Source: Escherichia phage vB_EcoM_G2540. From it: a stretch of DNA of 64,000 bases. The position numbers and the translations under genes were made by a program. Where the stretch lies: sequence record MK327936.1. One strand, given 5' to 3'. Below are positions 1-64,000 of this stretch, piece by piece. Under the pieces are notes generated by a model. That model searched no databases. It saw only the letters and a program-made list of their open reading frames with translations, and was not told the origin of the DNA. Each line of letters opens with the position of its first letter. Within the stretch, counting starts at the first letter, position 1.

Positions 1-1
1 C

Positions 2-322
<321 letters not shown>

Positions 323-350
323 TATTAAAGCATATTAAAGAGGATTAAAA

Positions 351-2330
351 ATGACTTTATTATCTCCGGGCATTGAGCTCAAAGAAACTACGGTTCAAAG
401 CACCGTGGTTAATAACTCTACTGGTACAGCAGCTTTGGCCGGTAAATTCCAGTGGGGTCCTGCTTTTCAGATTAAACAGGTTACAAATGAAGTAGATTTA
501 GTTAATACTTTTGGTCAACCAACCGCTGAAACTGCTGACTATTTTATGTCTGCGATGAATTTCTTGCAGTACGGAAATGACTTACGAGTAGTTCGTGCTG
601 TTGATAGAGATACCGCTAAAAACTCATCACCAATTGCTGGTAATATTGAATACACAATTTCTACCCCAGGTAGTAACTATGCGGTTGGAGATAAAATCAC
701 GGTCAAATATGTTTCAGATGATATTGAAACTGAAGGTAAAATTACTGAAGTAGACGCAGATGGAAAAATTAAGAAAATTAATATTCCTACTGCAAAAATT
801 ATCGCTAAAGCTAAAGAAGTCGGTGAATATCCAGAATTAGGTTCTAACTGGACTGCGGAAATTTCTTCGTCTTCCTCTGGTTTAGCTGCAGTAATAACTC
901 TTGGAAAAATTATTACTGATTCTGGTATTTTATTAGCTGAAATTGAAAATGCTGAAGCTGCTATGACAGCGGTTGACTTTCAAGCAAATCTCGAAAAATA
1001 CGGAATTCCAGGAGTAGTAGCTCTTTATCCAGGCGAATTAGGCGATAAAATTGAAATTGAAATCGTATCTAAAGCTGACTATGCAAAAGGAGCTTCTGCA
1101 TTACTCCCAATTTATCCGGGCGGTGGTACTCGCGCATCTACTGCTAAAGCAGTGTTTGGATATGGACCACAAACTGATTCACAGTACGCTATTATAGTTC
1201 GTCGTAATGATGCTATTGTTCAAAGCGTTGTTCTTTCGACTAAGCGTGGTGAAAAAGATATTTACGATAGTAACATCTATATCGATGACTTTTTCGCAAA
1301 AGGCGGCTCAGAATATATTTTTGCAACTGCACAAAACTGGCCAGAAGGCTTCTCTGGAATTTTAACTCTGTCTGGTGGATTATCATCAAATGCTGAAGTA
1401 ACAGCAGGAGATTTGATGGAAGCTTGGGACTTCTTTGCTGACCGTGAATCTGTTGACGTTCAACTGTTTATTGCGGGTTCTTGTGCCGGTGAATCTTTAG
1501 AAACAGCATCTACTGTCCAAAAACACGTCGTTTCAATTGGGGATGCTCGCCAAGATTGCTTAGTATTGTGCTCACCGCCGCGTGAAACTGTAGTTGGAAT
1601 TCCTGTAACTCGTGCTGTTGATAACTTAGTCAATTGGAGAACTGCAGCAGGTTCATACACTGATAATAACTTTAATATCAGTTCAACCTATGCAGCAATT
1701 GATGGTAACTATAAGTATCAGTATGACAAATATAATGATGTGAATCGTTGGGTTCCATTAGCAGCTGATATTGCTGGTTTATGCGCAAGAACTGATAACG
1801 TATCTCAGACTTGGATGTCTCCAGCTGGTTATAATCGTGGTCAGATTCTTAACGTTATTAAACTGGCTATTGAAACTCGCCAGGCTCAGCGCGACCGTTT
1901 ATACCAAGAAGCTATCAACCCAGTAACTGGTACAGGTGGTGATGGTTACGTATTGTATGGTGATAAAACAGCTACTTCTGTTCCTTCTCCATTTGATCGT
2001 ATTAACGTTCGTCGTCTGTTTAATATGTTGAAAACGAACATCGGACGTAGTTCAAAATATCGTTTGTTCGAATTAAACAACGCGTTTACTCGTTCATCAT
2101 TCCGCACAGAAACTGCCCAGTACTTACAGGGAATTAAAGCTCTCGGTGGAATTTATGAATATCGTGTAGTTTGCGATACAACAAATAACACTCCGTCAGT
2201 AATTGATAGAAATGAGTTTGTTGCAACATTCTACATTCAACCGGCTAGAAGCATTAACTACATTACCTTGAACTTCGTAGCAACTGCTACTGGTGCAGAT
2301 TTCGATGAGTTAACTGGTCTTGCTGGTTAA
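351..2330 (+). CDS. 18: Contractile tail sheath protein gp18 (659 aa)
   Basis: 659 aa ORF, N-terminus MTLLSPGIELKETTVQSTVVNN as in T4 gp18; late promoter TATAAATA upstream; conserved position after gene 17. Confidence 0.95.
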   Translation: MTLLSPGIELKETTVQSTVVNNSTGTAALAGKFQWGPAFQIKQVTNEVDLVNTFGQPTAETADYFMSAMNFLQYGNDLRVVRAVDRDTAKNSSPIAGNIEYTISTPGSNYAVGDKITVKYVSDDIETEGKITEVDADGKIKKINIPTAKIIAKAKEVGEYPELGSNWTAEISSSSSGLAAVITLGKIITDSGILLAEIENAEAAMTAVDFQANLEKYGIPGVVALYPGELGDKIEIEIVSKADYAKGASALLPIYPGGGTRASTAKAVFGYGPQTDSQYAIIVRRNDAIVQSVVLSTKRGEKDIYDSNIYIDDFFAKGGSEYIFATAQNWPEGFSGILTLSGGLSSNAEVTAGDLMEAWDFFADRESVDVQLFIAGSCAGESLETASTVQKHVVSIGDARQDCLVLCSPPRETVVGIPVTRAVDNLVNWRTAAGSYTDNNFNISSTYAAIDGNYKYQYDKYNDVNRWVPLAADIAGLCARTDNVSQTWMSPAGYNRGQILNVIKLAIETRQAQRDRLYQEAINPVTGTGGDGYVLYGDKTATSVPSPFDRINVRRLFNMLKTNIGRSSKYRLFELNNAFTRSSFRTETAQYLQGIKALGGIYEYRVVCDTTNNTPSVIDRNEFVATFYIQPARSINYITLNFVATATGADFDELTGLAG

Positions 2331-2346
2331 TACGGTGCATTCTAAA

Positions 2347-2364
2347 GGCCTGTTTCGGCAGGCC
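2347..2364 (+). terminator. Stem-loop after gene 18
   Basis: GGCCTG-TTTCGG-CAGGCC directly downstream of the gp18 stop. Confidence 0.5.
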
Positions 2365-2365
2365 A

Positions 2366-2373
2366 TATAAATA
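2366..2373 (+). promoter_or_regulatory. Late promoter (TATAAATA) upstream of gene 19, one of two
   Basis: Exact TATAAATA immediately after the gp18 terminator hairpin; a second copy lies at 2425-2432. Confidence 0.6.
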
Positions 2374-2446
2374 CACTATATCCTTAATTCTTTAATTCTA
2401 TATGCCCTAGGTTAAACATAGGGATATAAATACTACAGAGGCTAAT

Positions 2447-2938
2447 ATGTTTGTAGATGATGTAACACGAGCGTTTGAATCTGGTGATTTTGCTCGACCT
2501 AACTTATTCCAAGTAGAAATTTCTTATCTTGGACAAAATTTTACATTCCAATGTAAAGCCACTGCTTTACCAGCTGGTATTGTAGAAAAAATTCCAGTCG
2601 GATTTATGAACCGTAAAATTAACGTAGCAGGCGATCGTACATTCGATGACTGGACTGTTACAGTAATGAACGATGAAGCTCATGATGCTCGCCAGAAGTT
2701 TGTTGATTGGCAAAGCATTGCTGCTGGTCAAGGAAACGAAATTACTGGTGGAAAACCTGCAGAGTATAAAAAGAGCGCTATTGTTCGTCAATATGCTCGT
2801 GATGCTAAAACAGTAACAAAAGAAATTGAAATTAAAGGTCTGTGGCCTACTAACGTGGGTGAACTTCAATTAGATTGGGATTCAAACAATGAAATCCAAA
2901 CCTTTGAAGTAACTCTTGCTCTCGATTATTGGGAATAA
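2447..2938 (+). CDS. 19: Tail tube protein gp19 (163 aa)
   Basis: 163 aa, matches recalled T4 gp19 sequence and size; two TATAAATA motifs upstream. Confidence 0.95.
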   Translation: MFVDDVTRAFESGDFARPNLFQVEISYLGQNFTFQCKATALPAGIVEKIPVGFMNRKINVAGDRTFDDWTVTVMNDEAHDARQKFVDWQSIAAGQGNEITGGKPAEYKKSAIVRQYARDAKTVTKEIEIKGLWPTNVGELQLDWDSNNEIQTFEVTLALDYWE

Positions 2939-2970
2939 AATGAATGGGGAGAAATCCCCATCCTGCTTAA

Positions 2971-4595
<1,625 letters not shown>

Positions 4596-4596
<1 letters not shown>

Positions 4597-4841
4597 TGGA
4601 AGGTTTAATTGAAGCTATTAAATCAAACGACCTCGTAGCCGCTCGTAAATTATTTGCTGAAGCCATGGCTGCAAGAACGATTGATTTAATTAAAGAAGAA
4701 AAAATCGCTATCGCTCGTAATTTCTTAATCGAAGGTGAAGAACCTGAAGACGAGGATGAAGATGAAGATGATGACGAAGATAGCGATGATAAAGACGACA
4801 AAAAAGACAAAGACTCTGACGAAGACGAGGATGATGAATAA
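4596..4841 (+). CDS. 67: Prohead core protein gp67 with acidic Asp/Glu-rich C-terminal tail
   Basis: 81 aa ORF; TAATG stop/start overlap with gene 20; conserved position between 20 and 21. Confidence 0.8.
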
Positions 4842-5266
4842 TGCTTCTGATCCCTGAAACTCATGAATTAGTTCTCGAGAATGTCGAAGCACTTATTCCT
4901 GAAGCACAGGGTCGCTTTGACGAATTGTCTTCTGCTTTAAATAAAGACGATATAAATACAATTGTCGAGAATATGCTTGATGATGAAACTGATTTAGCGG
5001 TTGCATTAGCTTCTATTAATGAAAATATGCCGTTAAATGAATTCATCGTTAAACATGTTTCCGCCCGTGGTGAAATTACTCGCACTAAAGACCGCAAAAC
5101 GCGTGAACGTAATGCATTTCAAACCACTGGACTGTCTAAAGCAAAACGTAGACAAATTGCTCGTAAAGCTACCAAAACGAAGATTGCCAATCCAGCAGGT
5201 CAATCTCGTGCTCAGCGTAAGCGTAAAAAAGCTCTTAAACGCCGTAAAGCATTAGGATTAAGCTAA
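4841..5266 (+). CDS. 68: Prohead core protein gp68, basic C-terminus
   Basis: 141 aa; start overlaps gp67 stop (TAATG); position between 67 and 21. Confidence 0.8.
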
Positions 5267-5904
5267 TGAATGAACCCCAATTACTAATTGAAACTTGGGG
5301 TCAACCTGGCGAAATTATTGATGGCGTACCAATGCTTGAATCTCATGATGGAAAAGACTTAGGTTTAAAACCGGGTTTATACATCGAAGGAATATTCATG
5401 CAAGCGGAAGTTGTCAATAGAAATAAACGTCTTTATCCAAAACGTATATTAGAAAAAGCGGTAAAAGACTATATTAATGAGCAAGTTTTAACTAAACAAG
5501 CTCTCGGAGAATTAAATCATCCTCCACGCGCTAATGTTGACCCAATGCAAGCCGCTATCATTATAGAAGATATGTGGTGGAAAGGAAATGACGTATACGG
5601 ACGAGCTCGTGTTATTGAAGGTGACCATGGTCCTGGAGATAAATTAGCAGCTAATATTCGTGCCGGATGGATTCCAGGAGTTTCTTCTCGTGGATTAGGT
5701 TCATTGACTGACACAAATAAAGGTTATCGTATCGTAAACGAAGGATTCAAATTAACTGTAGGTGTTGATGCAGTATGGGGTCCAAGTGCTCCAGATGCAT
5801 GGGTAACTCCTAAGGAAATTACCGAATCACAGACGGCGGAAGCCGATACAAGTGCCGATGACGCCTATATGGCTCTCGCAGAGGCCATGAAAAAAGCGTT
5901 ATAA
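5266..5904 (+). CDS. 21: Prohead core scaffold protein and maturation protease gp21 (212 aa)
   Basis: 212 aa, size and position as T4 gp21; start overlaps gp68 stop. Confidence 0.9.
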   Translation: MNEPQLLIETWGQPGEIIDGVPMLESHDGKDLGLKPGLYIEGIFMQAEVVNRNKRLYPKRILEKAVKDYINEQVLTKQALGELNHPPRANVDPMQAAIIIEDMWWKGNDVYGRARVIEGDHGPGDKLAANIRAGWIPGVSSRGLGSLTDTNKGYRIVNEGFKLTVGVDAVWGPSAPDAWVTPKEITESQTAEADTSADDAYMALAEAMKKAL

Positions 5905-5934
5905 ATATTATTATCTAAACAACAGGACTACAAA

Positions 5935-6744
5935 ATGCTTAAAGAACAACTGATTGCCGAAGCGCAGAAAATTGATGCTTCCGTTGCTCTTGATAGTATT
6001 TTCGAATCAGTTAATATTTCTCCGGAAGCAAAAGAAACTTTCGGCACTGTATTCGAAGCTACCGTCAAGCAGCACGCCGTTAAATTAGCTGAATCTCATA
6101 TCGCTAAAATTGCTGAAAAAGCAGAAGAAGAAGTAGAAAAAAATAAAGAAGAAGCCGAAGAAAAAGCTGAGAAGAAAATCGCTGAGCAAGCTTCTAAATT
6201 CATTGACCATCTTGCAAAAGAATGGCTCGCTGAAAATAAATTAGCAGTTGATAAAGGCATCAAAGCCGAACTGTTTGAATCCATGCTTGGTGGATTAAAA
6301 GAGCTCTTTGTTGAACACAACGTTGTTGTTCCAGAAGAATCAGTTGATGTTGTAGCTGAAATGGAAGAAGAGCTGCAAGAACATAAAGAAGAATCAGCTC
6401 GTCTGTTCGAAGAACTCAATAAGCGTGACGCATATATCAATTATGTGCAGCGTGAAGTGGCATTGAGCGAAAGTACTAAAGATCTGACTGAGTCTCAAAA
6501 AGAAAAAGTCTCTGCTCTGGTCGAAGGTATGGATTATTCAGATGCATTCTCAAGTAAATTGAGTGCAATCGTAGAAATGGTGAAGAAATCTAATAAAGAT
6601 GAAAGCACTATTACTGAGAGTATAAATACTCCTGATACTGAAGCAGCCGGACTGAATTTCGTCACTGAAGCTGTAGAAGATAAAGCTGCACAAGGTGCAG
6701 AAGATATTGTAAGTGTATATGCGAAAGTCGCATCTCGTTTCTAA
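5935..6744 (+). CDS. 22: Major prohead scaffolding core protein gp22 (269 aa)
   Basis: 269 aa, Glu/Lys-rich coiled-coil composition; late promoter TATAAATA at 5900-5907. Confidence 0.9.
   Translation: MLKEQLIAEAQKIDASVALDSIFESVNISPEAKETFGTVFEATVKQHAVKLAESHIAKIAEKAEEEVEKNKEEAEEKAEKKIAEQASKFIDHLAKEWLAENKLAVDKGIKAELFESMLGGLKELFVEHNVVVPEESVDVVAEMEEELQEHKEESARLFEELNKRDAYINYVQREVALSESTKDLTESQKEKVSALVEGMDYSDAFSSKLSAIVEMVKKSNKDESTITESINTPDTEAAGLNFVTEAVEDKAAQGAEDIVSVYAKVASRF
6621..6628 (+). promoter_or_regulatory. Candidate late promoter for gene 23 located inside gene 22
   Basis: Exact TATAAATA about 135 nt upstream of the gene 23 start. Confidence 0.4.
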
Positions 6745-6762
6745 TTTTAAAGGTTAACACAA

Positions 6763-8328
6763 ATGACTATCAAAACTAAAGCTGAACTTTTGAACAAATG
6801 GAAGCCATTACTGGAAGGTGAAGGTTTACCGGAAATTGCTAATAGCAAACAAGCGATTATCGCTAAAATCTTTGAAAACCAGGAAAAAGATTTCCAGACA
6901 GCTCCGGAATATAAAGACGAAAAAATTGCTCAGGCATTTGGTTCTTTCTTAACAGAAGCTGAAATCGGCGGTGACCATGGTTACAATGCTACTAACATCG
7001 CTGCAGGTCAGACTTCTGGCGCAGTAACTCAGATTGGCCCAGCTGTTATGGGTATGGTACGTCGTGCTATTCCTAACCTGATTGCTTTCGATATTTGTGG
7101 TGTTCAGCCGATGAACAGCCCGACTGGCCAGGTATTCGCATTGCGTGCAGTATATGGTAAAGACCCAGTGGCTGCCGGTGCTAAAGAAGCATTCCACCCA
7201 ATGTATGGTCCAGATGCAATGTTCTCTGGTCAGGGTGCTGCTAAGAAATTCCCAGCTCTGGCTGCTAGCACACAAACCGTTGTAGGTGATATCTATACTC
7301 ACTTCTTCCAGGAAACTGGTACTGTGTATCTGCAAGCTTCCGCTGTAGTAACAATCGATGCTGGTGCGACTGATGCTGCTAAATTAGATGCTGAAATTAA
7401 GAAACAAATGGAAGCTGGTGCACTGGTAGAAATCGCTGAAGGTATGGCTACTTCTATCGCTGAACTCCAGGAAGGTTTCAACGGTTCTACCGATAACCCA
7501 TGGAATGAAATGGGCTTCCGTATCGATAAACAAGTTATCGAAGCTAAATCTCGTCAGCTGAAAGCTGCTTACTCTATCGAATTAGCACAAGACCTCCGCG
7601 CTGTTCACGGTATGGATGCTGATGCTGAACTGTCTGGTATTCTGGCTACAGAAATTATGCTGGAAATCAACCGTGAAGTTGTTGATTGGATTAACTACTC
7701 AGCACAGGTTGGTAAATCTGGTATGACCCTGACTCCGGGTTCTAAAGCTGGTGTATTTGACTTCCAGGACCCAATCGATATTCGTGGTGCTCGCTGGGCA
7801 GGTGAATCCTTTAAAGCTCTGTTGTTCCAGATTGACAAAGAAGCAGTTGAAATTGCTCGTCAGACTGGTCGCGGCGAAGGTAACTTCATTATCGCTTCCC
7901 GTAACGTAGTTAACGTTTTGGCTTCAGTTGATACCGGCATTTCTTATGCTGCACAGGGTCTGGCTACCGGCTTCAACACTGATACTACCAAGTCAGTATT
8001 TGCTGGTGTTCTGGGTGGTAAATACCGTGTATATATCGACCAGTATGCTAAGCAGGATTATTTCACTGTAGGTTATAAAGGTCCGAACGAAATGGATGCT
8101 GGTATTTACTATGCTCCATATGTAGCTCTGACTCCGCTGCGTGGTTCCGATCCGAAGAACTTCCAACCGGTAATGGGATTCAAAACTCGTTACGGTATCG
8201 GTATCAACCCATTTGCAGAATCCGCTGCTCAGGCTCCGGCTTCTCGCATCCAGAGCGGTATGCCTTCTATTCTGAATAGCCTTGGTAAAAACGCTTACTT
8301 CCGCCGTGTATATGTTAAAGGTATCTAA
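6763..8328 (+). CDS. 23: Major capsid protein gp23 (521 aa)
   Basis: 521 aa; N-terminus MTIKTKAELLNKWKPLLEGEGLPEIANSKQAII matches T4 gp23. Confidence 0.97.
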   Translation: MTIKTKAELLNKWKPLLEGEGLPEIANSKQAIIAKIFENQEKDFQTAPEYKDEKIAQAFGSFLTEAEIGGDHGYNATNIAAGQTSGAVTQIGPAVMGMVRRAIPNLIAFDICGVQPMNSPTGQVFALRAVYGKDPVAAGAKEAFHPMYGPDAMFSGQGAAKKFPALAASTQTVVGDIYTHFFQETGTVYLQASAVVTIDAGATDAAKLDAEIKKQMEAGALVEIAEGMATSIAELQEGFNGSTDNPWNEMGFRIDKQVIEAKSRQLKAAYSIELAQDLRAVHGMDADAELSGILATEIMLEINREVVDWINYSAQVGKSGMTLTPGSKAGVFDFQDPIDIRGARWAGESFKALLFQIDKEAVEIARQTGRGEGNFIIASRNVVNVLASVDTGISYAAQGLATGFNTDTTKSVFAGVLGGKYRVYIDQYAKQDYFTVGYKGPNEMDAGIYYAPYVALTPLRGSDPKNFQPVMGFKTRYGIGINPFAESAAQAPASRIQSGMPSILNSLGKNAYFRRVYVKGI

Positions 8329-8343
8329 TCTTTGACGATTTAA

Positions 8344-8359
8344 GGGACCTTCGGGTCCC
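8344..8359 (+). terminator. Stem-loop after gene 23
   Basis: GGGACC-TTCG-GGTCCC followed by TTTAGTTGTTTTT. Confidence 0.7.
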
Positions 8360-8411
8360 TTTAGTTGTTTTTATGGTATAAATAAATCATATAAACCAAA
8401 AGGAAAGCGCA

Positions 8412-9695
8412 ATGGCTAAAATCAACGAACTTCTGCGCGAATCAACCACAACGAATAGCAACTCAATCGGTCGCCCAAATCTCGTTGCTTTGACTCGCGC
8501 TACCACTAAATTAATATATTCTGACATTGTAGCAACGCAAAGAACTAATCAACCTGTTGCTGCTTTTTATGGTATCAAATACCTTAACCCAGACAACGAA
8601 TTTACATTTAAAACTGGTGCTACTTACGCTGGCGAAGCTGGATATGTAGACCGAGAACAAATCACAGAATTAACAGAAGAGTCTAAATTAACTCTCAATA
8701 AAGGCGATTTATTCAAATATAATAACATCGTTTATAAAGTATTAGAAGATACTCCATTCGCTGATATTGAAGAAAGCGACTTAGAGTTAGCTCTTCAGAT
8801 TGCAATTGTTCTTTTAAAGGTTCGTCTATTTTCTGACGCAGCGTCAACAAGCAAATTTGAAAGCTCTGATAGCGAAATTGCGGATGCTAGATTTCAGATT
8901 AATAAATGGCAAACCGCGGTTAAATCTCGTAAACTTAAAACTGGTATCACAGTTGAATTAGCGCAAGATTTAGAAGCAAATGGATTCGATGCTCCTAATT
9001 TCTTGGAAGATTTGCTTGCAACTGAAATGGCAGATGAAATCAATAAAGACATTCTGCAGTCTTTGATTACAGTGTCAAAACGCTATAAAGTTACAGGAAT
9101 TACTGATAGTGGATTCATCGATTTGAGTTATGCATCTGCTCCTGAAGCTGGTCGTTCATTATACCGAATGGTATGTGAAATGGTTTCGCATATCCAAAAA
9201 GAATCAACTTATACAGCAACGTTCTGTGTTGCTTCAGCTCGTGCCGCTGCGATTCTTGCTGCATCAGGTTGGTTAAAACATAAACCAGAAGATGATAAAT
9301 ATCTTTCACAAAATGCCTATGGGTTCTTAGCTAATGGTTTACCGCTTTATTGCGATACTAACAGCCCATTAGATTATGTAATCGTTGGCGTAGTAGAAAA
9401 TATCGGTGAAAAAGAAATTGTTGGATCAATTTTCTATGCTCCGTATACAGAAGGTCTCGACTTAGATGACCCTGAACATGTAGGTGCATTTAAAGTTGTG
9501 GTTGATCCAGAAAGCTTACAACCGTCTATCGGTTTATTAGTTAGATATGCTTTATCTGCAAATCCTTACACCGTAGCAAAAGATGAAAAAGAAGCAAGAA
9601 TAATTGACGGTGGAGACATGGATAAAATGGCGGGTCGTTCAGATTTGTCTGTTTTATTAGGTGTTAAATTACCAAAAATTATTATTGATGAATAA
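8412..9695 (+). CDS. 24: Capsid vertex protein gp24 (427 aa)
   Basis: 427 aa, gp23-like fold paralog at conserved position; late promoter at 8377-8384. Confidence 0.95.
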   Translation: MAKINELLRESTTTNSNSIGRPNLVALTRATTKLIYSDIVATQRTNQPVAAFYGIKYLNPDNEFTFKTGATYAGEAGYVDREQITELTEESKLTLNKGDLFKYNNIVYKVLEDTPFADIEESDLELALQIAIVLLKVRLFSDAASTSKFESSDSEIADARFQINKWQTAVKSRKLKTGITVELAQDLEANGFDAPNFLEDLLATEMADEINKDILQSLITVSKRYKVTGITDSGFIDLSYASAPEAGRSLYRMVCEMVSHIQKESTYTATFCVASARAAAILAASGWLKHKPEDDKYLSQNAYGFLANGLPLYCDTNSPLDYVIVGVVENIGEKEIVGSIFYAPYTEGLDLDDPEHVGAFKVVVDPESLQPSIGLLVRYALSANPYTVAKDEKEARIIDGGDMDKMAGRSDLSVLLGVKLPKIIIDE

Positions 9696-9700
9696 AGCAA

Positions 9701-9718
9701 AGGGACCGAAAGGTCCCT
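9701..9718. terminator. Bidirectional stem-loop between convergent gene 24 and rnlB
   Basis: AGGGACC-GAAA-GGTCCCT flanked by A-run upstream and T-run downstream. Confidence 0.7.
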
Positions 9719-9724
9719 TTTTAT

Positions 9725-10729
9725 TTAGCTCACCAACTCAATCCAAGCTGGACGAAGTACATCTTGTACCATTTTAACTAATTCCTTTTTAATCAAAGAA
9801 GGATTATCTGCTTGAGTTAGAGTAATACCTTCACGAGAAGTTTCTTCCAAAATATCTTGAACAGTTAGCCCCATCACCTTTCCAAAATCTTTAGGACCAA
9901 TTTCGCCAATTTTAGAAATAACGTTATTTACTCGGTTCAGTGTAACGTAACAAGCTAAAATTCCCACCAATTTGTTATCAGCTTCTGATAGCTCAACTTT
10001 AGCTTTAATAGGCTTATCAGACTTTTTCTTTTCACTAAATTTGGAATTCTTGCATTTAATTGCTACACGATTTCCATTACGAAGCCAAGAAGGATAACAA
10101 GGTTTCAATACATATCCTTCAGCGGTAAATACTTCGCCTTTTGCTTCGGCATTCCAAACGCATTTATTTGCATCAACTAATCCAGCATGGTCTACTGTAA
10201 AATTATAATCTTGGACGACAGAATCTAAATCATTTGGCAATTTAATAAGCTCTTCAAATTTACCGCGACCTAAAAGTTGAGCCATTTTAAATTTAAATGT
10301 ATTGCAGAATGATTCCATCATATAATCGTCGACATAAGTCACATCACCACTTTCTGTAGTGACAATAATGTCAAATACATAAAAATCTTTATCGCCATAA
10401 TCGACATTCTTCTGAATGCCAGGTCCAGCGAATTCGCCAAAGACTTGATAAGATACAACCGCTGAAGTTTCCATAATATCTTGCACTGCTTTAATGGAAT
10501 CAGCGTAATTCTTTAGAATAATTTCATACCCAAAGAAATCTTCAGCAGGAAGAATAGGACCAGTACGTTTAGCGCAAGTCACTTTATCACGCTCAATAAT
10601 CAACGAGAAATTTGTGCCGTGAATCTTTTCACGAGCTACCCATTCGCCGCCAGTCAATCCCAAGCTGTAAAGTTTTTCAATAAATTTAGAGTTGTAATGA
10701 TTTTCAAGACTGCTATACTTTTTAAACAT
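9725..10729 (-). CDS. rnlB: RNA ligase 2 (Rnl2, gp24.1), 334 aa
   Basis: 334 aa; ligase adenylation motif context [10 protein letters not shown] (KxHG/KxDG-type) near N-terminus; matches recalled T4 Rnl2. Confidence 0.9.
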
Positions 10730-10738
10730 AATTAATCC

Positions 10739-11017
10739 TCAAAATGTAATTTCTAACCAATCACCATCACGCTGATCACTATTGACTTTAAAGCTAAATC
10801 CTTCTTTTCTAAGCCAATCACCAATTTCTTCAGTAATCAATTTATCGCGAGCAGTACAATAATAACTAAAATGTGTTTTACCTTGTTCAGCTGCTTTATT
10901 AGCAAGTTCCGAAAAATCTTTAATAAAACACTCTAGCTTAAACTGTTTACTTTTAAGTGCTTTTTCGCGTAATTGATTAGCAAAAGATTCATTTTCATAA
11001 AGATCATACTGTTCCAT
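10739..11017 (-). CDS. Hypothetical protein (T4 24.2 position)
   Basis: 92 aa ORF with ATG start, tightly packed between rnlB and next ORF. Confidence 0.55.
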   Translation of the reverse strand: MEQYDLYENESFANQLREKALKSKQFKLECFIKDFSELANKAAEQGKTHFSYYCTARDKLITEEIGDWLRKEGFSFKVNSDQRDGDWLEITF

Positions 11018-11219
11018 TTTTCACCTTTTTATTGATATGTCTTTTTCTATAGACAACTTTTTCTCGAGTTTCAAACTTATTCTTAGCAGTCATAGCTCGA
11101 GCCCATAATACAGCTACTTCTTTCGCCTGTAAGTTTAATTCACGAGCAATTTCAATGAATGACTTTCCAGACTCATGAAGAGTAAACACCACAACCTCAG
11201 TTCTCATAATCAATCTCAT
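11004..11219 (-). CDS. Hypothetical small basic protein (T4 24.3 position)
   Basis: 71 aa ORF, basic C-terminus; overlaps downstream ORF by 14 nt. Confidence 0.5.
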   Translation of the reverse strand: MRLIMRTEVVVFTLHESGKSFIEIARELNLQAKEVAVLWARAMTAKNKFETREKVVYRKRHINKKVKNGTV

Positions 11220-11309
11220 GTTATCGAGTTGGTGCCATTATATACATCATTTTCTGAGTGTGTTTTGTGTGCTTTCAAAATGAAGAAAGGGGGCCGAAGC
11301 CCCTTATGA

Positions 11310-12728
11310 TTATGGATAGGTATAGATAATACCAGTTTCTAAAGCAGTTTTATGAATGATGTATCCATTACGTGATTCTTGGACATCAACTTCTGGATAG
11401 TCTTTCATCATCTTCTGAAGAGTGTAACGATGCAGGTAGTATTTACTATCTGGATCTTCAGTTTTCCAATCTTTACCTTCTTCAGTCATTTTTTGGATTT
11501 CATCCATGACCCACCAACCGCACCAGATGTAAGCTGAGCTACGGTGTGGAAGAGGATGAACATAAGGTAATTCACCTTCTGGTTCTGGAGCAACTTTATC
11601 AGTCACTTGAACTTGACCTTCTGCCGTAATAGTTTTGCTATCATAATCAGCAGCAGTAACAGTCGCAGTAACTTCAATAGTTTGACTTCCAATAGATGAG
11701 GTATCAACGGTATATACATTAGTTGACCCTTCTACAGGAGAAGAATCTTTCTTCCATGAATACTCAATTTGCGCTTCTTCTGGAGCATCAGTAACATTAG
11801 CAGTAAATGTAGCCGAAGCATCTTGTTGAACGTTAATAGAAGGAGGAGTCAATGTAACCTGTGGATTCATTGTCTTCTTATTAACTGTTAATGATACTTC
11901 ATTAGAAGTAACTTCCTTTTCATTGTAATTTTCAGCAGTTACTTGGGCTACGCATTTAATTCTTTTTACTCCACTTGTAGTTGGAGTATAGCTAAATGTA
12001 GAGTTAGTTTCTCCACCAACTTGTGAATCATCTACATACCACTGATACGTAGCAGATGCTCCATCAGGTTGAGAAACTAAAGTAGCGGTAAATTCAACAG
12101 CTGTTCCGATTACTCCAGCTGAAGGACTATCGGGAGTTACTGCCAAGGTAGTTGTCTGTGTCTTTTTATTAACAGTCAGTGACACTTCATTAGAAGTAAC
12201 TTCTTTTGCATCATAATCTGTCGCGGTTACTTGAGCCACACACTTAATTGTTTTAACTCCGCTTGTGGTAGGAGTGTAATTGAATGTAGCAGAAGTTGCT
12301 TCGCCCACAGGAGAACCGTCAACGTGCCATTGATACGTAGCAGATGCACCTGGTGGCTGCGAAGCTAAAGCGGCAGTAAATTCAATAGCTGTTCCGATTA
12401 CTCCAGCGTCAGGGCTATTAGGAGTTACAGCTAAGGTGGTCGTTTGTGTCTTATTTTGAACTGTGATAGTTGTAGTAGCTTCTGCTGTTTCAGCTTCAGC
12501 TTCTGGAACTGTATTTGTTGCAACTACTTTAATAGTCTTTTGACCGGCAGGTCCTTTTAATACATAACTAAAAGTTGCTTCAGCTCCATCTTGTGGAACA
12601 TCATCTACAGTCCAAGCATAGGTAATAGGTCCATCTCCAGTTTGACCACTGGGTGTAGCAGTAAACTGCTGAGTCTGATCTATAACTCCAGTAGGTGTTT
12701 TAGGAGTTATATCAACTGTAAAAGCCAT
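11310..12728 (-). CDS. hoc: Highly immunogenic outer capsid protein Hoc, 472 aa, with four Ig-like domains plus capsid-binding domain
   Basis: N-terminus MAFTVDITPKTPTGVID and C-terminus ...HKTALETGIIYTYP as T4 Hoc; contains two near-identical 96-aa Ig-like repeats. Confidence 0.9.
   Translation of the reverse strand: MAFTVDITPKTPTGVIDQTQQFTATPSGQTGDGPITYAWTVDDVPQDGAEATFSYVLKGPAGQKTIKVVATNTVPEAEAETAEATTTITVQNKTQTTTLAVTPNSPDAGVIGTAIEFTAALASQPPGASATYQWHVDGSPVGEATSATFNYTPTTSGVKTIKCVAQVTATDYDAKEVTSNEVSLTVNKKTQTTTLAVTPDSPSAGVIGTAVEFTATLVSQPDGASATYQWYVDDSQVGGETNSTFSYTPTTSGVKRIKCVAQVTAENYNEKEVTSNEVSLTVNKKTMNPQVTLTPPSINVQQDASATFTANVTDAPEEAQIEYSWKKDSSPVEGSTNVYTVDTSSIGSQTIEVTATVTAADYDSKTITAEGQVQVTDKVAPEPEGELPYVHPLPHRSSAYIWCGWWVMDEIQKMTEEGKDWKTEDPDSKYYLHRYTLQKMMKDYPEVDVQESRNGYIIHKTALETGIIYTYP
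11877..12452 (-). repeat. Tandem duplication of a 288-bp Ig-like domain unit inside hoc
   Basis: Residues ~93-188 and ~189-284 both read KTQTTTLAVTP(N/D)SP...YQW(H/Y)VD...KCVAQVTA...EVTSNEVSLTVNK; the two DNA copies are visibly similar but diverged. Confidence 0.8.
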
Positions 12729-12737
12729 AAGTTATCC

Positions 12738-13418
12738 TTATTTTAATGTTACGAAAGAAGAATTGCGTGTTTCACGAATTAAAACTGATCCGTCGCGGTT
12801 AATGTAATAAATTAAGCTAAATAAAGTTTGGTGTGCTGACGCATGTTCAAAACTAGTTGGGTGAGATTTCCAATCCGGAGTTTCAGCAATCCATTGATAA
12901 ATCCACCAAGGAACAGTACAGAATCCTGGATTTTTTCCAATCAGCTGAAGATTCGGACTAAAGTTTTCCGGAAGAGTAAATACAGACGGCTTTTCAGATT
13001 CAACAATCTCAGCTACAGCCTGTTCGAATTTTTCTTCAACAAAAGGAGTATCTTCAATCAAAACTGAGGTATTTTCAGGAATTTTATCCGTTTCTACTAC
13101 TTCAATTTTAATGTCAGATTTAACCGGAGAATCAATCAGAAGTGCTGCTTCTGGATTGACTTCTTCATCGTCATATTTTAATCCCTCTGCGGCATCAGCA
13201 GCATCAATTAGGTCTTTAATAGATAACCCATCAGTCTCTGGCATAGGTTCACTAGCGAGCTTCTGGAGGGCTTCTTCAATATCAACAACGATATTATCAA
13301 AAGATTTATTCTTTTTGACCTTTATACCAAACTGTTCAGCATATTCAGCTAATTTAGCTTTAGCTTCTTTGTTATCATCAAGAGCCTTCAGCTCTGCAAT
13401 ATAATCTTTATCTATCAT
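12738..13418 (-). CDS. inh: Inhibitor of prohead protease (Inh), 226 aa
   Basis: 226 aa acidic protein at conserved position between hoc and uvsW. Confidence 0.7.
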   Translation of the reverse strand: MIDKDYIAELKALDDNKEAKAKLAEYAEQFGIKVKKNKSFDNIVVDIEEALQKLASEPMPETDGLSIKDLIDAADAAEGLKYDDEEVNPEAALLIDSPVKSDIKIEVVETDKIPENTSVLIEDTPFVEEKFEQAVAEIVESEKPSVFTLPENFSPNLQLIGKNPGFCTVPWWIYQWIAETPDWKSHPTSFEHASAHQTLFSLIYYINRDGSVLIRETRNSSFVTLK

Positions 13419-13468
13419 AATATTTCCTCAGTATAAATATAGATATATTTATTACATGGTATTTAGAC

Positions 13469-14980
13469 ATGACTGACATTAAAGTACATTTTTATGATTT
13501 TAGTCACGTGAGAATTGACTGTGAAGAAAGTACATTTCATGAACTCCGTGATTTCTTTAGCTTTGAAGCTGATGGGTATCGTTTTAATCCGAAATACAAA
13601 TATGGCCACTGGGATGGACGAATCCGTCTTTTAGATTATAATCGTCTTCTTCCATTCGGCTTAGTCGGGCAAATTAAAAAGTTCTGTGATAACTTTGGCT
13701 ATAAAGCCTGGATTGACCCACAAATTAACGAAAAAGAAGAATTATCAAGAAAAGATTTTGATGAATGGCTTTCTAAATTAGAAATCTATTCAGGAAATAA
13801 AAGAATTGAACCACACTGGTATCAAAAAGATGCAGTGTTCGAAGGATTAGTTAATCGTCGTAGAATTCTTAATCTTCCAACATCTGCAGGTAAATCTTTA
13901 ATTCAAGCTTTGCTTGCGCGGTATTATTTGGAAAATTATGAAGGTAAAATTCTTATCATTGTTCCAACAACTGCTCTGACAACTCAGATGGCTGATGACT
14001 TCGTCGACTATCGTTTATTCAGCCATGCAATGATAAAGAAAATTGGTGGCGGAGCATCAAAAGATGATAAATATAAAAATGATGCACCAGTCGTTGTTGG
14101 TACATGGCAAACTGTAGTTAAACAACCAAAAGAATGGTTCTCACAGTTTGGAATGATGATGAATGATGAATGCCATCTTGCTACAGGAAAAAGTATTTCA
14201 TCTATCATATCAGGTTTAAATAACTGTATGTTTAAATTTGGTCTATCTGGTTCATTACGTGATGGCAAAGCCAATATCATGCAGTATGTTGGAATGTTTG
14301 GTGAAATATTTAAGCCAGTAACGACTTCTAAGTTAATGGAAGATGGACAAGTAACTGAGCTAAAAATTAATAGTATTTTTCTTCGCTATCCCGATGAGTT
14401 CACTACTAAATTAAAGGGAAAAACTTATCAAGAAGAAATAAAAATTATTACTGGGCTTAGTAAAAGAAATAAATGGATCGCTAAATTAGCTATTAAGCTT
14501 GCGCAAAAAGATGAAAACGCTTTTGTCATGTTTAAACATGTATCACATGGTAAAGCTATTTTCGATTTAATTAAAAATGAATACGATAAAGTTTATTACG
14601 TATCAGGGGAAGTTGATACCGAAACCCGCAATATAATGAAAACCTTAGCTGAAAATGGTAAAGGAATAATTATAGTAGCTAGTTATGGTGTATTTTCTAC
14701 TGGTATTTCAGTTAAAAATCTGCATCATGTTGTTTTAGCGCACGGTGTTAAATCAAAAATCATTGTATTACAAACAATCGGTCGTGTATTACGTAAGCAT
14801 GGTTCTAAGACAATAGCAACCGTCTGGGACCTCATAGATGATTGTGGCGTTAAGCCAAAATCTGCTAATACGAAAAAGAAATATGTTCATTTGAACTATC
14901 TTTTAAAACACGGCATTGATCGTATTCAGCGCTACGCAGATGAAAAATTTAATTACGTAATGAAAACAGTTAATTTATAA
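13469..14980 (+). CDS. uvsW: UvsW SF2 DNA/RNA helicase (503 aa)
   Basis: 503 aa; helicase motifs (LPTSAGKS Walker A-like, DECH box MMMNDECHLATGK); late promoter at 13432-13439. Confidence 0.9.
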   Translation: MTDIKVHFYDFSHVRIDCEESTFHELRDFFSFEADGYRFNPKYKYGHWDGRIRLLDYNRLLPFGLVGQIKKFCDNFGYKAWIDPQINEKEELSRKDFDEWLSKLEIYSGNKRIEPHWYQKDAVFEGLVNRRRILNLPTSAGKSLIQALLARYYLENYEGKILIIVPTTALTTQMADDFVDYRLFSHAMIKKIGGGASKDDKYKNDAPVVVGTWQTVVKQPKEWFSQFGMMMNDECHLATGKSISSIISGLNNCMFKFGLSGSLRDGKANIMQYVGMFGEIFKPVTTSKLMEDGQVTELKINSIFLRYPDEFTTKLKGKTYQEEIKIITGLSKRNKWIAKLAIKLAQKDENAFVMFKHVSHGKAIFDLIKNEYDKVYYVSGEVDTETRNIMKTLAENGKGIIIVASYGVFSTGISVKNLHHVVLAHGVKSKIIVLQTIGRVLRKHGSKTIATVWDLIDDCGVKPKSANTKKKYVHLNYLLKHGIDRIQRYADEKFNYVMKTVNL

Positions 14981-14992
14981 GGGCTTCGGCCC
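14981..14992 (+). terminator. Stem-loop after uvsW
   Basis: GGGC-TTCG-GCCC followed by TTTGG. Confidence 0.5.
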
Positions 14993-15005
14993 TTTGGAGA
15001 AAAAG

Positions 15006-15236
15006 ATGTTACTAGAATTTAAACAATTTCTTTATGAAGCTTCTATTGATGAATTTATGGGTAAAATTGCCTCTTGTCAAACATTAGAAGGTTTAGAAGA
15101 ACTTGAAGCTTATTATAAGAAAAGAGTTAAAGAAACTGAATTAAAAGATACTGATGACATCTCTGTGAGAGATGCTTTGGCAGGAAAAAGAGCTGAATTA
15201 GAAGATTCAGATGATGAAGTAGAAGAAAGCTTTTAA
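15006..15236 (+). CDS. uvsW.1: UvsW.1 small acidic protein (76 aa)
   Basis: ATG at 15006 preceded by GGAGAAAAAG; track start at 14994 is TTG; follows uvsW terminator hairpin. Confidence 0.7.
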   Translation: MLLEFKQFLYEASIDEFMGKIASCQTLEGLEELEAYYKKRVKETELKDTDDISVRDALAGKRAELEDSDDEVEESF

Positions 15237-15291
15237 ATTAAAAAAGGCCCAACCAAAAAGGAAGGGCCAAAACTATAGACTAAAGGTCACA

Positions 15292-15459
15292 CTATAGCAA
15301 AAGTTGTGTTTCATTTAATTGTTCTTCCGAACTTTCTGAAACTGGTAGTTCTTTAATGTAATTATAGCAAGGCCCAGGATGTACAGGACCTTTGTCTGTT
15401 TCAACAACCAATGCAGAATCGATTGGAGTTTTACAGACAACACAAATCTTATCTGACAT
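15292..15459 (-). CDS. Small Cys-containing protein, 55 aa (uvsY.-2 position), not in the ORF track
   Basis: Manual translation MSDKICVVCKTPIDSALVVETDKGPVHPGPCYNYIKELPVSESSEEQLNETQLLL; ATG with AGGAG SD; CxxC...C spacing suggests a zinc ribbon. Confidence 0.45.
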   Translation of the reverse strand: MSDKICVVCKTPIDSALVVETDKGPVHPGPCYNYIKELPVSESSEEQLNETQLLL

Positions 15460-15487
15460 GATTGTCTCCTCTGAATTATATATCTAT

Positions 15488-15712
15488 TTATACAACTCTC
15501 ATATGCATATCAATGCCCATATCTTTAGAATAAAAATATTCATCAAGATATCCGGCAAATTTTCCTTTAATATAAAGGACATCTTCACCACACGGGTGGT
15601 CGGCCAGGATACGAATATCCTGACGCTTAAGATTATGCTTTTTCATTAAGAATTGAATTTCCGTTTCAAATTCTTCTTCATAATTAAAAGCATCATCAAT
15701 GCTATATCTCAT
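15488..15712 (-). CDS. Hypothetical protein (uvsY.-1 position)
   Basis: 74 aa ORF, start overlaps uvsY stop (ATGA-type overlap). Confidence 0.6.
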   Translation of the reverse strand: MRYSIDDAFNYEEEFETEIQFLMKKHNLKRQDIRILADHPCGEDVLYIKGKFAGYLDEYFYSKDMGIDMHMRVV

Positions 15713-16125
15713 TATTTTCCAGCCTCAAAAGCCCGCATGTCTTGAATATGCTTAATAGCAAATCCGCGTGATTTGATAGCATCAAGAGCTCCGCTACAGA
15801 AATCTAATAAAATTCCCCAATATTGTAATGAAGTATCAACCTTTAAAACATCCTTATCAGCTGATAGAACTGTCTTCATTTCTGATTTCTCGTAACGATC
15901 CATACTAAATTCATCACCATCTCCTCGTCCCGAGTAGTAGTCTAATTTAGCTTTAAGAGCAACTTTCTTTTGCGCGTCAATTCTAAGCATTTCCTTTTTA
16001 ATACTTGAATGCTTATTAAGCCATTTACTATATAACATCACATTATTAGCTGCTTCATACTGTAATTTAGTCGAATCTATAAACACATCTTTCTTCAATT
16101 CTTCTTGAAGATCTTCTAATCTCAT
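15712..16125 (-). CDS. uvsY: UvsY recombination mediator protein (137 aa)
   Basis: 137 aa, size and position as T4 UvsY; preceded by MotA-box middle promoter. Confidence 0.9.
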   Translation of the reverse strand: MRLEDLQEELKKDVFIDSTKLQYEAANNVMLYSKWLNKHSSIKKEMLRIDAQKKVALKAKLDYYSGRGDGDEFSMDRYEKSEMKTVLSADKDVLKVDTSLQYWGILLDFCSGALDAIKSRGFAIKHIQDMRAFEAGK

Positions 16126-16165
16126 ATTGTTCTCTATTCAATTGTTATTGGATGGACTTAGATTC

Positions 16166-16191
16166 ATTATACCACGTTTTAACGTGAAGCA
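16166..16191 (-). promoter_or_regulatory. Middle-mode (MotA-dependent) promoter of uvsY; candidate replication origin oriF
   Basis: Minus strand reads aTGCTTCA (plus 16185-16191), 12 nt spacer, then TATAAT (plus 16166-16171), about 40 nt upstream of the uvsY ATG. Confidence 0.6.
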
Positions 16192-16590
16192 TTATACTCT
16201 ATTACTAGAAGCCAGTTGCAGTTTTATCTGCTCAATATCATCAGGGTTATCGATGACCGAAAAACGTATTTCTACTATCAGAGTATAATCATCATAAACG
16301 GGTATCACATTAACTGCTAATTTATCAATACGTGGCTCATAGTTTCTTACTGCGCTTTCGATATTACGCTCAACTGTGTCAGCAGTAAGAGGAGTCATAT
16401 TTTCAAAAAGCTGGTCTGATAAATCACATCCAAATTCAGGGTCAAACGGTCTTGAACCTTTTCTTGTTGTAATAATTCCCAAAAGACTGTTTTTAATTGA
16501 CCTTAATCCAAGTGATCTGGAAACGTCTTTGTTCCAATCCATTTTCATTTCCGGGTCAATGTCAGAATAAAGCTTATTAATATTTGACAT
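16192..16590 (-). CDS. 25: Baseplate wedge protein gp25 (132 aa)
   Basis: 132 aa, size and position as T4 gp25. Confidence 0.9.
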   Translation of the reverse strand: MSNINKLYSDIDPEMKMDWNKDVSRSLGLRSIKNSLLGIITTRKGSRPFDPEFGCDLSDQLFENMTPLTADTVERNIESAVRNYEPRIDKLAVNVIPVYDDYTLIVEIRFSVIDNPDDIEQIKLQLASSNRV

Positions 16591-17216
16591 TATAGTAACT
16601 CAAAGAACTCTTTGAGGCCTCTTATTACGTGAGCATGGGTTTTTCCACACTCTGGACACTTAATTGGAACAGCCAAATAAACAGTAGGCTTTAAAAGCAT
16701 ATCTTTTATAGCTACAATATCTGACTCTGTGATGATAGAATATAAATCTTCCAGTTCTTTTTCATTTAAGTCTTCAACTGGAATGCTTTCCCCGTTAGCA
16801 TGAATCGTTTCTATACATGATACTATCATGTGGGCTATATTTTTATCATCAAAAATTTTAGGGTATCGGAATTTAATTTTAATGTCACCCAGTGTATACC
16901 AGAGGTCTTCTGGTGCATCTATTTGTGTATGTAATAGATTTATATGGGTTGGTATTTCAGTTCCACAGGTGCACTTCCAGGAGTTTTCGTGATTAACTTC
17001 ACCGAGAGAATGTGCCCATAAATGAATCAACAATAGTTCTGATTCTTGGCGGTTTAAATCTTTTGCATTTGTGCAGTCTTTGATTAGCTTTTTAACAATT
17101 ACTTCTACGGAACCATTATTTTTGGCAGTAATAAGTTCTAGATATTCTTTAAGCGTGAATGCGCGACAATTGATTATTTTAGAACCAACTCTCACATCAA
17201 ATTTGTATTCATACAT
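16590..17216 (-). CDS. 26: Baseplate hub protein gp26 (208 aa)
   Basis: 208 aa, conserved divergent arrangement against gene 51. Confidence 0.85.
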
Positions 17217-17237
17217 ATTTAGCTCCTTTATTTATCA

Positions 17238-17249
17238 TATTTATAAATA
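17238..17249. promoter_or_regulatory. Divergent overlapping late promoters (TATTTATAAATA) for gene 26 (minus) and gene 51 (plus)
   Basis: Palindromic 12-mer contains TATAAATA on both strands, 18-22 nt from each start codon. Confidence 0.65.
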
Positions 17250-17266
17250 GAATAAAAGGAGCATCT

Positions 17267-18016
17267 ATGGCAAACATTATTCGTTGTAAATTACCAGATG
17301 GTGTTCATCGTTTTAAACCATTTACGGTAGAAGATTATCGAGATTTTTTGTTAGTTCGAAACGATATAGAACATCGGTCACCGCAAGAACAAAAAGAAAT
17401 AATTACTGATTTAATTGATGATTATTTTGGAGACTATCCGAAGACTTGGCAACCATTTATATTTTTGCAGGTATTTGTAGGGTCAATAGGTAAAACAAAA
17501 GTACCGGTCACATTTGTATGTCCAAAATGTAAAAAAGAAAAGACAGTTCCATTTGAAATATATCAAAAAGAATTAAAGGAACCTGTTTTTGATGTAGCTA
17601 ATGTTAAAATTAAATTAAAGTTTCCTTCTGAGTTTTATGAAAATAAAGCAAAGATGATTACTGAAAATATTCATTCTGTTCAAGTAGATGAAATATGGTA
17701 TGATTGGAAGGAAATTAGTGAATCCAGTCAAATAGAACTTGTTGATGCCATCGAGATAGAAACATTAGAAAAAATTCTCGATGCAATGAATCCTATTAAT
17801 TTAACTCTACATATGTCATGCTGTAATAAGTACATTAAAAAATACACTGATATAGTAGACGTGTTTAAGCTATTAGTTAACCCAGATGAGATATTTACTT
17901 TTTATCAAATTAATCACACACTCGTAAAAAGTAATTATAGCTTAAATTCAATAATGAAAATGATTCCTGCTGAGCGCGGATTCGTATTAAAACTGATTGA
18001 GAAGGATAAACAATAA
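17267..18016 (+). CDS. 51: Baseplate hub assembly catalyst gp51 (249 aa)
   Basis: 249 aa, size and position as T4 gp51. Confidence 0.85.
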
Positions 18017-19191
18017 TGAGTATGTTGCAACGCCCCGGATATCCAAATCTCAGCGTTAAATTATTTGATAGCTACGACGCTTGGAGTAATAATAGATTTG
18101 TTGAATTAGCTGCTACTATTACCACATTAACTATGCGGGATTCTCTTTATGGACGAAATGAAGGAATGCTGCAGTTTTATGATTCTAAAAACATCCATAC
18201 AAAAATGGATGGAAATGAAATAATTCAGATTTCTGTAGCTAATGCAAACGATATTAATAATGTTAAAACACGAATTTATGGATGTAAGCATTTTTCCGTG
18301 TCAGTAGATTCAAAAGGTGATAACATCATTGCTATTGAATTGGGAACTATTCATTCTATAGAAAATCTTAAATTTGGCCGACCATTTTTCCCTGATGCAG
18401 GTGAATCTATAAAAGAAATGCTTGGCGTCATTTATCAAGACCGCACATTATTAACTCCAGCAATAAATGCTATAAATGCTTATGTTCCTGATATTCCATG
18501 GACTAGTACATTTGAAAATTATTTGTCATATGTAAGAGAAGTTGCTCTAGCTGTAGGAAGCGACAAATTTGTATTTGTATGGCAAGACATCATGGGAGTT
18601 AACATGATGGACTATGATATGATGATAAATCAAGAACCATATCCAATGATTGTCGGTGAGCCATCTTTAATAGGTCAATTTGTCCAAGAATTAAAATATC
18701 CATTAGCATATGATTTTGTTTGGTTGACTAAATCGAATCCTCACAAACGTGACCCAATGAAAAATGCTACTATCTATGCGCATTCATTTTTAGATTCTTC
18801 ACTGCCAATGATTACTACAGGAAAGGGCGAAAACTCTATTGTAGTGTCAAGATCAGGTGCTTATTCTGAAATGACTTATAGGAATGGATATGAAGAAGCT
18901 ATTCGTCTTCAAACTATGGCACAATATGACGGCTATGCTAAATGTTCTACTGTCGGTAATTTTAACTTGACTCCTGGCGTTAAAATTATTTTTAATGATA
19001 GTAAAAACCAATTTAAAACAGAATTTTACGTTGATGAAGTTATCCATGAATTATCAAATAATAATTCAGTAACTCATCTATATATGTTCACTAATGCAAC
19101 GAAACTGGAAACAATAGACCCAGTTAAGGTTAAAAATGAATTTAAATCTGATACTACCACTGAAGAAAGTAGTTCTTCCAATAAGCAATAA
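18016..19191 (+). CDS. 27: Baseplate hub protein gp27 (391 aa)
   Basis: 391 aa, size and position as T4 gp27. Confidence 0.9.
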
Positions 19192-19669
19192 AGAAGTTTC
19201 TATTCCTAAAATGGGTCTTAAACATTATAACATTTTAAAAGATGTTAAAGGTCCTGATGAAAATTTAAAACTTCTTATTGATTCTATTTGTCCGAATTTA
19301 TCACCGGCAGAAGTTGATTTCGTTTCTATTCATTTATTGGAATTTAATAGAAAGATTAAATCTCGTAAAGAAATAGATGGCTATACTTATGACATTAATG
19401 ATGTTTATGTGTGCCAAAGATTAGAATTTCAATACCAAGGAAATACATTTTATTTTAGACCTCCTGGAAAATTTGAACAATTTTTAACGGTGAGCGATAT
19501 GTTGTCTAAATGCTTGCTTAGGGTCAACGATGAAGTTAAAGAAATTAATTTTCTTGAGATGCCAGCATTCGTTTTAAAATGGGCAAATGATATTTTTACA
19601 ACTTTAGCAATTCCTGGCCCTAATGGTCCAATAACTGGAATTGGCAATATTATTGGATTATTTGAATGA
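19136..19669 (+). CDS. 28: Baseplate hub distal subunit gp28 (177 aa)
   Basis: 177 aa; overlaps 3' end of gene 27 by 56 nt in a different frame. Confidence 0.8.
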
Positions 19670-21438
19670 AAAAGCCACAAGAAATGCAAACGATGCGTAG
19701 AAAAGTTATTTCAGATAATAAACCAACACAAGAAGCGGCTAAATCCGCTTCTAACACTTTATCTGGACTTAATGATATATCTACGAAATTGGATGATGCT
19801 CAAGCTGCTTCTGAATTAATAGCTCAAACTGTCGAAGAAAAATCGAATGAAATAGTTGGAGCAATTGGTAACGTAGAAAGCGCAGTGAGTGATACTACTG
19901 CCGGTTCTGAGTTAATTGCTGAAACTGTCGAAATTGGCAACAATATTAATAAAGAAATCGGTGAATCACTCGGAAGCAAATTAGATAAATTAACAAGTTT
20001 ACTAGAGCAAAAAATCCAGACAGCTGGAATTCAACAGACTGGAACTAGTTTAGCCACTGTTGAAAGCGCTATTCCTGTTAAAGTCGTTGAGGATGATACT
20101 GCCGAATCTGTGGGTCCTTTATTACCAGCTCCCGAAGCAGTTAATAATGATCCTGACGCTGATTTTTTCCCTACCCCTCAGCCAGTTGAACCCAAACAAG
20201 AATCGCCAGAAGAAAAACAGAAAAAAGAAGCATTTAACTTAAAATTATCTCAAGCTTTAGATAAATTAACGAAGACTGTTGATTTCGGATTTAAAAAATC
20301 CATTTCAATTACTGATAAAATATCAAGCATGTTATTTAAGTACACCATCAGTGCTGCTATTGAAGCTGCTAAAATGACTGCAATGATATTGGCTGTTGTT
20401 GTTGGAATAGACCTGTTGATGGTTCATTTTAAATACTGGTCAGATAAATTTTCAAAAGCCTGGGATTTATTTAATACTGACTTTACTAAATTCTCTAGCG
20501 AAACCGGAACATGGGGTCCTTTATTACAGAGCATCTTTGATTCTATTGATAAAATTAAACAACTTTGGGAAGCGGGAGATTGGGGTGGATTGACAGCAGC
20601 TATTGTTGAAGGACTCGGAAGTGTTCTTTTTAATTTAGGTGAACTTATTCAATTAGGTATGGCTAAATTATCTGCAGCAATTCTTCGAGTCATTCCTGGT
20701 ATGAAGGATACTGCTGATGAAGTAGAAGGAAGAGCATTAGAAAATTTCCAAAATTCTACTGGAGCATCTCTCAATAAAGAAGACCAGGAAAAAGTTGCAA
20801 ATTATCAAGATAAACGAATGAACGGAGACCTTGGTCCGATAGCAAAAGGATTAGATAAAATTGCTAATTGGAAAACTCGTGCATCTAATTGGATTCGTGG
20901 GGTTGATAATAAAGAAGCACTAACGACTGATGAAGAGAGAGCAGAGGAAGAAGAAAAATTAAAGCAACTTTCACCTGAAGAAAGAAAAAATGCTTTAATG
21001 AAGGCTAATGAAGCCCGTGCCGCAATGATTCGCTTTGAAAAATATGCTGATTCAGCTGATATGAGTAAAGACTCAACAGTTAAATCAGTTGAATCTGCCT
21101 ATGAAGACCTTAAAAAACGGATGGATGACCCGGATTTAAATAATTCACCGGCAGTTAAAAAAGAACTTGCTGCTAGATTTTCTAAAATTGATGCTACTTA
21201 TCAAGAGCTCAAGAAAAATCAGCCTAATGCCAAACCTGAAACTTCTGCTAAATCGCCAGAAGCAAAACAAGTCCAGGTAATAGAAAAGAACAAAGCACAG
21301 CAAGCTCCTGTTCAACAAGCATCTCCTTCAATCAACAATACTAATAATGTTATTAAGAAAAATACTGTCGTTCATAATATGACACCTGTCACAAGCACAA
21401 CTGCTCCTGGTGTATTTGATGCGACTGGAGTTAATTAA
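19666..21438 (+). CDS. 29: Baseplate hub / tail length determinator (tape measure) gp29 (590 aa)
   Basis: 590 aa, start overlaps gp28 stop (ATGA); size and position as T4 gp29. Confidence 0.9.
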   Translation: MKKPQEMQTMRRKVISDNKPTQEAAKSASNTLSGLNDISTKLDDAQAASELIAQTVEEKSNEIVGAIGNVESAVSDTTAGSELIAETVEIGNNINKEIGESLGSKLDKLTSLLEQKIQTAGIQQTGTSLATVESAIPVKVVEDDTAESVGPLLPAPEAVNNDPDADFFPTPQPVEPKQESPEEKQKKEAFNLKLSQALDKLTKTVDFGFKKSISITDKISSMLFKYTISAAIEAAKMTAMILAVVVGIDLLMVHFKYWSDKFSKAWDLFNTDFTKFSSETGTWGPLLQSIFDSIDKIKQLWEAGDWGGLTAAIVEGLGSVLFNLGELIQLGMAKLSAAILRVIPGMKDTADEVEGRALENFQNSTGASLNKEDQEKVANYQDKRMNGDLGPIAKGLDKIANWKTRASNWIRGVDNKEALTTDEERAEEEEKLKQLSPEERKNALMKANEARAAMIRFEKYADSADMSKDSTVKSVESAYEDLKKRMDDPDLNNSPAVKKELAARFSKIDATYQELKKNQPNAKPETSAKSPEAKQVQVIEKNKAQQAPVQQASPSINNTNNVIKKNTVVHNMTPVTSTTAPGVFDATGVN

Positions 21439-21446
21439 GGAATAAT

Positions 21447-22541
21447 ATGGCAATTGTTAAAGAAATAACTGCTGATTTAATTAAAAAGTCCGGTGAGAAA
21501 ATTTCAGCCGGACAGAGTACTAAATCAGAAGTAGGAACTAAAACATACACAGCCCAGTTTCCAACTGGGCGTGCTAGTGGTAATGACACTACAGGGGACT
21601 TCCAGGTAACAGATCTGTATAAGAATGGATTATTATTTACTGCATACAATATGTCATCTAGGGATTCTGGAAGTCTTAGATCGATGAGATCTAACTACTC
21701 TTCTTCATCTTCGAGTATTTTACGTACAGCCAGAAACACTATTAGTAGTACAGTATCAAAACTATCAAATGGATTAATATCAAATAATAATTCAGGAACA
21801 ATAAGTAAAGCTCCTATCGCAAACATTCTTTTACCGAGATCTAAATCTGATGTTGATACATCATCACATAGATTTAATGATGTTCAAGAAAGCCTTATCA
21901 GTAGAGGCGGAGGTACTGCTACTGGAGTGCTAAGTAATATTGCTTCAACCGCAGTATTTGGGGCACTGGAAAGTATAACACAAGGTATAATGGCTGATAA
22001 TAATGAACAGATTTATACGACAGCCAGAAGTATGTATGGTGGTGCTGAAAATAGAACTAAAGTGTTTACATGGGATTTGACTCCACGTTCAACAGAAGAT
22101 TTAATGGCTATTATTAATATCTATCAATATTTTAACTATTTTTCTTACGGTGAAACGGGTAAATCTCAATATGCTGCTGAAATAAAGGGGTATTTAGATG
22201 ATTGGTATCGTTCTACGTTAATTGAACCTTTATCTCCGGAAGATGCAGCTAAAAATAAAACACTATTTGAGAAAATGACATCGAGTTTAACTAACGTTCT
22301 AGTAGTTTCAAACCCGACAATTTGGATGGTGAAAAACTTTGGTGCAACATCTAAGTTTGATGGAAAAACGGAAATATTTGGTCCATGTCAAATCCAGAGT
22401 ATCAGATTTGATAAAACACCTAATGGTAACTTTAACGGATTAGCTATTGCTCCAAACCTCCCTAGTACATTTACTCTCGAGATTACTATGAGAGAAATTA
22501 TCACGTTAAACCGTGCTTCTTTATATGCGGGGGCTTTTTAA
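21447..22541 (+). CDS. 48: Baseplate-tail tube junction protein gp48 (364 aa)
   Basis: 364 aa, conserved position. Confidence 0.9.
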   Translation: MAIVKEITADLIKKSGEKISAGQSTKSEVGTKTYTAQFPTGRASGNDTTGDFQVTDLYKNGLLFTAYNMSSRDSGSLRSMRSNYSSSSSSILRTARNTISSTVSKLSNGLISNNNSGTISKAPIANILLPRSKSDVDTSSHRFNDVQESLISRGGGTATGVLSNIASTAVFGALESITQGIMADNNEQIYTTARSMYGGAENRTKVFTWDLTPRSTEDLMAIINIYQYFNYFSYGETGKSQYAAEIKGYLDDWYRSTLIEPLSPEDAAKNKTLFEKMTSSLTNVLVVSNPTIWMVKNFGATSKFDGKTEIFGPCQIQSIRFDKTPNGNFNGLAIAPNLPSTFTLEITMREIITLNRASLYAGAF

Positions 22542-23506
22542 TGTATTCTTTAGAGGAATTTAATAATCAAGCAATAAACGCAGATTTCCAACGTAATAAT
22601 ATGTTTAGCTGCGTTTTTGCAACAACTCCATCAACTAAAAGCTCTTCGTTGATAAGTTCAATTAGCAACTTTTCTTATAATAACTTGGGCCTAAATTCAG
22701 ATTGGCTAGGATTAACTCAAGGTGATATTAATCAGGGAATTACCACGCTAATTACAGCTGGCACACAAAAACTGATAAGAAAATCAGGGGTTAGTAAATA
22801 TCTTATTGGTGCCATGAGTCAACGTACAGTTCAAAGTTTATTAGGCTCATTTACAGTTGGTACATATTTAATTGACTTCTTTAACATGGCATATAACTCA
22901 TCTGGATTGATGATATACTCTGTAAAAATGCCAGAGAATAGATTATCCTATGAAACTGACTGGAACTACAACTCTCCTAATATTCGTATAACTGGGAGAG
23001 AATTAGACCCTTTGGTTATTTCATTTAGAATGGATTCAGAAGCTTGTAACTATCGTGCAATGCAAGACTGGGTTAACGCTGTTCAAGACCCAGTAACTGG
23101 ACTGCGTGCTTTGCCACAAGATGTCGAGGCAGATATTCAGGTTAATCTTCATTCTCGCAATGGATTACCTCATACTGCGGTAATGTTCACCGGATGCATT
23201 CCAATGTCAGTGAGCGCTCCTGAATTATCATATGATGGAGATAACCAAATAACTACATTTGATGTTACTTTTGCGTATAGAGTCATGCAGGCTGGAGCAG
23301 TTGATAGGCAAGCTGCGCTTGAATGGCTTGAATCTGCTGCTATAAATGGTATTCAAAGCGTTCTCGGAAATAGTGGAGGTGTTACTGGACTATCTAATTC
23401 GCTTTCACGACTCAGTAGATTAGGTGGAACTGCAGGAAGCATTTCAAACATTAATACTATGACAGGAATTGTCAATTCGCAAAGTAAAATATTAGGAGCA
23501 ATATAA
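22541..23506 (+). CDS. 54: Baseplate-tail tube initiator gp54 (321 aa)
   Basis: 321 aa, conserved position; stop/start overlap with gene 48. Confidence 0.9.
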   Translation: MYSLEEFNNQAINADFQRNNMFSCVFATTPSTKSSSLISSISNFSYNNLGLNSDWLGLTQGDINQGITTLITAGTQKLIRKSGVSKYLIGAMSQRTVQSLLGSFTVGTYLIDFFNMAYNSSGLMIYSVKMPENRLSYETDWNYNSPNIRITGRELDPLVISFRMDSEACNYRAMQDWVNAVQDPVTGLRALPQDVEADIQVNLHSRNGLPHTAVMFTGCIPMSVSAPELSYDGDNQITTFDVTFAYRVMQAGAVDRQAALEWLESAAINGIQSVLGNSGGVTGLSNSLSRLSRLGGTAGSISNINTMTGIVNSQSKILGAI

Positions 23507-23510
23507 CAAT

Positions 23511-23528
23511 GGGGACCTTTCGGTCCCC
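23511..23528. terminator. Bidirectional stem-loop between convergent gene 54 and the alt-side operon
   Basis: GGGGACC-TTTC-GGTCCCC followed by ATATTTTTA. Confidence 0.6.
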
Positions 23529-23534
23529 ATATTT

Positions 23535-23825
23535 TTATTTACGGAATGAAATGAAAGCAGCAACTGAAGCAACTAAACTGTCTTCAATATAAACTTCAAT
23601 TTTTACCGGAGCTTCTGACTCAAATTTACCTGTTACTACACCCTGAAAAATACTTTCAGTCTGTTCTGGCTTTGAAAAATTTTCAGAAGGAAAAATTCCG
23701 AACTTTTTATCTGTTCCAAAAATTTTAATAAATTCATCGTAAACTGCTTCATTAAAAGCGTTATCAGCAGGAATAACGCCTTCAACTACAAGTTCTTGAC
23801 CTAAAAAGCGCAAAGAAGATTTCAT
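23535..23825 (-). CDS. Hypothetical protein (alt.-3 position)
   Basis: 96 aa ORF downstream of the alt paralogs. Confidence 0.5.
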   Translation of the reverse strand: MKSSLRFLGQELVVEGVIPADNAFNEAVYDEFIKIFGTDKKFGIFPSENFSKPEQTESIFQGVVTGKFESEAPVKIEVYIEDSLVASVAAFISFRK

Positions 23826-23885
23826 TTTGTGTTCCTCATGTTATGTCAGTAAGACTACTATAACACAACATAAGGAACTTGTAAA

Positions 23886-25943
23886 CTACATTTTGAACTT
23901 TTTAGACATTCCGTTGATGTTAACCAAAGAAGCTAATATTTGAGAAACTTCGTTTTCCTCTTCTTTTGATTCTTCTACAAGGAATTGATTAAATCCAGCC
24001 ATTGGACGAACTTCACCAGTTTCCATTAAATGGTCGCCATCATATACTGATTCTTCTAATTGTTCAGAAGGAGGAACGATTGTACCTTCGATTAGATACT
24101 TGTTATAAGCAGTTTCTTTCATAAAGTACGTACTTACTTTATTAATCTTTAGTAAAATTCCGCGCGGTAGAATAACTTCAGCTTCTGATGGAAATCCTGA
24201 TAAATGACCTGGAACGATAACTTTGATTCGCTCAGCTCCTTTAATTACCATACCCACGCTAGTTTCAGCATCTTCATTAGCATATGTAGAATGACTACCC
24301 ATATGCATCAAATCTTCTGCATCAACGGAATCTTCTCCTTCACCAGAAAATACTGCGCCGGAATCATCTAGAGCCATATAGTTTTTACCATGCTCACCGA
24401 AGATATTTGGTTTAAGCGATGTGGATACGAAGTTCTTGAAATAAAACATTTTATTTTCAATGTTATGACGCAAAGTTTTAAAGGTAACTTCTTGTCCACG
24501 GTAAAGCGTAGTTCCTGGAGGAAGAACTGAACCTTTAGCGAATGCAGAATCCAACGTCTCGATGTGCTTAATAGCACGTTCCATATATTCTTCACGGGTA
24601 GAATCTGGTTTACCCAAAAGGAACGAGTTCATTTCAACATATGAATCAGCACAATAATCTTCAATTACGTCAGATTCAGCCTGAGTTAATCCTTTTGGAG
24701 TTACTTCGGTGCTTGCGTATTCATACGCCTGGGCGGCAGATTCATTAATCAATTTATAAATGCCATTCATGACGAATTGAATAATAGCTGTCTTTTCATC
24801 TGGCGTGGCTTTAGAACCTTTAACTAAATCATTAATAATTTTCTTAATAACATCAAAGCTATTAGAAATATTAATGTCAGCAAGATCGCTTAAAATTTTA
24901 TCAGTTTTATAATCAAAGAATTCTTTATTCTTTAAATATTCTTGAGAACCTTGATATGTTATATCGCTCTGCAGCTTGATAGATGGATCACGTAAACGCG
25001 CATGGGCCAATGCGATATGATTTCGGAAGTTTTCTAGTTCATAATCGCTAGATTTAAAACGAGAAGCACTCCTCATACCACCAATAGCTCCTTTGCTGAA
25101 GTTTGAACCAATCTGAATAACGCCAGAGTTCATTGGTCCTTCTGCTTTATACACCGGAACTTTAAATTCAAACTCTTGATATTTCTTAGCAGCGAAGCTA
25201 TCACCCTGAAGTGAAGCATCGACAGTAGAATATTGAGCTTGTGCTGCTAATCGACGACTGATTTTAGTTTTCTGAATAACAGCTTGGTCCGTGCGTTTAT
25301 CATTTTCTAAAGCAATAGAAGCAGCAACAGCGACAGCTTTAGGAACAGCATTTCCTGTTTTAACGTCTACATAAACATCACCGACCTTTGATTCAACTTT
25401 TGTGAATAACTCAGTTGAAATAGGAGGTACACCTGGAATGTCTTCTAAATTGGCATTTTTACGGTAAACCATAATATATGCGTACTTTTTATCGTAATCC
25501 CAGATTTCCTTTAAAAGAACATATCGACCTGCTCCTTTAGTACGTACTAAACGGTCAGCAATAACTTGCATTTGACGAGCAGCGCCATTTGTTTTACTCT
25601 TTAGTACGCGAAATAAGCATGCATCAATTTTATACTGTTTCATTGTTTGAAGAGCAGTATCAAAAACAGCATTAATGACGCCAATTGGATTTCCACCCAA
25701 GTTTTTAAGCTTAACTAACGATAATTTCTCGTTGACACCTATCATTACGATATGCATCATTTTATCGCCTGGCTTAACGTTTTTATTCGTATCACCGCCA
25801 GAGGTGTATGTACAAAATCTAAATCCAGGAAGCACGCTTTCTTCACCGGCTTGAATAGCAAAAATTTGTGGTATTTTATGCTTAGGATTTAAGTTAACAA
25901 CCGGCGCCGAAGCGCCGTCAAATAATTCTGTAATAAGTTCCAT
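23886..25943 (-). CDS. Alt-family NAD-protein ADP-ribosyltransferase, paralog A (685 aa)
   Basis: N-terminus MELITELFDG...; C-terminal ART motifs: LYRGQ (Arg), FVSTSL (STS), SEAEVILPRG (E-x-E). Confidence 0.85.
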   Translation of the reverse strand: MELITELFDGASAPVVNLNPKHKIPQIFAIQAGEESVLPGFRFCTYTSGGDTNKNVKPGDKMMHIVMIGVNEKLSLVKLKNLGGNPIGVINAVFDTALQTMKQYKIDACLFRVLKSKTNGAARQMQVIADRLVRTKGAGRYVLLKEIWDYDKKYAYIMVYRKNANLEDIPGVPPISTELFTKVESKVGDVYVDVKTGNAVPKAVAVAASIALENDKRTDQAVIQKTKISRRLAAQAQYSTVDASLQGDSFAAKKYQEFEFKVPVYKAEGPMNSGVIQIGSNFSKGAIGGMRSASRFKSSDYELENFRNHIALAHARLRDPSIKLQSDITYQGSQEYLKNKEFFDYKTDKILSDLADINISNSFDVIKKIINDLVKGSKATPDEKTAIIQFVMNGIYKLINESAAQAYEYASTEVTPKGLTQAESDVIEDYCADSYVEMNSFLLGKPDSTREEYMERAIKHIETLDSAFAKGSVLPPGTTLYRGQEVTFKTLRHNIENKMFYFKNFVSTSLKPNIFGEHGKNYMALDDSGAVFSGEGEDSVDAEDLMHMGSHSTYANEDAETSVGMVIKGAERIKVIVPGHLSGFPSEAEVILPRGILLKINKVSTYFMKETAYNKYLIEGTIVPPSEQLEESVYDGDHLMETGEVRPMAGFNQFLVEESKEEENEVSQILASLVNINGMSKKFKM

Positions 25944-25946
25944 GAT

Positions 25947-28043
25947 TTATCCTTGAACGAACTTGTAAGGCATGTTTGTAATATCTATGCAAGACGCAAT
26001 AATTCCAAGAGATGATTCTACTTTCTGTTTAACGTTTGATGAAACAAATGATGCAAAGTCAACTCTGTCTTCTATTTCAATATCACCTGTCATTGCAACC
26101 AATTCACCAGTTTCCATTAAATGGTCTCCATCATAGATTACCGATTCGGTGAGCTCTTCCGTGGTCATAACTTCAGCTTGAATGAGTTTTGTATTATTAG
26201 ATGTTGTTCCGTCATTATTAGAAGCATCAGTTATTTTATTAACTTTGACCATCAATCCACGCGGTAGAATAACTTCAGCTTCTGTTGCTATTCCGAGACT
26301 TCCTGGATATACAACATTAACTTTATGAGCTCCATCAATTGCCCATCCTATTTGAACTTTAACGTATTCAGGATTTTCTTTATACGCTCTTATTTCGTTT
26401 GGATTAATAGTTATTCCTTCTTCATTTTTATCAACTGTTAATTCATTGCGAGCTTCTGGTTCTAAAAGACCAATACCAGCATGTGTAATTCCAAAACGTC
26501 CAAAAATGATAGGAGTTAAAGAAGTAGATACAAAATTTCTGAAGTAGAACACTTTATTTTTAACTAACGCTTCATATATAGGAGCAGTCATACTTTGAGC
26601 ACGATAAACTGTAATGCCTTCTGGTATACGGTCACCATTTTCAAAAGCTGAATCTAAGTTATTTATAGCAGATTCAATTTCTTTTTCACTCATTACATCA
26701 TATCGTTCTGGATTGTAACGACCTAAAAGAAGATTATTGATGTCAGTATATCCTGAACCGCAATATTCTCTAATGCCACGCTTTTGTGATGGAGTATATT
26801 TAGAACCATCGCGGGCAATAGTAATATCAATCATTGGACCAGCACCAATTCCAGAAAAACTGTAAATCATTCGTTTGAGGAATTTAGTTTTTGCTGCGTT
26901 CCAGGAATTTTTAGTTATTTCTTCCCAGACTTCATCTGGTTGTCCTTTACGATTTTTATTATGATTAGCAAGCCATTTATCTTTATAATCTTCAAAGAAT
27001 TGATTTACAGCTGCTGCGTATTTCTCTAAACATTTTATTGAAGTAGTTGGTTCATTTTTAATTGCATTAAAAATTACTTCTTTAATTTTTTCTGAAACTT
27101 CACCGACTTGACTCATTGGAAAGAATTTATAATCATAGTGAAGTTCATCTGCCGTTCCTTCAGCAATAATTTTTGCTGCCTTTGTTTTAGAAGCTAATGA
27201 ATTAATTCCAATTTTCATTTCTTCTGCTTCGGGAATTAAAGGTGCAGTAGCTGGTTTATTAAAATTAGCTGCTGTAGATTCATACTTCTGGAATAATTCA
27301 CTTTCAAATCTAGAAGATTCCAATGACTGACTTTGTGCAATTGCTCTACGGGAAATTTTAACTTTAACGATTACGGCTTGGTCAGAACGTTTATCATTTT
27401 CTTGTGCAATTGATGCTGCAATTGCCTCATTTTTAGTTACTTGGGCTCCAGTATCTTTATTGATATAAACATCACCAACCTTCGATTCAACCTTAGTAAA
27501 GAGTTCAGTACTAATTTCTGGAACTCCTGGAATGTCTTCTAGTGATACGTTTTTACGATGTATAAGAATATATGCATACTTTTTATCGTAATCCCAGAGT
27601 TCCTTAAGAAGGACGTATCTGCCACCTGAACGACTACGGATAAGTCTATCAGCAATAAGTTGAATTTGTCGAGCTTGACCGGCGGTTTTAGACTTAAGAA
27701 TGCGTAGCATACATGCATCAATTTTATACTGTTTCATTGTTTGCATTGCTACGGTAAATACTGAATTGATGTAATTAATAGGACTCGGTCCAAGACCCTT
27801 TAATTTAGCAATTGACCCCTTTGCAGTTAATGTAAAAGGAACGATATGCATCATTTTATCGCCCATTTTTAAATCGCGATTAGTATCACCTCCAGATGTA
27901 TAGGTACATAAACGAAAGCCTGGTTGTTCAATTGCATCATCAACATGAACTGAAAAAATTTGTGGTATTTTCTTCTTTGGATTTAAGTTTGTAATCGGAA
28001 GAGTAGTATCTTCGTCAAATAATTCTGTAATGAGTTCCATCAT
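25947..28043 (-). CDS. alt: Alt-family NAD-protein ADP-ribosyltransferase, paralog B (698 aa)
   Basis: N-terminus MMELITELFDEDTTLPITNLNPKKKIPQIF; ART motifs VYRAQ, FVSTSL, TEAEVILPRG; 3 nt downstream of paralog A on the same strand. Confidence 0.85.
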   Translation of the reverse strand: MMELITELFDEDTTLPITNLNPKKKIPQIFSVHVDDAIEQPGFRLCTYTSGGDTNRDLKMGDKMMHIVPFTLTAKGSIAKLKGLGPSPINYINSVFTVAMQTMKQYKIDACMLRILKSKTAGQARQIQLIADRLIRSRSGGRYVLLKELWDYDKKYAYILIHRKNVSLEDIPGVPEISTELFTKVESKVGDVYINKDTGAQVTKNEAIAASIAQENDKRSDQAVIVKVKISRRAIAQSQSLESSRFESELFQKYESTAANFNKPATAPLIPEAEEMKIGINSLASKTKAAKIIAEGTADELHYDYKFFPMSQVGEVSEKIKEVIFNAIKNEPTTSIKCLEKYAAAVNQFFEDYKDKWLANHNKNRKGQPDEVWEEITKNSWNAAKTKFLKRMIYSFSGIGAGPMIDITIARDGSKYTPSQKRGIREYCGSGYTDINNLLLGRYNPERYDVMSEKEIESAINNLDSAFENGDRIPEGITVYRAQSMTAPIYEALVKNKVFYFRNFVSTSLTPIIFGRFGITHAGIGLLEPEARNELTVDKNEEGITINPNEIRAYKENPEYVKVQIGWAIDGAHKVNVVYPGSLGIATEAEVILPRGLMVKVNKITDASNNDGTTSNNTKLIQAEVMTTEELTESVIYDGDHLMETGELVAMTGDIEIEDRVDFASFVSSNVKQKVESSLGIIASCIDITNMPYKFVQG

Positions 28044-28076
28044 ATCCTCTCTAGTGTTTATTCTATTTATAAAATT

Positions 28077-28094
28077 AAAGGCCCGAAGGCCTTT
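28077..28094. terminator. Stem-loop between the gene 30 operon and alt
   Basis: AAAGGCC-CGAA-GGCCTTT. Confidence 0.5.
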
Positions 28095-28281
28095 AATAAT
28101 CTATTGGTAAGAGAGTACGATATATTTCAAACTTTGGACCTTTTTCATAGGCATCAAATGTTTCTGTGAATTTATTATAAGCATATGCATCTATAAATTC
28201 AATCATGATTTGTGATACAGAAGTAGAAACATCTCCACCTTCTTTTTGAGCCACGACAATTGTTTCTAAGTAAGCTTTCAT
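28093..28281 (-). CDS. Hypothetical small protein
   Basis: 62 aa ORF; start overlaps DNA ligase stop by 4 nt. Confidence 0.45.
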   Translation of the reverse strand: MKAYLETIVVAQKEGGDVSTSVSQIMIEFIDAYAYNKFTETFDAYEKGPKFEIYRTLLPIDY

Positions 28282-29741
28282 AAACCAGTTACCTCATGAA
28301 AATCACCAAATACATCCTCGAATGTATTAGCTTTAGTTTTATCTTCACGTAAACGAATCGCAATCGGAAGAAATAATTTAACGTAATCAGTGCGGCCATC
28401 AGATTTTAACCAACCGTTGCATTCGCACTCTAGAATTTTTCCAATATAATAATTTTGATTTTCCATAATGCGAGTACGATCAAGTTCATGCGATTTTACA
28501 CCGGCTTTATCTTTTAAGCCTGAACCAGCATTTACTTTAATTTTTCCACACTCTGATTCAAGAATGAAACCACCTGCTTTAGTAGGGTCTTTACGGTGAG
28601 GATAAATTCCTACAATTTTTAAATCAACATCAATTACTTCTTTAAATTTATAAAGATTTTTTGAACGAGCATTTTCCCATAATCCATCGATATTTTTGAG
28701 AATAATACCTTCAAGACCTTGGTCAATATACTTTTTGTAAATTACCTTAGCTTCATCTAGGTTATTTACTACTTGGTTTTCAATTAAAATTACTTTATCA
28801 TAGCCTGATGTCATTTGTTCTAGTTTAGAAAAACGTACATCATATTTTAAACGAAATGCTGGAAGACCATATATTTCTACTAATGGAACATAATCCCAGA
28901 CCTGAAACTTCATGCATTGTGCTTCTTTTTCAGAAATGGTTCCCTTTAAAGATTTATTGGCGATGCCATTAGATGCAGTACGTGATTCAGCTACTTCGGC
29001 GAATTCTTTAGCTTTACTAATTTCAGGATAAGCATCAAAAAGAAAATCTAGGCCTTCTGGTTCCTTTTCAACTTGCTCATGGTATACCAATTCGCCATCA
29101 ATTAACACACCTTCTGGATGAATCTGGCGGGCTTCAGCAGTCATTTTGATTAACTCTTCCTTAAGAAGATCTAATCCTAGATATTCATTGCCAGCTCGTG
29201 ATAAAAGACGAACATCATCTAATTCATCACCTCTGACTTCGGCAAAGCACCGAGCTCCATCAGCTTTTAACTGGGCAAAGGCTGGAAATTTGATATTCTT
29301 ATTAATGCCTTTTTCATCATAAGAACTTGCAAGCATTTGAGGTTGTTCAGGAATTAAACCTGGCCAAACTTTGTTCGCAATAGATACTGAAGCGCCACAT
29401 TCAAGGTCTCGCATCATCACTCGACGCAAAACTTCAACATCATCTTTTTTACCATCGGTGATGTATCCAATTAATTCCTCAATCGCCGCATTTCCAGTCA
29501 ATTTCCGAGTAGCTAACGTGAATTCAATGAAGTCAAGCATATCGGTAAGAGTCAACATTCCAAAACTCTGGGTAGCAATACCAGGTTTAGGCCATTTCTT
29601 GATATAATACTGTAACCCACGAGAATAAGTCAGACGATATACTCGTTTAAGCAATTCATTATCTTTATTCTTTTCAAGAATTGCTTGCTTCTGCTTAGTT
29701 GAACCAATAGATGCTATTTCGTTCAGAATTTTAAGAATCAT
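28278..29741 (-). CDS. 30: ATP-dependent DNA ligase gp30 (487 aa)
   Basis: 487 aa; adenylation motif KADGAR; N-terminus MILKILNEIASIGSTKQKQ as T4 DNA ligase. Confidence 0.95.
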   Translation of the reverse strand: MILKILNEIASIGSTKQKQAILEKNKDNELLKRVYRLTYSRGLQYYIKKWPKPGIATQSFGMLTLTDMLDFIEFTLATRKLTGNAAIEELIGYITDGKKDDVEVLRRVMMRDLECGASVSIANKVWPGLIPEQPQMLASSYDEKGINKNIKFPAFAQLKADGARCFAEVRGDELDDVRLLSRAGNEYLGLDLLKEELIKMTAEARQIHPEGVLIDGELVYHEQVEKEPEGLDFLFDAYPEISKAKEFAEVAESRTASNGIANKSLKGTISEKEAQCMKFQVWDYVPLVEIYGLPAFRLKYDVRFSKLEQMTSGYDKVILIENQVVNNLDEAKVIYKKYIDQGLEGIILKNIDGLWENARSKNLYKFKEVIDVDLKIVGIYPHRKDPTKAGGFILESECGKIKVNAGSGLKDKAGVKSHELDRTRIMENQNYYIGKILECECNGWLKSDGRTDYVKLFLPIAIRLREDKTKANTFEDVFGDFHEVTGL

Positions 29742-30007
29742 TGTTCATCCTTTAGAGTTTGGTTTACAGCTCTATTATAAATCAATTCATCATTAAGCTC
29801 AGTCAAAGACCTGTGGTACGTTGTTCTAACTTTATTTCCTTGCATCCAGTGCTTGACGTAAATGAAACCTTGCTCTACACATTTTTTAAAAATTCGTTCG
29901 TCTTTTTGAGCTCGGAATTCTGGATTGCATCTAAAAAATTGATTTACGTGACCGTAATCACGTGTAGTATTACCTTCATTTTCATAAATAGTGTGAACGA
30001 CAAACAT
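29738..30007 (-). CDS. Hypothetical protein (30.1 position)
   Basis: 89 aa ORF, 4-nt overlaps on both sides. Confidence 0.5.
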   Translation of the reverse strand: MFVVHTIYENEGNTTRDYGHVNQFFRCNPEFRAQKDERIFKKCVEQGFIYVKHWMQGNKVRTTYHRSLTELNDELIYNRAVNQTLKDEQ

Positions 30008-30861
30008 TAGAATGCTCCTTGGAAAATATTATCACCACTACCACTAGTAAGTCTATTAAAATACCCTGCATCGCCAGGCTTAATATAACTCCACGTATGG
30101 AATGGATGCATCTGGTGTGAGTGCGTATAATATGGATGATATGGATTATAAGGATTAAATCCAGGAGTTCTCCAGGTAGTGTTCCAAGGAAAAGAATCGT
30201 TTTTGATCATCTTCTCGATTGCATCTTTTATAGCTTTTTCACTATCAAAACTTTCTTTATTTTCCTTCGGTGAAAAAAGCTTATTCTCTACATCATTCCA
30301 TGTATAAACTCGCTGAGCAGTTTTTGGAATACTGTCACGCTCCCCTCGAGCCATCCAATAAACAGGAACACTTAATATTTCACTCGCATGATCGCAGTGG
30401 TGAGCGAGATCGTCGATATAACAAATTACGTTATATTTCTCTTTTGCCTTTTTGAACAACTCTTCTTTTGAAGAATCATGACCACACATCAATACTTCTG
30501 AGAAGGCACCAGGAAAAAGAGCATTCAAATTAAATTGACGATTCAACAAAGCATCAATAGAATCACCCAATGCTGTAACAGCTACAAAATTATAATCTTC
30601 TTTTAATTTGTTAATTACACACAGGGCATCTTTATATGGAGACAAATAGCGAATAAAATCTGAACGATTATACTTTTCGATTAATTTAACACCGAGTTCT
30701 TCATCGCAATTAAAGAGCTTACCAGGAGAAATAAATTTTTCGTCCTGAATCATTTTTAAAATATGTTCTAATGGAAGATTATATTTTTGGGCAAAATAAG
30801 GAAGACCTGATTGCCAGCTTAAACATACTCCATCAATATCAGTTAAAATAGTAGGCTTCAT
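30007..30861 (-). CDS. HAD-superfamily phosphatase-like protein with His/Pro/Tyr-rich C-terminal tail (30.2 position)
   Basis: N-terminal motif ILTDIDGV (DxDG[TV] HAD motif I), later ICYIDD (motif IV-like); tail NPYNPYHPYYTHSHQMHPFH. Confidence 0.6.
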   Translation of the reverse strand: MKPTILTDIDGVCLSWQSGLPYFAQKYNLPLEHILKMIQDEKFISPGKLFNCDEELGVKLIEKYNRSDFIRYLSPYKDALCVINKLKEDYNFVAVTALGDSIDALLNRQFNLNALFPGAFSEVLMCGHDSSKEELFKKAKEKYNVICYIDDLAHHCDHASEILSVPVYWMARGERDSIPKTAQRVYTWNDVENKLFSPKENKESFDSEKAIKDAIEKMIKNDSFPWNTTWRTPGFNPYNPYHPYYTHSHQMHPFHTWSYIKPGDAGYFNRLTSGSGDNIFQGAF

Positions 30862-31322
30862 AGAGAGTCTCTTAATAGGTTTAACACATCAATAAATTCA
30901 GCTTCGGTTAGTATTGTATCATCTTTTGTTAGACCACTAGCCATGCTGTGCTTCAAAACTTTTCCTTTCGAGGCTTGTAATGCATCGCGAAAGCCCCTAT
31001 TTTGGATCGCTGCTTCAAAATATGCATTTGTGTATAATTCTTTCCACGCTGGGGAGTATCTTGAAAATGGAACTCCAAGCCAGAAGAGGGTCCCACGGTC
31101 CTGAGCTCTAGCATAAGACCTTCCAGCTTGTTGGGCGGCAAGCCCAGATAACCCAAATATACGACGTTGTTGTTCAACGTTTTTCACCTTGCATCCTTGG
31201 AGGAATCCTTCAAGACCTCCAAATTGAATACCATCCATAACGAAAGGCCAATGGGCGAAATTACTTAATGCGCATGATGGCCACCTAAAATTGCTTCTAA
31301 TCTCTAACTCAGACATTTTCAA
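30858..31322 (-). CDS. NADAR (YbiA/DUF1768)-family protein, 154 aa (30.3 position)
   Basis: Motif LSNFAHWPFVMDG resembles the FSNFAAWP...DG signature of E. coli YbiA-type NADAR domains (from recall, not searched). Confidence 0.6.
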   Translation of the reverse strand: MKMSELEIRSNFRWPSCALSNFAHWPFVMDGIQFGGLEGFLQGCKVKNVEQQRRIFGLSGLAAQQAGRSYARAQDRGTLFWLGVPFSRYSPAWKELYTNAYFEAAIQNRGFRDALQASKGKVLKHSMASGLTKDDTILTEAEFIDVLNLLRDSL

Positions 31323-31325
31323 TGC

Positions 31326-31502
31326 TTATAATTTCAACATCAGCCCAATGACCATAGCAAGGAAGACGAAATTCAACTGGCCATCTAATATAATAGACTC
31401 AACTTGTGGTTCTTCGTGTTCATCAGTATACGGATTTTTATCTGTTACTTTATATGTGACCTTAATGTACTGAATTCCAAAAATCTTATTAATTATATTC
31501 AT
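31326..31502 (-). CDS. Small hydrophobic-tailed ORF, 58 aa (not in track)
   Basis: Manual translation MNIINKIFGIQYIKVTYKVTDKNPYTDEHEEPQVESIILDGQLNFVFLAMVIGLMLKL; ATGA overlap with upstream ORF stop. Confidence 0.35.
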   Translation of the reverse strand: MNIINKIFGIQYIKVTYKVTDKNPYTDEHEEPQVESIILDGQLNFVFLAMVIGLMLKL

Positions 31503-31696
31503 ACTAATTCCTTTAATCCGTAGATAGGAGATAATTCATCGCCCATATGAAGGTCTTCATTTCCATCTACCCAAGAAACAATATAAGCCTCTTTTACTTG
31601 AACGTCTCCCAATTTAAATGCGGGTAAAACCTTAGAAATTAATCCAGGTATACCAACTCCCTTTAATTCAACAGTTTGACCTAAAAAGAATTTCAT
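31499..31696 (-). CDS. Hypothetical protein (30.x block)
   Basis: 65 aa ORF, overlaps neighbours by 1-4 nt. Confidence 0.5.
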   Translation of the reverse strand: MKFFLGQTVELKGVGIPGLISKVLPAFKLGDVQVKEAYIVSWVDGNEDLHMGDELSPIYGLKELV

Positions 31697-31983
31697 TAAA
31701 ACCTCATCTGAAAACCGTGCGATTTAACATTACCGCCATTAATATCAGAACTATTAATTTCACGTGCAATTGAGGGATCAATGTCAATTTCGCGATTGAG
31801 TTTAGTGATAGCTAAAGTATCGCGCCCATTTACAGTACGGAACTCTAAAGGGCAGACTACATTAACGTAGTTTTTAATCGATTCACTGGTAGGTTGCAAA
31901 TGTGCAGGAAGGTCTTTAGGCGCCTTTGAGAAAACTACTTCGCAGAAGTTTTTACGGGTATCAAAATAAGTAGTCATAAACAT
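31696..31983 (-). CDS. Hypothetical protein (30.x block)
   Basis: 95 aa ORF. Confidence 0.5.
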   Translation of the reverse strand: MFMTTYFDTRKNFCEVVFSKAPKDLPAHLQPTSESIKNYVNVVCPLEFRTVNGRDTLAITKLNREIDIDPSIAREINSSDINGGNVKSHGFQMRF

Positions 31984-32022
31984 AACATTTCCTCAGTAAG
32001 GGGCCAAAGCCCCTCATTTATT

Positions 32023-32400
32023 TTAAATATCAAATTCGTTAAGAACTACATCAAAGATTGCTTCAAGATGCTCAGGTTTAGCTCTGTTACTCAGAATATG
32101 ACGAATCCAAGTTTTAACCAAAAGCTTGCGATTAACGCCATTCCAGCAAGGATGAGTCCCTAAATCGCGTTCACGGAAATCATCATCCAGAGCGATTTTA
32201 AAGTTGGAACCTTCCATCGTGATTGAAACCGTGATACCGTTTTCAAATCGCATATAAACGTAATTAGGAGTCATATACTGCTCAATTTCGCATACTGATC
32301 CATTTTGATGTTTCCAAAGGCAAATAGTATCAATAGAACCTGCAATACCATTAGAAACATATTTACGTTCAAAGTTGATGTAGTTCATTTTATTCTCCAA
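32023..32400 (-). CDS. Hypothetical protein (30.x block)
   Basis: 125 aa ORF preceded by GGGGC-CAAA-GCCCC hairpin at 32000-32013. Confidence 0.5.
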   Translation of the reverse strand: MENKMNYINFERKYVSNGIAGSIDTICLWKHQNGSVCEIEQYMTPNYVYMRFENGITVSITMEGSNFKIALDDDFRERDLGTHPCWNGVNRKLLVKTWIRHILSNRAKPEHLEAIFDVVLNEFDI

Positions 32401-32455
32401 GATGTTTAATTGCGGTACAGGTATATAATATCATATCCTGTACCAAAGTAAACAA

Positions 32456-32788
32456 TTATTTTACTACTTTCCAATGCTGCATGTCAAGTTTACCAACTTT
32501 TTTCATCTTCTCAATTAAGCGTTCGGCACGTTGGCGAGCTGTAACATAATACCATTCACCTAATTCATTTTGTTCAATTTTTCCAACGATTACTGTATTC
32601 AATTCATAAATCCAACCAGTAAAGAAATTATGAACTTGAATTGTAAAGGTGAAATCTGTTCCCATACCTTCTGTTGTTTCTACTTCAATAATATCACCTT
32701 CAACTGCCATTAAGAACCACATAGTTTCATCATATTTACCATTGAAGCATTTAGTTTTAACTGCAGCGTTCAGATTAATCGTTTTCAT
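32456..32788 (-). CDS. Hypothetical protein (30.x block)
   Basis: 110 aa ORF. Confidence 0.5.
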   Translation of the reverse strand: MKTINLNAAVKTKCFNGKYDETMWFLMAVEGDIIEVETTEGMGTDFTFTIQVHNFFTGWIYELNTVIVGKIEQNELGEWYYVTARQRAERLIEKMKKVGKLDMQHWKVVK

Positions 32789-32874
32789 TTTATTCTCCTT
32801 TGTTTGTGTAAGATAATACTATCACAAAGGAACCATACTGTAAACAACTTTATGCAATCTTTGGAAAATAAAAA

Positions 32875-32894
32875 AGGACTCCCGAAGGAGTCCT
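32875..32894. terminator. Stem-loop AGGACTCC-CGAA-GGAGTCCT
   Basis: 8-bp GC-rich stem with tetraloop immediately downstream of the basic small ORF. Confidence 0.5.
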
Positions 32895-32898
32895 CAAC

Positions 32899-33075
32899 TT
32901 ATGCTTTCTGCTTACCAAAACGAGAAGCATCATCTCGAAGAACCGCACGTGCTCGGCGCATGATCTTCTCAACAGTTTGATTGATACGAGAGTTCGACCC
33001 ACGCTTGTAGCCAGCGCGTTTAGAATCACCAACTTTCTTTTCAACTGCTTTCTTTGCTTTAGCTTGTTTTGCCAT
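32899..33075 (-). CDS. Small highly basic protein, about 58 aa (30.9 position)
   Basis: Lys/Arg-rich MAKQAKAKKAVEKKVGDSKRAGYKRG...; internal ATG at 33075 chosen over the track start. Confidence 0.45.
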   Translation of the reverse strand: MAKQAKAKKAVEKKVGDSKRAGYKRGSNSRINQTVEKIMRRARAVLRDDASRFGKQKA

Positions 33076-33319
33076 TATAAATTCTCTTTTAAATGAAAAT
33101 GCAGGACTTATTGGCATTGCCTGCGCAAGCCCTCAAGGGGAACATAGGTTTTTGGATATTTAACGACCAGGATAACCATAAACCCGTCATCATTCACATT
33201 CAAGAGGTACACCGTAAAACTGCCGGGGTCTTAAAACTATAATGATTCGCAAATCATTAATCAGACAGTTCGACGGCTCCTCGATTTAGCTCACACTAAG
33301 GCAGTGAATCTCCAATAAA

Positions 33320-33568
33320 TTACTTCAATGTTACCACAAAGTGACGAACTGCTTTTCGCGCAGCAGAAGCCAAAGGCTTAGCATATTTAAGTTCATCTTT
33401 TTCCTGAAGCTCAGCAGCTAATGCAGTTTGAGCAGGATTCAGATGTTTGAAATAACGCAGGATTTCAAGAGCTTCGGCTTCAACATCAATAGATGCGCCA
33501 TAGTTTTCGTGACCATTATTCCATGCGTTTCGTTGCAGTTCAAGAGCGTGTTGTAATTGTTTAATCAT
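33320..33568 (-). CDS. rIII: Lysis inhibition accessory protein RIII (82 aa)
   Basis: 82 aa; MIKQLQHALELQRNAWNNGHENYGASIDVEAEALEILRYF matches recalled T4 RIII. Confidence 0.85.
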   Translation of the reverse strand: MIKQLQHALELQRNAWNNGHENYGASIDVEAEALEILRYFKHLNPAQTALAAELQEKDELKYAKPLASAARKAVRHFVVTLK

Positions 33569-33715
33569 TTAAAAATTCTCGTTAGAGATTAAAACTCGGT
33601 AGTCACGTTCTTCTGAATTTCATCTTCTTTCGACAGATCTCTCAGTTGTAGACTACCACATAGAATTGTTCGGTTAACTTATTATTCCGACACCCAATTC
33701 ATATTATTATTTATA

Positions 33716-34051
33716 TCACTTATAAAGACACGGAATAGCTTTATAGTGACAAGTAACGAATTTTTGTTTAATTTCTTTTGGCTGCTTAAGACCCAGAGCT
33801 ACAAAAGGATGCGGAACATTTCGAATTTGACCAACTGGAAGAGAAGTCAAATCACCAACTTCGCAGAAACCTTCAGGAACATCAGGACCGACAGAGTGAA
33901 CTACACACAGTTCAGGAACTTCACCTTGAACACGTTTACCGATAATAAGTCCTGATTCTGTAACTTCTTCATCACCGGCTTGTGCAGGTTCAGAAACTAA
34001 AATAACATATTCACCGACAGCACGAATTGGTAGCTGTTGTACTTCAGACAT
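33716..34051 (-). CDS. 31: Co-chaperonin gp31 (GroES functional analogue), 111 aa
   Basis: 111 aa; N-terminus [30 protein letters not shown] as T4 gp31. Confidence 0.9.
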
Positions 34052-34107
34052 CGTTTTTCCTTTTTGTTAACAGATGAATTAATAATAACAAATAATTCTT
34101 AAAGCAT

Positions 34108-34416
34108 TTATTTACCAATAAATTGGAGCAAATGCTCAACTTTCATACCATTAACGGAAATCAATTTGTCAATAGAAAAACCTCGCCATGCACCAAGTTC
34201 AACATCAAATACTGGAATCATATCAGTAGATTCTTTCCGAGTAGATTCAGTCAATTTACCAGTTTGCATGGTTGGCATAAAGTCAGCATCGCGAGTACCT
34301 TTCATAACACGAATAGTACCATCAGACTTTTCAAAAACTACGTTTGAAACACCCATGGACAATTTAGTTTTCAAAATTTCACGAATTGCTACTTTTTGTT
34401 CAGTCGTCAGTTTCAT
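34108..34416 (-). CDS. Hypothetical protein (31.1 position)
   Basis: 102 aa ORF. Confidence 0.55.
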   Translation of the reverse strand: MKLTTEQKVAIREILKTKLSMGVSNVVFEKSDGTIRVMKGTRDADFMPTMQTGKLTESTRKESTDMIPVFDVELGAWRGFSIDKLISVNGMKVEHLLQFIGK

Positions 34417-34653
34417 TTATTTACCTATTACAGTTTTAATATGAGTTGTTCCACGTTCTTTAAGAGTGGAAAGTAATTTTTGGCATTTTTCTAAATCAGA
34501 TTTCCAACTATGTGGTCTATCAATACAAACCCAGTTTGACTTATAATACTGCTTCCATTTAGAGAAAAAATACTTCTTATACTCTACAGCAAATGAAATG
34601 TTCTCGTTGGAATAAGAACTAATTGCTGTGAGCTGTACCAAACGAAATTTCAT
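34417..34653 (-). CDS. Hypothetical protein (31.2 position)
   Basis: 78 aa ORF. Confidence 0.5.
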   Translation of the reverse strand: MKFRLVQLTAISSYSNENISFAVEYKKYFFSKWKQYYKSNWVCIDRPHSWKSDLEKCQKLLSTLKERGTTHIKTVIGK

Positions 34654-35234
34654 TATTCACCACAGAATTCGTTGATATTTTCCCAGTTTAACTTATTTAA
34701 GTTTTTCTTAGGAACATTAAACACTTCAATACCTGCATTTCGCAGAATATCATCCCAGCCAGGTTTATTTTTATCGTATGTTTCACAATAAACCAGCTTT
34801 TTAATTCCAGATTGAGCTATTGCTTTTGCACAATCTGGGCAAGGAGAAAGTGTTACATACATAGTAGCACCTTCAATTGAAGAACCGTTTCGTGCAGCAA
34901 ACAAAATCGCATTTAGTTCAGCATGAATTTCATTTTTAGACGACCATTCAGAGTGCGCGCTACGATGTTCTTTCGCCAATACAAAACGATCAGTTGAACC
35001 AAACGATACACATTCAGGCTTATGACCTTGAATGATAGTATGTTTAGGCTTATTCAGCAACCAACCTTGCTCAGCAGCATAATCACAGCAGTTCACACCA
35101 CCTGCAGGTGAACCATTATATCCAGTAGAAATAATACGTCCATTCTTTTCAATTACTGCTCCTACTTTCCAGGAGCAACATTTTGATTCTTGTGATACTA
35201 AATATGCAATTTGAAGTACTGTACTCGCTTTCAT
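34653..35234 (-). CDS. cd: dCMP deaminase (193 aa)
   Basis: Cytidine/deoxycytidylate deaminase zinc motifs HAELNAI and PCPDCAKAI; 193 aa. Confidence 0.9.
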   Translation of the reverse strand: MKASTVLQIAYLVSQESKCCSWKVGAVIEKNGRIISTGYNGSPAGGVNCCDYAAEQGWLLNKPKHTIIQGHKPECVSFGSTDRFVLAKEHRSAHSEWSSKNEIHAELNAILFAARNGSSIEGATMYVTLSPCPDCAKAIAQSGIKKLVYCETYDKNKPGWDDILRNAGIEVFNVPKKNLNKLNWENINEFCGE

Positions 35235-35569
35235 TTCATAATCACCAGATAAGCAGATTTAGCAGTTTCAACACGATAAATTTCGTGACGAAGTTTAGTT
35301 ATACTTTTAATAACAGAACTAATTATATTCTGCCCATCTTTAAAGCGGTTTTTCTTATCAATAAAAATTGCGCCAACCATCTTTTTGTGAAGCTCAACCG
35401 GATACTTCGTCACAATAATAGCATCATACACAGAAGGATGAATACTATTCACCAGAGTATCATTCATTAAAGTTATTCTAATGAACTTTGCTGTTTCAGA
35501 GTCAAGCGCTCTATGATCGCCAGTATCATTTTCAAGACAATTATCAATTATATCAGTTAAATTCATCAT
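35231..35569 (-). CDS. Hypothetical protein (cd.1 position)
   Basis: 112 aa ORF, 4-nt overlaps. Confidence 0.5.
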   Translation of the reverse strand: MMNLTDIIDNCLENDTGDHRALDSETAKFIRITLMNDTLVNSIHPSVYDAIIVTKYPVELHKKMVGAIFIDKKNRFKDGQNIISSVIKSITKLRHEIYRVETAKSAYLVIMK

Positions 35570-35802
35570 AGTACGCCATACACCCTTTGTGCTTCAACTA
35601 ATCCATCAAAATCCAATTTGAGATGTGTTATTTGGTCACCATCACCTGGATTCACAATTACTAATACCGAACGAGGAGTTTCGGTAATAACACGAACCGA
35701 CGTTTCAGGAAATCGTTCAGAAACCTTATTTACCAATTCTTGAGCAAATAGTTTAACTTTTTCTTGGAATTCTTTAACAGTAATTGGTTTTTCGCTTAGC
35801 AT
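35566..35802 (-). CDS. Hypothetical protein (cd.2 position)
   Basis: 78 aa ORF. Confidence 0.5.
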   Translation of the reverse strand: MLSEKPITVKEFQEKVKLFAQELVNKVSERFPETSVRVITETPRSVLVIVNPGDGDQITHLKLDFDGLVEAQRVYGVL

Positions 35803-36323
35803 GTTGATCCTAGCTCCTTACTTTCAACATTTTTAACTAATTTGACAGAAACTAATTCAGCATCTTGGGTAATCATTACCGGACCTTCTTCATGCTCTTC
35901 AAGATATTCTAGAGCTTTCTTTTTAGCTTCTTCCTTCGTATCAGTTTGAGCATAGATATAGAACATACAACCAGTAATACCTACTACTTTCCACTTAATT
36001 TCTTTATCAGTTTTAATTTCAAATTTACTTACAGAATCATCTTTTTGAACTTCTTCGAAAAAAGAATATTCTAACATATAAGCAATTGAAAATAACGGGC
36101 TAACTTTATAGGATTCACCCATTACATCAACAGCTTTATACCAACAATCATCAATTTCACGTTTAATGCTAATAACATTTTTCGCAGGATCTATTTTTAC
36201 TTTAAATGAATTTTCCCCAATAAACTGGGCAATTCGTTTATTAGCCCCGCAAGTTTCATTAAAAATATCTTTATACCCAGTTTTAAAGCGATAAACCTTA
36301 TCTTCTTCAAACCATTCGCTCAT
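35796..36323 (-). CDS. Hypothetical protein (cd.3 position)
   Basis: 175 aa ORF. Confidence 0.5.
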   Translation of the reverse strand: MSEWFEEDKVYRFKTGYKDIFNETCGANKRIAQFIGENSFKVKIDPAKNVISIKREIDDCWYKAVDVMGESYKVSPLFSIAYMLEYSFFEEVQKDDSVSKFEIKTDKEIKWKVVGITGCMFYIYAQTDTKEEAKKKALEYLEEHEEGPVMITQDAELVSVKLVKNVESKELGSTC

Positions 36324-36384
36324 TTCAATTTCCTCGTTTGTTTTGGTAGAGCTATAATATCACAACTCTACCGTAAAGTAAACT

Positions 36385-36660
36385 TTAAATTGCTTTGAAT
36401 TCTGATGTCTGTGATTCAAAGCGAATATCGCCTTTGATGACTAGCTCAGCATCAAGACCGAATACGACAATGATATGCGCGGAACCTGGATACAACGTGA
36501 TGGCAACAGAATCCACCTGGTCTGGAAGCAAAGTGTTCAATACATGAGTCACTTGAGCATGGATTCGAAGCTCAGCTGCGTTATCAAGTTTTTCAAACAT
36601 ATTATTAGCGATAATTTGGCTAAACACTACTTCTACGATTTTAGAGTAAGTCGGAAACAT
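36385..36660 (-). CDS. Hypothetical protein (cd.4 position)
   Basis: 91 aa ORF. Confidence 0.5.
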   Translation of the reverse strand: MFPTYSKIVEVVFSQIIANNMFEKLDNAAELRIHAQVTHVLNTLLPDQVDSVAITLYPGSAHIIVVFGLDAELVIKGDIRFESQTSEFKAI

Positions 36661-36662
36661 AT

Positions 36663-36855
36663 TTACCTCACATAATTTTCTTCAAGCCAATCAATAACAT
36701 CCAAAGCGTTATCAAAAGTTGCGCCATCTACTTTGTCTTCTGTTTCATAATCAAGAACATCTAGGCCTACTCTTCCGTCAACAATAGGCCATAGACAAAA
36801 TAGATATTTCTTTTCTTTTTCAATTTTATCACAAAGACGATAAATCTTTTCTAGG

Positions 36856-36863
<8 letters not shown>
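36663..36863 (-). CDS. Hypothetical protein (cd.5 position)
   Basis: 66 aa ORF. Confidence 0.45.
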
Positions 36864-38271
<1,408 letters not shown>

Positions 38272-38275
<4 letters not shown>

Positions 38276-38502
38276 TTATTTTTCTCAACTAATGATTGAA
38301 TATAATCATGCAGGTCTTTAGATGCTTTACCCCACTTATTTTGATATTCATTTTTGAGATTAGCACGGGATTGAGCTAATAAAACATCATTAGTTGGAGG
38401 TAAAGATTCTAACCGCTGAATCTGGCGTCCATAAATCATTGCAGCCATCTCGGATTCATAAATCAATCCTTTGAGATGTTCAAATTGATGCCATGAAATC
38501 AT
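38272..38502 (-). CDS. Hypothetical protein
   Basis: 76 aa ORF. Confidence 0.45.
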
Positions 38503-38798
38503 TTACATTTATCCTCTTTTAACTCTTGACGATAATAACATATCATAGTTTTTTGGTCATGTACATATCGTTTTACATCATTAAGCCAAATACGAAATTC
38601 CTGGGAATCTTCAAATGGCATACCGACCCAAGCTTTACCATCAATAACTTTAACTTGCCAAGATAGTTTAGCTTCATCATATGACTTTATCTGTACAGGC
38701 CAATTAGGATGAACTGTTTCTTTCTTTACTTCTAGAGGCTTTGTCGAACAACCAGCTAGAAGACCGATAGATAATATTACTGCTGATAGTCTAATCAT
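38499..38798 (-). CDS. pseT.2: Outer-membrane lipoprotein, o-spanin (Rz1-like)
   Basis: Signal peptide plus lipobox MIRLSAVILSIGLLAGCSTK; directly downstream of and overlapping the i-spanin-like gene. Confidence 0.7.
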   Translation of the reverse strand: MIRLSAVILSIGLLAGCSTKPLEVKKETVHPNWPVQIKSYDEAKLSWQVKVIDGKAWVGMPFEDSQEFRIWLNDVKRYVHDQKTMICYYRQELKEDKCK

Positions 38799-39148
38799 TT
38801 AGAAAGGTCCTGGATGTCTTCTGCGAACTTGTTGAAGGAGTTGTTGATTTGTTTTTCAACCAATCCTGGCTTACGAGCCACCACATCTGCCTTCTTTGCA
38901 TCTTTGCGCAGTTTTTCATTTTCACGCTCAATAGCAGCAATCGCCTCACGATTTTTATTATTCATCGCATCAATATAATTATACTGAATTCGCAAATTAT
39001 TTAATGCTAAGGCGTTTTCATTGGCCGTTTTTGTAATTTCTACAACAGACGTTTCTAATCTTTCAATTTTATTTTTTAAAATTAAAGAAGTTCCGCCTAA
39101 TGCAATTACAATTAATAGCAAACCTGCTGTCGTATTACTTAATTGCAT
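38795..39148 (-). CDS. pseT.3: Inner-membrane spanin component, i-spanin (Rz-like)
   Basis: N-terminal TM helix TAGLLLIVIALGGTSLIL followed by coiled-coil-like periplasmic region. Confidence 0.65.
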   Translation of the reverse strand: MQLSNTTAGLLLIVIALGGTSLILKNKIERLETSVVEITKTANENALALNNLRIQYNYIDAMNNKNREAIAAIERENEKLRKDAKKADVVARKPGLVEKQINNSFNKFAEDIQDLSK

Positions 39149-39645
39149 AAAGTTTTAATAACCTCTATAATATCGTCTTGAGAAAGACCGTTAATTAAAA
39201 TATGATGTTCAGCCGGAGATTTAGAAATTTTAAAGCATGCCTCAACATCTTCTGCCATATCCGATGCGCTACGATTTGGATTACTAATTCCAAGACGATG
39301 TTTTCCCGTTAAAGGATTAACGATGATATAGCATTTACAGTTGTTAATATGAACATTAGGTTGAGTCTGATTAATGAACACATCGCAATCATATTTCGCA
39401 AGCTGATTTTCTAAAAAGACTTTCATCTCCTCAACCGCATCAGGAAGCATATCACGGGCTTGCTCAAGACGACGATTTCGATATTCTTTAATGGTCGTTT
39501 TCCGCTTGACTTGCTTAGCTAAATCTTTCTTAAGATCGGTGATATATCCAACTCGACGATTTCCTTTAAATACAGAAATCCCATCTGTAGTATCACCGTA
39601 TGCTTCAACGACCATTTCAGTAGTAATAAGCTGCAAATCCATCAT
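39139..39645 (-). CDS. alc: Alc (Unf), inhibitor of host transcription on cytosine-containing DNA
   Basis: 168 aa ORF at conserved position between the spanin pair and rnlA; size close to T4 Alc. Confidence 0.65.
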   Translation of the reverse strand: MMDLQLITTEMVVEAYGDTTDGISVFKGNRRVGYITDLKKDLAKQVKRKTTIKEYRNRRLEQARDMLPDAVEEMKVFLENQLAKYDCDVFINQTQPNVHINNCKCYIIVNPLTGKHRLGISNPNRSASDMAEDVEACFKISKSPAEHHILINGLSQDDIIEVIKTLCN

Positions 39646-39706
39646 AAAGTCCTCATGTTATGTCAGTAAGACTACTATAACACAACACGAGGGACTTGTA
39701 AACAGC

Positions 39707-41294
<1,588 letters not shown>

Positions 41295-41302
41295 AATAAA
41301 AT

Positions 41303-41316
41303 GGGCCTTGCGGCCC
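41303..41316. terminator. Stem-loop between nrdB and denA
   Basis: GGGCC-TTGC-GGCCC. Confidence 0.45.
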
Positions 41317-41321
41317 ACTCC

Positions 41322-42500
41322 TTAAAAATATTTTTTAAAACTCATCATAACTTTATCATCAACGTCATTATCAATCTGTGCTACAAGATAAGATGACAGT
41401 TCTACTTCTTGTGGCGCGGATTGAACATTATCAGAATTAAGATATTCACGAATCCAAGGATATGGATGTTTAACAGGAGCATCGGTAATTGGGCATGGAA
41501 GACCGCACTGTTTCATACGAGATACAGTTAAGTAATCAATAAAGCTCCACATGCTATTTGTATTTAATCCAGGAACATCGCCATCTTTAAATAAATGAAC
41601 TGCCCAATCTTTTTCTTGGCGATTAACTTCCATGAAAATATCAACTGCTTCTTGTTCACACTCTTGAGCAATTTTAACCCATTCATCGCCATCAGTGCCA
41701 AGTTGAAGTTGACGAATAATATATTGGGTGCCTTTAAGGTGAAGCTGTTCATCGCGTGCAATGAACTTCATAATCTTGGCATTACCTTCCATGATTTCCA
41801 TGTTCTTATGGAAGTTAAAGGTACATGCGAAAGATACATAAAAACGAATAGCTTCCAATGCGTTGATTACATGCAAACAGAGGTAAAGAGATTTCATTAG
41901 CTCACGCTTCCAATATGTCTCATGCTCAATAGCATCTTCAATAACGTCTTCGTCTGCATTAATTTCTTTTTGGTATTCGATATCAGCTTTAGCGTTTTCC
42001 CAATAACGAGTTTTAATCAGAACATCATCATAATAACGTCCAATGGATTCAGCACGTTTCATAATAGCTTCATCTAATACAATTTCATCAAATACCTTCG
42101 ATGGATCAGTATAAAGATTTCGCATGATATGTGTATATGAACGGCTGTGAATAGTTTCACTAAAAGTCCACGTAGCAACCCATGTATCAAGGCTTGGGTC
42201 TGAAATTAATGACATAAGTACAGCAGACGGCGCACGACCCTGAATGCTATCCAAAAGTGATTGATACTTCAGGTTATTAGTAAAAATATTTTGCTGGTAC
42301 TGAGGAAGCTTATTAAACTGTGCAGCATCCATCATTAAGTTTACTTCTTCAGGACGCCAAAAAAATGATAAAGATTTCTCAATAAGTTCTTCAAATACTC
42401 TATGTCGTTGAATATCATATCGAGCTAAACCCAATCCAGAACCAAAAAACATCGGCTCAGTCAAAATATTAACAGGGGATGTATTAAAAACTGTACTCAT
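41322..42500 (-). CDS. nrdB: Ribonucleotide reductase beta subunit NrdB, uninterrupted (392 aa)
   Basis: Single contiguous 392 aa ORF with di-iron radical protein signature context; no intron-sized gap. Confidence 0.9.
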   Translation of the reverse strand: MSTVFNTSPVNILTEPMFFGSGLGLARYDIQRHRVFEELIEKSLSFFWRPEEVNLMMDAAQFNKLPQYQQNIFTNNLKYQSLLDSIQGRAPSAVLMSLISDPSLDTWVATWTFSETIHSRSYTHIMRNLYTDPSKVFDEIVLDEAIMKRAESIGRYYDDVLIKTRYWENAKADIEYQKEINADEDVIEDAIEHETYWKRELMKSLYLCLHVINALEAIRFYVSFACTFNFHKNMEIMEGNAKIMKFIARDEQLHLKGTQYIIRQLQLGTDGDEWVKIAQECEQEAVDIFMEVNRQEKDWAVHLFKDGDVPGLNTNSMWSFIDYLTVSRMKQCGLPCPITDAPVKHPYPWIREYLNSDNVQSAPQEVELSSYLVAQIDNDVDDKVMMSFKKYF

Positions 42501-43138
42501 TTAGAATCCTTAAATTTACATTTATCATAATGCCATCTTAAAGCATTGCCTTTATTAACTTTCTTGCCACAATGCGGACAAGGCGGATACTCTGTACCTT
42601 GCTTAGTTCTCAAAGAAATCAAATCACGGGTTTCTTTAGTATGAGGAACATCTCTTGTCGGAGAGATTGTACCATACATCGGATTAAGCACGCCGACTTT
42701 AGCAGCAGCTATATTCTTTTTAGCTTCTTCGGTTTTAGGTTTTCTCATGCGAGCTAAATGCTCTTTGGTAAATTTCCTTCCTTTAAGGGCTCTACTTATC
42801 TTTTCTCTGGTTTCCATAGAAACTTCACGTCCTATAGCAGCTTCAGATAAACGTCGTCTACCTAATTCGTACAGTTGAGAAGAAATTTTATATGAGCGAT
42901 TTTTACCAGTCAAGCACATTAAACCAAAAGCTTTCTTTAATCCTGGGGTGTCATATATTTTACATAAAAGCCAATGAGCTATAAAATGTTCTCTGGCTGT
43001 TAATTCAACTAAATTTTCCTTATCATCAGAACCTCCCATACATTTAGGGATTATATGATGTGTCTCTTTATATTCTAGTAAAGATTCCCGAGCCTGAGCT
43101 CGGGAAATTAGGTCGTTATAGATTTTTTGATAATTCAT
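42497..43138 (-). CDS. mobE: HNH homing endonuclease-like protein (MobE-like), 213 aa
   Basis: HNH motif ETHHIIPKCMGGSDDKENLVELTAREHFIAHW; C-terminal Cys/His cluster CPHCGKK...RWHYDKC; inserted between nrdA and nrdB. Confidence 0.8.
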   Translation of the reverse strand: MNYQKIYNDLISRAQARESLLEYKETHHIIPKCMGGSDDKENLVELTAREHFIAHWLLCKIYDTPGLKKAFGLMCLTGKNRSYKISSQLYELGRRRLSEAAIGREVSMETREKISRALKGRKFTKEHLARMRKPKTEEAKKNIAAAKVGVLNPMYGTISPTRDVPHTKETRDLISLRTKQGTEYPPCPHCGKKVNKGNALRWHYDKCKFKDSK

Positions 43139-45402
43139 TACAATTTACACGCTGCGCAATCATCGGCTTTTGGAGTTTCTATTTCATAATCATCAGTACC
43201 GGAACCATCACGAGTATTATGATAATAGAAATTTTTTCCGCCAAAATACCAGAAATACAAAAGGTCATCAATCATTATTGACATTGGAACCTTTCCTTTT
43301 GGAAAAATCTGCGGGTCATAGTATGTATTTGCTGAAGCTGATTGACATACCCATTTCAACATAATAGCTACCTGCGTAAGATAAGGTTTATTACCTTTCT
43401 TAGCTAATTTCCACGTATAATCATATAAGTCTATGTTATGCTCAATATTGGGCACGACTTGATTAAAGGAACCCTCTTTTGATTCTTTAACAGAGACTGG
43501 TCCACGTGGAGGCTCGATACCGTTTGTACTGTTAGAAACTTGGGAAGATGACTCACATGGCATAAGTGCTGATAATGTGCTATTACGGATGCCAAAGAGC
43601 TTAAGGTCTTCCCGCAGCGACGACCAGTCACAAACGTATTTTGGAGCTGCGATTTGGTCAATCTTTTTATTGTACCAGTCGATAGGTAATTCGCCTCGAG
43701 ACCAACGAGTGTCTGAATAATATTCGCAAGGTCCTTTTTCTTTGGCGAGCTTAATGGATGCTTTAATGAGTCCATACTGTAATCTCTCAAATAGTTCATG
43801 TGTTAAATCGTTAGCATCTTCATAAGAAGCAAAGTTACTTGCCAGCCAAGCCGCATAGTTAGTAACACCTACACCGAGGTTACGACGCTTTTTAGCTTTT
43901 TCTGCTTCAGGAACTGGATATCCTTGGTAATCCAAAAGATTATCAAGAGCACGAACTTGAACTTCTGCCAATTCATTAATTTTATCTTGGTCTTGCCAGT
44001 CAAAATTATCTAATACGAATGCAGAGAGAGTACACAATCCAATTTCAGCATCAGGACTATTCACATCATTTGTTGGAATAGCAATTTCACAGCACAAGTT
44101 ACTCTGACGAATAGGTGCCTTTTCACGAATAAACGGAGTGTAGTTATTCGTATTATCAATGAACTGCACATAAATCCTTGCTGTTCCTGAACGTTCAGTC
44201 ATGAGCAATTCAAATAGTTCACGGGCTTTAATACGCTTTTTACGAATATTAGGGTCTTTTTCTGCTGCTTCGTATAATTCACGGAAACGGTCTTGGTCTT
44301 TAAAATAAGAATAATAAAGCTCGCCACCCATTTCATGCGGACTGAACAAAGTAATGTAATCGTTCTTTCCAAAACGTTCCATCATTAGGTCATTCAGTTG
44401 AACACCATAATCCATATGACGAATGCGGTTTTCTTCTACGCCTTTGTTATTTTTCAAAACGAGAAGATTTTCAACTTCCAAATGCCAAATAGGATAATAA
44501 GCAGTAGCAGCGCCGCCACGAATTCCACCCTGTGAACATGATTTAACTGCAGTCTGAAAATGTTTCCAAAAAGGAATAACACCAGTATGGCGTACTTCAC
44601 CCATGCCAATCTTAGAACCTTCAGCACGAATCATACCAACGTTAATACCAATTCCAGCGCGTTTAGAGATATATTCAACAATTGAAGCGGAAGCCTTATT
44701 GATAGACTTCAATGAATCTCCTGCCTCAATAACAACACATGAACTAAACTGTCGAGTCGGAGTACGGCAACCAGCCATAATAGGAGTTGGCAATGAAATC
44801 TGTCGAGTAGATACTGCTTCATAAAAACGGATAACATGTTTTAATCTATCAACAGGTTCATCTTGATGCAATGCCATTCCAATAGCCATAAATGCAAACT
44901 GTGGAGTTTCATAAATTTGACCAGTGGTTTTATCTTTAACTAGATATTTTTCTTTTAATTGCATCGCCCCGGAATAAGTAAATTCCATATCCCGTTCGTG
45001 CTTAATTTTTGATTCTAAAAATGTAATTTCTTCTGCTGAATATTTTGACAATAATTCAGGGTCATATTTACCTTCATTTACGCAGTAAGAAATATGGTCA
45101 ATAAATGAACGTGGTTCATACTGCCCATAAACATGCTTACGAAGAGCAAACATTAAACAGCGGGCAGCTACATATTGGTAATCAGGCTCTTCAACCGAAA
45201 TAGAATTCGCAGCAGCCTTAATGACAATAGTCTGAATATCATCAGTTGTCATTCCATCACGGAGATAAGATTTAATGTTTTCATATAATTCATAAGGATC
45301 TACTGATGTTCCTTCAGCTGCCCAAGATAAAACTTTAATAATTTTTTGTGGGTCAAAGCTCTGAGAAACACCACTACTTTTGATAACATTAATTAATTGC
45401 AT
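43138..45402 (-). CDS. nrdA: Ribonucleotide reductase alpha subunit NrdA (754 aa)
   Basis: 754 aa; N-terminus [21 protein letters not shown] and C-terminal redox Cys pair ...DDCAACKL. Confidence 0.95.
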   Translation of the reverse strand: MQLINVIKSSGVSQSFDPQKIIKVLSWAAEGTSVDPYELYENIKSYLRDGMTTDDIQTIVIKAAANSISVEEPDYQYVAARCLMFALRKHVYGQYEPRSFIDHISYCVNEGKYDPELLSKYSAEEITFLESKIKHERDMEFTYSGAMQLKEKYLVKDKTTGQIYETPQFAFMAIGMALHQDEPVDRLKHVIRFYEAVSTRQISLPTPIMAGCRTPTRQFSSCVVIEAGDSLKSINKASASIVEYISKRAGIGINVGMIRAEGSKIGMGEVRHTGVIPFWKHFQTAVKSCSQGGIRGGAATAYYPIWHLEVENLLVLKNNKGVEENRIRHMDYGVQLNDLMMERFGKNDYITLFSPHEMGGELYYSYFKDQDRFRELYEAAEKDPNIRKKRIKARELFELLMTERSGTARIYVQFIDNTNNYTPFIREKAPIRQSNLCCEIAIPTNDVNSPDAEIGLCTLSAFVLDNFDWQDQDKINELAEVQVRALDNLLDYQGYPVPEAEKAKKRRNLGVGVTNYAAWLASNFASYEDANDLTHELFERLQYGLIKASIKLAKEKGPCEYYSDTRWSRGELPIDWYNKKIDQIAAPKYVCDWSSLREDLKLFGIRNSTLSALMPCESSSQVSNSTNGIEPPRGPVSVKESKEGSFNQVVPNIEHNIDLYDYTWKLAKKGNKPYLTQVAIMLKWVCQSASANTYYDPQIFPKGKVPMSIMIDDLLYFWYFGGKNFYYHNTRDGSGTDDYEIETPKADDCAACKL

Positions 45403-45719
45403 AAGTCCTCAACTTGAAAATCGTCTTTAAACAATCGGTTAACTATATGAGCTATTATATCACCATGACACGGCTTTGGTTTACATGTGCATCCTAGCCT
45501 CATTCCACGTAAAGGCTCTAAATGTGCTTTAGTTATTTCTCCGGATTTAATTCGACGTATAAAATCTTTTTTGAATAATTCAATGGCAGCCTCCCGGCTG
45601 CCAGCATCTTTACCGACGTAATTTCCCCAAAATGTACCGCGGTGAATATTAACATCAAAGTCGGATTTGTATTTATTCACTACCCGGCATAGACGGCCCG
45701 GTTGGTAATAATTCTTCAT
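45393..45719 (-). CDS. Hypothetical protein with Cys/His cluster (nrdA.1 position)
   Basis: 108 aa; motif [12 protein letters not shown]. Confidence 0.5.
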
Positions 45720-45948
45720 ATTGTTTTTCCGTTAAAACAGTAATATCGTAGTAACAGTCAGAAGAAGTTTTAACTGTGGAAATTTTATTATCAAAATACT
45801 CACGAGTCATTTTATGAGTATAATATTTTTTGCCATAAATGATAATAGGCTGATTTGGTCCTGGAACTTCTAACTCGCTTGGGTTAGGAAGTGTAAAAAG
45901 AACAACGTCAGAAGTATCTTTAAATCGTAAAATCATAAATCCTCGCAA
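45673..45948 (-). CDS. Hypothetical protein (nrdA.2 position)
   Basis: 91 aa ORF overlapping the previous by 47 nt. Confidence 0.4.
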
Positions 45949-45956
45949 TAATAAAA

Positions 45957-46268
45957 TTATACCGCCATCTTTCCTTTAATTGGCGGGTGAGATACATAGT
46001 CGTTAAGAACAAAATTATGCGGCTTTGCGAATTGACTCAACCAAAATACCTGTGATTCTGTGTCCCATTCATCAAATTCATCTGGGAATTTTAATTGTAA
46101 TTCGCATAAATCCATAGGTTCACGACGCAAAATTTCTTTACATTGTTCTACGTGATTCATATAGATATGAGTATTACCGCCAGAAAATATCAAATCTCCC
46201 GGAATAAGATTACATATCTTAGCTACAATATGAACTAACGTAGCATATGATGCAATATTAAACGGTAG
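45957..46268 (-). CDS. td: Thymidylate synthase, exon 2 (C-terminal 103 aa)
   Basis: Reading [17 protein letters not shown]... continues the thymidylate synthase sequence; the ATG just upstream is the intron 3' end (terminal G). Confidence 0.9.
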
Positions 46269-47284
46269 CATTATGTTCAGATAAGGTCGTTAATCTTACC
46301 CCGGAATTATATCCAGCTACATGTCACCATGCAGAGCAGACTATATCTCCAACTTGTTAAAGCAAGTTGTCTATCGTTTCGAGTCACTTGACCCTACTCC
46401 CCAAAGGGATAGTCGTTAGGCATTTATGTAGAACCAATTCCATTTATCAGATTTTACACGATAAGTAACTAATCCAGACGAAATTTTAAAATGTCTAGCT
46501 GCATCTGCTGCACATTCAAAAATAACCCCATCACATGAAATCTTTTTAATATTACTAGGCTTTTTACCTTTCATCTTTTCTGATATTTTAGATTTAGTTA
46601 TGTCTGAATGCTTATGATTAAAGAATGAATTATTTTCACCTGAACGATTTCTGCATTTACTACAAGTATAAGCAGAAGTTTGTATGCGAACACCGCACTT
46701 ACAAAACTTATGGGTTTCTGGATTCCAACGCCCATTTTTACTTCCGGGTTTACTGTAAAGAGCTTTCCGACCATCAGGTCCAAGTTTAAGCATCTTAGCT
46801 TTAACAGTTTCAGAACGTTTCTTAATAATTTCTTCTTTTAATGGATGCGTAGAACATGTATCACCAAACGTTGCATCAGCAATATTGTATCCATTAATTT
46901 TAGAATTAAGCTCTTTAATCCAAAAATTTTCTCGTTCAATAATCAAATCTTTCTCATATGGAATTTCTTCCAAAATAGAACATTCAAACACATTACCATG
47001 TTTGTTAAAAGACCTCTGAAGTTTTATAGAAGAATGGCATCCTTTTTCTAAATCTTTAAAATGCCTCTTCCATCTCTTTTCAAAATCTTTAGCACTTCCT
47101 ACATATACTTTATTGTTTAAAGTATTTTTAATCTGATAAATTCCGCTTTTCATAAATACCTCTTTGAATATAGAAGTATTTATTAAAGGGCAGTCCTACA
47201 ATTTAGCACGGGATTGTCTACTAGAGAGTTTCCCCGTTTAGATAGATTACAAGTATAAGTCACCTTATACTCAGGCCTCAATTA
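46269..47284 (-). mobile_element. Self-splicing group I intron in td (1016 nt) carrying the I-TevI ORF
   Basis: Exon 1 ends ...TTGGGT at 47285, followed on the coding strand by TAATTGAGGCCTGAGTATAAGGTGACTTATACTTG; intron ends ...AATG before exon 2; length 1016 nt. Confidence 0.9.
46416..47153 (-). CDS. GIY-YIG homing endonuclease I-TevI (245 aa), intron-encoded
   Basis: 245 aa; N-terminal GIY-YIG (SGIYQIKNTLNNKVYVGSA), zinc finger CKCG...CSKC, C-terminal HTH DNA-binding region; matches recalled I-TevI. Confidence 0.92.
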   Translation of the reverse strand: MKSGIYQIKNTLNNKVYVGSAKDFEKRWKRHFKDLEKGCHSSIKLQRSFNKHGNVFECSILEEIPYEKDLIIERENFWIKELNSKINGYNIADATFGDTCSTHPLKEEIIKKRSETVKAKMLKLGPDGRKALYSKPGSKNGRWNPETHKFCKCGVRIQTSAYTCSKCRNRSGENNSFFNHKHSDITKSKISEKMKGKKPSNIKKISCDGVIFECAADAARHFKISSGLVTYRVKSDKWNWFYINA

Positions 47285-47833
47285 ACCCAAGAAAACATCT
47301 ACCGAACGTTGATACCACTGAAGGTCAAGGTATCCATTACGAACATTAAATTGATAGAACATATGACAAGGAGGTAATGCCATATATTTAAGTTCAGCTG
47401 GATTCCATGCTGAAACAATTTGACGCCTATCATTTGGCAGTTTTTTAATACGATCAATAACTTCTATAATTTGGTCTACACCACCAAAATCACGCCACTG
47501 TTTTCCATAAATTGGACCAAGTTCACCGCTATGGTATCCTAAATCTTTTGCTTGATTTTCGTAATTTTCATCCCAAACTGTTTTGCCTTGGATTAACGAA
47601 TCATGTTGAATTAATCGCAAATCATTGACATTTGTGCTTCCCGATAAAAACCATAGAAGCTCAGCAATACATGCATTCCACGCAAGCTTCTTAGTTGTTA
47701 CCGCAGGAAAACCTTTAGTTAAATCCCAGCGTAATTTAGTACCGAACAAAGCAATTGTTCCTGTGCCTGTTCGGTCATCGGTTTCATAGCCATTTTCAAA
47801 AATGTCTTTAATTAAATCTTGGTATTGTTTCAT
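47285..47833 (-). CDS. td: Thymidylate synthase, exon 1 (N-terminal 183 aa)
   Basis: MKQYQDLIKDIFENGYETDDRTGTGT... with active-site context ALPPCHMFYQF; ends ...SVDVFLG at the 5' splice site. Confidence 0.92.
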
Positions 47834-47877
47834 TTAGTACCTTATATAAATTATAATACATTTTATGAAGCTAATAA

Positions 47878-48225
47878 TCAATACGGTTTAGCATCAAATT
47901 TTCTTTCAATTTCAGGCGTAAAATACAATTCTTTACCACGCTTGGAAAAGCGACCAATAATATGATAATTATTCTCATCAAACGTGATATTGCCGATATC
48001 CATAGCTTTCAACCAAATATCGATATTTCTGTCAAGCTTTATATCAAAATTCCAATACGGAGAACTATTACCGAAAATACTGCAAGCGGATTCAGTGAAA
48101 CAACTGCTATAAATTTTGTCTTTAGGAACTACTAATTGATAGACGCCTTTAATAAACTGAGGACCCTGCCATTTTGGTTGTTTCGCGTCTTTTTCTAATA
48201 GAATAGGGTAATAATTAAAATTCAT
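47878..48225 (-). CDS. Hypothetical protein between frd and td
   Basis: 115 aa ORF. Confidence 0.5.
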   Translation of the reverse strand: MNFNYYPILLEKDAKQPKWQGPQFIKGVYQLVVPKDKIYSSCFTESACSIFGNSSPYWNFDIKLDRNIDIWLKAMDIGNITFDENNYHIIGRFSKRGKELYFTPEIERKFDAKPY

Positions 48226-48244
48226 ATTTTCCGCCAGTGTTATT

Positions 48245-49074
<830 letters not shown>

Positions 49075-49085
49075 ATTATCTCCTA

Positions 49086-49418
49086 TTAAAAAGGATCAGG
49101 AACATATCCACTAGCTTTAATCATTTTAACTAATGTTACCATTCCTTTGTTAACTGCTTGTGAGATTTCATCAAAAACTTCATCATTAAAAAGTTCTAGC
49201 ACACCCTTCTGAACTTTTAATTTACAGCCAACAATTTCGTCATCGCCTATAGTAAATTCATTACCGCCAATTCCACCGAAAAACTTAATTACACCAGTTA
49301 ACTGTCTTCCACGAGAATATGGGTCATGTGATAAAGTAATATGAGTCACCCCAGGTACAGTTTTAAATTGACAGCGAATGTTTACTTGAGAAATTCCAGT
49401 TACATGAATGTCAGACAT
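49086..49418 (-). CDS. Hypothetical protein (frd.2 position)
   Basis: 110 aa ORF. Confidence 0.5.
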   Translation of the reverse strand: MSDIHVTGISQVNIRCQFKTVPGVTHITLSHDPYSRGRQLTGVIKFFGGIGGNEFTIGDDEIVGCKLKVQKGVLELFNDEVFDEISQAVNKGMVTLVKMIKASGYVPDPF

Positions 49419-49428
49419 AATATTTTCC

Positions 49429-49671
49429 TCAAACAGACTTTTTCACAGTTTTCCAATCAGCTTTAAACTGCTCGACGTCAGAATGGTAAATCCAGAATCC
49501 TGCGCTTTCTCCGTCTTCATAAAGAGGACATCCATCGCATTCATCTTCCCATCCCATATCACGTAAAAGATGTTCAGCTTTTTCAACAAGTTCAGAATCT
49601 TTACCGATGATATTAAAATACCATTTACCTCTAACTTCTGAATCTTTGATGCTCTGGCGTTGTAATCTCAT
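49429..49671 (-). CDS. Hypothetical protein (frd.3 position)
   Basis: 80 aa ORF. Confidence 0.5.
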   Translation of the reverse strand: MRLQRQSIKDSEVRGKWYFNIIGKDSELVEKAEHLLRDMGWEDECDGCPLYEDGESAGFWIYHSDVEQFKADWKTVKKSV

Positions 49672-49725
49672 TTTATTCTCCTTAATTGATAGGGTAATAG
49701 TATCACGCTACTACCCTTCTGTAAA

Positions 49726-49935
49726 CTACTTTTTAAAAGTTTTTCGCAAAAGTTCAATGATTTCATCTACATTGTTTTCGTCAACAATGCAGTGAATTTT
49801 TGTTACGCCAGAAACCGGGTCTTTGACTTCATCTTTTTCAGAAGTCGGTTCTTTATACTCACGAAAACAATGAAATTCGTCTTCGCAAATTTCTAAAAGT
49901 CTATCTTTGAGGTAAAATGTTTTCCATTTGCGCAT
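49726..49935 (-). CDS. Hypothetical protein
   Basis: 69 aa ORF; overlaps next ORF by 43 nt. Confidence 0.4.
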   Translation of the reverse strand: MRKWKTFYLKDRLLEICEDEFHCFREYKEPTSEKDEVKDPVSGVTKIHCIVDENNVDEIIELLRKTFKK

Positions 49936-50105
49936 TCAATGTGTTTTACTGCTTTATATCCATTAGCGACGGAAACTTCTTTAACTTCAAACCATCCGCC
50001 ATTCTCTCGAATGGCTTTAACTATTGATGAATTAGAACGTGGGCTATAATTAATAAATGTATCAATAAGTCTTGGAACAAGTTCATACTTTTTACCGGTA
50101 TACAT
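49893..50105 (-). CDS. Hypothetical protein
   Basis: 70 aa ORF. Confidence 0.4.
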   Translation of the reverse strand: MYTGKKYELVPRLIDTFINYSPRSNSSIVKAIRENGGWFEVKEVSVANGYKAVKHIECANGKHFTSKIDF

Positions 50106-50149
50106 TACGGTTTCCTCATTTTAACGGGGCGGTAATAGCCCCTTGATAA

Positions 50150-50377
50150 TTATTGTTCAATCAGTCCCATGTAAAATTCTGCGTCTTCAGAATCCATGTC
50201 ATCACAATATTCATTAGCCATAAAGAGGGTGAGGTCTTCAAGAGGACCTTTAATAACGATTTGAATACTCCAAAACTTAGAATCTTGCACGCTTGTGATA
50301 CTAAGTTCAGGATAACGATTACGAATAATCTCTTCAATATATTCAAAATCAACGATGTCAATATCAACTTTAGCCAT
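50150..50377 (-). CDS. Hypothetical acidic protein, 75 aa
   Basis: Internal ATG at 50377 with GAGGA SD chosen; the longer track ORF would run through the gene 32 terminator hairpin. Confidence 0.45.
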
Positions 50378-50482
50378 ATTATTTTCCTCTTTAATCATCA
50401 GCAGTATTGCCGATAGTTGTATAGTACCATGGAAGGACAAGGATGTAAACAGCTTTGTGAAAAATTTTTGAAATAAAAAAAA

Positions 50483-50501
50483 GGGGACCTCTAGGGTCCC
50501 C
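50483..50501 (-). terminator. Intrinsic terminator downstream of gene 32
   Basis: Minus strand GGGGACC-loop-GGTCCCC followed by TTTTTTTTATTTC. Confidence 0.75.
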
Positions 50502-50525
50502 AATTAATTAGTATAATATAATCTG

Positions 50526-51431
50526 TTAAAGGTCATTCAAAAGGTCATCCAGGTCCGTGTCATCAGCACTAGATGAACTGCCAGAGCTTGAGCTCATAAA
50601 ATCATCTTCAGTTTTTGTTTTGAAGTCATCAACATTGAATGCATCCAAATCATCAGCAACTTTATCAGCTTTCTTAGCGGCAGTTGCTGCGGCACCGCCC
50701 ATCACAGCAGTTCCCATGACTTGACCGAATTTAGTGCTCAGTTCTTCAAATGATTTGAATTTATCTTTAGAAGTCATTTCAGAAAGGTCAACCATTTGTT
50801 CGAACAGTTCTTTCTGGAAAGATTCATCATCAATGTTTGGAATCGCAGATTGATTCAGGAATTTAGATTCGTCGTAGTTACTAAATCCAGAAACCTGTTT
50901 AACTTTCAGTACAAAGTTAGCACCTTCCCACGGACAAGTTACATCAACTGGAGTTTCACCCATTTCAACATCAACCGCAATCATTGCATTGATTTTATCC
51001 CAGATTTTCTTACCAAAACGGTATTTAAATACTTTACCTTCATTTTCTGGAGCAGCTGGGTCTTTTACAACAAGAATGTTAGCCCAGTAAGAAGTTTTAC
51101 GTTTAACAAGACTGTACTCTTTATTGTCAGTGTTGTACAGATCATTTTTACTGATGTATTGACATACTGGGCAAGAATCGTAATCACCATGGGTAGATGA
51201 ACATGTTTCAATATACCATTTACCATTTTTCTTGAAACCGTGATTTACAAGAATTGCGAATGGTGCTTGTTCATCATTTTTAGACGGAAGAAAACGAATT
51301 ACTGCTTGACCGTTACCCGCATTATCGAGTTTCAGTTTCCACTCGCCTTTATCTTCAGAAGAAAAACCTTTATTGCCATTCAGTTTAGCCATTTGTGCAG
51401 CAAGTTCAGCAGTAGATTTACGTTTAAACAT
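50526..51431 (-). CDS. 32: Single-stranded DNA-binding protein gp32 (301 aa)
   Basis: 301 aa; [47 protein letters not shown] matches T4 gp32; Ser/Asp-rich acidic C-terminus. Confidence 0.95.
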
Positions 51432-51490
51432 TTTTATTTCCTTTTTAATTTAATTAACAGTTGGTGCTATGACACTTTACCTCATAGCTG
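51432..51490 (-). promoter_or_regulatory. Gene 32 translational operator (A/U-rich unstructured region plus upstream pseudoknot)
   Basis: 5' UTR reads AUGAGGUAAAGUGUCAUAGCACCAACUGUUAAUUAAAUUAAAAAGGAAAUAAAA-AUG, matching the recalled gp32 autoregulatory leader. Confidence 0.65.
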
Positions 51491-52114
51491 GCATAATTCG
51501 CAATACTCTGGGTCTTCGAGAGGTATCCAACCCGAGTTGAAATACTTTACCATCGATTTAGCAGTTGTATCAGTTATATTTATATTACCTTTAACTCTTC
51601 GCCATCCAGGAGTTTTACCGTACAGATTAGAGGATAATAATAACACATAATTCTCGTAAGCAATATGAGATAATTTCCAAGACTCTATATTAGCTCGTGA
51701 TGTTTTCCAAGGTCTGAAATCGTCACGGTTCATATAATTAGCCAATCTCATATGCTCTCTAACTTCCGGGTCTTTAGCTGGGTGAGTTTCACCACTCACA
51801 CCAAATCCGCCGCCAGCATATACCAGATTAAAATAGTCTGGATTATCTCTGGCATTTACTTCAAGTTGGTATTTTCGCTCTGCTTCAATAACATCCAAAT
51901 CATCATCAATTTGAATTATTTTAACGCTCGGTTTTTGAAGCATTACCGCATTTAAAAATCTTTTTTGTTTACACGAACTCCAGTATTCCTTTCCGGAAGA
52001 GTCATATATTATTCCGTTCTCAAATGAGCAATTTAATTTACTACCGATATAGTAGTATGGCGGAGTCTTATTTTTGACACGGTCTTCAAATGTAAACCAA
52101 TATACTATATTCAT
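51482..52114 (-). CDS. segG: GIY-YIG (Seg-type) homing endonuclease-like protein, 210 aa
   Basis: N-terminus NIVYWFTFEDRVKNKTPPYYYIGSK resembles GIY-(10)-YIG; inserted between genes 32 and 59. Confidence 0.65.
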   Translation of the reverse strand: MNIVYWFTFEDRVKNKTPPYYYIGSKLNCSFENGIIYDSSGKEYWSSCKQKRFLNAVMLQKPSVKIIQIDDDLDVIEAERKYQLEVNARDNPDYFNLVYAGGGFGVSGETHPAKDPEVREHMRLANYMNRDDFRPWKTSRANIESWKLSHIAYENYVLLLSSNLYGKTPGWRRVKGNINITDTTAKSMVKYFNSGWIPLEDPEYCELCQL

Positions 52115-52115
52115 A

Positions 52116-52769
52116 TCAATACTTGCAAGATTTCACAGTTTCAATGAAAACACTTTTAGCTTTCTGCGAATCAATATTTAAAATTTTTCTATAAGCCTTT
52201 AACTTTATAGAATAATTATTCCAGACTAAATTATCAGTCTGTTCATCATGTTTATCGATTATATTTAAAAACGAATCAAGCAAGATAAACGTCTCAAACG
52301 AAATTATATTCGATTGAAGTAGTTTAAAAATATAACTTGATTGAACTTTTGGATTATATTCAAAAATTTCTTTAAAAGCAGAAACTTCAACTTTTTTACT
52401 AAAATAATAAATGTTGCGAATATCTTCTTCAAACTTAAATTTAATTTGCTTTAAGCGTCCGATATATTCACGATAAAACACAAGTGCATCAGCGTCAGAG
52501 ATGTCACCAATCCAAGCATCTTGGTTAGCAACAAGATTGCTTATAAAGATTAAAGCAAGTTCCTTTAATTTATATTTTTCTGATAACTTCTGGAAAAAAT
52601 ACTTATCCCTTCGCTTTTGATAAGCGGCATCAGACACCCGCATGCACCAATTGTACTTAATAACATCATATTTTCCATTCATATGTTGTTTTATCATTAA
52701 GTATAATTTATAAACTGATTTACCATCAATGTATCTTTCACCACCAGCAGGCATGCGGAGTTTAATCAT
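52116..52769 (-). CDS. 59: Helicase loader gp59 (217 aa)
   Basis: 217 aa, matches recalled T4 gp59. Confidence 0.9.
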   Translation of the reverse strand: MIKLRMPAGGERYIDGKSVYKLYLMIKQHMNGKYDVIKYNWCMRVSDAAYQKRRDKYFFQKLSEKYKLKELALIFISNLVANQDAWIGDISDADALVFYREYIGRLKQIKFKFEEDIRNIYYFSKKVEVSAFKEIFEYNPKVQSSYIFKLLQSNIISFETFILLDSFLNIIDKHDEQTDNLVWNNYSIKLKAYRKILNIDSQKAKSVFIETVKSCKY

Positions 52770-53104
52770 AGTAGAAAATCTAATGTATTAGTTTTTTCAC
52801 AACGAACAACAGAAGGACGTAAAAGATTTTCGTCAATAGCTTCTGACTGAATTTTTTCAATTATACCCGAAGGAATAAATTTAGCAAATTGAGTTTCAGG
52901 AATAGAATTTTCTTCCAAGAATGCTGTCGTAGCTTCAAGATAACTCATTCCAAACTCTTCTACCATTTTTTCAATAATAAATCCGTTTTCTTGACGATCA
53001 AGAAGCTTTGCTATTTCATCCTTTTCTTTCTTAATTGAAAGTTCTTTTTCTGAAAGACCGGTCTCATCGACCGGACGAATATCATTTAGAGAAAACTGTG
53101 TCAT
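52766..53104 (-). CDS. 33: Late transcription co-activator gp33 (112 aa)
   Basis: ATG at 53104 gives MTQFSLNDIRPVDETG; the track extension overlaps dsbA. Confidence 0.85.
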   Translation of the reverse strand: MTQFSLNDIRPVDETGLSEKELSIKKEKDEIAKLLDRQENGFIIEKMVEEFGMSYLEATTAFLEENSIPETQFAKFIPSGIIEKIQSEAIDENLLRPSVVRCEKTNTLDFLL

Positions 53105-53351
53105 AAAGTTCAACTACCTCTTCAGTTTCAGCTTCAAACACATCACGGTTATCTTTATGATACAAAGCTAATAGACGATTAAACATCTTACCATCAACGC
53201 CAAGTTCATCTTTGGCACGAATTCGAATATCTTTAATCAGTTCATTATAACCGGAAATTTTCAGTTTATGATCAGATGCTTCTTTAATAAATTTAGCCAA
53301 GTCTTCGCCATGGATAGCTTCATCAAATTCAACCATTTCTTTTTTAGCCAT
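53082..53351 (-). CDS. dsbA: Double-stranded DNA-binding protein DsbA (89 aa)
   Basis: 89 aa, conserved position between rnh and 33. Confidence 0.8.
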   Translation of the reverse strand: MAKKEMVEFDEAIHGEDLAKFIKEASDHKLKISGYNELIKDIRIRAKDELGVDGKMFNRLLALYHKDNRDVFEAETEEVVELYDTVFSK

Positions 53352-53359
53352 TATTCACC

Positions 53360-54277
53360 TCAAAATTCATTAATGCTATTAGTTAATTTAGAAAGACCCG
53401 CTTTTACAAAATATGAATAAATTTTGCCACGCGGTGGTAATTTATATGAATTATAGTAATTCACAATGTTTGAAGCAATATTATCAGGAATATAATCAAA
53501 ATCAATTAGAACTAAATTTTCTTTATAACGATTATATTCAGATTCTGTGAGAAGCACCTTAGCTTGCTCACGGTCATTAGCAATAGCTTCAACGATTGAA
53601 GTTTTCATTGAAGGAGTTCGTTCACCTTCAACTTTGGTAAACCAAAAGTCAGATCGTACTTTAACTGAAGCAACGTTATCCTTTTTGTCGCCTTTAAGGA
53701 TTTTAGTCATACAGTCAATTTCAGCAGAACCGCTTTTAATTTTAACCCATTTCTTGTGCATCGGTGACCATTGCTTAACATTTGGATATTTGTGAAGTTG
53801 AGTAAAGTCACCGTCCGATGAAATGATTAAAATCTTATGTCCTTCTAAAGAGAACTTTTTAACAAGAACAGCAATGTGGTCATCTGCTTCATACTTATCA
53901 ATATCCATAACAATGTATGGCATATAAGCTTTCAATTCATCTATAACTTTATGACTGGATTCAAAATAACCTTCCCAGTCCCAAGTAGATTCTTCTCGTG
54001 CTTTTCCACGGTTTTTCTTGTAATAATACGCGAAATCACGACGCCAATATCCAGATTTCGCGTTATCAATACACAGTACAATTTTAGTGTATCCAAGCGT
54101 TTTTGCTTTTTTGACATTAAACTTAATTGAGTTCAATATCAAATGACGAACCATCGATAAATTAATTTTTTCTTTATCTGGGAAGTTTACCAGAGCAGTT
54201 GAAAGAGCAATTTGACTAAAGTCAATAAAGCAAATTCCTTCTTTGTAATCTTCATCCAGCATCATTTCTAAATCCAT
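53360..54277 (-). CDS. rnh: RNase H / 5'-3' flap exonuclease (305 aa)
   Basis: ATG at 54277 gives MDLEMMLDEDYKEG; FEN-family acidic clusters (IVMDIDKYEADDHI, ISSDGDFTQL). Confidence 0.9.
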   Translation of the reverse strand: MDLEMMLDEDYKEGICFIDFSQIALSTALVNFPDKEKINLSMVRHLILNSIKFNVKKAKTLGYTKIVLCIDNAKSGYWRRDFAYYYKKNRGKAREESTWDWEGYFESSHKVIDELKAYMPYIVMDIDKYEADDHIAVLVKKFSLEGHKILIISSDGDFTQLHKYPNVKQWSPMHKKWVKIKSGSAEIDCMTKILKGDKKDNVASVKVRSDFWFTKVEGERTPSMKTSIVEAIANDREQAKVLLTESEYNRYKENLVLIDFDYIPDNIASNIVNYYNSYKLPPRGKIYSYFVKAGLSKLTNSINEF

Positions 54278-54381
54278 ATGAACCTCGTTCAATTAGTGAG
54301 ATTTCTATTATATACTATCTAAATCTTAAAGTAAACAGGTATAAATACTTATTATTGAAAACACAATAGGAGCCCGGGAGA

Positions 54382-57300
54382 ATGGCCGAGATTAAAAGAA
54401 AGTTCAGAGCAGAAGATGGTCTGGACGCAGGTGGCGATAAAATAATCAACGTAGCTTTAGCTGACCGTACCGTAGGAACTGACGGTGTTAACGTTGATTA
54501 CTTAATTCAAGAAAACACAGTTCAGCAATATGATCCAACTCGTGGATATTTAAAAGATTTTGTAATCATTTATAATAATCGTTTTTGGGCAGCAACGGAT
54601 AATATTCCAAAACCTGCTGGAAATTTTAATAGAATTCGTTGGAAAGCATTACGTACTGATGCCGTATATACAACCGTATCATCTGGACCATATCAATTAA
54701 AATCCGGAGAAGCAATTTCAGTAGATACATCAGTTGGCAATGACATTGAGTTTACTTTACCACCTTCTCCGCTTGATGGAGAAACCGTAATAATTCAAGA
54801 TATCGGTGGAAAACCTGGCATAAATCAGGTTAAAATAAATTCTTCAAATCAGAGTATTGTCAATTTTAGAGGTGAACAGGTACGTTCAGTTTTAATGACT
54901 CATCCAAAGTCACAGATGATATTCATTTTTAATAATCGTTTGTGGCAAATGTATGTTGCTGATTATAGCAGAGAAGCTGCGATTGTTACTCCATCGACTG
55001 CGTATCAAGCACAATCTAATGATTTTATCGTACGTAGATTTACTTCTGCTGCACCAATTAATGTTAAACTTCCGAGATTTGCTAATCATGGCGATATTAT
55101 TAATTTCGTTGATTTAGATAAACTGAATCCACTTTATCATACAATTGTTACTACATACGATGAAACGACTTCAGTACAAGAAGTTGGAACTCATTCCATT
55201 GAAGGCCGTACATCGATTGACGGTTTCTTGATGTTTGACGATAATGAGAAATTGTGGAGATTGTTTGACGGGGATAGTAAAGCACGTTTACGCATTATAA
55301 CAACTAATTCAAATATTCGTCCAAATGAAGAAGTCATGGTATTTGGCGCGAATAATGGAACAACCCAAACAATTGAACTTCAGCTTCCGACTGATATTTC
55401 TGTTGGTGATACTGTTAAAATTTCCATGAATTACATGAGAAAAGGACAAACAGTTAAAATCAAAGCTGCTGGTGAAGATAAAATTGCTTCTTCAGTTCAA
55501 TTGCTGCAATTCCCAAAACGTTCAGAATATCCGCCTGAAGCTGAATGGGTAACAGTTCAAGAATTAGTTTTTAATGGTGAAACTAATTATGTACCAGTTT
55601 TGCAACTTGCTTATATAGAAGATTCTGATGGAAAATACTGGGTTGTACAGCAAAACGTTCCAACAGTTGAAAGAGTCGATTCTTTAAATAATTCTACTAG
55701 AGCAAGATTAGGCGTAATTGCTTTAGCTACACAAGCTCAAGCAAATGCTGATTTAGAAAATTCTCCACAAAAAGAATTAGCAATTACTCCAGAAACGTTA
55801 GCTAATCGTACTGCTACTGAAACTCGCAGAGGTATTGCAAGAATAGCAACTACTGCTCAAGTAAATCAGAACACCACATTCTCTTTTGCAGATGACCTTA
55901 TCATCACTCCTAAAAAGCTGAATGAAAGAACTGCTACAGAAACTCGTAGAGGTGTTGCTGAAATTGCTACGCAGCAGGAAACTAATACAGGTATCGATGA
56001 TACTACAATCATCACTCCTAAAAAGCTTCAAGCTCGTCAAGGTTCTGAAACATTATCGGGTATTGTAACTTTTGTATCTACTGCAGGAGCTACTCCAGCT
56101 TCTAGTCGTGAATTAAATGGTACAAATGTTTATAATAAAAACACTAATAATTTAGTTGTTTCACCTAAAGCTTTGGATCAGTATAAAGCTACTCCAACGC
56201 AACAAGGCGCAGTAATTTTAGCAGTTGAAAGTGAAGTAATTGCTGGACAAAGCCAAGAAGGATGGGCAAATGCGGTTGTAACACCAGAAACGTTACATAA
56301 AAAGACATCAACTGATGGAAGAATTGGTTTAATTGAAATTGCTACGCAAAGCGAAGTTAATACAGGAACTGATTATACTCGCGCAGTCACTCCTAAAACT
56401 TTAAATGACCGTAGAGCAACTGAAAGTTTAAGTGGTATAGCTGAAATTGCTACGCAAGTTGAATTCGACGCAGGCGTCGACGATACTCGTATCTCTACAC
56501 CATTAAAAATTAAAACCAGATTTAATAGTACTGATCGTACTTCTGTTGTTGCTCTATCTGGATTAGTTGAATCAGGAACTCTCTGGGACCATTATACCCT
56601 TAATATTCTTGAAGCAAATGAGACACAGCGTGGTACACTTCGTGTAGCTACACAAGTTGAAGCTGCTGCAGGAACATTGGATAATGTTCTAATAACTCCT
56701 AAAAAGCTTTTAGGTACTAAATCTACTGAAGCACAGGAAGGCGTTATTAAAGTTGCAACTCGGTCTGAAACTGTAGCTGGAACGTCAGCAAATACTGCTG
56801 TATCTCCAAAAAATTTAAAATGGATTGTGCAGAGTGAACCTACTTGGGCAGCGACTACTGCGATAAGAGGTTTTGTTAAAACTTCGTCTGGTTCAATTAC
56901 ATTCGTTGGTAATGATACAGCTGGTTCAACACAGCCATTAGAATCATATGAGAAAAATGGTTATGCAGTATCACCATATGAATTAAATCGCGTATTAGCA
57001 AATTATTTGCCATTAAAAGCAAAAGCCGTAGATAGTAATTTATTAGATGGTCTAGATTCGCTCCAGTTCATTCGTAGGGACATTGCACAAACAGTTAATG
57101 GTTCACTAACCTTAACCCAACAAACGAATCTGAGTGCCCCTCTTGTATCATCTAGTACTGCTACATTCGGTGGATCAGTTTCAGCAAATAGTACATTAAC
57201 TATTTCTAATACTGGAACGGCAACTCGTCTGATTTTTGAGAAAGGACCTCAAACTGGAACAAACCCGGCTCAAACGATGACAGTCAGAGTGTGGGGAAAT

Positions 57301-58251
57301 CAATTTAGCGGGGAATCAGACACAACACGTTCTACCGTATTTGAAGTTAGTGATGAAACGTCTAGTCATTTTTATTCTCAGCGTAATAAAGCTGGAAATA
57401 TAACATTTAATATCAACGGTACAGTAACACCGATAAATGTTAATGCTTCAGGAACATTGAATGCAAATGGTGTAGCAACATTTGGTAATTCAGTCACTGC
57501 AACTGGTGAAATTATTTCTCGAAGCGCAAATGCTTTCCGTGCTATTAACGGAAATTATGGTTTCATTGTTCGCAATGATGGATCAGTAACGAATTTTATG
57601 CTTACTGCATCGGGTGATCAGACTGGTGGATTTAATGGATTACGTCCAGTATCAATTAATAATCAATCTGGTCAGGTTACAATTGGTGAAAGCTTAATCA
57701 TTGCAAAAGGTGCTACTATAAGTTCAGGCGGTTTAACTGTTAACTCGAGAATTCGTTCTCAAGGTACTAAAACTTCTGATTTATACACTCGCGCACCAAC
57801 ATCTGATACAGTAGGATTCTGGTCAATTGATATTAATGATTCAGCCACTTATAATCAATTCCCTGGTTATTTTAAAATGGTTGAAAAAACTAATGAAGTG
57901 ACTGGTCTTCCATATTTAGAACGTGGCGAAGAAGTTAAATCTCCTGGTACATTGACTCAGTTTGGTAACACACTTGATTCACTTTACCAAGATTGGATTA
58001 CTTATCCAACGACCCCAGAAGCACGTACCACTCGCTGGACACGTACATGGCAGAAAACCAAAAACTCTTGGTCAAGTTTTGTTCAGGTATTTGACGGAGG
58101 TAACCCTCCTCAACCTTCAGATATAGGAGCGATCCCATCTGATAATGGAATAATAGGTAATCTTACTATTCGCGATTTCTTGCGAATTGGTAATGTTCGC
58201 ATTATTCCTGACCCAGTGAATAAAACTGTTAAATTTGAGTGGATTGAATAA
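54382..58251 (+). CDS. 34: Long tail fibre proximal subunit gp34 (1289 aa)
   Basis: 1289 aa as T4 gp34; internal repeated motif TATETRRG(I/V)A(E/R)IAT; late promoter at 54340-54347. Confidence 0.95.
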   Translation: MAEIKRKFRAEDGLDAGGDKIINVALADRTVGTDGVNVDYLIQENTVQQYDPTRGYLKDFVIIYNNRFWAATDNIPKPAGNFNRIRWKALRTDAVYTTVSSGPYQLKSGEAISVDTSVGNDIEFTLPPSPLDGETVIIQDIGGKPGINQVKINSSNQSIVNFRGEQVRSVLMTHPKSQMIFIFNNRLWQMYVADYSREAAIVTPSTAYQAQSNDFIVRRFTSAAPINVKLPRFANHGDIINFVDLDKLNPLYHTIVTTYDETTSVQEVGTHSIEGRTSIDGFLMFDDNEKLWRLFDGDSKARLRIITTNSNIRPNEEVMVFGANNGTTQTIELQLPTDISVGDTVKISMNYMRKGQTVKIKAAGEDKIASSVQLLQFPKRSEYPPEAEWVTVQELVFNGETNYVPVLQLAYIEDSDGKYWVVQQNVPTVERVDSLNNSTRARLGVIALATQAQANADLENSPQKELAITPETLANRTATETRRGIARIATTAQVNQNTTFSFADDLIITPKKLNERTATETRRGVAEIATQQETNTGIDDTTIITPKKLQARQGSETLSGIVTFVSTAGATPASSRELNGTNVYNKNTNNLVVSPKALDQYKATPTQQGAVILAVESEVIAGQSQEGWANAVVTPETLHKKTSTDGRIGLIEIATQSEVNTGTDYTRAVTPKTLNDRRATESLSGIAEIATQVEFDAGVDDTRISTPLKIKTRFNSTDRTSVVALSGLVESGTLWDHYTLNILEANETQRGTLRVATQVEAAAGTLDNVLITPKKLLGTKSTEAQEGVIKVATRSETVAGTSANTAVSPKNLKWIVQSEPTWAATTAIRGFVKTSSGSITFVGNDTAGSTQPLESYEKNGYAVSPYELNRVLANYLPLKAKAVDSNLLDGLDSLQFIRRDIAQTVNGSLTLTQQTNLSAPLVSSSTATFGGSVSANSTLTISNTGTATRLIFEKGPQTGTNPAQTMTVRVWGNQFSGESDTTRSTVFEVSDETSSHFYSQRNKAGNITFNINGTVTPINVNASGTLNANGVATFGNSVTATGEIISRSANAFRAINGNYGFIVRNDGSVTNFMLTASGDQTGGFNGLRPVSINNQSGQVTIGESLIIAKGATISSGGLTVNSRIRSQGTKTSDLYTRAPTSDTVGFWSIDINDSATYNQFPGYFKMVEKTNEVTGLPYLERGEEVKSPGTLTQFGNTLDSLYQDWITYPTTPEARTTRWTRTWQKTKNSWSSFVQVFDGGNPPQPSDIGAIPSDNGIIGNLTIRDFLRIGNVRIIPDPVNKTVKFEWIE

Positions 58252-58259
58252 GAGGTATT

Positions 58260-59375
58260 ATGGAAAAATTTATGGCAGAGTTTGGACAAGGATATGTCCA
58301 AACGCCATTTTTATCGGAAAGCAATTCAGTAAGATATAAAATAAGCATAGCGGGTTCTTGCCCGCTTTCTACTGCGGGGCCATATGTTAAATTTCAGGAT
58401 AATCCCGTTGGAAATCAAACATTTAGTGCAGGTCTTCATTTAAGAGTTTTTGACCCTTCTACGGGAGCATTAGTTGATAGCAAGTCATATGCTTTTTCTG
58501 CTTCAAACAATACAACATCTGCCGCTTTTGTTAGTTTCATGAATTCTTTGTCAAACAATAGACTTGTTGCTATATTAACTAGCGGAAAGGTTAATTTTCC
58601 TCCTGAAGTGGTATCTTGGTTAAGGGGAGCAGGAACTTCAGTTTTTCCATCAGATTCAGTATTGTCAAGATTTGACGTATCATATGCTGCTTTTTATACT
58701 TCTTCTAAAAGAGCTATTGCATTAGAGCATGTTAAACTAAGTAATAGAAAAAGCACAGATGATTATCAAACTATTTTAGATGTTGTATTTGATAGTTTAG
58801 AAGACGTCGGAGCGACAGGATTTCCAAAAAGAACTTATGAAAGTGTCGAGCAATTCATGTCAGCAGTTGGTGGAACTAATAACGAAATTGCGCGATTGCC
58901 AACTTCAGCTGCTATAAGTAAACTTTCTGACTATAATTTAATTCCTGGTGATGTTCTTTATCTTAAAGCACAGTTATATGCTGATGCTGATTTACTTGAT
59001 CTTGGAACTACAAACATATCCATTCGTTTTTATGATGCATCAAATGGATATATTTCCTCGACCCAAGCTGAGTTTACTGGGCAAGCTGGGTCTTGGGAAT
59101 TAAAAGAAGACTATGTAGTTGTTCCAGAAAACGCCGTAGGATTTACGATATATGCACAAAGAACTGCTCAAGCAGGTCAAGGCGGCATGAGAAATTTAAG
59201 TTTTTCTGAAGTATCAAGAAATGGCGGCATTTCAAAACCTGCCGAATTTGGCGTCAACGGTATTCGCGTTAATTATGTCTGTGAATCGGCTTCACCTCCA
59301 GATATAATGGTACTTCCTACACAAGCCTCTTCTAAAACTGGCAAAGTGTTTGGACAGGAATTTAGAGAAGTTTAA
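58260..59375 (+). CDS. 35: Long tail fibre hinge (knee) protein gp35 (371 aa)
   Basis: 371 aa, N-terminus MEKFMAEFGQGYVQTPFLSESNSVRYK as T4 gp35. Confidence 0.9.
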   Translation: MEKFMAEFGQGYVQTPFLSESNSVRYKISIAGSCPLSTAGPYVKFQDNPVGNQTFSAGLHLRVFDPSTGALVDSKSYAFSASNNTTSAAFVSFMNSLSNNRLVAILTSGKVNFPPEVVSWLRGAGTSVFPSDSVLSRFDVSYAAFYTSSKRAIALEHVKLSNRKSTDDYQTILDVVFDSLEDVGATGFPKRTYESVEQFMSAVGGTNNEIARLPTSAAISKLSDYNLIPGDVLYLKAQLYADADLLDLGTTNISIRFYDASNGYISSTQAEFTGQAGSWELKEDYVVVPENAVGFTIYAQRTAQAGQGGMRNLSFSEVSRNGGISKPAEFGVNGIRVNYVCESASPPDIMVLPTQASSKTGKVFGQEFREV

Positions 59376-59380
59376 ACTGA

Positions 59381-59398
59381 GGGAGCCTTCGGGTTCCC
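59381..59398 (+). terminator. Stem-loop after gene 35
   Basis: GGGAGCC-TTCG-GGTTCCC followed by TTTTTCTTT. Confidence 0.6.
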
Positions 59399-59437
59399 TT
59401 TTTCTTTATAAATAATATTAAAATAAAGGGGCATATA

Positions 59438-60088
59438 ATGGCTGATTTAAAAGTAGGTTCAACTGTAGGTGGATCTGTCATTTGGCATCAAGGAAATTTT
59501 CCATTGAATTCAGCCGGTGACGATGTACTCTACAAATCATTTAAAATATATTCAGAATATAATAAACCGCAGGCAGCTGATAACGATTTCGTTTCTAAAG
59601 CTAATGGTGGTACTTACACCGGTCCAATTACTATTAATTACGGGGTAAATAGTTATCTTCAATTAAGTAATAATGAAACCCCCATCCGAATTCGTTCTGG
59701 TGGCGGCACTGGTAATACTCTTGTAGTTGGTGGCTCTTCTGGCGGTATTAGTTTTAGACCAGCAGGTAGTGAAATCACTACTGGACAAATTACTATTACG
59801 CCAGAAGGTTTGACAACATTTACCAAAGCTGTAACGGCTCCATCTGTAACTGTTACATCTACTCCTTCCGCAGCATCTGATGTTACTCGCAAAGATTATG
59901 TTGATGGAGCAATAAATACTGTTACAGCAAATGCAAACTCTAGGGTATTACGCTCTGGAGACACTATGACAGGAAATTTAACTGCGCCAAACCTTTTTTC
60001 ACAGAATCCTGCATCTCAACCTTCACACGTTCCACGATTTGACCAAATCGTAATTAAGGATTCTGTTCAAGATTTCGGCTATTATTAA
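59438..60088 (+). CDS. 36: Long tail fibre distal connector gp36 (216 aa)
   Basis: 216 aa; late promoter TATAAATA at 59407-59414. Confidence 0.9.
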
Positions 60089-60096
60089 GAGGACTT

Positions 60097-63045
60097 ATGG
60101 CTACTTTAAAACAAATACAATTTAAAAGAAGCAAAACTGCAGGTCAACGTCCTGCTGCTTCAGTATTAGCCGAAGGTGAATTGGCTATAAACTTAAAAGA
60201 TAAAACAATTTTCACAAAAGATGACTCAGGCAGTGTTATAGAATTAGGTTTAAAATATGGAGGAACAATTGATGGTTCTTTAACTGTTAATGGAAATATA
60301 ATTGGAAATTTAACAGGTAACGCTGCAACTGCAACGAAATTAAAAACAGCACGAAAAATTAATGGTATATCCTTTGATGGGTCAAAAGATATCACGCTAA
60401 CTCCATCTGACATAAATGTCAATAGCACAACGTTTATAAAAAATAATGGCGAATTACCTGTTGATGCTAATTTAGATACGTATGGGCCTGTTGAAGAATA
60501 TCTTGGAGTTTGGTCGAAAGCAACTTCAACCAACGCTCAACCAGCAAATAAATTTCCAGAAGAAAATGCTGTAGGTGTGCTAGAAGTATTTGTGGCCGGT
60601 CAATTTGCTGGTACTCAGAGATATACAACTAGATACGGAAATGTTTATATTCGTTCCTTGACTGCTACATGGAACGGAGTAAATGGTCCGTGGAGTGTGT
60701 GGCGAAATATTCAATCCGGTACTCGTCCACTGTCAACAACAATTGATCTTAATGATCTAGGAGGCGCTGAACACTTTGGTTTGTGGCGAAATAGTTCAAA
60801 TTCCATTGCTACCTTTGACAGAAATTTCCCAGAAGAGGGGTCGTCAGCTCAAGGTCTTTTGGAAGTATATGAAGGTGGAAACTATTCTCGTACACAAAGA
60901 TATACAACCAGATTTGGTGTTGTATATACTCGTTGTCTTGCTGCCGCGTGGGATGCTTCCGCGCCTAAATGGGGACCGTGGCAACAAGTCGGTAATGTCA
61001 CACCAGCGACTTTCTATGACGGAGATCTGAATGATTTTAAAACCCCTGGGTTATATAATATTTTAGGCACTGATGCCGTTATTAACTGTCCTACAGGTGA
61101 AGGTTTGCCGACTGTTATTGTTGGTTTGCTGGAAGTTAAACAACGTGCTTCTGGCGGTGCTATTTTCCAAAAATTTACTACTGCCGGAACGGGTGCAACT
61201 ACTCGCGATCGTATTTTTGAGCGTGCATATACTGGTGGTGTGTGGGGTGCATGGAACGAAGTATATACATCTTACTCTCTGCCAATTACTTTAGGTATGG
61301 GTGGTATTAAAACTCAATTAGCGGAGCTAGATTGGCAAACATTTGATTTTGTTCCTGGTAGTATGTTTAGCGTTCCTTTGAACAAAATAAAGAACATGCC
61401 AGCTAATATGAATTGGGGCACGATTGACGGAAACTTAATTATGTTTTCTGTTGGTCCTAGCGAGCACACCAGCACAGGACGTACTGTTCAGGTTTGGCGT
61501 GGAACTGTATCCCAGACAAACTATCGTTATTTTGTCGTTCGTGTGTTCGGTAATTCTGGAAATAGAACTTGCACAGTTCGCCGTGTTGTTCTTGAAGATG
61601 GATCACATACTTGGACTGCTCAACAAAACTTTAGGGGATTGTTGAATATCACTGCTGCTGTTAATCTTGGTGCTAATCAGAAAATTTCACTTGCTCCAGG
61701 AGCATATATTCAAGCCCCTGCTAGCGGTTCTGGTTCTAATACTTACGCGAATCAGAATACTACCATTGCACCATTATATCAGGCCATTGACGATTCAAAT
61801 AAAAACCAGTTTGCGCCAATTGTTAAACAGAAAAACACTGTAACAAATATTACTATGGCTTCTGGTATGGATATTGCTAGTTCAGAATATCGTATCGTTG
61901 CTCAGGGTGATTTATCCGCTACTGGAACTACAGCCACTAAATTAGCTACATGGCGTTTCTTGCCGTCTGGCCGATTCATGTCACAAAGCCGAGTTTATGC
62001 TGGCGCAGCATTCTTGAACACTGATGGTAACATTGCTGGTTCAATCTGGAAGAAATACAACGATGCAACCAATTTAGATGCTGCCTTGAATACTCGCCTA
62101 GGTAAAGGCGGTGATACGATGACAGGTCGGTTAACAATCAATGCACCTAATGATTCTATCGTATTATCAACAACTGCTAGTAATTCTTTGCATATTCGCG
62201 GTGACATAGACGGGACTGGTAACTGGTATATTGGCAAGGGTGGTGCTGATAATTCGCTAGCATTTTATAGCTATGCTACTCAGGCGGCAGTACATATCAC
62301 AAACAATGGTGAGATTTCGCTAAATCCACAAAATATCGCAATGGTTAACGTTAACCGCGATCGTGTACACATTAACGGTTCTGGATGGATTGCTAGACAA
62401 CCGGGTGATTGGGGCAACCAATGGCGAGTAGAAGCTCCATTATTCGTCGATCATGGTTATGTTTCACAGGATTGTTATTATCCAATTATTAAAGGAAGAA
62501 GTGTAATCACCAATCAAGGGTTTGTAACTGCCGTCGATCTTGGTATTCGTCGTGTCCCTAACAATTGGGGGCAAGCAATTATTCGTGTTGGATCTGCAGA
62601 GGCATCGCCAGCGGCTGAACACCCTAACGCGGTATTTGAATTTCATTACGACGGTACTTTCTATTCTCCTGGTAATGGTAACTTTAACGATGTGTATATT
62701 CGTTCCGATGGTCGTCTTAAGATTAATAAAAAAGAGCTAGAAAACGGAGCACTTGAAAAAGTATGTCGACTGAAAGTTTATATTTACGATAAAGTTAAGT
62801 CTATTAAAGACCGTAGTGTTATTAAACGTGAAGTTGGTATTATTGCTCAGGACCTTGAAAAGGAATTACCGGAAGCTGTATCTAAAGTTGAAGTTGATGG
62901 ATCTGATGTTCTGACAATTTCTAACTCTGCTGTGAATGCTCTTTTAATTAAGGCTATTCAGGAAATGAGTGAAGAAATTAAAGAATTGAAAACGCCTCTC
63001 TTTACTAAAATTGCTCGCAAAATTAGTAAATATTTTAAATTCTAA
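60097..63045 (+). CDS. 37: Long tail fibre distal subunit gp37 (982 aa), T2-type with C-terminal chaperone-like domain
   Basis: N-terminus [35 protein letters not shown] conserved; C-terminal ~120 aa coiled-coil segment typical of cleaved intramolecular chaperone domains. Confidence 0.9.
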
Positions 63046-63051
63046 CAACAA

Positions 63052-63066
63052 GGGGGAAATGCCCCC
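63052..63066 (+). terminator. Stem-loop after gene 37
   Basis: GGGGG-AAATG-CCCCC followed by TTTGG. Confidence 0.5.
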
Positions 63067-63081
63067 TTTGGAGTATAAATT

Positions 63082-63861
63082 ATGGCAGTAGTTGGTGTTC
63101 CTGGTTGGATTGGAAGTTCAGCCGCAAATGAAACAGGACAGCGCTGGATGAGTCAAGCGGCTGGTCAATTAAGATTGGGTGTTCCTTGCTGGATGAGTCA
63201 ATTTGCAGGTCGCTCACGAGAAATTATTCACACGCTTGGAGCAGACCATAACTTCAATGGTCAATGGTTCCGAGATAGATGTTTTGAGGCAGGTAGTGCA
63301 CCTATAGTGTTTAATATCACCGGAAATTTAGTATCATATAGTAAAGATGTTCCTTTATTCTTTATGTACGGCGATACGCCAAATGAATATGTTACTTTGA
63401 ATATTCATGGTGGAGTTCATATGTGGGGACGAGGTGGTAACGGTACTGTAAACGGAAACCCAGGCACAAATGGCGGCGATGTAATCCAAAATGATATCGG
63501 CGGAAGACTTCGTATTTGGAACTATGGCGTTATTGCATCAGGCGGTGGCGGTGGCGGTGCAGTGTCATTACAGAATAGCTGGGCGCCAAATGCTACAGCA
63601 GGTGGCGGCGGTGGTAGACCATTTGGCATCGGCGGTGGCGGCGTTAATTGGCCAGGTGGTAATGCTAGTTATGACGCGCCTGGTGGTGCCGGTTACACTT
63701 CCCAATTCGGCGGTGGTAATGGTGGCGATGCTGGGGGTCGGGGCGGAGATGGATGGGGTAATCACTTATCTAGATCTGGCGGTGGTGCTCCTGGCAGAGC
63801 AGTATTCGGAAGTTCACCGTCATGGGGTGCTACAGGCACAATCTACGGCTCCTGGATTTAA
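63082..63861 (+). CDS. 38: Receptor-recognising tail fibre tip adhesin gp38, T2-type (259 aa) with glycine-rich motifs
   Basis: 259 aa; Gly runs ([37 protein letters not shown]) separated by variable segments; much longer than the 183-aa T4-type gp38 chaperone. Confidence 0.85.
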
Positions 63862-63907
63862 ACGATAATACCCTCTCAATTATAAATATTGATAAATGGG
63901 AGGTAAT

Positions 63908-64000
63908 ATGGCAGCACCAAAAGTATCATTTTCGCCTAGTGATATTTTATTTGGGTTGCTAGACCGCATTTTCAAAGATAACGCCTCTGGAAATATTCTT
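63908..64000 (+). CDS. t: Holin T, N-terminal fragment (continues past window end)
   Basis: MAAPKVSFSPSDILFGLLDRIFKDNASGNIL resembles T4 holin N-terminus; late promoter at 63881-63888. Confidence 0.8.
   Translation, partial: MAAPKVSFSPSDILFGLLDRIFKDNASGNIL

Follow-up and report, generated by a model that had tools for sequence, protein, structure and literature searches.

The gp67 gene and its neighbours

The DNA analysed here is a 64,000-nucleotide stretch of Escherichia phage vB_EcoM_G2540 (MK327936.1), hereafter the window. [quoted passage not shown] The 81-residue product matched the Pfam family GP67 (PF17634) along its full length (E = 3.3e-46; 156 bits, the cutoff being 27; residues 1-81 aligned to all 80 profile positions) as well as PHROG 1064, "prohead" (E = 2.7e-31). 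The corresponding gene is named gp67 in the annotations of T4 and of Yersinia phage PST, its GenBank label in T4 being "gp67 prohead core protein, precursor to internal peptides". The product is the gp67/PIP prohead core protein of T4-type phages, the identity that a preliminary description of this DNA had given it. Its build also fits the shape of the family as seen in the alignment and among family representatives, i.e. a conserved head of about 46 residues followed by an acidic tail, with a total length of about 65-100 aa. The order portal gene 20, gp67, 68/21 was the same in all 15 phage records that we fetched, which cover 11 named genera and two unclassified phages. In T4, gp67 is an essential, cleaved component of the core (Table 1 in PMC9026906), and mutations in gp67 and gp68 give rise to isometric instead of prolate heads (PMC1079782). 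Rao & Black 2010 make no mention of gp67, and a search for solved structures with sequence similarity to gp67 found none.

Table 1. Coordinates of the genes, protein features and other reading frames at the gp67 locus (window positions)
Feature	Position	Strand	Basis or remark
Portal gp20 (Portal_T4)	3010..4596	+	Upstream of gp67
gp67 (PIP) prohead core protein gene	4596..4841	+	81 codons + TAA; ORF, Pfam, PHROG, T4/PST annotation
N-terminal 46-residue head domain	4596..4733	+	Helices 2-9 and 13-44 predicted (AlphaFold single-sequence model)
L4-I5-E6, second candidate gp21 site	4605..4613	+	Motif scan
I32-K33-E34, third gp21 motif match	4689-4697	+	Motif scan
L44-I45-E46↓G47, predicted gp21 cleavage site	4725..4736	+	L/I-X-E motif match at tail start
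Acidic tail G47-E81	4734..4838	+	Predicted released peptide, 35 residues
Imperfect GAN-codon tandem repeat	4745..4781	+	TRF, periods 6/12/18; within acidic block 1
A6 run, codons K69-K70	4800..4805	+	Within the conserved 12-residue middle motif
GAGGA, Shine-Dalgarno-like for gp68	4827..4831	+	In the last acidic codons, 9 nt before the gp68 ATG
gp68 prohead core protein	4841..5266	+	ORF, PHROG 1049
gp21 prohead protease	5266..5904	+	Pfam Peptidase_S77, E = 1.5e-111; enzyme expected to cut gp67
gp22 scaffold	5935..6744		Downstream of gp21
Spurious Ser-rich ORF	4547..4864	-	105 aa; overlaps the gp20 end and all of gp67
Spurious Lys/Thr/Met-rich ORF (+2 frame)	4735..4857	+	40 aa; frame entered by the frameshifted PE37 record

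Stop-start overlaps of the form TAATG join gp20 to gp67 (4594-4598), gp67 to gp68 (4839-4843) and gp68 to gp21 (5264-5268), the last A of the gp67 stop codon being the first base of the gp68 start codon. These overlaps suggest translational coupling. The end of gp67 reads GAC GAG GAT GAT GAA TAATG and so contains GAGGA, and this element was found 5-13 nt upstream of gp68 in every relative in which gp67 abuts or overlaps gp68, whereas the Karamvirus and Erwinia phages, in which the two genes are separated, carry their own TAAGGAG instead. A GAGGA for gp67 itself lies at about 4585-4589, within acidic C-terminal codons of gp20 (…QEQEDF). As to the start of gp20, the mechanical ORF list opens the gene at a TTG and gives 528 aa, while the T4 and PST annotations place it at an ATG 12 bases downstream (window position 3022; 524 aa, MKFNVLSLF…).

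The acidic tail and its variation among relatives

The C-terminal tail of gp67 holds 27 Asp and Glu among its 35 residues, the others being four Lys, two Ser, one Gly and one Pro; its net charge is -23 and its mass calculates to 4,107 Da (4,106.7 Da). In the DNA, GAN makes up 27 of the 35 codons and 76% of the bases are purines. The preliminary description, which had reported a tail of almost nothing but Asp and Glu with a few Lys and Ser encoded by GAx-rich DNA, was accurate in this respect; the span that it assigned to the tail (4731-4841) is essentially right but begins with the E46 codon and ends with the TAA stop codon (4839-4841), and the 33-residue string that it quoted corresponds to gp67 residues 49-81. 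In all six frames of the 64-kb window the gp67 tail is the only stop-free stretch of 35 residues with at least 18 Asp plus Glu, and in 20 shuffled windows the maxima were 8-12 per 35 residues; the acidity of the tail is far beyond chance. A single-sequence AlphaFold model of gp67 renders the tail, at moderate confidence (pLDDT 57-69), as coil, with no secondary structure from residue 45 on. The stretch is the known C-terminal polyanionic tail of gp67, ordinary for T4-type phages and already part of known biology.

The DNA of the tail is of low complexity and holds an imperfect repeat detected by TRF, and the antisense Ser-rich ORF, with 105 aa, is longer than gp67. One could therefore argue that the acidic run is a triplet-repeat sequencing or assembly artefact, or that the antisense ORF is the real gene, two possibilities to which we give practically no credence. 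The 601 bases around the tail showed an identity of 100% with Yersinia phage PST and of 98.8% with T4 and matched 771 phage records, and the exact 81-residue gp67 was present on 36 contigs, including that of phage RB5 (P0001). Because the same sequence recurs in independent genomes, the assembly error that the preliminary description had allowed for is excluded. Furthermore, the forward frame corresponds over its whole length to a curated family, and the length differences among relatives are in-frame. The run of Ser in the antisense ORF arises because consecutive GAN codons, when their complementary strand is read with an offset of one base, yield TCN, which is never a stop codon. This run occurs in the same antisense frame in 12 of 12 relatives, with open stretches of 74-234 codons, two of which are interrupted at the end, and the ORF is annotated in none of the fetched records. 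Given its varying limits, its overlap with gp20 and gp67 and its absence from the annotations, we rejected the antisense ORF as a gene and, like the preliminary description, consider it spurious, a by-product of the GAN codons.

A one-base difference that breaks the frame, which could also be taken to speak for an artefact, is found in the record of Escherichia phage PE37 (NC_054929.1, 497-748), where A5 replaces the A6 of the window and other relatives (4800-4805). The gp67 annotated in PE37 shifts frame in the middle of the tail and overlaps gp68 by 17 nt. Either the A5 is an error of homopolymer sequencing or the distal acidic tail of PE37 is naturally truncated. Programmed frameshifting at A6 was considered and rejected, since the run is not in slippery-heptamer register and the shifted frame occurs in the PE37 record only. 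Three traps for annotators lie in this low-complexity stretch: the Ser-rich ORF on the antisense strand, the ORF in the alternative frame, and frameshifts at homopolymers, as in PE37. Several database entries (P0121, P0073 and P0043, and hit H41) carry oddities of other kinds: a gp67 cluster bears the name "long tail fiber distal subunit" (phage HY03), a gp67 copy is filed under Enterococcus faecalis, and a T4-type gp67 head with 100% identity stands in a record that is labelled as a Pseudomonas phage (vB_PSGBLB0006). These odd records look like problems of annotation, contamination or labelling.

Comparison with T4 shows the same gene order (gp20-gp67-gp68-gp21), an identical 46-residue head, the same LIE↓GEEP junction and a tail built likewise of an acidic block, an 11-residue middle stretch and DEDEDDE. 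The tail of the window is one residue longer, with an extra Asp in block 1, and carries Lys where T4 has Glu (KDKDS versus KDEDS), so that 35 residues with a net charge of -23 stand against 34 residues with a net charge of -24 in T4. The gp67 proteins of Yersinia phage PST and phage RB5 are identical to that of the window.

To describe the variation on a larger scale, we used the 120 best database homologues, all of them at the level of Tequatrovirus. The 46-residue head occurred in 22 variants without internal indels (one homologue lacks its first two residues), whereas the tail occurred in 79 variants with lengths of 31-40 residues. Tail lengths were 20-42 residues in the other aligned genera and 16-54 residues across the family, as represented at 50% identity. 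The length of the tail does therefore differ between relatives, as the preliminary description had supposed, and the contrary case that it had named, a tail identical in all of them, is not what is found. The net charge ranged from -19 to -28 in the close relatives and from -7 to -24 among the representatives, and strong acidity was kept in every family member, down to 43% head identity.

In the 120 homologues the tail is composed of 51% Asp, 26% Glu, 11% Lys and 6% Ser and is laid out as GEEP, a first acidic block, a Lys-containing middle motif and a second acidic block. Indels lie in the two acidic blocks, and when the DNA of the window was aligned with that of T4, T6 and sb4, every gap had a length divisible by three. 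Block 1, with 8-14 residues, is the main site of length change. The 12-residue middle motif is identical in 80 of the 120 homologues, and block 2 reads DEDEDDE in 86 and DEDDEDEDDE in 24 of them. That block 2 is the least variable acidic block is probably due to its last codons, which carry the GAGGA of gp68. Judged from these sequences, the tail is conserved in composition (about 77% Asp and Glu with a small Lys/Ser cluster) and not in sequence or length, and the constraint on composition with freedom of length extends across Straboviridae. We read this combination as the signature of selection for bulk charge and disorder, the tail evolving by codon slippage and exchange of Asp and Glu.

A predicted gp21 cleavage site at the tail start and the fate of the tail

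The gp21 protease cleaves after Glu in the motif L/I-X-E (PMC9026906) and cuts gp67 into fragments (PMC9026906; PMC9958956). A scan of the window gp67 for this motif, the positions of which the preliminary description had proposed to check, gave LIE at residues 4-6, IKE at residues 32-34 and LIE at residues 44-46, and the last of these is invariant in the family. The conservation was examined in an alignment of 12 sequences: the window (Tequatrovirus pst), T4, two Mosigvirus, and one each of Dhakavirus, Gelderlandvirus, Kanagawavirus, Karamvirus, Gualtarvirus, Biquartavirus, Lazarusvirus and an unclassified Erwinia phage. E46, G47 and E48 were invariant and I45 nearly so, and [LIVM]-x-E↓G-E was found at residue 46/47 in all 12 phages. 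When residues 1-50 were searched against 1.84 billion 50%-identity representatives, only 17 family members were retrieved, 16 of them new, and in 15 of the 16 an acidic tail follows [IV]-E↓G-E at residues 45-47; the remaining one, P0121, joins gp67 residues 1-33 to unrelated sequence. The head measures 45-47 residues in the 15 representatives with an intact junction as well as in the 12 phages of the alignment. The tail thus begins at the E↓GE junction, a predicted protease site, and nothing else in the second half of the protein is conserved as well as this site.

Mosigvirus, Karamvirus, Gelderlandvirus and Acinetobacter phages do not share the N-terminal motif as they do the site at residue 46, L4-I5-E6 being replaced by LIQ in RB69, by FIS in Karamvirus and by IIK in an Acinetobacter phage. 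The sequence MEGLIE↓A at the N-terminus of the window gp67 resembles a short cleavable leader of the kind borne by the T4 internal proteins.

The size of the fragments bears on which part of gp67 persists. For T4, Table 1 in PMC9026906 gives 341 copies of gp67 per prohead and, for the mature head, 139 copies of a "3.9 kDa fragment", so that about 40% of the copies of this fragment are retained. The calculated mass of the T4 tail, residues 47-80, is 3,992 Da, compared with 4,458 Da for residues 7-46, 3,060 Da for residues 7-34 and 5,131 Da for residues 1-46. Among the gp21-bounded fragments of T4 gp67 the tail alone fits the published 3.9 kDa, a match that is approximate and by mass only. On the basis of the motif and of this match in mass, gp21 most likely cuts gp67 after Glu46 in L-I-E↓G during head maturation. 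Because only its mass fits, we identify the tail with the partly retained gp67 fragment: most likely, as mass and motif suggest, it is released and partly kept in the mature head as an internal peptide. Its composition also fits the classical acid-soluble internal peptide of the T-even phages, which is rich in Asp, Glu and Lys. The idea of the preliminary description that the tail may be removed thus gains support as far as the predicted cut is concerned, the LIE46↓G47 site standing at the tail start throughout the family; it needs refinement in that the fragment of matching mass is not simply lost but partly retained. Most fragments of the core leave the head, according to reviews (PMC9026906; PMC9958956).

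Proposed role of the polyanionic tail

A counterpart of opposite charge is encoded next to gp67. The last 60 residues of gp68 (about 5084..5263) have a net charge of +21, and this C-terminal charge is conserved at +19 to +23 in 12 of 12 phages; the basic tail of gp68 looks like a mirror image of the acidic tail of gp67. From the copy numbers, the gp67 tails would contribute about -7,800 charges per prohead and the gp68 tails about +5,000. The charges of the two tails were not correlated across the 12 phages (Spearman rho 0.09, p 0.79), the charge of the gp68 tail being nearly constant while that of the gp67 tail varies two-fold. A strict pairwise match of charge between gp67 and gp68 is unsupported, since the tail charges do not co-vary.

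The explanation that we consider highly probable as a whole is that the stretch is the polyanionic C-terminal tail of gp67, an essential but minor constituent of the T4-type scaffolding core, and that it is cut off at E46↓G47 and partly retained as a peptide of about 4 kDa; in the core it may have an electrostatic role. According to this proposal, the helical head would dock gp67 into the prohead core, and the disordered polyanionic tail would pair electrostatically with basic core and internal proteins, so that the core would stay in solution and properly spaced until it is taken apart by proteolysis. The protease gp21, encoded two genes downstream, would then cut after Glu46 and free the tail peptide of about 4 kDa, which in T4 would correspond to the 3.9 kDa gp67 fragment. 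Variation in length would come about as GAN codons of the imperfect triplet repeat are gained or lost in frame, and it would be tolerated because only bulk charge matters. An electrostatic role in the core is an inference, though the one that we favour. What also counts against the explanation, besides the missing covariation of charge, is that a strongly acidic peptide kept beside packed DNA is not obviously useful.

The missing covariation with gp68, and the freedom with which the sequence and the length of the tail drift (16 to 54 residues), would equally suit a tail without a specific partner, a disposable appendage that only lends solubility to the helical head or takes up space in the core and diffuses out after cleavage, the retained copies being merely trapped. 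The departure of most core fragments from the head and the retention of only about 40% of the copies point in the same direction. We regard such an appendage as rather unlikely, though worth keeping in mind: strong acidity is kept across deep divergence, to 43% head identity, and both the G-E-E of the junction and the Lys cluster are conserved. The conservation of charge implies selection for more than bulk.

The persistence of 139 copies in the mature head also raises the thought that the acidic peptide is injected and acts as a DNA-mimicking polyanion that decoys DNA-binding defence proteins of the host, its variation being the product of an arms race. Two internal head proteins of T4, IPI and Alt, are injected into the host, whose functions they affect (PMC9026906; PMC9958956), and the tail, with 79 variants among close relatives compared with 22 of the head, might be taken to evolve rapidly. 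The variation, however, is nearly all exchange of Asp and Glu plus triplet indels that leave the density and character of the charge unchanged, a pattern that fits slippage and neutral third-base changes and not diversifying selection. No result here links the peptide to any defence system, and the conservation of gp67 is already explained by its being essential for assembly. An injected effector of this kind is improbable in our view, and the version in which about 140 copies per head are co-injected with the DNA as a tunable DNA-mimic decoy, triplet slippage supplying variants of length and charge, a shade more so.

The analysis bears out the existing annotation as correct and puts the predicted maturation cut at E46↓G47, which matters little beyond housekeeping; what a polyanionic peptide does within a head full of DNA is a long-standing, minor question. 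The locus offers nothing new in kind, the additions being the invariance of the E↓GE junction throughout the family, the quantified variation in length and the argument from mass for the retained fragment.

Two known systems are close to gp67 in processing. The internal proteins of T4 are likewise small, resident in the core and processed by gp21 after Glu in L/I-X-E, but they lose a capsid targeting leader of about 10 residues and their large remainder is kept, whereas gp67 has its conserved cut at residue 46 and the piece kept is most likely the C-terminal tail. The T4 scaffold gp22 is also cut by gp21 at L/I-X-E, with a small piece (2.5 kDa) partly retained in the head, and the gp22 of the window likewise has Glu/Lys-rich stretches. 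Unlike gp67, gp22 is a coiled-coil-type scaffold of 269 aa that the family scans did not relate to gp67 by sequence, and it has no polyacidic tail, in line with the six-frame count of Asp and Glu in the window.

Follow-up and report, generated by a model that had tools for sequence, protein, structure and literature searches.

The locus examined here raises the question of whether two adjacent alt-type genes distinguish the Escherichia phage vB_EcoM_G2540 (MK327936.1) from its relatives, and of what a second such enzyme might be for. In the 64,000-nucleotide stretch of DNA that was analysed, referred to as the window, the gene order is gene 30, alt.1, alt, alt.-2 (here AltB), alt.-3 and gene 54. 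The two ORFs lie on the minus strand at 23886..25943 and 25947..28043, 3 nt apart (25944-25946) as the preliminary description had it, with the 685-aa ORF opening MELITELFD and the 698-aa ORF opening MMELITELFD. The length of 685 aa stands for AltB (position 2, lineage B; 23886..25943, minus strand), but the 698 aa given for the upstream gene should most likely read 697 aa, as a GAGG Shine-Dalgarno sequence lies 5 nt from the second ATG (28040) and only 2 nt from the first. This places alt (position 1, lineage A) at 25947..28040 on the minus strand, the mechanical ORF being one ATG longer (to 28043), and alt is annotated as 2094 nt in RB14, T2 and T6 alike. AltB is known as alt.-2 in RB14 and as altb, of the same lineage, in JS98, and its 685-aa counterpart in T2 and T6 carries the database label 'hypothetical protein'. 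T-even phages normally have a two-gene Alt locus, and the window holds one of this kind.

Both genes encode Alt-family ADP-ribosyltransferases (ARTs), as was first described, with matches to phrog_802 ('Alt-like RNA polymerase ADP-ribosyltransferase') over their full length (residues 1-685 at 854 bits and residues 1-696 at 910 bits), scores of 72 and 130 bits against the Pfam family PF03496 (ADPrib_exo_Tox; cutoff 23.4), and intact catalytic residues. The full triad is present in AltB as YRGQ (R482; 24498..24500), FVSTS (507-509; 24417..24425) and EAE (587-589; 24177..24185), and in Alt as YRAQ (R480; 26601..26603), FVSTS (505-507; 26520..26528) and EAE (587-589; 26274..26282), all on the minus strand. 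Residues R482, S507, S509, E587 and E589 of AltB do not vary among 13 diverse members, their conservation across 58 family representatives clustered at 50% identity is at least 90%, and their equivalents occur in all 20 members inspected. In Foldseek searches, the ART domain of the AF2 model of AltB matched the Vis, C3, Certhrax, CDTa, VIP2 and iota toxins with E-values down to 4e-8. Sequence searches of the PDB returned no match for AltB and only weak matches, to CDTa and iota toxins, for Alt, and the NCBIfam search returned nothing. The Pfam search of the N-domain, helical region and C-tail gave nothing above threshold, and a CesA match to the non-ART regions was dismissed as sub-threshold. 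A precomputed PF26846 hit accompanies PF03496 in all homologs, and is taken to be the Alt N-domain, for which the AF2 model of AltB has a pLDDT of 86 and a pTM of 0.83.

Alt and AltB share 41% identity over their full length with a BLASTP E-value of 3e-162, which excludes a chance likeness, and they are ancient paralogs representing lineages A and B. The divergence that had been noted between them was upheld in 30-residue blocks, with 53-80% identity at residues 1-238, 10-27% in the middle and 3-57% in the catalytic part. Both proteins follow a common plan, consisting of a six-residue MELITE propeptide, a basic N-domain of ~230 aa, a variable cassette of ~390 aa and an acidic C-terminal propeptide of 54-65 aa. 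In Alt these are the propeptide at 28023..28040, a motif ending at the gp21 site ITE-6; the conserved N-domain (aa 7-239, pI 9.5; 27324..28022); the cassette, made up of a helical region (aa 240-412) and the ART domain (aa 413-628) and running to P1 Glu632 (26145..27323); and the C-terminal propeptide (aa 633-697, pI 4.2; 25950..26144), which starts SVIYDGDHLMETGE after LTE-632. The corresponding minus-strand features of AltB are the propeptide with the motif ITE-6 (25926..25943), the N-domain (aa 7-238, pI 9.7; 25230..25925), the cassette (helical aa 239-415 and ART domain aa 416-625, to P1 Glu631; 24051..25229) and the C-terminal propeptide (aa 632-685, pI 4.6; 23889..24050), which starts SVYDGDHLMETGE after the gp21-type motif LEE-631. 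The N-domains are 68% identical and the cassettes 27%, and the C-terminal propeptides of both open SV(I)YDGDHLMETGE.

The preliminary description implied that such a pair is distinctive, which does not hold, as T2, T6, RB14, some 400 records and JS98 have the same pair. A second alt-type gene was seen in RB14, T2, T6 and SfPhi01, the Dhakavirus JS98, belonging to another genus, has an alta/altb pair in the same order, and phage AnYang has three alt copies. At a threshold of at least 95% identity, the AltB cassette occurs in 401 phage records, with T2, T6 and RB14 among the relatives that have the gene, and the Alt cassette allele of the window in 311. The two-gene arrangement is evidently the common, ancestral state. 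It had been suggested that the arrangement would be ancestral, and not a feature of this phage, if T4 carried the same two genes; the ancestral status is borne out in spirit, but T4 does not have two intact genes, only the decayed 5′ end of the second. Its alt.-1 and alt.-2 (ORFs of 61 and 67 aa) match AltB codons 1-118 almost base for base and are what is left of a full-length paralog, broken by a 1-nt deletion (frameshift) in an A-run and cut off by a 1.69-kb deletion. The deleted segment corresponds to 23906..25595 of the window (~1.69 kb, minus strand; blastn breakpoints and junction read), with the short direct repeat CT(T/C)TTTAG on either side, and 91 phage records (T4 and 90 others) have the T4-type junction. 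Two protein families of lengths 61 and 67 (phrog_23015 and phrog_15247), taken to be those of T4 alt.-1/alt.-2, score higher on AltB than on Alt. The text of the T4 record describes alt.-1/alt.-2 as 'an old duplication of the first part of gene alt'.

The loss in T4 indicates that AltB is dispensable on laboratory hosts, and with T4 and 90 other records lacking it, any role would be conditional. That AltB can be lost at all is also what might suggest a decaying duplicate without function, a reading that is effectively refuted and retains next to no probability. The ORF is uninterrupted in 5/5 orthologs checked, each pair differing by 44-100 synonymous and 6-17 non-synonymous changes, no variation is seen at the catalytic residues, and dN/dS for AltB is 0.026-0.046, compared with 0.015-0.059 for DNA ligase. 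AltB is under strong purifying selection, similar to that on DNA ligase, and these ratios, together with the intact cassettes in the 401 records, indicate a functional gene.

The Alt proteins are modular, with an N-domain that tracks the phage genus and a swappable helical and ART cassette that tracks the paralog lineage. Across genera, cassettes group by lineage (51% identity for B-B against 27% for A-B), and N-domains group by genus, those of one genome being 65-68% identical and those of different genera 42-47%. In copy 1 of AnYang, a cassette sharing 81% identity with that of the window Alt is joined to an N-domain sharing only 46%, and the natural single-gene chimeras NIC06P2 and P0005 have crossovers within the conserved flanks. 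Among 1.84 billion representatives the N-domain occurs in no more than 69 clusters, and in 56 of the 58 scanned it accompanies an ART domain and nothing else; sequence searches thus lend no support to the N-domain being a general delivery module for many effector types. A tentative lead comes from Foldseek, in which large phage proteins of no assigned role showed a fold that may be like that of the N-domain (E 1e-7 to 1e-4, TMq ~0.5, ~13% identity), some of these structural matches, all from other phages, being annotated as zeta-toxin, deaminase or ParB.

With regard to expression, a T4-type late promoter (TATAAATA; 28064..28071, minus strand), identified by sequence reading and motif search, lies upstream of alt, after the stop codon of alt.1 and a GC-rich hairpin (AAAGGCCTTCGGGCCTTT), and is the only copy of this motif between alt.1 and alt. 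A second TATAAATA (26660..26667) is at chance level, at about 1 per 10 kb of this composition, and no internal late promoter is claimed in alt on that account. The motif search found neither a late-promoter consensus nor any other promoter between alt and AltB, and a sigma-70 scan gave sites no more frequent than in shuffled sequence (18 vs 19.5). The AltB ribosome-binding site (AAGGA) lies inside the last codons of alt. Directly after the AltB stop, a T4-early-type promoter (GTTTACA, 17 nt spacer, TG-TATAGT; 23857..23885, minus strand) is predicted from a consensus match and would serve alt.-3 (23535..23825), and a hairpin terminator acting in both directions (23509..23530), between gene 54 and alt.-3, is likely the 3′ end of the alt-altB(-alt.-3) transcript. 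This organization suggests late co-transcription of alt and AltB.

Whether AltB would then reach the virion can be considered from the gp21 protease sites. T4 Alt is present at ~40 copies in the mature head and is injected with the DNA (PMC9026906), having been cut by gp21 at ITE-6 and LTE-619, as mapped by mass spectrometry, the second cut taking off 63 residues (PMC5694885). The consensus that was to be sought near the N-termini is present in both window proteins as ITE-6, and at the sequence level C-terminal gp21-type motifs, LTE-632 in Alt and LEE-631 in AltB, align with the T4 site. A [LI]-x-E motif alone is weak evidence, as it is short and has several other matches in each protein, and the case for cleavage of Alt and AltB is built on the conserved position of the motifs relative to the mapped T4 sites. 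The P1 glutamates E6 and E631 of AltB do not vary among the 13 diverse members and reach at least 90% conservation across the 58 representatives. We infer from these features that AltB would be packaged, processed and injected. The literature gave no report of AltB in virions or injected, and the sole Tequatrovirus virion proteome located (fD1, PMC8309999) was unreadable at the alt rows.

It could be supposed instead that AltB stays unpackaged and acts late in the producing cell as a fourth intracellular ART, in a role like that of ModA/ModB, since late synthesis is predicted and action within the cell would be possible at that time. This is very improbable given that AltB has a complete Alt N-domain and has retained both propeptides, their P1 glutamates being conserved, and that this N-domain is almost confined to ART proteins of ~600-710 aa, encoded at the same genome position in the loci inspected. 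Moreover, ModA and ModB are products of early genes and are not injected, Alt being the injected enzyme (PMC10468400).

The explanation we consider probable is that of an ancient-paralog two-gene Alt locus whose AltB is made late, packaged, trimmed by gp21 and injected, most likely acting on different substrates from Alt. A single late message from the TATAAATA promoter (28071..28064) would cover both genes, with translation of AltB coupled to that of alt, and both proteins would enter the prohead core, where gp21 would trim each after Glu6 and after Glu632 (Alt) or Glu631 (AltB). Ejected together with the DNA, Alt and AltB would modify host proteins by NAD+-dependent mono-ADP-ribosylation of arginines. 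Arginine-specific enzymes of the R-S-E clade are marked by the E-x-E motif, which points to arginine specificity for AltB. The long region between STS and ExE is the site of substrate-recognition loops in related toxins. This hypervariable insert (24186..24416 in AltB, minus strand) is the most divergent stretch of cassettes that are themselves only 27% identical, and different substrate sets are for this reason most likely. Even so, cassettes that differ this much might have come to act on shared substrates.

If AltB merely duplicated Alt, as an extra dose or backup of one injected, RNA-polymerase-modifying activity, this would account for the likeness of Alt and AltB in architecture, catalytic motif, processing motifs and transcription unit, and for the loss of AltB in the T4 clade without obvious cost. 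Redundant copies would be expected to homogenise or decay, yet within-genome similarity is confined to the N-domain, the STS-ExE inserts are essentially unrelated (3-17% identity in 30-residue blocks), and lineages A and B have been kept apart, each under purifying selection, in at least two genera, which makes redundancy distinctly unlikely. The claim of two injected enzymes with different targets is, as far as these sequences can speak for it, well supported by inference, the conserved gp21 motifs, the shared late promoter and the purifying selection on AltB lending it indirect support.

A special case of different targets would be an injected counter-defence or toxin-neutralising AltB, maybe with a non-protein substrate (RNA or DNA). 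AltB is dispensable on laboratory strains yet kept in most natural isolates, mutations in the neighbouring alt.-3 can enable it to block the CmdTAC defence (PMC11618068), and T4 ModB attaches NAD-capped RNA to host proteins, which Alt does weakly (PMC10468400). The E-x-E motif and the C3/iota-like fold, on the other hand, point to a protein arginine acceptor, and we regard this special case as fairly unlikely.

Returning to injected enzymes with different substrates, a wider proposal may be offered tentatively and with slightly less than even confidence, namely that the Alt locus is a cassette-exchange system for capsid-delivered enzymes, with AltB as a fourth T-even ADP-ribosyltransferase, injected, with host substrates of its own, possibly a defence component. 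The N-domain may be fitted to the phage's own head and kept alike between tandem copies, and the helical and ART cassettes may move among phages, even across genera, in arrays of one to three copies. AltB would on this proposal have been overlooked because the model phage T4 lost the gene. The standard account is that three T-even ADP-ribosyltransferases, Alt, ModA and ModB, reprogram the host (PMC10468400). This account derives from T4, but most T4 relatives, including T2 and T6, encode a second, strongly conserved Alt-type enzyme that is missing in T4, and the alt gene also occurs as several alleles differing in the substrate-facing part of the enzyme. Database annotation and earlier publications (PMC1524935, PMC13600099) already record the Alt paralogy, a 2026 paper already speculates on two injected enzymes with different targets, and only passing remarks were found in the literature on the function of the second paralog. 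The two-gene Alt locus is an ordinary, annotated genome feature that overturns nothing.

Compared with known systems, the window alt is the positional ortholog of T4 alt, as T4 Alt (gpalt, 682 aa; UniProt P12726) is encoded at the same genome position, between alt.1/gene 30 and alt.-3/gene 54, and has the N-domain, R-S-E ART domain, C-terminal propeptide and gp21 motifs common to both window proteins. The alignment to T4 Alt that had been suggested showed ~99% identity over residues 1-250 of the window Alt and 90-100% over the last ~100 residues, but 13-73% in the central 250-600; the cassettes are 46% identical, and the window Alt has EAE in place of EME and 15 residues more. AltB is of the other paralog lineage, with a cassette 27% identical to that of T4 Alt and a tail ending ...KFKM. 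It is ~97-99% identical to the RB14, T2 and T6 proteins, with 6-14 non-synonymous changes in 685 codons, and is of the same lineage as JS98 altb, with a 51% identical cassette; nothing material sets AltB apart from RB14 alt.-2, JS98 altb or the 685-aa protein of T2 and T6. T4 ModA and ModB are proteins of ~200 aa that are not known to have the Alt N-domain and propeptides, and they are absent from the window. Like the Alt proteins, they are members of the Alt/VIP2 ART clade and are encoded by this group of phages (PMC5512222). The R-S-E toxins (C3 exoenzymes, Vis, Certhrax, VIP2, iota Ia, CDTa) resemble the Alt proteins in catalytic fold and in the R / S-T-S / E-x-E residues, at 13-20% identity. 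The N-terminal part is not an ART-fold duplicate, as is the adaptor of the binary-toxin enzymatic components (VIP2, iota Ia, CDTa), and STS and ExE are separated by ~80 residues in the Alt proteins, compared with ~40 in C3. Delivery differs as well, being by the phage head for Alt proteins and by secretion or a binary-toxin B component for the R-S-E toxins.

The DNA analysed here comes from a T4-like phage (Tequatrovirus) and runs collinear with T4 from coordinate 98186 to ~159000; in it, a minus-strand alt locus neighbours the plus-strand genes gp29, gp48 and gp54. Next to DNA ligase gp30 (itself followed by 30.1, 30.2, etc., all on the minus strand) lie alt.1 (28093..28281, minus strand, 62 aa), alt as a 698-aa ORF (25947..28043, minus strand), a second alt gene of 685 aa, whose product is termed AltB (23886..25943, minus strand), and alt.-3 (23535..23825, minus strand, 96 aa, Pfam DUF5498). 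The preliminary description of two tandem Alt-type genes was confirmed: the ORFs are 3 nt apart, their products share 41% identity over the full length (E = 3e-162), and both proteins exceed the threshold of Pfam PF03496 (ADP-ribosyltransferase exoenzyme family). The assignment to the Alt family is right. The motifs it quoted are also present (the 685-aa protein has YRGQ, FVSTS and EAE, the alt product YRAQ, FVSTS and EAE), and its map of divergence agrees with identities in 30-residue blocks of 53–80% at residues 1–238, 10–27% in the middle and 3–57% in the catalytic part. The spacing from a GAGG box is 2 nt for the first alt ATG and 5 nt for the second; the RB14, T2 and T6 annotations start the gene at the latter (28040), which is probably the true start and gives 697 aa. 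The product of alt.1 scores 100 bits with Pfam PF24647 'Phage blade protein'. Immediately 3' of the second alt gene, alt.-3 has a predicted early-type promoter of its own; in T4, mutations that lengthen the C-terminus of alt.-3 allow escape from the CmdTAC defence system (PMC11618068).

The suggestion that the gene pair is a distinctive feature of phage G2540 proved wrong. A 5-kb query spanning the locus matched 544 phage records, mostly at 95–99% identity, with query coverage of at least 80% in 366 of them. When the second gene was counted by tblastn using its non-N-terminal 441 residues, 401 records carried it at ≥95% identity and a single record at 60–95%, all remaining matches being below 60%. 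In RefSeq the two genes are both entered as 'Alt-like RNA polymerase ADP-ribosyltransferase'; the second is named alt.-2 in RB14, and in T2 and T6 a 697-aa alt is followed by a 685-aa 'hypothetical protein'. Outside this genus, Dhakavirus JS98 carries alta and altb with matching placement and order, and Escherichia phage AnYang has three tandem Alt-like copies (694, 681 and 707 aa; 1096..7356 of its stretch, L010). The pair is already annotated in databases and mentioned in print: Nolan et al. (2006; PMC1524935) listed alt duplications among T4-like phages, T4 alt.-1/alt.-2 and a complete second copy in 44RR being two of them, and a 2026 paper reported two Alt-like paralogs with 43.3% identity in 6phi13 and SHFML-11, speculating that they diverged in function (PMC13600099). 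The two-gene locus is the ordinary, ancestral state, to which T4 is the exception.

Whether T4 carries one or both genes had been left open in the earlier description; alt is present there (682 aa), but of the second gene only a broken 118-codon start survives. Two short reading frames come after T4 alt, namely alt.-1 with 61 aa and alt.-2 with 67 aa; the T4 record regards them as an old duplication of the beginning of alt. Alignment with the window shows that they correspond almost base for base to the 118 initial codons of the 685-aa gene, split in two by a 1-nt deletion in an A-run. The blastn breakpoints show that window positions 23906..25595 are missing from T4, with the deletion junction inside a short direct repeat, CT(T/C)TTTAG, that the window holds at both ends of the segment. 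The families phrog_23015 (138 bits on the 685-aa protein, 78 on Alt) and phrog_15247 (131 and 72 bits, respectively) have lengths of 61 and 67 and fit the T4 alt.-1 and alt.-2 families. What T4 holds is therefore a wrecked second paralog that was once full-length. The T4-type junction is found in 91 records, natural isolates vB_EcoM_112 and Salmonella phage Lv5cm among them, and the deletion is a feature of a clade and no laboratory accident. Phage SfPhi01 has an intact second gene beside a T4-type alt, presumably the state before the T4-type deletion.

Strong purifying selection acts on the second paralog. Between pairs drawn from the window, RB14, SfPhi01, T2 and T6, its Nei-Gojobori dN/dS was 0.026–0.046 (44–100 synonymous and 6–17 non-synonymous differences per pair), compared with 0.03–0.08 for alt, 0.015–0.059 for DNA ligase and 0.03–0.17 for gp54. 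Across 13 diverse family members the catalytic R, S-x-S and E-x-E residues do not vary; among 58 representatives from clustering at 50% identity their conservation is at least 90%, and all 20 members inspected one by one have them. The sequence evidence marks the second gene as functional.

Each T4 head contains ~40 copies of Alt (PMC9026906), and mass spectrometry has shown that the prohead protease gp21 cleaves T4 Alt after ITE-6 and LTE-619 (numbered by the P1 Glu), with loss of 63 C-terminal residues (PMC5694885). The motifs at the aligned positions are ITE-6 and LTE-632 in window Alt, and ITE-6 and LEE-631 in the second protein, so that the proposed search for gp21 motifs near the N-termini found one in each protein, aligned with the mapped T4 site. 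In both, SV(I)YDGDHLMETGE follows the C-terminal gp21-type site. Neither P1 glutamate varies among the 13 diverse members, and each is ≥90% conserved across the 58 representatives. The sole late-promoter consensus upstream of the pair, TATAAATA (28071..28064), lies just beyond the alt.1 stop codon and a hairpin, and the second gene has only a ribosome-binding site, overlapping the end of alt. Given the gp21 motifs, the P1 glutamates and this promoter layout, AltB is likely made late, packaged, trimmed and injected as Alt is. Two injected enzymes that may act on different targets is the best-supported reading.

Window and T4 alt are ~99% identical at residues 1–250 and 90–100% identical over the last ~100 residues, but only 13–73% identical in the central part, where the window has EAE and T4 has EME. 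The window's alt cassette (helical region plus ART domain) is only 46% identical to the T4-type cassette, and occurs at ≥95% identity in 311 records and at 80–90% in 31. Separate trees of the basic N-domain, the cassette and the acidic C-tail disagree: cassettes and C-tails form two deep cross-genus lineages, A at position 1 and B at the last position, with the AnYang middle-copy cassette branching deep and apart from all others, whereas N-domains cluster by genus first, with 65–68% identity between paralogs in one genome and 42–47% between same-lineage copies of Tequatrovirus and Dhakavirus. AnYang copy 1 and window Alt share 81% identity in the cassette but 46% in the N-domain, while JS98 alta and AnYang copy 1 share 98% in the N-domain and 50% in the cassette. 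Tequatrovirus NIC06P2 (3281..5347 of its stretch, L004) carries a natural single-gene chimera of an Alt body and a lineage-B C-terminal propeptide, with the crossover in the YDGDHLMETGE-coding stretch, and a second such chimera, protein P0005, joins the N-terminal ~180 aa of Alt to an AltB (lineage-B) remainder; conserved flanks therefore act as recombination sites. The AnYang middle gene has a lineage-B-like N-domain and a lineage-A-like tail; its cassette is 26–32% identical to seven other copies (window, T4, JS98 and AnYang), and its catalytic residues are intact (WRGQ, YVSTS, EQE).

Elsewhere, segD and segE, which encode homing endonucleases in T4, are missing from the window, as is the T4 nrdB intron with its I-TevIII; the mobE region is shortened relative to T4, and td seems to keep its intron region (sites for segD, segE, nrdB intron, mobE and td: ~8339–8397, ~13455–13475, ~41824–41827 and 42748–42974). 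Three small minus-strand accessory ORFs are not in T4, at 35796..36323 (175 aa, phrog_3710), 37955..38275 (106 aa, phrog_2364) and 47878..48225 (115 aa, phrog_1928), and the frd.1/frd.2 region of T4 is replaced at 48845–50111, with a DUF7247 protein (110 aa) and a DUF5417 protein (80 aa). The hoc/inh region (11096–13455) is ~92% identical to T4, compared with 96–98% over the bulk of the window. From ~60230 to 64000, in or near the distal tail-fibre genes, blastn gave no long match to T4, and G+C climbs to 0.40–0.43.

What is added to the database labels is the exact origin of T4 alt.-1/alt.-2, the conservation of both gp21 sites in the second paralog, the strong purifying selection on it, and a three-module protein structure with cassette exchange. 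The second paralog is no surprise, but it is a worthwhile experimental lead for the phage ADP-ribosylation field. The Alt N-domain is rare, with only 69 clusters among 1.84 billion representative proteins; proteins bearing it are nearly all 600–712 aa, and 56 of the 58 scanned clusters have the ART domain and no further Pfam domain. In both window proteins the N-domain is strongly basic (pI 9.5–9.7), the cassette has a pI of 5.2–5.4 and the C-tail is very acidic (4.2–4.6). The AlphaFold2 model of AltB (mean pLDDT 73.5) comprises an alpha/beta N-domain (residues 12–227), a disordered linker (228–243), a long helical region (250–470), an ART beta-core (480–625) and a low-confidence C-terminal tail (629–685). 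A Foldseek search against viral models returned Alt homologs and, scoring lower, a set of large, uncharacterised proteins from unrelated phages; the latter are a lead only. The STS and ExE motifs are ~80 residues apart, and the insert between them is the least conserved stretch between the two paralogs; in related toxins, this region is where substrate-recognition loops are located. The ART part of the AltB model matches Vis, C3 exoenzymes, Certhrax, VIP2, CDTa and iota toxin.

Follow-up and report, generated by a model that had tools for sequence, protein, structure and literature searches.

ToxI is the RNA antitoxin of the toxIN type III TA/Abi systems, described for P. atrosepticum (pECA1039) and in five E. 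coli clusters, and contains ToxN cleavage motifs of the form AA^AU or GAA^AU (PMC8860590). The RNA antitoxin of the tenpIN systems of enterobacterial plasmids is tenpI (PMC3401426, PMC12283969), an H-type pseudoknot with a stretch of adenosines (PMC12283969). The Pectobacterium phage ΦTE escapes ToxIN via an intergenic pseudo-ToxI RNA (Blower et al., 2012; PMC3475682) that is expressed in infection and inhibits ToxN by mimicry. Its 1.5 tandem units are insufficient for escape, and escape mutants have 4.5-5.5 (PMC3475682). Protein inhibitors of T4-like phages are described in two further papers: a DarG-like orphan antitoxin (PMC11825919), and TifA, by which T4 counters toxIN after gene amplification (PMC10853763). 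T4-type phages also carry the PeSL cassette, which consists of an early promoter and a stem-loop (Arbiol et al., 2010; PMC2839356).

The window (the whole 64,000-nucleotide stretch analysed) is phage T4, with 99.6-100% identity to T4T and Elenatom. Between rIII and 30.9 is a non-coding gap of 244 nt (33076-33319), and its minus (gene-sense) strand is a chain of five RNA modules in the order F-E-A-B-C (Table 1), which starts 6 nt past the rIII stop codon and has the orientation of the flanking genes. We propose that the gap is probably an accessory non-coding RNA island of orphan antitoxin-mimic RNAs, which would sequester ToxN/TenpN-type Abi nucleases. As with the ΦTE pseudo-ToxI, a non-coding, ToxI-like sequence that is similar but not identical to host ToxI lies in a phage intergenic region, and the toxin gene is absent. 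Unlike ΦTE, T4-type phages have one unit, which sits among structured modules unrelated to it, and three distinct ToxI-type variants are distributed across genera of T4-like phages; a mimic function of these RNAs is putative. The strategy would be that of the DarG-like antitoxin and TifA, which are stand-alone inhibitors of host toxin-antitoxin defence; those are proteins, whereas the rIII-30.9 locus would act as an unannotated RNA.

Table 1. Features of the rIII-30.9 region, with positions in the window.
Feature	Position	Strand	Description
Gene 30.9, conserved start	32899-33075	-	58 aa, very basic; downstream neighbour of the array
Module C	33088-33125	-	hairpin GCAGG-CAAUGCCAAUAAGU-CCUGC with conserved 14-nt loop, then U-rich AUUUUCAUUU
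Mechanical ORF, 34 aa	33089-33193	-	annotated in phage Elenatom
Mechanical ORF, 49 aa	33093-33242	+	from program ORF list
Module B	33126-33143	-	mini-hairpin GUUCC-CCUUGA-GGGC, then UUG
Module A	33144-33193	-	H-type pseudoknot, apparently related to tenpI repeats
Module E	33196-33285	-	long irregular hairpin; three stacked helices, large asymmetric internal loop
Module F	33283-33316	-	single ToxI-like unit UGGAGAUUCACUGCCUUAGUGUGAGCUAAAUC, pseudoknot
Gene rIII	33320-33568	-	upstream neighbour; stop at 33320
Module H	33598-33657	-	long hairpin with GAAA loop, in 31-rIII gap

The preliminary description placed an unusually long, ORF-less, comparatively G+C-rich interval at 33118-33319. The region from the rIII stop to 30.9 indeed has no conserved ORF and is long for its neighbourhood, where adjacent gaps in T4 are 0-147 nt. 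The gap is nevertheless longer than first noted, because the annotated 30.9 start (ATG 33117) is not conserved and lies in a stretch with 1-nt indels among relatives; tblastn across 35 loci and alignment place the conserved start at ATG 33075 (MAKQAKAKK...). No Pfam family was identified for the 30.9 protein. The interval first noted has a G+C content of 0.431, which is at the 92.6th percentile of the window (0.364 overall) and exceeds the 0.32 of the 31-rIII gap, but the enrichment is modest, as the flanking genes are similar (rIII 0.406, 30.9 0.446). Both inverted repeats first remarked upon exist: one, with 100% complementary arms (33240-33247 and 33252-33259), is the apical stem AAUGAUU/AAUCAUU of module E, and the other, GCAGG...CCTGC (33101-33125), is the stem of module C.

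The gap is non-coding. It is extremely unlikely that either of the two ORFs in Table 1 is a short protein gene. They exist mechanically, one is annotated in a single record (Elenatom), and AUGAUG precedes module A in many variants, but every candidate ORF in the gap holds 1-nt indels among relatives. The frames of the 34-aa and 49-aa ORFs are lost or shifted in close relatives in this way (GLWLSW becomes RFMVIL among near-identical phages), ORF length varies from 0 to 34 codons, the L022-type sequence reads AUG UAG, and a Shine-Dalgarno sequence is lacking. Thus, the short conserved ORF that would have spoken against a non-coding element was not found.

Sigma-70-like promoters were not identified on either strand of 33076-33319, and neither a late (TATAAATA) nor a MotA-box motif was seen on reading the gap sequence. 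A simple scan called no intrinsic terminators inside the gap and found them only past 30.9 (32874-32895, which is strong, and 32921-32937). Rfam models gave nothing in the gap (window at E<=10; eight related loci at E<=1), ARAGORN identified no tRNA or tRNA-like element, and there is no similarity between the gap and T4 rnaC, rnaD or the tRNA region. Iterons are absent, and the repeats in the gap are short chance matches only.

The modules are conserved, covarying RNA structures on the gene-sense strand. Fold prediction on both strands, as suggested at the outset, gave unexceptional folding energies (z = -1.8 on the minus and -1.1 on the plus strand), so the structure claim rests on conservation and covariation and not on energy; conserved covarying helices were found on the minus strand. 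Comparison with relatives showed compensatory changes in helices and high conservation, with modules E, A and B+C 92-100% identical (90-100% for E alone) where the coding sequences of rIII and 30.9 are 82-86% and 67-89% identical, respectively. The non-coding modules are thus better conserved than the flanking coding sequences, and the poor conservation that might have dismissed the interval is not seen. As G-U pairs make the structures strand-specific, they are features of RNA and not of DNA. Of the three options first listed without ranking (a small RNA, a cis-element for replication or packaging, or regulatory sites), an RNA therefore has support, whereas a replication or packaging element does not. 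There is only a minute chance that the gap acts at the level of DNA, be it as a replication origin, as a packaging site or as a mobile promoter cassette of the PeSL type. An automated annotation in one relative does read 'ori type 2 repeat', recombination is active in the region, and, as for PeSL, modules are shuffled in a variable gap and a cassette in phi92-like phages carries a circular-permutation (minicircle) signature. Against this, the early sigma-70 promoter of PeSL and the late or MotA-box motifs are missing, as are iterons, the structures are strand-specific, and the array is absent from distant T4-like phages with the same gene order.

Judged by sequence profiles and shared pairing, the F family appears homologous to ToxI and the A family to tenpI, a type III RNA antitoxin relationship of two modules that the preliminary description had not foreseen. 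In module F two short helices, GG/CC and UCAC/GUGA, interleave, and AAAU stands on the 3' side. A profile built solely from bacterial ToxI units detected orthologous F units of Mosigvirus-type phages at E=1.7e-9 to 7e-7 and of Klebsiella-phage types at E=1.8e-4 to 6e-4. T4 F is the best match of this profile in the window, but a weak one (E=0.59, 8 bits), and it was found at E=2.9 in a single-sequence search with GGAG-type ToxI. The T4 copies of F and A have diverged, so their assignment rests on positional orthology and intermediate phage variants. The closest natural unit to T4 F is a chromosomal E. coli ToxI, which has ATTGGAGATTC.CT.CC in common with it.

The ToxI repeat, used as a query, is present at 100% in pECA1039 as well as in 75 plasmids, of which E. 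coli accounts for 49. When all modules were compared by blastn to plasmids and E. coli genomes, F alone matched, and nearly all of its matches are ToxI arrays. The lack of blastn matches for E, G, D and H is weak evidence, because shared words are too short for large databases; for the same reason, these searches were blind to the tenpI relation of module A. Each of three F types in phages has its match in a natural ToxI type, and these three ToxI types are sited upstream of ToxN/AbiQ toxins.

The pseudoknot pairing common to seven natural ToxI units and eight phage F units fills 93.3% of cells (slid controls 36-72%), with compensatory changes in four of seven pairs; these pairs were deduced from covariation here and not from the crystal structure, and the counts are biased toward the proposed pseudoknot because the alignments were registered to it by hand. 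In T4 F, helix 2 is kept (UCAC/GUGA) through a G-C to A-U double change, and helix 1 has lost its third pair, as in natural GGAG-type ToxI. In this hand-registered alignment T4 F has the pseudoknot core of ToxI, with two short interleaved, covarying stems, and like ToxI it has an A-rich 3' tail with AAAU and a unit of ~34-36 nt. Natural ToxI loci comprise 4-10 units with ToxN/AbiQ behind them. F, by contrast, occurs once, between rIII and module E, and neither tandem repeats nor the promoter-repeats-terminator-toxN layout is present. In T4 the loop is also shortened, and the 5' cleavage motif is absent: the 3' flank (GCUAAAUC) has AAAU, but the 5' flank (GUAAUUUAUU) has no AA^AU-type motif, whereas the ATK47-type F has AAAU on both flanks. 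We also considered mimicry of a CRISPR I-F repeat, but the TTCACTGCC...CTAAA likeness is superficial: the stem is in another register, and CRISPR-DR models gave no match.

Module A comprises S1 (GACGGG/CCUG(G)UC), a loop with GGUU, an A-rich L3 (GUUAAAUAUCCAAA) and S2 (GGUU/AACC). Among 23 phage variants, again registered by hand to the proposed structure and so biased toward it, 84.6% of positions pair (64.5% when shuffled; slid controls 28-52%), with compensatory changes in 10 of 13 pairs. Joint alignment of phage A and tenpI, subject to the same bias, upheld the joint structure, with 84.8% paired and 12 of the 13 pairs showing compensatory changes; S2 goes from GGAA/UUCC to GGUU/AACC. The phage-derived covariance model R1 detected the window copy of A at E=6e-10, its only strong match in the window, and also A copies in phages outside its training set. 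In ColRNAI plasmids R1 found a tandem pair (18.9 bits; E=0.005 in 7.8 kb, 0.12 in 194 kb) that is flanked by a promoter and a terminator and precedes a toxin gene identified as TenpIN (NCBIfam NF047358, 131 bits, cut-off 90). The tenpI of the L099-L101 type was not detected by R1.

In the reverse direction, a profile built solely from bacterial tenpI matched phage A at E=1.8e-4 (L028), ~3e-3 (L026, L027, L031 and L032) and 0.02-0.03 (L021 and L023); T4-type copies in relatives scored ~E=5, and the window itself gave no match at E<=10. Phage A and tenpI have the stretch ATCCCCACGTAAAA[A/C]ACCC in common. Like tenpI, A is a ~50-nt H-type pseudoknot, in the hand-registered alignment, with stem 1 GUGG/CCAC, ACGU(U/A)AAA, an A-rich strand crossing stem 1, and stem 2. 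Whereas tenpI loci have about two tandem repeats, then a terminator and tenpN, A is one unit with no toxin gene, and its stem 2 is GGUU/AACC in place of GGAA/UUCC; T4 departs in stem 1 as well (GACGGG/CCUGUC). In viral contigs, a pattern scan located module A only at this T4-like locus and in phi92-like phages, the remaining hits being chance matches in coding DNA. Two candidates were rejected: module G, which R1 does not pick up, as a further A-like unit, and a 187-aa ORF of NZ_CP056218.1 as TenpN (the real tenpIN locus is on the opposite strand).

Modules E, B and C, along with G, D and H in relatives, are conserved structured RNAs. RNAalifold on 11 variants of E predicts 25 pairs, five of them with compensatory changes, and invariant G-U pairs are compatible with minus-strand RNA only. 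Relatives of E were not identified in Rfam, plasmids or E. coli genomes, and a hammerhead-like CUGAU within it was rejected, as the core is not intact on reading the sequence. Module B occurs in nearly all array variants with its flanks (GUNCC...GGRCUUG) kept and its stem and loop variable; its length is too small for a statistical test. As a lead only, B resembles the stem of the terminator in tenpIN loci (L097: ..CAGAGGGCUUUGC). The stem of module C becomes GAACUGG/CCAGUUC in L018 and L033, with the loop GYCAAUAAG kept. The hairpin is a candidate structure, as RNAalifold favours an alternative pairing of GGGCUUG with the loop, and the scan did not call it as an intrinsic terminator (the loop is 14 nt and the U run is interrupted). 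Module H comes from the same shuffled pool and lies upstream of 30.9 in Klebsiella phages (blastn 88%); RNAalifold gave 17 pairs, nine compensatory, including those of the closing stem (GGUAGUC/GACUACC versus GGGAGC/GCUCCC). Module D, found in relatives, is a 145-nt multi-helix RNA, for which no bacterial genome match was found.

The array is modular, shuffled and accessory. Among relatives, modules are reordered by lineage, lost, or joined by G, D and H. Its accessory status follows from its absence in more distant T4-like phages, which have the same gene order and in which rIII abuts the next gene (in locus L035, 9 nt separate rIII from the 30.9 homologue). Phi92-like phages have acquired the whole array, which sits in a tRNA cluster and shows the circular permutation expected of a minicircle intermediate. 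It is quite improbable that the modules are decaying, functionless relics, that is, toxin-antitoxin fragments and other DNA caught by illegitimate recombination in a permissive gap. It is true that F and A of T4 have strayed far from bacterial antitoxins and occur as single units with no toxin gene beside them. Module loss is frequent (L009, L010 and L023), and the phi92 cassette is an example of such pieces moving by microhomology. Relics are, however, at odds with modules that are better conserved than neighbouring genes, with the many compensatory double changes that preserve helices within phage lineages, and with the T4-type F/E junction, which 398 or more T4-like records keep, the identity being >=90% in nearly all of them.

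The array could alternatively be a cis-acting intercistronic region of the rIII-30.9 mRNA, its antitoxin likeness reflecting ancestry only, which we regard as rather unlikely. Module C and the U tract would end or attenuate rIII transcripts, hairpins would shield 3' ends from exonucleases, and the region might hold RNase or RegB processing sites (there are two GGAG motifs) or control 30.9 translation. T4 uses such intercistronic hairpins. The array lies within an operon that ends at the strong terminator past 30.9, in every lineage a hairpin followed by a U-rich run forms the final module ahead of the 30.9 ribosome-binding site, and module H is found at 5'-UTR positions of rIII or of 30.9. However, the operon can do without the structures, since in more distant relatives this gene pair is expressed with 9 nt or nothing between its members. 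The order and content of modules vary freely while the internal structure of each is kept, and phi92-like phages retain the array without intact rIII or 30.9. The simple scan did not call module C as a terminator, and the first GGAG is GGUG in many relatives.

In the explanation that we favour, orphan antitoxin-mimic RNAs, F would descend from a toxIN-family ToxI repeat and A from a tenpIN-family tenpI repeat. The array would be transcribed within the rIII-30.9 message, and the modules would fold independently. When T4 shuts off host transcription, unstable host antitoxin RNA would decay, and the ToxN/TenpN nucleases thus freed would destroy phage RNA. The phage-made pseudoknots could then bind and re-inhibit cognate toxin variants as decoys, with the variants of different phage lineages fitting different host ToxI clusters. 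This mechanism is taken by analogy with the ΦTE pseudo-ToxI (PMC3475682). We predict transcription and processing of the array, toxin binding, a protective effect, and activity of the diverged T4 copies. Modules B and C could derive from the terminator found behind antitoxin arrays, and may by now also shape 3'-end formation or 30.9 translation.

Some observations count against mimicry. F and A are each single units, whereas antitoxins act as processed tandem repeats, and for E, B and C, which make up three of the five modules in T4, no counterpart was identified. T4 is sensitive to the toxIN studied with TifA and counters it through that protein, so F is not protective against that toxIN cluster. 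More speculatively, and in our estimate with the balance of probability against it, every module (E, C, G, H, D, F and A) could be a decoy or inhibitor of a different RNA-regulated or RNA-cleaving host defence. Throughout the Tevenvirinae the gap would then be a hypervariable RNA counter-defence island, with modules exchanged as small circular cassettes across genera and even families (phi92-like), and D and E would be new classes of structured anti-defence RNA.

To our knowledge, RNA mimicry of a type III antitoxin is experimentally documented for essentially one phage, ΦTE, and we found no description of ToxI- or tenpI-like RNAs in T4-like phages in the literature searched. If antitoxin mimicry is correct, T4 and hundreds of its sequenced relatives hold an unannotated non-coding counter-defence locus that includes the first tenpI mimic and whose variants track different host ToxIN clusters. 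This would help to explain host-range differences of therapeutic T4-like phages on strains with toxIN or tenpIN plasmids, and would provide a natural panel of antitoxin variants for studies of toxin-RNA specificity. Phage intergenic 'junk' would then be worth screening for orphan RNA antitoxins.

The window is bacteriophage T4: the region shares 99.6-100% identity with T4T and Elenatom, and matches were obtained in 756 phage records. The genes cd, 31.2, 31.1, 31, rIII, 30.9 and 30.8 lie in this order on the minus strand. The preliminary description drew attention to a long gap between the 30.x block and rIII that lacks a plausible ORF, is richer in G+C than its surroundings and contains several inverted repeats, two of them given as examples. 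The gap is real, and even longer than described. The annotated T4 start of 30.9 (ATG 33117, 72 aa) includes an extension (33076-33117) that carries 1-nt indels in close relatives. The start conserved in 35 loci is ATG 33075, giving a very basic protein of 58 aa (MAKQAKAKK...) for which no Pfam family was identified. Because only this start is conserved, the non-coding interval spans 244 nt (neighbouring gaps measure 0-147 nt). Both inverted repeats given as examples are present. The G+C content of the interval as first delimited is 0.431, compared with 0.364 for the window (92.6th percentile), but rIII (0.406) and 30.9 (0.446) are close to this value, thus the enrichment is modest. Minimum-free-energy z-scores from fold prediction on both strands are unremarkable (sense -1.8, antisense -1.1). 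No Rfam family (E<=10), tRNA, or sigma-70-like promoter or terminator call was found inside the gap. Small ORFs called mechanically, a minus-strand one of 34 aa and a plus-strand one of 49 aa, are frame-shifted by 1-nt indels in near-identical relatives and differ in length between lineages (0 to 34 codons), so that a functional small ORF is very improbable. A strong intrinsic terminator 3' of 30.9 (GAGGACUCCUUCGGGAGUCCUUUUUU) ends the operon. A sub-threshold match to Rfam Atu_C8 over this terminator (31 bits; gathering score 50) is probably due to chance.

Features of the rIII-30.9 region in the window and of related loci (L-numbers are fetched loci of phages, plasmids or bacterial chromosomes)
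Feature	Location	Strand	Remarks
Early-promoter-like site	32816-32844	minus	TTTACA-17-TAGTAT, upstream of 30.8
Intrinsic terminator	32874-32895	minus	
Non-coding interval	33076-33319		
Module B hairpin	33126-33143	minus	
Module A	33144-33193	minus	H-type pseudoknot
Module D, empty site	between 33195 and 33196		
Module E	33196-33285	minus	long three-helix hairpin; 25 pairs, 5 compensatory
Module F	33283-33316	minus	
rIII	33320-33568	minus	
Module H	33598-33657	minus	long hairpin, GAAA loop
Late-promoter-like TATAAATA	33708-33715	minus	
Natural toxIN, IncX4 pU90-1	L091:1203-1886		
Natural toxIN, E. coli chromosome NZ_CM151387.1	L093:1461-2158		
Over-long CDS, ColRNAI plasmid	L097:1793-2419		
tenpI terminator stem	L097:2292-2325	minus	
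phi92-like insert	L043:1281-1640		
phi92-like insert	L044		phi92 FR775895.2, about 53.4-53.9 kb
Empty site, PHB05	L090:1450-1475		
Module D	L014:1881-2026; L031:1863-2009		and 16 other viral contigs
Module G	L002:1632-1677	minus	
Module G	L009; L021:1829-1855		

Forty rIII loci were fetched from viral contigs, and in the 35 where both rIII and 30.9 were located the gap measures 120-422 nt. It is a mosaic of discrete sense-strand modules, in T4 ordered F-E-A-B-C. Elsewhere F or E is missing, G or the 145-nt D is inserted between E and A, or H takes the place of C, and relatives show reorderings (e.g., B-A-G, Y-A-F-D-B-H and B-D-A). Conservation among relatives had been proposed as a check, and the modules are indeed kept better than the flanking CDSs: at the nucleotide level E, A and B+C share 92-100% identity with T4 in phages where this figure is 82-86% for the rIII CDS and 67-89% for the 30.9 CDS. 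Judged by these alignments, the modules are under selection. Distant T4-like phages retain cd-31.1-31-rIII, with rIII directly adjoining the next gene (9 nt from the 30.9 homologue in L035). Thus, the array is an accessory insertion, dispensable for operon expression. Purely cis-acting mRNA functions are therefore unlikely, given that distant T4-likes express the operon without the array.

Across 23 distinct phage variants the module A pseudoknot has 84.6% of cells paired (64.5% when shuffled, 28-52% with slid partners) and compensatory double changes in 10 of 13 pairs, with the caveat that manual registration of the alignment works in favour of the proposed structure. A covariance model built from phage variants of A (R1) recovers the module in three genomes outside its training set (E=9e-7 to 4e-3) and finds a single strong copy in the 64-kb window (E=6e-10). 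On the opposite strand the invariant G-U pairs of module E would turn into A-C, so its functional molecule is the sense RNA. A DNA element, such as the replication or packaging site suggested initially, has very little probability. Module B is a mini-hairpin of 4-6 bp with conserved flanks. In module C a 14-nt loop is preserved as the stem varies from GCAGG/CCUGC to GAACUGG/CCAGUUC; RNAalifold favours a different pairing, and the hairpin is a candidate structure.

Module F of Klebsiella phages (GGTGATTTGCTACCAAAGTGCAGCTAGAAA) resembles the 36-nt repeat of ToxI, the RNA antitoxin of the type III abortive-infection system toxIN. This repeat was confirmed at 100% in P. atrosepticum pECA1039 and 75 plasmids, including 49 from E. 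coli, and its first 21 nt form part of a published primer (PMC5772629). When all phage modules were compared with the plasmid collection, F alone matched, nearly always to ToxI arrays. A ToxI profile built from six bacterial units, with no phage units, detects F in Mosigvirus-type arrays (E=1.7e-9 to 7e-7) and Klebsiella-phage arrays (E=1.8e-4 to 6e-4); T4 F is its best match in the window, yet a weak one (E=0.59). Three phage F types parallel three natural ToxI types, each of which precedes a ToxN/AbiQ toxin. The UGC/GCA type occurs in Klebsiella phages and, as natural ToxI, on pECA1039-like plasmids; the CGC/GCG type in Mosigvirus-type phages and on E. coli IncX4 pU90-1 and a Lelliottia plasmid; and the GGAG type in T4 and at a chromosomal E. 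coli locus with four copies of TAAAATTGGAGATTCGCTACCATCAAGTGCGAACCA. The chromosomal locus carries four 36-nt GGAG-type units, and that of pU90-1 alternating non-identical units. T4 F and the GGAG-type unit have ATTGGAGATTC.CT.CC in common. Natural ToxI and phage F units share two interleaved helices (93.3% of cells paired); in T4 F helix 2 is preserved via a G-C to A-U double change, and the third pair of helix 1 is missing, as in natural GGAG-type ToxI. Homology of the F family to ToxI is well supported by these comparisons, and T4 F appears to be a diverged member, placed via intermediates and position.

Module A has a similar counterpart. The tenpI antitoxins of tenpIN, another type III system, have units of 39-57 nt, folded into H-type pseudoknots that contain an adenosine stretch (PMC3401426, PMC12283969). 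On small ColRNAI plasmids from E. coli and K. pneumoniae, model R1 detects two units in tandem, scoring 18.9 and about 12 bits. A TTGACT...TATAAT promoter precedes them and a terminator follows; they lie upstream of a 153-aa protein, which scores 131 bits (cut-off 90) against the NCBIfam 'type III toxin-antitoxin system TenpIN family toxin'. On the E. coli plasmids this toxin is annotated as 'hypothetical protein', and an over-long CDS spans the antitoxin repeats. Further tenpIN plasmids (E. coli O157 pNE92-2, K. pneumoniae, E. hormaechei, Edwardsiella) bear units such as GTGGCGGTAGGAACATCCCCACGTAAAAAACCCAAATTCC; module A of phage locus L028 is GTGGTCGTTGTAGGTTATCCCCACGTAAAACACCCGAAACCTTC. A tenpI profile built from ten bacterial units only detects A in L028 (E=1.8e-4), L026/27/31/32 (E about 3e-3) and L021/23 (E=0.02-0.03), with E about 5 for T4-type copies. 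When 14 phage and 7 bacterial units are aligned together, both helices hold (84.8% of cells paired, 12 of 13 pairs compensatory), and stem 2 changes from GGAA/UUCC in bacterial tenpI to GGUU/AACC in phage A. The A family is, on this well-supported basis, homologous to tenpI, and T4 A is probably a diverged member, placed through intermediates and position. The tenpI terminator stem, CAGAGGGCUUUGC, is similar to the 3' half of module B's hairpin, GAGGGCUUGCG; the match is very short. There are hints that A and B may have been captured jointly as 'repeat plus terminator'.

The array has also entered other phages. A 337-bp insert in the tRNA cluster of 17 of about 56-61 Justusliebigvirus records (phi92 included), between tRNA-Gly and tRNA-Gln, comprises the full T4 F-E-A-B-C array (98-100% identical) and, after it, the ATG of 30.9 joined to the 27 final codons of rIII. 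This junction implies that the insert is circularly permuted. It is flanked by a direct repeat, TTTATTGGAGATT, present as a single copy at the tRNA-Gln 5' end in the empty site of PHB05, and the array points in the same direction as the tRNA genes. The pattern suggests a small circle re-integrated by microhomology, a minicircle-like transfer between phage families.

Other modules occur in or near the gap. Conserved module H, between a late-promoter-like sequence and the rIII start in T4, is upstream of 30.9 in Klebsiella Jiaodavirus-type phages; it has 17 pairs, 9 compensatory, and a closing stem altered on both strands. Module D, absent from the window, is a multi-helix RNA of about 145 nt with 44 predicted pairs (17 compensatory), GNRA loops and invariant GCUAACGGUGUGCAACAGAU. 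At least 399 records of Klebsiella, Escherichia, Enterobacter, Shigella and Yersinia phages carry it, only ever in the rIII-30.9 gap; it matches no Rfam family or bacterial genome and may represent a new class of structured RNA. Module G, which T4 lacks, separates E from A in arrays of the Mosigvirus and Dhakavirus types; it is a hairpin with conserved loop AAAAGGUUA and internal-loop motifs GCGU/UCUAAG. It shares GGUUAUC with A; the module A model nonetheless misses it.

Best supported is the interpretation that orphan antitoxin-like RNAs form a non-coding counter-defence island in the gap, with counterparts traced for F and A and none for E, B and C. Type III systems are triggered when the labile antitoxin RNA decays after the phage has shut off transcription (PMC10853763), and pseudo-ToxI, a mimic made by phage ΦTE, keeps the nuclease inhibited (PMC3475682). 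Phage-made mimics would hold the host toxin nuclease inhibited after this decay, and we consider it fairly probable, by analogy, that the array RNAs act as such decoys. An arms race is preferred over housekeeping mRNA structure because ToxI-type variants differ between phage genera, because compensatory change maintains structure, and because the locus is accessory, shuffled and has moved to another phage family. Against the decoy model, T4 F and A are diverged single units, and T4 relies on the protein TifA against the toxIN studied in PMC10853763. That the modules are relics is improbable. Cis-acting and decoy roles are compatible, not mutually exclusive.

RNA antitoxin mimics are already known from ΦTE. 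The T4-type locus is widespread in Tevenvirinae, T4 included, modular, and composite (ToxI-like, tenpI-like and other units). The literature searched describes no RNA resembling ToxI or tenpI in T4-like phages, and none is mentioned in the papers on T4-family escape from ToxIN, on TifA or on tenpIN in viruses. If the interpretation is correct, the array would be a new form of phage RNA antitoxin mimic.

Follow-up and report, generated by a model that had tools for sequence, protein, structure and literature searches.

The two small ORFs that lie downstream of gene 32 in the genome of Escherichia phage vB_EcoM_G2540 are almost certainly consecutive halves of one gene, frd.2, and not two genes. 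The deposited copy of this gene lacks a single T residue in a short homopolymer run, and the stretch analysed here, referred to below as the window, comprises 64,000 nucleotides of the sequence record MK327936.1. The initial annotation had described two ORFs of 69 and 70 aa downstream of gene 32 that overlap by 43 nt in different frames, and both the ORF list and the sequence confirmed this description; ORF 1 and ORF 2 are encoded by the minus strand and share positions 49893-49935. An exact protein look-up identified ORF 1 as QBO63480.1 (G2540_00246) and ORF 2 as QBO63479.1 (G2540_00245), both of phage vB_EcoM_G2540. The coordinates of these ORFs and of the other features discussed are listed in Table 1.

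Table 1. Features of the frd.2 region in the window, and the related deletion in phage G2540-3.
Feature	Position	Strand	Basis or remark
ORF 1	49893..50105	-	70 aa; ORF list
ORF 2	49726..49935	-	69 aa; ORF list
frd.2 (Pfam FRD2, PHROG 622), interrupted by 1-nt deletion	49726..50105	-	380 nt, compared with 381 nt in PP01
Frameshift site, run of four T	49914..49917	-	CATTTTAC, compared with a run of five T in intact relatives, CATTTTTAC; pairwise alignment; reads AAAA on the plus strand
Shine-Dalgarno GAGG of frd.2	50114..50117	-	read from sequence (aaaatGAGGaaaccgtaATG); 8 nt upstream of ATG 50105-50103
Hairpin GGGGC-tattacc-GCCCC, frd.3/frd.2 spacer	50126..50142	-	read from sequence; identical in PP01
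Hairpin, frd.2/frd.1 spacer	49691..49717	-	repeat search; 10-nt arms, 90% complementary; also after T4 frd.2
Coding-region hairpin inside frd.2	49846-49898	-	~14-bp stem, dG -16.7 kcal/mol, z -2.3 relative to shuffles
gene 32	50526..51431	-	upstream of frd.3
frd.3	50150..50377	-	Pfam Phage_FRD3, E 1.4e-37
frd.1	49429..49671		DUF5417; downstream of frd.2
nrdA.1 deletion of G2540-3	31302-31338 of the MK327944.1 locus (L005); record positions 141301-141337		corresponds to window 45609-45646

The nature of the interruption became apparent when the window was aligned with phage PP01, its closest annotated relative, in which one frd.2 CDS, 381 nt long and encoding 126 aa, fills the corresponding interval between frd.3 and frd.1 (BBC14578.1, a member of an 87-member cluster at 90% identity). 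The two genes are identical at 379 of 381 positions, and they differ only by the missing T and by a synonymous TTT/TTC substitution close to the 3' end; PP01 has five T residues at the site and one ORF, whereas the window has four T residues and two ORFs. The same 1-nt gap was seen in the alignment with phage G2540-3. When one T was restored to the run, the window encoded a protein identical to PP01 Frd.2 at all 126 residues, in support of the suggestion, made in the initial annotation, that the ORF pair represents one gene with a frameshift or sequencing error. ORF 1 consists of native Frd.2 residues 1-64 followed by six out-of-frame residues (TSKIDF) and a premature TAG at 49895-49893, and ORF 2 begins at an ATG (49935-49933) with six out-of-frame residues (MRKWKT) and continues with native residues 64-126, so that the translated PP01 gene corresponds to residues 1-64 of ORF 1 joined straight to residues 8-69 of ORF 2. 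Past the missing base, the upstream frame runs through six further sense codons before it reaches the TAG, and an ATG is present in the downstream frame six codons before the break. The 43-nt overlap thus needs no special explanation, the downstream-frame ATG being there by chance.

Comparison with protein family profiles led to the same reading. ORF 1 matched positions 2-41 of the 96-position Pfam FRD2 profile (PF03197) with a score of 42.2 bits and ORF 2 matched positions 45-96 with 72.3 bits, both above the curated cut-off of 29 bits, and the repaired protein matched positions 2-96 with 116 bits (E 1.3e-33); T4 Frd.2, used as a control, scored 133 bits. Likewise, ORF 1 and ORF 2 covered positions 4-67 and 72-132, respectively, of the 132-position phrog_622 profile, which the repaired protein matched with an E value of 4.5e-40. 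The matches of the two ORFs are consecutive and do not overlap, as would be expected of one domain-level family match rather than two. Because a single added T restores a protein identical to that of PP01 and the ORFs match consecutive parts of one domain, we conclude that they derive from a single gene, and ORF 2 is not an independent gene.

The genes around the ORF pair are those expected of frd.2. The conserved order gene 32 - frd.3 - frd.2 - frd.1 - ... - frd in the window agrees with the annotated PP01 and T4 genomes, and frd.1 is followed by a DUF7247 gene, an ORF of PHROG 3183 and frd itself, which encodes dihydrofolate reductase (DHFR match). Megablast with the locus matched hundreds of T4-like phages, the phage of the window belonging to the genus Tequatrovirus. 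The gene is thus a known, named and widely conserved small early gene of T4-like phages, and nothing about it is new in kind. The single uninterrupted ORF of approximately 119-133 aa that is a feature of the family is absent from the window owing to the 1-nt deletion; apart from ORF continuity, the window copy agrees with the FRD2 family in everything that was tested, and it is a broken or miscalled member of that family.

T4 Frd.2 (NC_000866; 128 aa) belongs to the same Pfam family, occupies the same place in the gene order and is 65% identical to the repaired protein over its full length. The C-terminal 57 residues are nearly identical in the two proteins, which have diverged in the N-terminal half and in a central acidic segment; the frd.2 of T4 is unbroken. 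An AlphaFold3 study has placed T4 Frd.2 in one family with GoF and MotB.1 and predicted an N-terminal LSm/SH3-like five-stranded beta-barrel (residues 1-88) followed by a C-terminal domain (PMC12152347). A search of solved structures by sequence with the repaired protein detected no related structure. The break at residue 64/65 aligns with T4 residue 63/64 and lies where a central segment begins whose length differs between relatives (forms of 119-128 aa). According to the published model, the break would fall inside the N-terminal domain, and neither ORF would contain a complete predicted domain.

The interrupted form of frd.2 was sought among other phages. A tblastn search with the repaired protein matched 751 phage records, and in 750 of these, whose identities range from 100% to about 32%, at least 80% of the protein was covered in one place. 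Sixty rows of this search, sampled evenly down the ranking, were inspected for continuity, and 58 of the sampled matches were uninterrupted single pieces. The two exceptions were a partial match (21% of the query) and a record of the laboratory 'mutant T4 clone T4_7t1' with four small indels in frd.2. The genuine overlapping pair proposed as the other option in the initial annotation is therefore rejected, since relatives have a single uninterrupted ORF at this position. The T4_7t1 record (OL964745.1, 'Mutant Escherichia phage T4 clone T4_7t1', positions 270-700) has four deletions in frd.2 relative to T4, one of 1 nt in a run of six A residues, one of 2 nt and two of 3 nt, and its annotated frd.2 CDS is shortened to 309 nt; either its assembly is of low accuracy or the clone is heavily mutated.

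Nucleotide searches gave a corresponding result for the deletion allele. With an 81-nt blastn query around the site, no ungapped perfect match was found in any record, and the best 60 matches all span 82 nt, the form with five T residues. Megablast with a 37-nt query that had the deletion at its centre, and that required a 28-nt exact word across the site, gave no match in 50,697 phage records, whereas the intact 38-mer, which served as a positive control, matched 12 phage records at 100% identity. In a collection of 15 billion proteins, each of the two split proteins was present in one contig, that of G2540 only, and the repaired protein was present in 10 contigs and in the 87-member cluster. 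From these searches, the frd.2 frameshift is private to the G2540 record.

The signals for expression of the region were also read from the sequence. The GAGG motif is the sole Shine-Dalgarno sequence for the ORF pair, and T4 frd.2 is preceded by the same motif. No GGAG- or GAGG-type sequence is present upstream of the ORF 2 ATG, which in intact relatives is out of frame, within the codons GAA TGC (E-C). After the premature stop, there is no alternative in-frame ATG, GTG or TTG until the very end of the gene. Taken at face value, the window would therefore give rise to a 70-aa truncated product and to essentially none of the second half. A simple terminator scan detected one match, which follows gene 32 (50483-50501). 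The stem-loops in the two spacers beside frd.2 may be candidate RNA-stability or processing elements. The hairpin inside the coding region overlaps the junction between the variable and conserved parts of Frd.2, and 4 of 200 shuffled sequences folded as well, which places it marginally above chance.

Two readings would give the ORF arrangement a biological role, and we consider both very improbable. One could envisage a genuine overlapping pair, or a functionally split frd.2, in which ORF 2 is translated by termination-reinitiation at its ATG, 40 nt upstream of the ORF 1 stop. Both ORFs are indeed open and have ATG starts, and in bacteria reinitiation at nearby start codons that lack a Shine-Dalgarno sequence was reportedly described by Adhin and van Duin in 1990. 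However, the ORF 2 ATG lacks such a sequence and does not lie in frame in any intact relative, and the arrangement was found in no other genome. The split also cuts a single Pfam domain as well as the region that the published T4 Frd.2 model assigns to one beta-barrel domain (PMC12152347). The other reading, to which we assign a similarly slight probability, holds that programmed -1 ribosomal frameshifting or transcriptional slippage occurs at the T run and that the 70-aa product is a regulated second isoform. A -1 slip of tRNA-Phe on U UUU A (CAU UUU ACC to CAU UUU UAC) would give exactly the wild-type protein, and the coding-region hairpin lies downstream of the run. Slippage of this kind, however, would restore the frame after any homopolymer deletion and is not a sign of programming. 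The zero frame reads A CAU UUU ACC, with no X XXY YYZ heptamer, and thus allows a single-tRNA slip only. The hairpin starts about 15 nt past the run, compared with the usual spacing of 5-9 nt between slip site and structure, and its sequence also occurs in relatives that have the intact frame. Four T residues are far too few for efficient slippage by RNA polymerase, and the site is unique to one record, whereas recoding sites are conserved among relatives. The likeness to E. coli dnaX-type -1 frameshift sites is confined to a homopolymer-type slip site in coding sequence with a hairpin somewhere downstream; unlike those sites, the window has no tandem-slippery heptamer, no correct hairpin spacing, no identified upstream Shine-Dalgarno-like stimulator and no conservation. 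The hairpin, being marginal, mis-spaced and present in intact relatives, was rejected as a recoding signal.

A second deletion that bears on the cause of the missing T was found in G2540-3 (MK327944.1), a phage from the same sample and study. Its genome carries a private 1-nt deletion, which reduces a run of four C residues to three and splits nrdA.1, a gene of 108 aa that is intact in both the window and PP01. The deletion allele was found in MK327944.1 only, and the intact allele in 460 phage records. The split nrdA.1 is like the split frd.2 in that both are private 1-nt deletions in a short homopolymer of a small conserved gene, reported in the same study; it differs in that another gene of another genome is affected, and it bears on the likely cause alone. 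Whether artefact or mutation, the nrdA.1 deletion seems to be of one kind with that in frd.2. In the window, nrdA.2 (45673-45936, minus strand) and nrdA.1 (45396-45719, minus strand) overlap by 47 nt in different frames, the nrdA.1 start being a putative upstream ATG; this overlap is also annotated in PP01 (positions 47097-47143 of the PP01 locus, L003) and is thus shared with at least one relative, unlike the frd.2 split.

We lean slightly toward a homopolymer miscall in the G2540 assembly over a real mutation as the cause of the missing T, because a private homopolymer deletion is also present in nrdA.1 of the sister phage G2540-3, a genome reported in the same study, and we give the miscall about an even chance. 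If it is correct, the G2540 phage itself would make the normal 126-aa Frd.2, and a single erroneous base would have led the ORF finder to report two ORFs in its place. Several points favour a miscall: the deletion allele is private and lies inside a homopolymer, frd.2 exhibits no other decay (the sole other change being synonymous), the gene is intact in all but one of the 751 phage records, and the phages of the source study were sequenced by 'either Illumina or PacBio RS II' (PMC6563267). On the other hand, Illumina and polished PacBio consensus normally get a run of only five T residues right. Frameshift scans across the 64-kb window against PP01 or G2540-3 also found no other conserved gene to be broken, arguing that the assembly is not generally error-prone, and a generally error-ridden assembly was rejected on these grounds. 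When run symmetrically, the scan detected two frameshifts in G2540-3 and a single one, that of frd.2, in the window, but none in PP01, a result that speaks for a miscall. The other scan matches were a natural 13-nt variant in a small ORF near 31383 and, near 45630, the break that belongs to G2540-3 and not to the window.

The rival explanation is a real, very recent loss-of-function frameshift of frd.2 in the G2540 stock, whose chances we put a little short of even. The deposited sequence does contain the deletion, and the rest of the window is without another broken conserved gene; homopolymer runs are natural hot spots for frameshifts, and the break borders the segment whose length differs between relatives. 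In addition, frd.2 amber mutants of T4 plate at normal efficiency (PMC12152347), indicating that a null is viable in the laboratory. In contrast, translational knock-down of frd.2 by CRISPRi-ART lowered the fitness of T4, and the screen scored frd.2, but no other gene of unknown function, as 'Fit' (PMC11879866), so that a true null in a healthy broad-host-range isolate would be somewhat unexpected. The absence of the allele from every other record and of secondary decay from this one likewise speaks against a real frameshift, as does the similar private homopolymer deletion in the sister genome, which suggests a technical cause, although the private deletions in both sister genomes could be real mutations. 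If the deletion is real, the frd.2 Shine-Dalgarno sequence would direct synthesis of the 70-aa product (residues 1-64 plus TSKIDF), which would stop short of the end of the predicted N-terminal beta-barrel and would have none of the C-terminal part. Translation of the second half would then be limited to rare -1 slips on U UUU A that would regenerate the wild-type sequence HFYLKD. It is conceivable, at rather less than even odds, that the deletion is real and that G2540 is a natural broad-host-range isolate without functional Frd.2 or, alternatively, one in which a trickle of the full-length protein is made through low-level -1 slippage at this site.

For annotation, G2540_00245 and G2540_00246 should be merged as one frd.2 that is flagged as frameshifted or in need of sequence correction; otherwise, the split will spread through databases as two 'hypothetical proteins'. 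Should the deletion prove real, G2540 would be a ready-made natural frd.2 knock-out with which the role of Frd.2 could be probed. The value of such a null would be modest, given that frd.2 is universal in T4-like phages, that its function is unknown, and that the results on its dispensability in two recent studies conflict.

Three other observations were made in the window. A 210-aa ORF between gene 32 and gene 59 (51482-52114, minus strand) matched PHROG 7504, 'homing endonuclease', over its full length (E 1.9e-133), and had no Pfam match. The BLAST alignments to PP01 and G2540-3 stop at 51491 and restart at 52115, both phages being without this ORF. The ORF looks like a mobile insertion at the position that segG occupies in T4. 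A small ORF at 31312-31502 (minus strand) is a homologue of a 68-aa ORF of G2540-3 in the gene 30.4 region and has a different C-terminus as the result of a 13-nt indel; this region is mosaic among relatives, and the indel is probably natural variation. Finally, a 685-aa ORF at 23889-25943 (minus strand) corresponds to PP01_203, a hypothetical gene beside alt. In G2540-3 (positions 10896-11281 of its locus, L005), it is represented by short remnant ORFs, with a run of five T residues changed to four, which suggests that the gene has decayed or been replaced in that phage.

Follow-up and report, generated by a model that had tools for sequence, protein, structure and literature searches.

We analysed a 64-kb window (64,000 nucleotides, one strand) of the Escherichia phage vB_EcoM_G2540 genome (MK327936.1), in which the distal long tail fibre genes are arranged in the order g34-g35-g36-g37-g38-t, with g38 located directly 3' of g37 and 5' of t (Table 1). 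Over 56.2 kb the window aligns collinearly with T4 (mean identity 94.7%), confirming the T4-like remainder reported in the preliminary description, and the backbone is 95-97.6% identical to other Tequatroviruses. The comparison with T4 proposed there for locating the recombination junctions placed the end of the T4 DNA match at position 60251, inside g37 (~codon 52); the collinear backbone (~95% up to that codon), the late promoters and the gene order are common to both phages. The order g36-g37-g38-t is also that of T2 and T6, in which gp38 is the tip adhesin. Our sequence comparisons indicate that the locus is very probably an ordinary Tequatrovirus module for the distal long tail fibre and belongs to the adhesin-bearing type (T2/T6/S16).

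Table 1. Features of the g36-g37-g38-t region in the 64-kb window (aa, amino acids).
Feature	Position	Strand	Basis or remark
Hairpin, terminator-like site	59379..59400	+	Just 3' of the g35 stop; stem of nine pairs, then a T run
T4-type late promoter motif TATAAATA, 5' of g36	59407..59414	+	Exact motif
g36, distal hinge connector, 216 aa	59438..60088	+	Pfam Phage_T4_gp36; PHROG 1425
g37, long tail fibre distal subunit, 982 aa	60097..63045	+	PHROG 1699, E 4e-205
Conserved g37 5' end, ~codons 1-52	60097..60251	+	Limit of DNA homology to T4, T2 and RB69
Two tandem ~75-aa repeats, gp37 shaft	60496..60990	+	Residues 134-205 and 225-298; 41% identity, E 2e-19
g37 patch, 460 nt, 21 mismatches to G2540-3	60684..61143	+	100% identical to JB75, JK23 and Paracelsus (Bas36)
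DVYIR, predicted final strand in mature gp37 and predicted gp38 docking face	62689..62703	+	gp37 residues 865-869; motif; aligns with the S16 cleavage site
gp37 intramolecular chaperone domain, 113 aa	62704..63045	+	Residues 870-982; Pfam Peptidase_S74 and S16 gp37 homology
Left breakpoint interval against G2540-3	62932..63095	+	g37 3' end, spacer and first g38 codons
g38, putative receptor-recognising adhesin, 259 aa	63082..63861	+	Pfam GP38 and Gp38_N; PDB homologues
gp38 N-terminal attachment domain, W9/W22/W37	63082..63207	+	Residues 1-42; Gp38_N match
gp38 specificity domain	63403..63858	+	Residues 108-259; Gly-rich motifs alternating with variable segments
Codon CAA, gp38 Q208, equivalent of RB51 Q206 (OmpF/OmpW switch position)	63703..63705	+	Codon read
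Late promoter motif TATAAATA, 5' of t	63881..63888	+	Motif; annotated at the equivalent fPS-2 site
Holin gene t, 5' end, RB69/Mosigvirus allele type	63908..64000, runs off the window	+	ATG and reading frame; identity

The first of the two late promoter motifs is probably the start of a g36-g37-g38 late transcript. The existing records of vB_EcoM_G2540-3 (MK327944; hereafter G2540-3) and fPS-2 carry a terminator annotation at the equivalent place after g35, and a late promoter annotation stands at the equivalent site before g36 in fPS-2 as well as in fPS-90.

The family of gp38 is settled, since its sequence is homologous to two gp38 proteins of solved structure, the PP01 gp38 receptor-binding domain (PDB 9V85, E 3.3e-73) and S16 gp38 (PDB 6F45_D, E 2.2e-47, residues 5-259). 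Pfam GP38 (PF05268) covers residues 47-259 (E 3.8e-83, 279 bits, cut-off 25), and Gp38_N (PF21721) covers residues 1-42 (E 7e-20, 71 bits, cut-off 25), with a further match to PHROG 2056 ("tail fiber protein; host specificity"; E 7e-110). Gly makes up 25% of the protein, 35% of residues 108-259 and 11% of residues 1-107, with runs of six (154-159), five (174-178), four (184-187) and three (210-212 and 233-235) residues separated by non-Gly segments, a pattern that is not due to chance. The gp38 glycine codons account for the G+C of 0.49-0.51 over 63250-64000, compared with 0.35-0.42 upstream. In an alignment with T2, T6 and G2540-3 the Gly motifs proved conserved, with variable segments between them (at ~121-130, 160-173, 188-209 and 223-232, limits read by eye from the alignment). 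The Pfam, PHROG and Gly-run results agree with the earlier reading of a 259-aa T2/T6-like adhesin with poly-Gly motifs and variable segments. By homology gp38 would adopt a polyglycine-II sandwich fold; the single-sequence AlphaFold2 model has a pLDDT of 30.9, too low for the model to be usable. In the attachment domain, W9, W22 and W37 line up with the three Trp residues of S16 gp38, which have a role in gp38 docking onto the gp37 trimer in the S16 structure (PMC6851490).

Residues 1-66 of gp37 are 79% identical to T4 gp37, and its shaft shows weak similarity to the T4 protein (28% over residues 485-648). T6 gp37 is the closer relative (90% over residues 1-524 and 81% over residues 677-982), and T2 gp37 (1341 aa) matches at its two ends only. 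The tandem shaft repeats were visible only by pairwise segment comparison, while the whole-gp37 BLASTP self-comparison gave the diagonal only; a suspected third repeat was unsupported (E 0.079). PHROG 4618 spans residues 106-325, which include the repeat region. A Pfam scan of the shaft (residues 100-868), allowing E values as high as 5, returned gp37_trimer alone (residues 693-744) and no family on the repeats. An exact-sequence look-up in the assemblies index found neither the gp37 nor the gp38 sequence on record.

The C-terminal region of gp37 was assigned as an intramolecular chaperone because of the Pfam Peptidase_S74 hit (PF13884, "chaperone of endosialidase"; residues 870-928, E 5e-11, 43 bits, cut-off 22) and the homology of residues 863-968 to S16 gp37 (6F45_A), in line with the 982-aa protein with a terminal chaperone that had been proposed. 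Single-sequence AlphaFold2 modelling of the last 143 residues placed helices at 943-960 and 967-978, but its pLDDT of only 48.7 is too low to confirm the coiled coil suggested in the preliminary description. Residues 865-876 (DVYIR↓SDGRLKI) align with DLNVS↓SDRRIKK of S16, Ser opening the released domain, suggesting autocleavage at the R869-S870 bond. For the fPS phages, a cut after DVYIR had already been predicted (Salem 2021, PMC7917993), and the DVYIR↓SDGRLKI motif is common to fPS-2, fPS-90 and the phage analysed here.

We detected a close relationship to G2540-3 throughout g34-g37. The g34-g36 DNA is 100% identical in the two phages, and their gp37 proteins have the same length (982 aa) and differ at three residues (V201A, F227L, A945T). 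There are zero mismatches over 59438-60683 and over 61144-62928, flanking the 460-nt patch shared with JB75, JK23 and Paracelsus. By these comparisons, g34-g37 are of the G2540-3 type, with a T6-like gp37. Two mismatches follow at 62929 and 62931, and mismatches resume at 63096, rising to ~50% after ~63400; by this alignment, the whole of g38 is replaced relative to G2540-3. A junction inside g38 at ~codon 108, where the protein identity to G2540-3 collapses, was considered and rejected, since the mismatch map places the start of the divergence at 63096, at the g38 start. G2540-3 is like the present phage in g34-g37 and unlike it in the gp38 specificity domain (T6-like there, 47%) and in the t start.

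The sequence following g38 (63862-64000) shares 99.3% identity with RB69 and 28 further records and only 73-78% with T2, T4, T6, G2540-3 (~76%), fPS-2 and EO1. The tract resembling Mosigvirus runs into t and past the window end, and its right junction lies beyond the window. The gp38 attachment domain is 100% identical to that of fPS-2 and 78.5% identical to that of RB69, in which it is two residues shorter than here. RB69 also differs in gp37 (1103 aa), whose shaft is unrelated and whose tip and chaperone are divergent. The gp38 of EO1 differs from the present one at one residue over the whole protein and that of fPS-2 by I183L and one ambiguous residue; fPS-2 gp37 has another shaft (1018 aa). 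The fPS-90 gp38 shows 95.8% identity, and the fPS-90 gp37 resembles the present one outside the middle third. In fPS-2, as in fPS-90, the t gene is the usual Tequatrovirus allele, unlike here.

These relationships probably reflect an origin of all of g38 and the t start from another lineage, closest to Mosigvirus phages (Bas46, RB69). The attachment domain is still of a type that would fit the resident gp37 tip, while the specificity domain is the RB69/RB51 allele; the receptor specificity has therefore probably been exchanged. The exchange would have occurred by homologous recombination in the conserved flanking sequence, a mechanism long described for T-even phages. Possibly, the g38-to-t tract (~63096 to beyond 64000) was imported into a Tequatrovirus from a Mosigvirus lineage, bringing the specificity domain along with the 5' end of the holin gene, with the attachment domain kept. 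Such an import would mean recombination between genera with different DNA hypermodification, and if the g38-t linkage recurs, host range would be passed on with the control of lysis as a single module.

Because each comparison reads the same from either side, the breakpoint at 62932-63095 shows only that one of the two lineages changed. The arrangement found here could possibly be the ancestral one, with no recent exchange of g37-g38-t, G2540-3 (with JB75 and Paracelsus) having acquired a different, T6-like g38. This g38 class is also present in other Tequatroviruses (fPS-2, EO1, FL33 and RB51), and an RB69-like t start is also present in Bas38, both consistent with an ancestral state. The records sharing the t start at 99.3% are, however, mostly Mosigvirus, and most of the Tequatroviruses compared stand at 73-78%. 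An RB69-type t start in a Tequatrovirus backbone therefore favours import into the present lineage, short of proof. The locus is also a clean example of a known rule, in which recombination in conserved sequence on the flanks of the gp38 specificity domain re-assorts the host range and the attachment domain stays matched to gp37.

The receptor class was assigned by aligning gp38 with T2 and T6, as had been proposed, and with typed relatives, and the result was the OmpF class. The specificity domain is 100% identical to those of RB69, RB51, RB68 (GenBank record), EO1 and phiC120, 98.7% identical to those of fPS-2 and Bas47 and 96.7% identical to that of FL33, compared with 53% for T2, 51% for T6 and 47% for G2540-3. 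The preliminary description had called the cassette T2-type, which is appropriate for the architecture and not for the alleles, as gp37 is T6-like and the specificity domain is RB69/RB51-type (100%), with T2 only 53% identical. The specificity domain is at least 90% identical in 72 records, and the OmpF-type allele class is discrete because very few records fall between 60% and 90%. RB69 is a Mosigvirus and RB51 a Tequatrovirus, and gp38 residues 108-259 are identical in both, including the Gln at the switch position.

RB69 and RB51 require OmpF (Trojet 2011, PMC3157838). RB51 was also typed as OmpF-dependent by RB-TnSeq, and the Q206L substitution switches it to OmpW (preprint 10.64898/2026.04.02.716166); Gln is kept at the equivalent position 208 of the present gp38. 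The fPS-2 and fPS-90 receptors were identified as OmpF and LPS in Y. pseudotuberculosis by resistant mutants and complementation (PMC7917993), and OmpF is used by Bas47 and by FL31, FL33 and FL34. We therefore predict, from the identity to typed relatives, that OmpF is most likely the receptor of gp38. The LPS core is probably also needed for infection, by analogy with the relatives. Further dependencies of the typed relatives (FhuA and the full LPS core for RB69, PMC3157838; TolC for the FL phages) may be indirect, or may arise from other proteins of the fibre. The GenBank RB68 record has Gln at 206, unlike the RB68 stock of the preprint (Leu at 206; 10.64898/2026.04.02.716166), and is thus unusable as an OmpW reference. 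A literature search linking ChristianSchoenbein (Bas46) with OmpF found nothing, and of Bas46 and Bas47 only the latter was used for the receptor assignment.

It is improbable that gp38 targets another outer-membrane protein (OmpW, OmpC, FadL, Tsx or OmpA) instead of OmpF. Single variable-loop substitutions can retarget gp38, as Q206L does in RB51 (OmpF to OmpW, 10.64898/2026.04.02.716166), but the switch residue here is still Gln and the specificity domain is 100% identical to those of the OmpF-dependent RB69 and RB51. The nearest solved structure by sequence, PP01 gp38, is OmpC-binding, but the high similarity to PP01 is found only outside the variable loops. T2, 53% identical in the specificity domain, uses FadL and OmpF, and T6 uses Tsx; a receptor of the T6 or G2540-3 type is opposed by the specificity domain identities of only 47-51%. 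OmpF is the primary receptor predicted from the sequence, with Q208 as a possible single-residue switch to OmpW, and the prediction is useful for phage cocktail design and for anticipating resistance by loss of ompF or ompR. The main value of the analysis is in correct annotation, and it raises no new biological question.

The probable working of the fibre tip was deduced from the S16 gp37-gp38 structure (PMC6851490). The gp37 protein would trimerise to form the distal half-fibre, and the intramolecular chaperone at its C-terminus (residues 870-982) would aid the folding and then cut itself off after R869. The cleavage would expose a hydrophobic tip made by the DVYIR strand, on which one gp38 monomer would dock via an N-terminal helical bundle with W9, W22 and W37. 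The remainder of gp38 would be a beta-helix and a polyglycine-II sandwich formed from the Gly-rich motifs, and the loops between these motifs would face away from the fibre and bind the outer-membrane protein.

The alternative that gp38 is an assembly chaperone only, as in T4, with the gp37 C-terminus as the receptor-binding tip, has close to no chance of being correct. Several database records do annotate close gp38 homologues as "long tail fiber assembly chaperone/catalyst", but these annotations are inherited from T4 nomenclature, as a note in the RB69 record itself states. The present gp38 is not similar to T4 gp38, the best BLASTP match covering 12 residues at E 2.1, and it is homologous along its whole length to tip adhesins characterised structurally. 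At its C-terminus gp37 carries a Peptidase_S74 chaperone domain, to which the T4 gp37 distal tip (residues ~800-1026) gave no alignment. A best match of gp38 to the T4 chaperone, or of the gp37 C-terminus to the T4 tip, had been named at the outset as arguing against a tip adhesin, and neither was found. In T4 the receptor-binding tip is within gp37 and gp38 is an unrelated chaperone outside the virion, and the present proteins resemble neither.

The adhesin gp38 is closer in design to that of the S16 tip (PDB 6F45), with the same three parts expected by homology (Trp attachment domain, predicted beta-helix and predicted polyglycine sandwich) and the same C-terminal intramolecular chaperone in gp37. 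S16 is distant in sequence (E 2e-47), has other variable loops and targets Salmonella OmpC. Systems of this kind are already known, and what is new here is the combination of alleles. A receptor-recognition cassette in a T4-like backbone, as pointed out in the preliminary description, is indeed present, but it is not exceptional. Adhesin-type gp38 is the majority state also according to Trojet 2011 (PMC3157838) and Dunne/Leiman (PMC6851490), and we found it in 808 phage records, compared with 297 for T4-type gp38.

The product of gene 38 (gp38, the receptor-recognising adhesin) is covered by the Pfam families Gp38_N (PF21721, E 7e-20) over its attachment domain, residues 1-42, and GP38 (PF05268, E 3.8e-83) over residues 47-259; the PHROG matches of gp38 and of gp37, the long tail fibre distal subunit, are consistent with these assignments. 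It is a full-length homologue of both solved tip adhesins, the receptor-binding domain of PP01 gp38 (PDB 9V85, E 3.3e-73) and S16 gp38 (6F45_D, residues 5-259, E 2.2e-47). The N-terminal gp38 tryptophans W9, W22 and W37 align with the three tryptophans of S16 gp38; the crystal structure of the S16 tip shows the latter inserted into the gp37 trimer, in three hydrophobic pockets that are equivalent to one another (PMC6851490). Glycine makes up 35% of the specificity domain (residues 108-259) versus 11% of residues 1-107, with runs of six (154-159), five (174-178), four (184-187) and three (210-212 and 233-235), and the local G+C rise to ~0.5 is due to this composition. No similarity to the chaperone-type gp38 of T4 was detected (E 2.1), in agreement with the adhesin type proposed in the preliminary description.

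Pfam Peptidase_S74 ('chaperone of endosialidase') was detected on gp37 residues 870-928 (E 5e-11) and gp37_trimer on residues 693-744, and the S16 gp37 C-terminus (6F45_A) aligns with residues 863-968. The motif DVYIR/SDGRLKI (residues 865-876) is the counterpart of the S16 cleavage site DLNVS/SDRRIKK, and cleavage after DVYIR was predicted for the fPS phages by Salem et al. (PMC7917993); a cut at this predicted site would release a 113-residue chaperone. Similarity to T4 gp37 is limited to residues 1-66 (79%) and weak shaft matches, and the T4 distal tip is unmatched; neither of the two observations that the preliminary description named as refuting it was therefore made. The gp37 allele is T6-like: T6 gp37 shows 90% identity to residues 1-524 and 81% to residues 677-982, with a divergent middle section, while matches to the longer T2 protein (1341 aa) are confined to both ends. 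Two tandem repeats of ~75 aa were observed in the shaft (residues 134-205 and 225-298; window 60496-60990; 41% identity, E 2e-19), inside a match to PHROG 4618 'tail collar fiber protein' and without a Pfam family; a possible third copy (residues 310-390) has the WG(A/P)W motif alone in common.

The specificity domain is 100% identical to those of RB69, RB51, RB68 (GenBank record) and EO1, 98.7% to those of fPS-2 and Bas47 (AlbertHofmann) and 96.7% to that of FL33, but only 47% to that of phage vB_EcoM_G2540-3 (MK327944; hereafter G2540-3), 51% to T6 and 53% to T2. Across phage records, 72 share at least 90% identity with this domain, only one 80-90% and 11 60-80%, and the domain marks a discrete allele class. 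For residues 1-107 the identity is 100% with fPS-2, 96% with G2540-3 and 78.5% with RB69. Over the whole protein, a single residue (G5S) separates this gp38 from that of EO1, two (A15V, I183L) from that of Bas46 (ChristianSchoenbein, Mosigvirus), and I183L plus one ambiguous residue from that of fPS-2.

OmpF is required, with FhuA and the full LPS core, by RB69 and RB51 (Trojet 2011), and was identified for RB51 by RB-TnSeq (preprint 10.64898/2026.04.02.716166), for fPS-2 and fPS-90 together with LPS by resistant mutants and complementation (PMC7917993), for Bas47 by knockout and complementation (Maffei 2021) and for FL31, FL33 and FL34 with a TolC effect (Lutz 2025). The RB51 gp38 substitution Q206L is reported to move recognition from OmpF to OmpW (preprint 10.64898/2026.04.02.716166); in the present gp38 this position is occupied by Q208, encoded by CAA at 63703-63705. 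Since all typed carriers of this specificity domain are OmpF-dependent and the glutamine is retained, we predict from sequence identity that gp38 belongs to the OmpF class. The same preprint gives leucine at position 206 as the cause of RB68 OmpW specificity; the GenBank RB68 record (KM607004.1, 201-974) encodes a gp38 identical to that of RB51, with Q206, and the laboratory stock appears to differ from this deposited record.

The window is collinear with T4 98,186-156,696, and 56.2 of its 64 kb can be aligned, with 94.7% identity on average, so the preliminary description is right that the other genes follow T4; other Tequatroviruses are nearer (95-97.6%), and the T4 match stops at 60251, ~codon 52 of g37. 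The cassette is nevertheless widespread: homologues of the present gp38 occur in 808 records of the phage collection versus 297 for T4 gp38. The adhesin cassette is the common state, not an intrusion, as also stated by Trojet 2011 and by Dunne and Leiman (PMC6851490). The observation of the preliminary description is confirmed and its adhesin-cassette interpretation supported, with these qualifications; the cassette is a known system whose database relatives are near-identical, to which the OmpF assignment, the breakpoint map and the corrected framing are added here.

The open reading frames of g37 and g38 coincide exactly with those read previously. The late-promoter and terminator sites agree with the annotation of related genomes, and g36 (distal hinge connector), g37 and g38 probably share one late transcript. 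The g35 product has a Pfam ILEI (interleukin-like EMT inducer domain) match at residues 58-112 (E 8e-8), barely above the curated cut-off.

Features of the tail fibre region and small ORFs of the window
Feature	Position	Strand	Remark
g34	54382-58251		upstream of g37/g38
g35	58260-59375		upstream of g37/g38
g36	59438-60088		upstream of g37/g38
g37	60097-63045	+	982 aa
g38	63082-63861	+	259 aa
T4 late-promoter motif TATAAATA	54340		before g34
T4 late-promoter motif TATAAATA	59407		before g36
T4 late-promoter motif TATAAATA	63881		before t (holin gene)
Hairpin terminator	59379-59400		after g35
t start codon	63908		within last 139 bases of window
Small ORF without T4 nucleotide match	35796-36323	-	PHROG 3710
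Small ORF without T4 nucleotide match	37955-38275	-	PHROG 2364
Small ORF without T4 nucleotide match	47878-48225	-	PHROG 1928
Small ORF without T4 nucleotide match	48829-49074	-	PHROG 3183
Small ORF without T4 nucleotide match	49086-49418	-	PHROG 3566 and Pfam DUF7247

G2540-3 is the nearest relative, with g34-g36 DNA 100% identical and three differing gp37 residues (V201A, F227L, A945T). Mismatches to it are absent from 59438-60683 and 61144-62928, while a 460-nt patch inside g37 (60684-61143) has 21 but matches JB75, JK23 and Bas36 (Paracelsus) at 100% identity; flanked by these long mismatch-free stretches, the patch looks like a short gene-conversion tract. Single mismatches follow at 62929 and 62931, and mismatches restart at 63096, reaching ~50% beyond ~63400. 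This pattern places the left breakpoint within 62932-63095 (g37 3' end, spacer and first g38 codons); in protein comparison the conserved attachment domain masks it. The tract 63096-64000 is closest to Bas46 (96.8%) and SQ17 (96.7%). Near 63216 (~codon 45 of g38, just past the attachment domain) similarity to RB69 increases from ~60% to 90% or more, remaining at 88-100% to the window end.

The last 139 bases (63862-64000; intergenic region and first 31 t codons) share 99.3% identity with RB69 and with 28 further records, most of them Mosigvirus but one the Tequatrovirus Bas38 (AugustSocin), versus only 73-78% to T2, T4, T6, G2540-3, fPS-2 and EO1. This stretch is the RB69/Mosigvirus allele, and the exchanged tract thus extends into t, its right end lying beyond the window. 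No record of the phage collection carries the whole cassette (60097-63861) at high identity, the best covering 88-92%, and neither the exact gp37 nor the exact gp38 was found in the assemblies index, making this a new combination of alleles, each part of which is known. Reassortment via conserved flanks is textbook behaviour of this locus (Trojet 2011), and engineered swaps have been reported (preprint 10.64898/2026.04.02.716166).

Elsewhere, the window lacks two homing-endonuclease genes of T4, segD and segE, as well as its nrdB intron with I-TevIII, and the mobE region is different (8340-8400, 13455-13475, 41824-41827, 42749-42952), while the td intron (42953-47836, contiguous with T4 140231-145115) and segG appear present. 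The PHROG families of the five small ORFs are of unknown function. Two full-length alt paralogues were detected, one of 685 aa at 23886-25943 (-) and one of 698 aa at 25947-28043 (-). Each has a match to the ADP-ribosyltransferase family ADPrib_exo_Tox; T4 has a single alt gene and the remnants alt.-1 and alt.-2.
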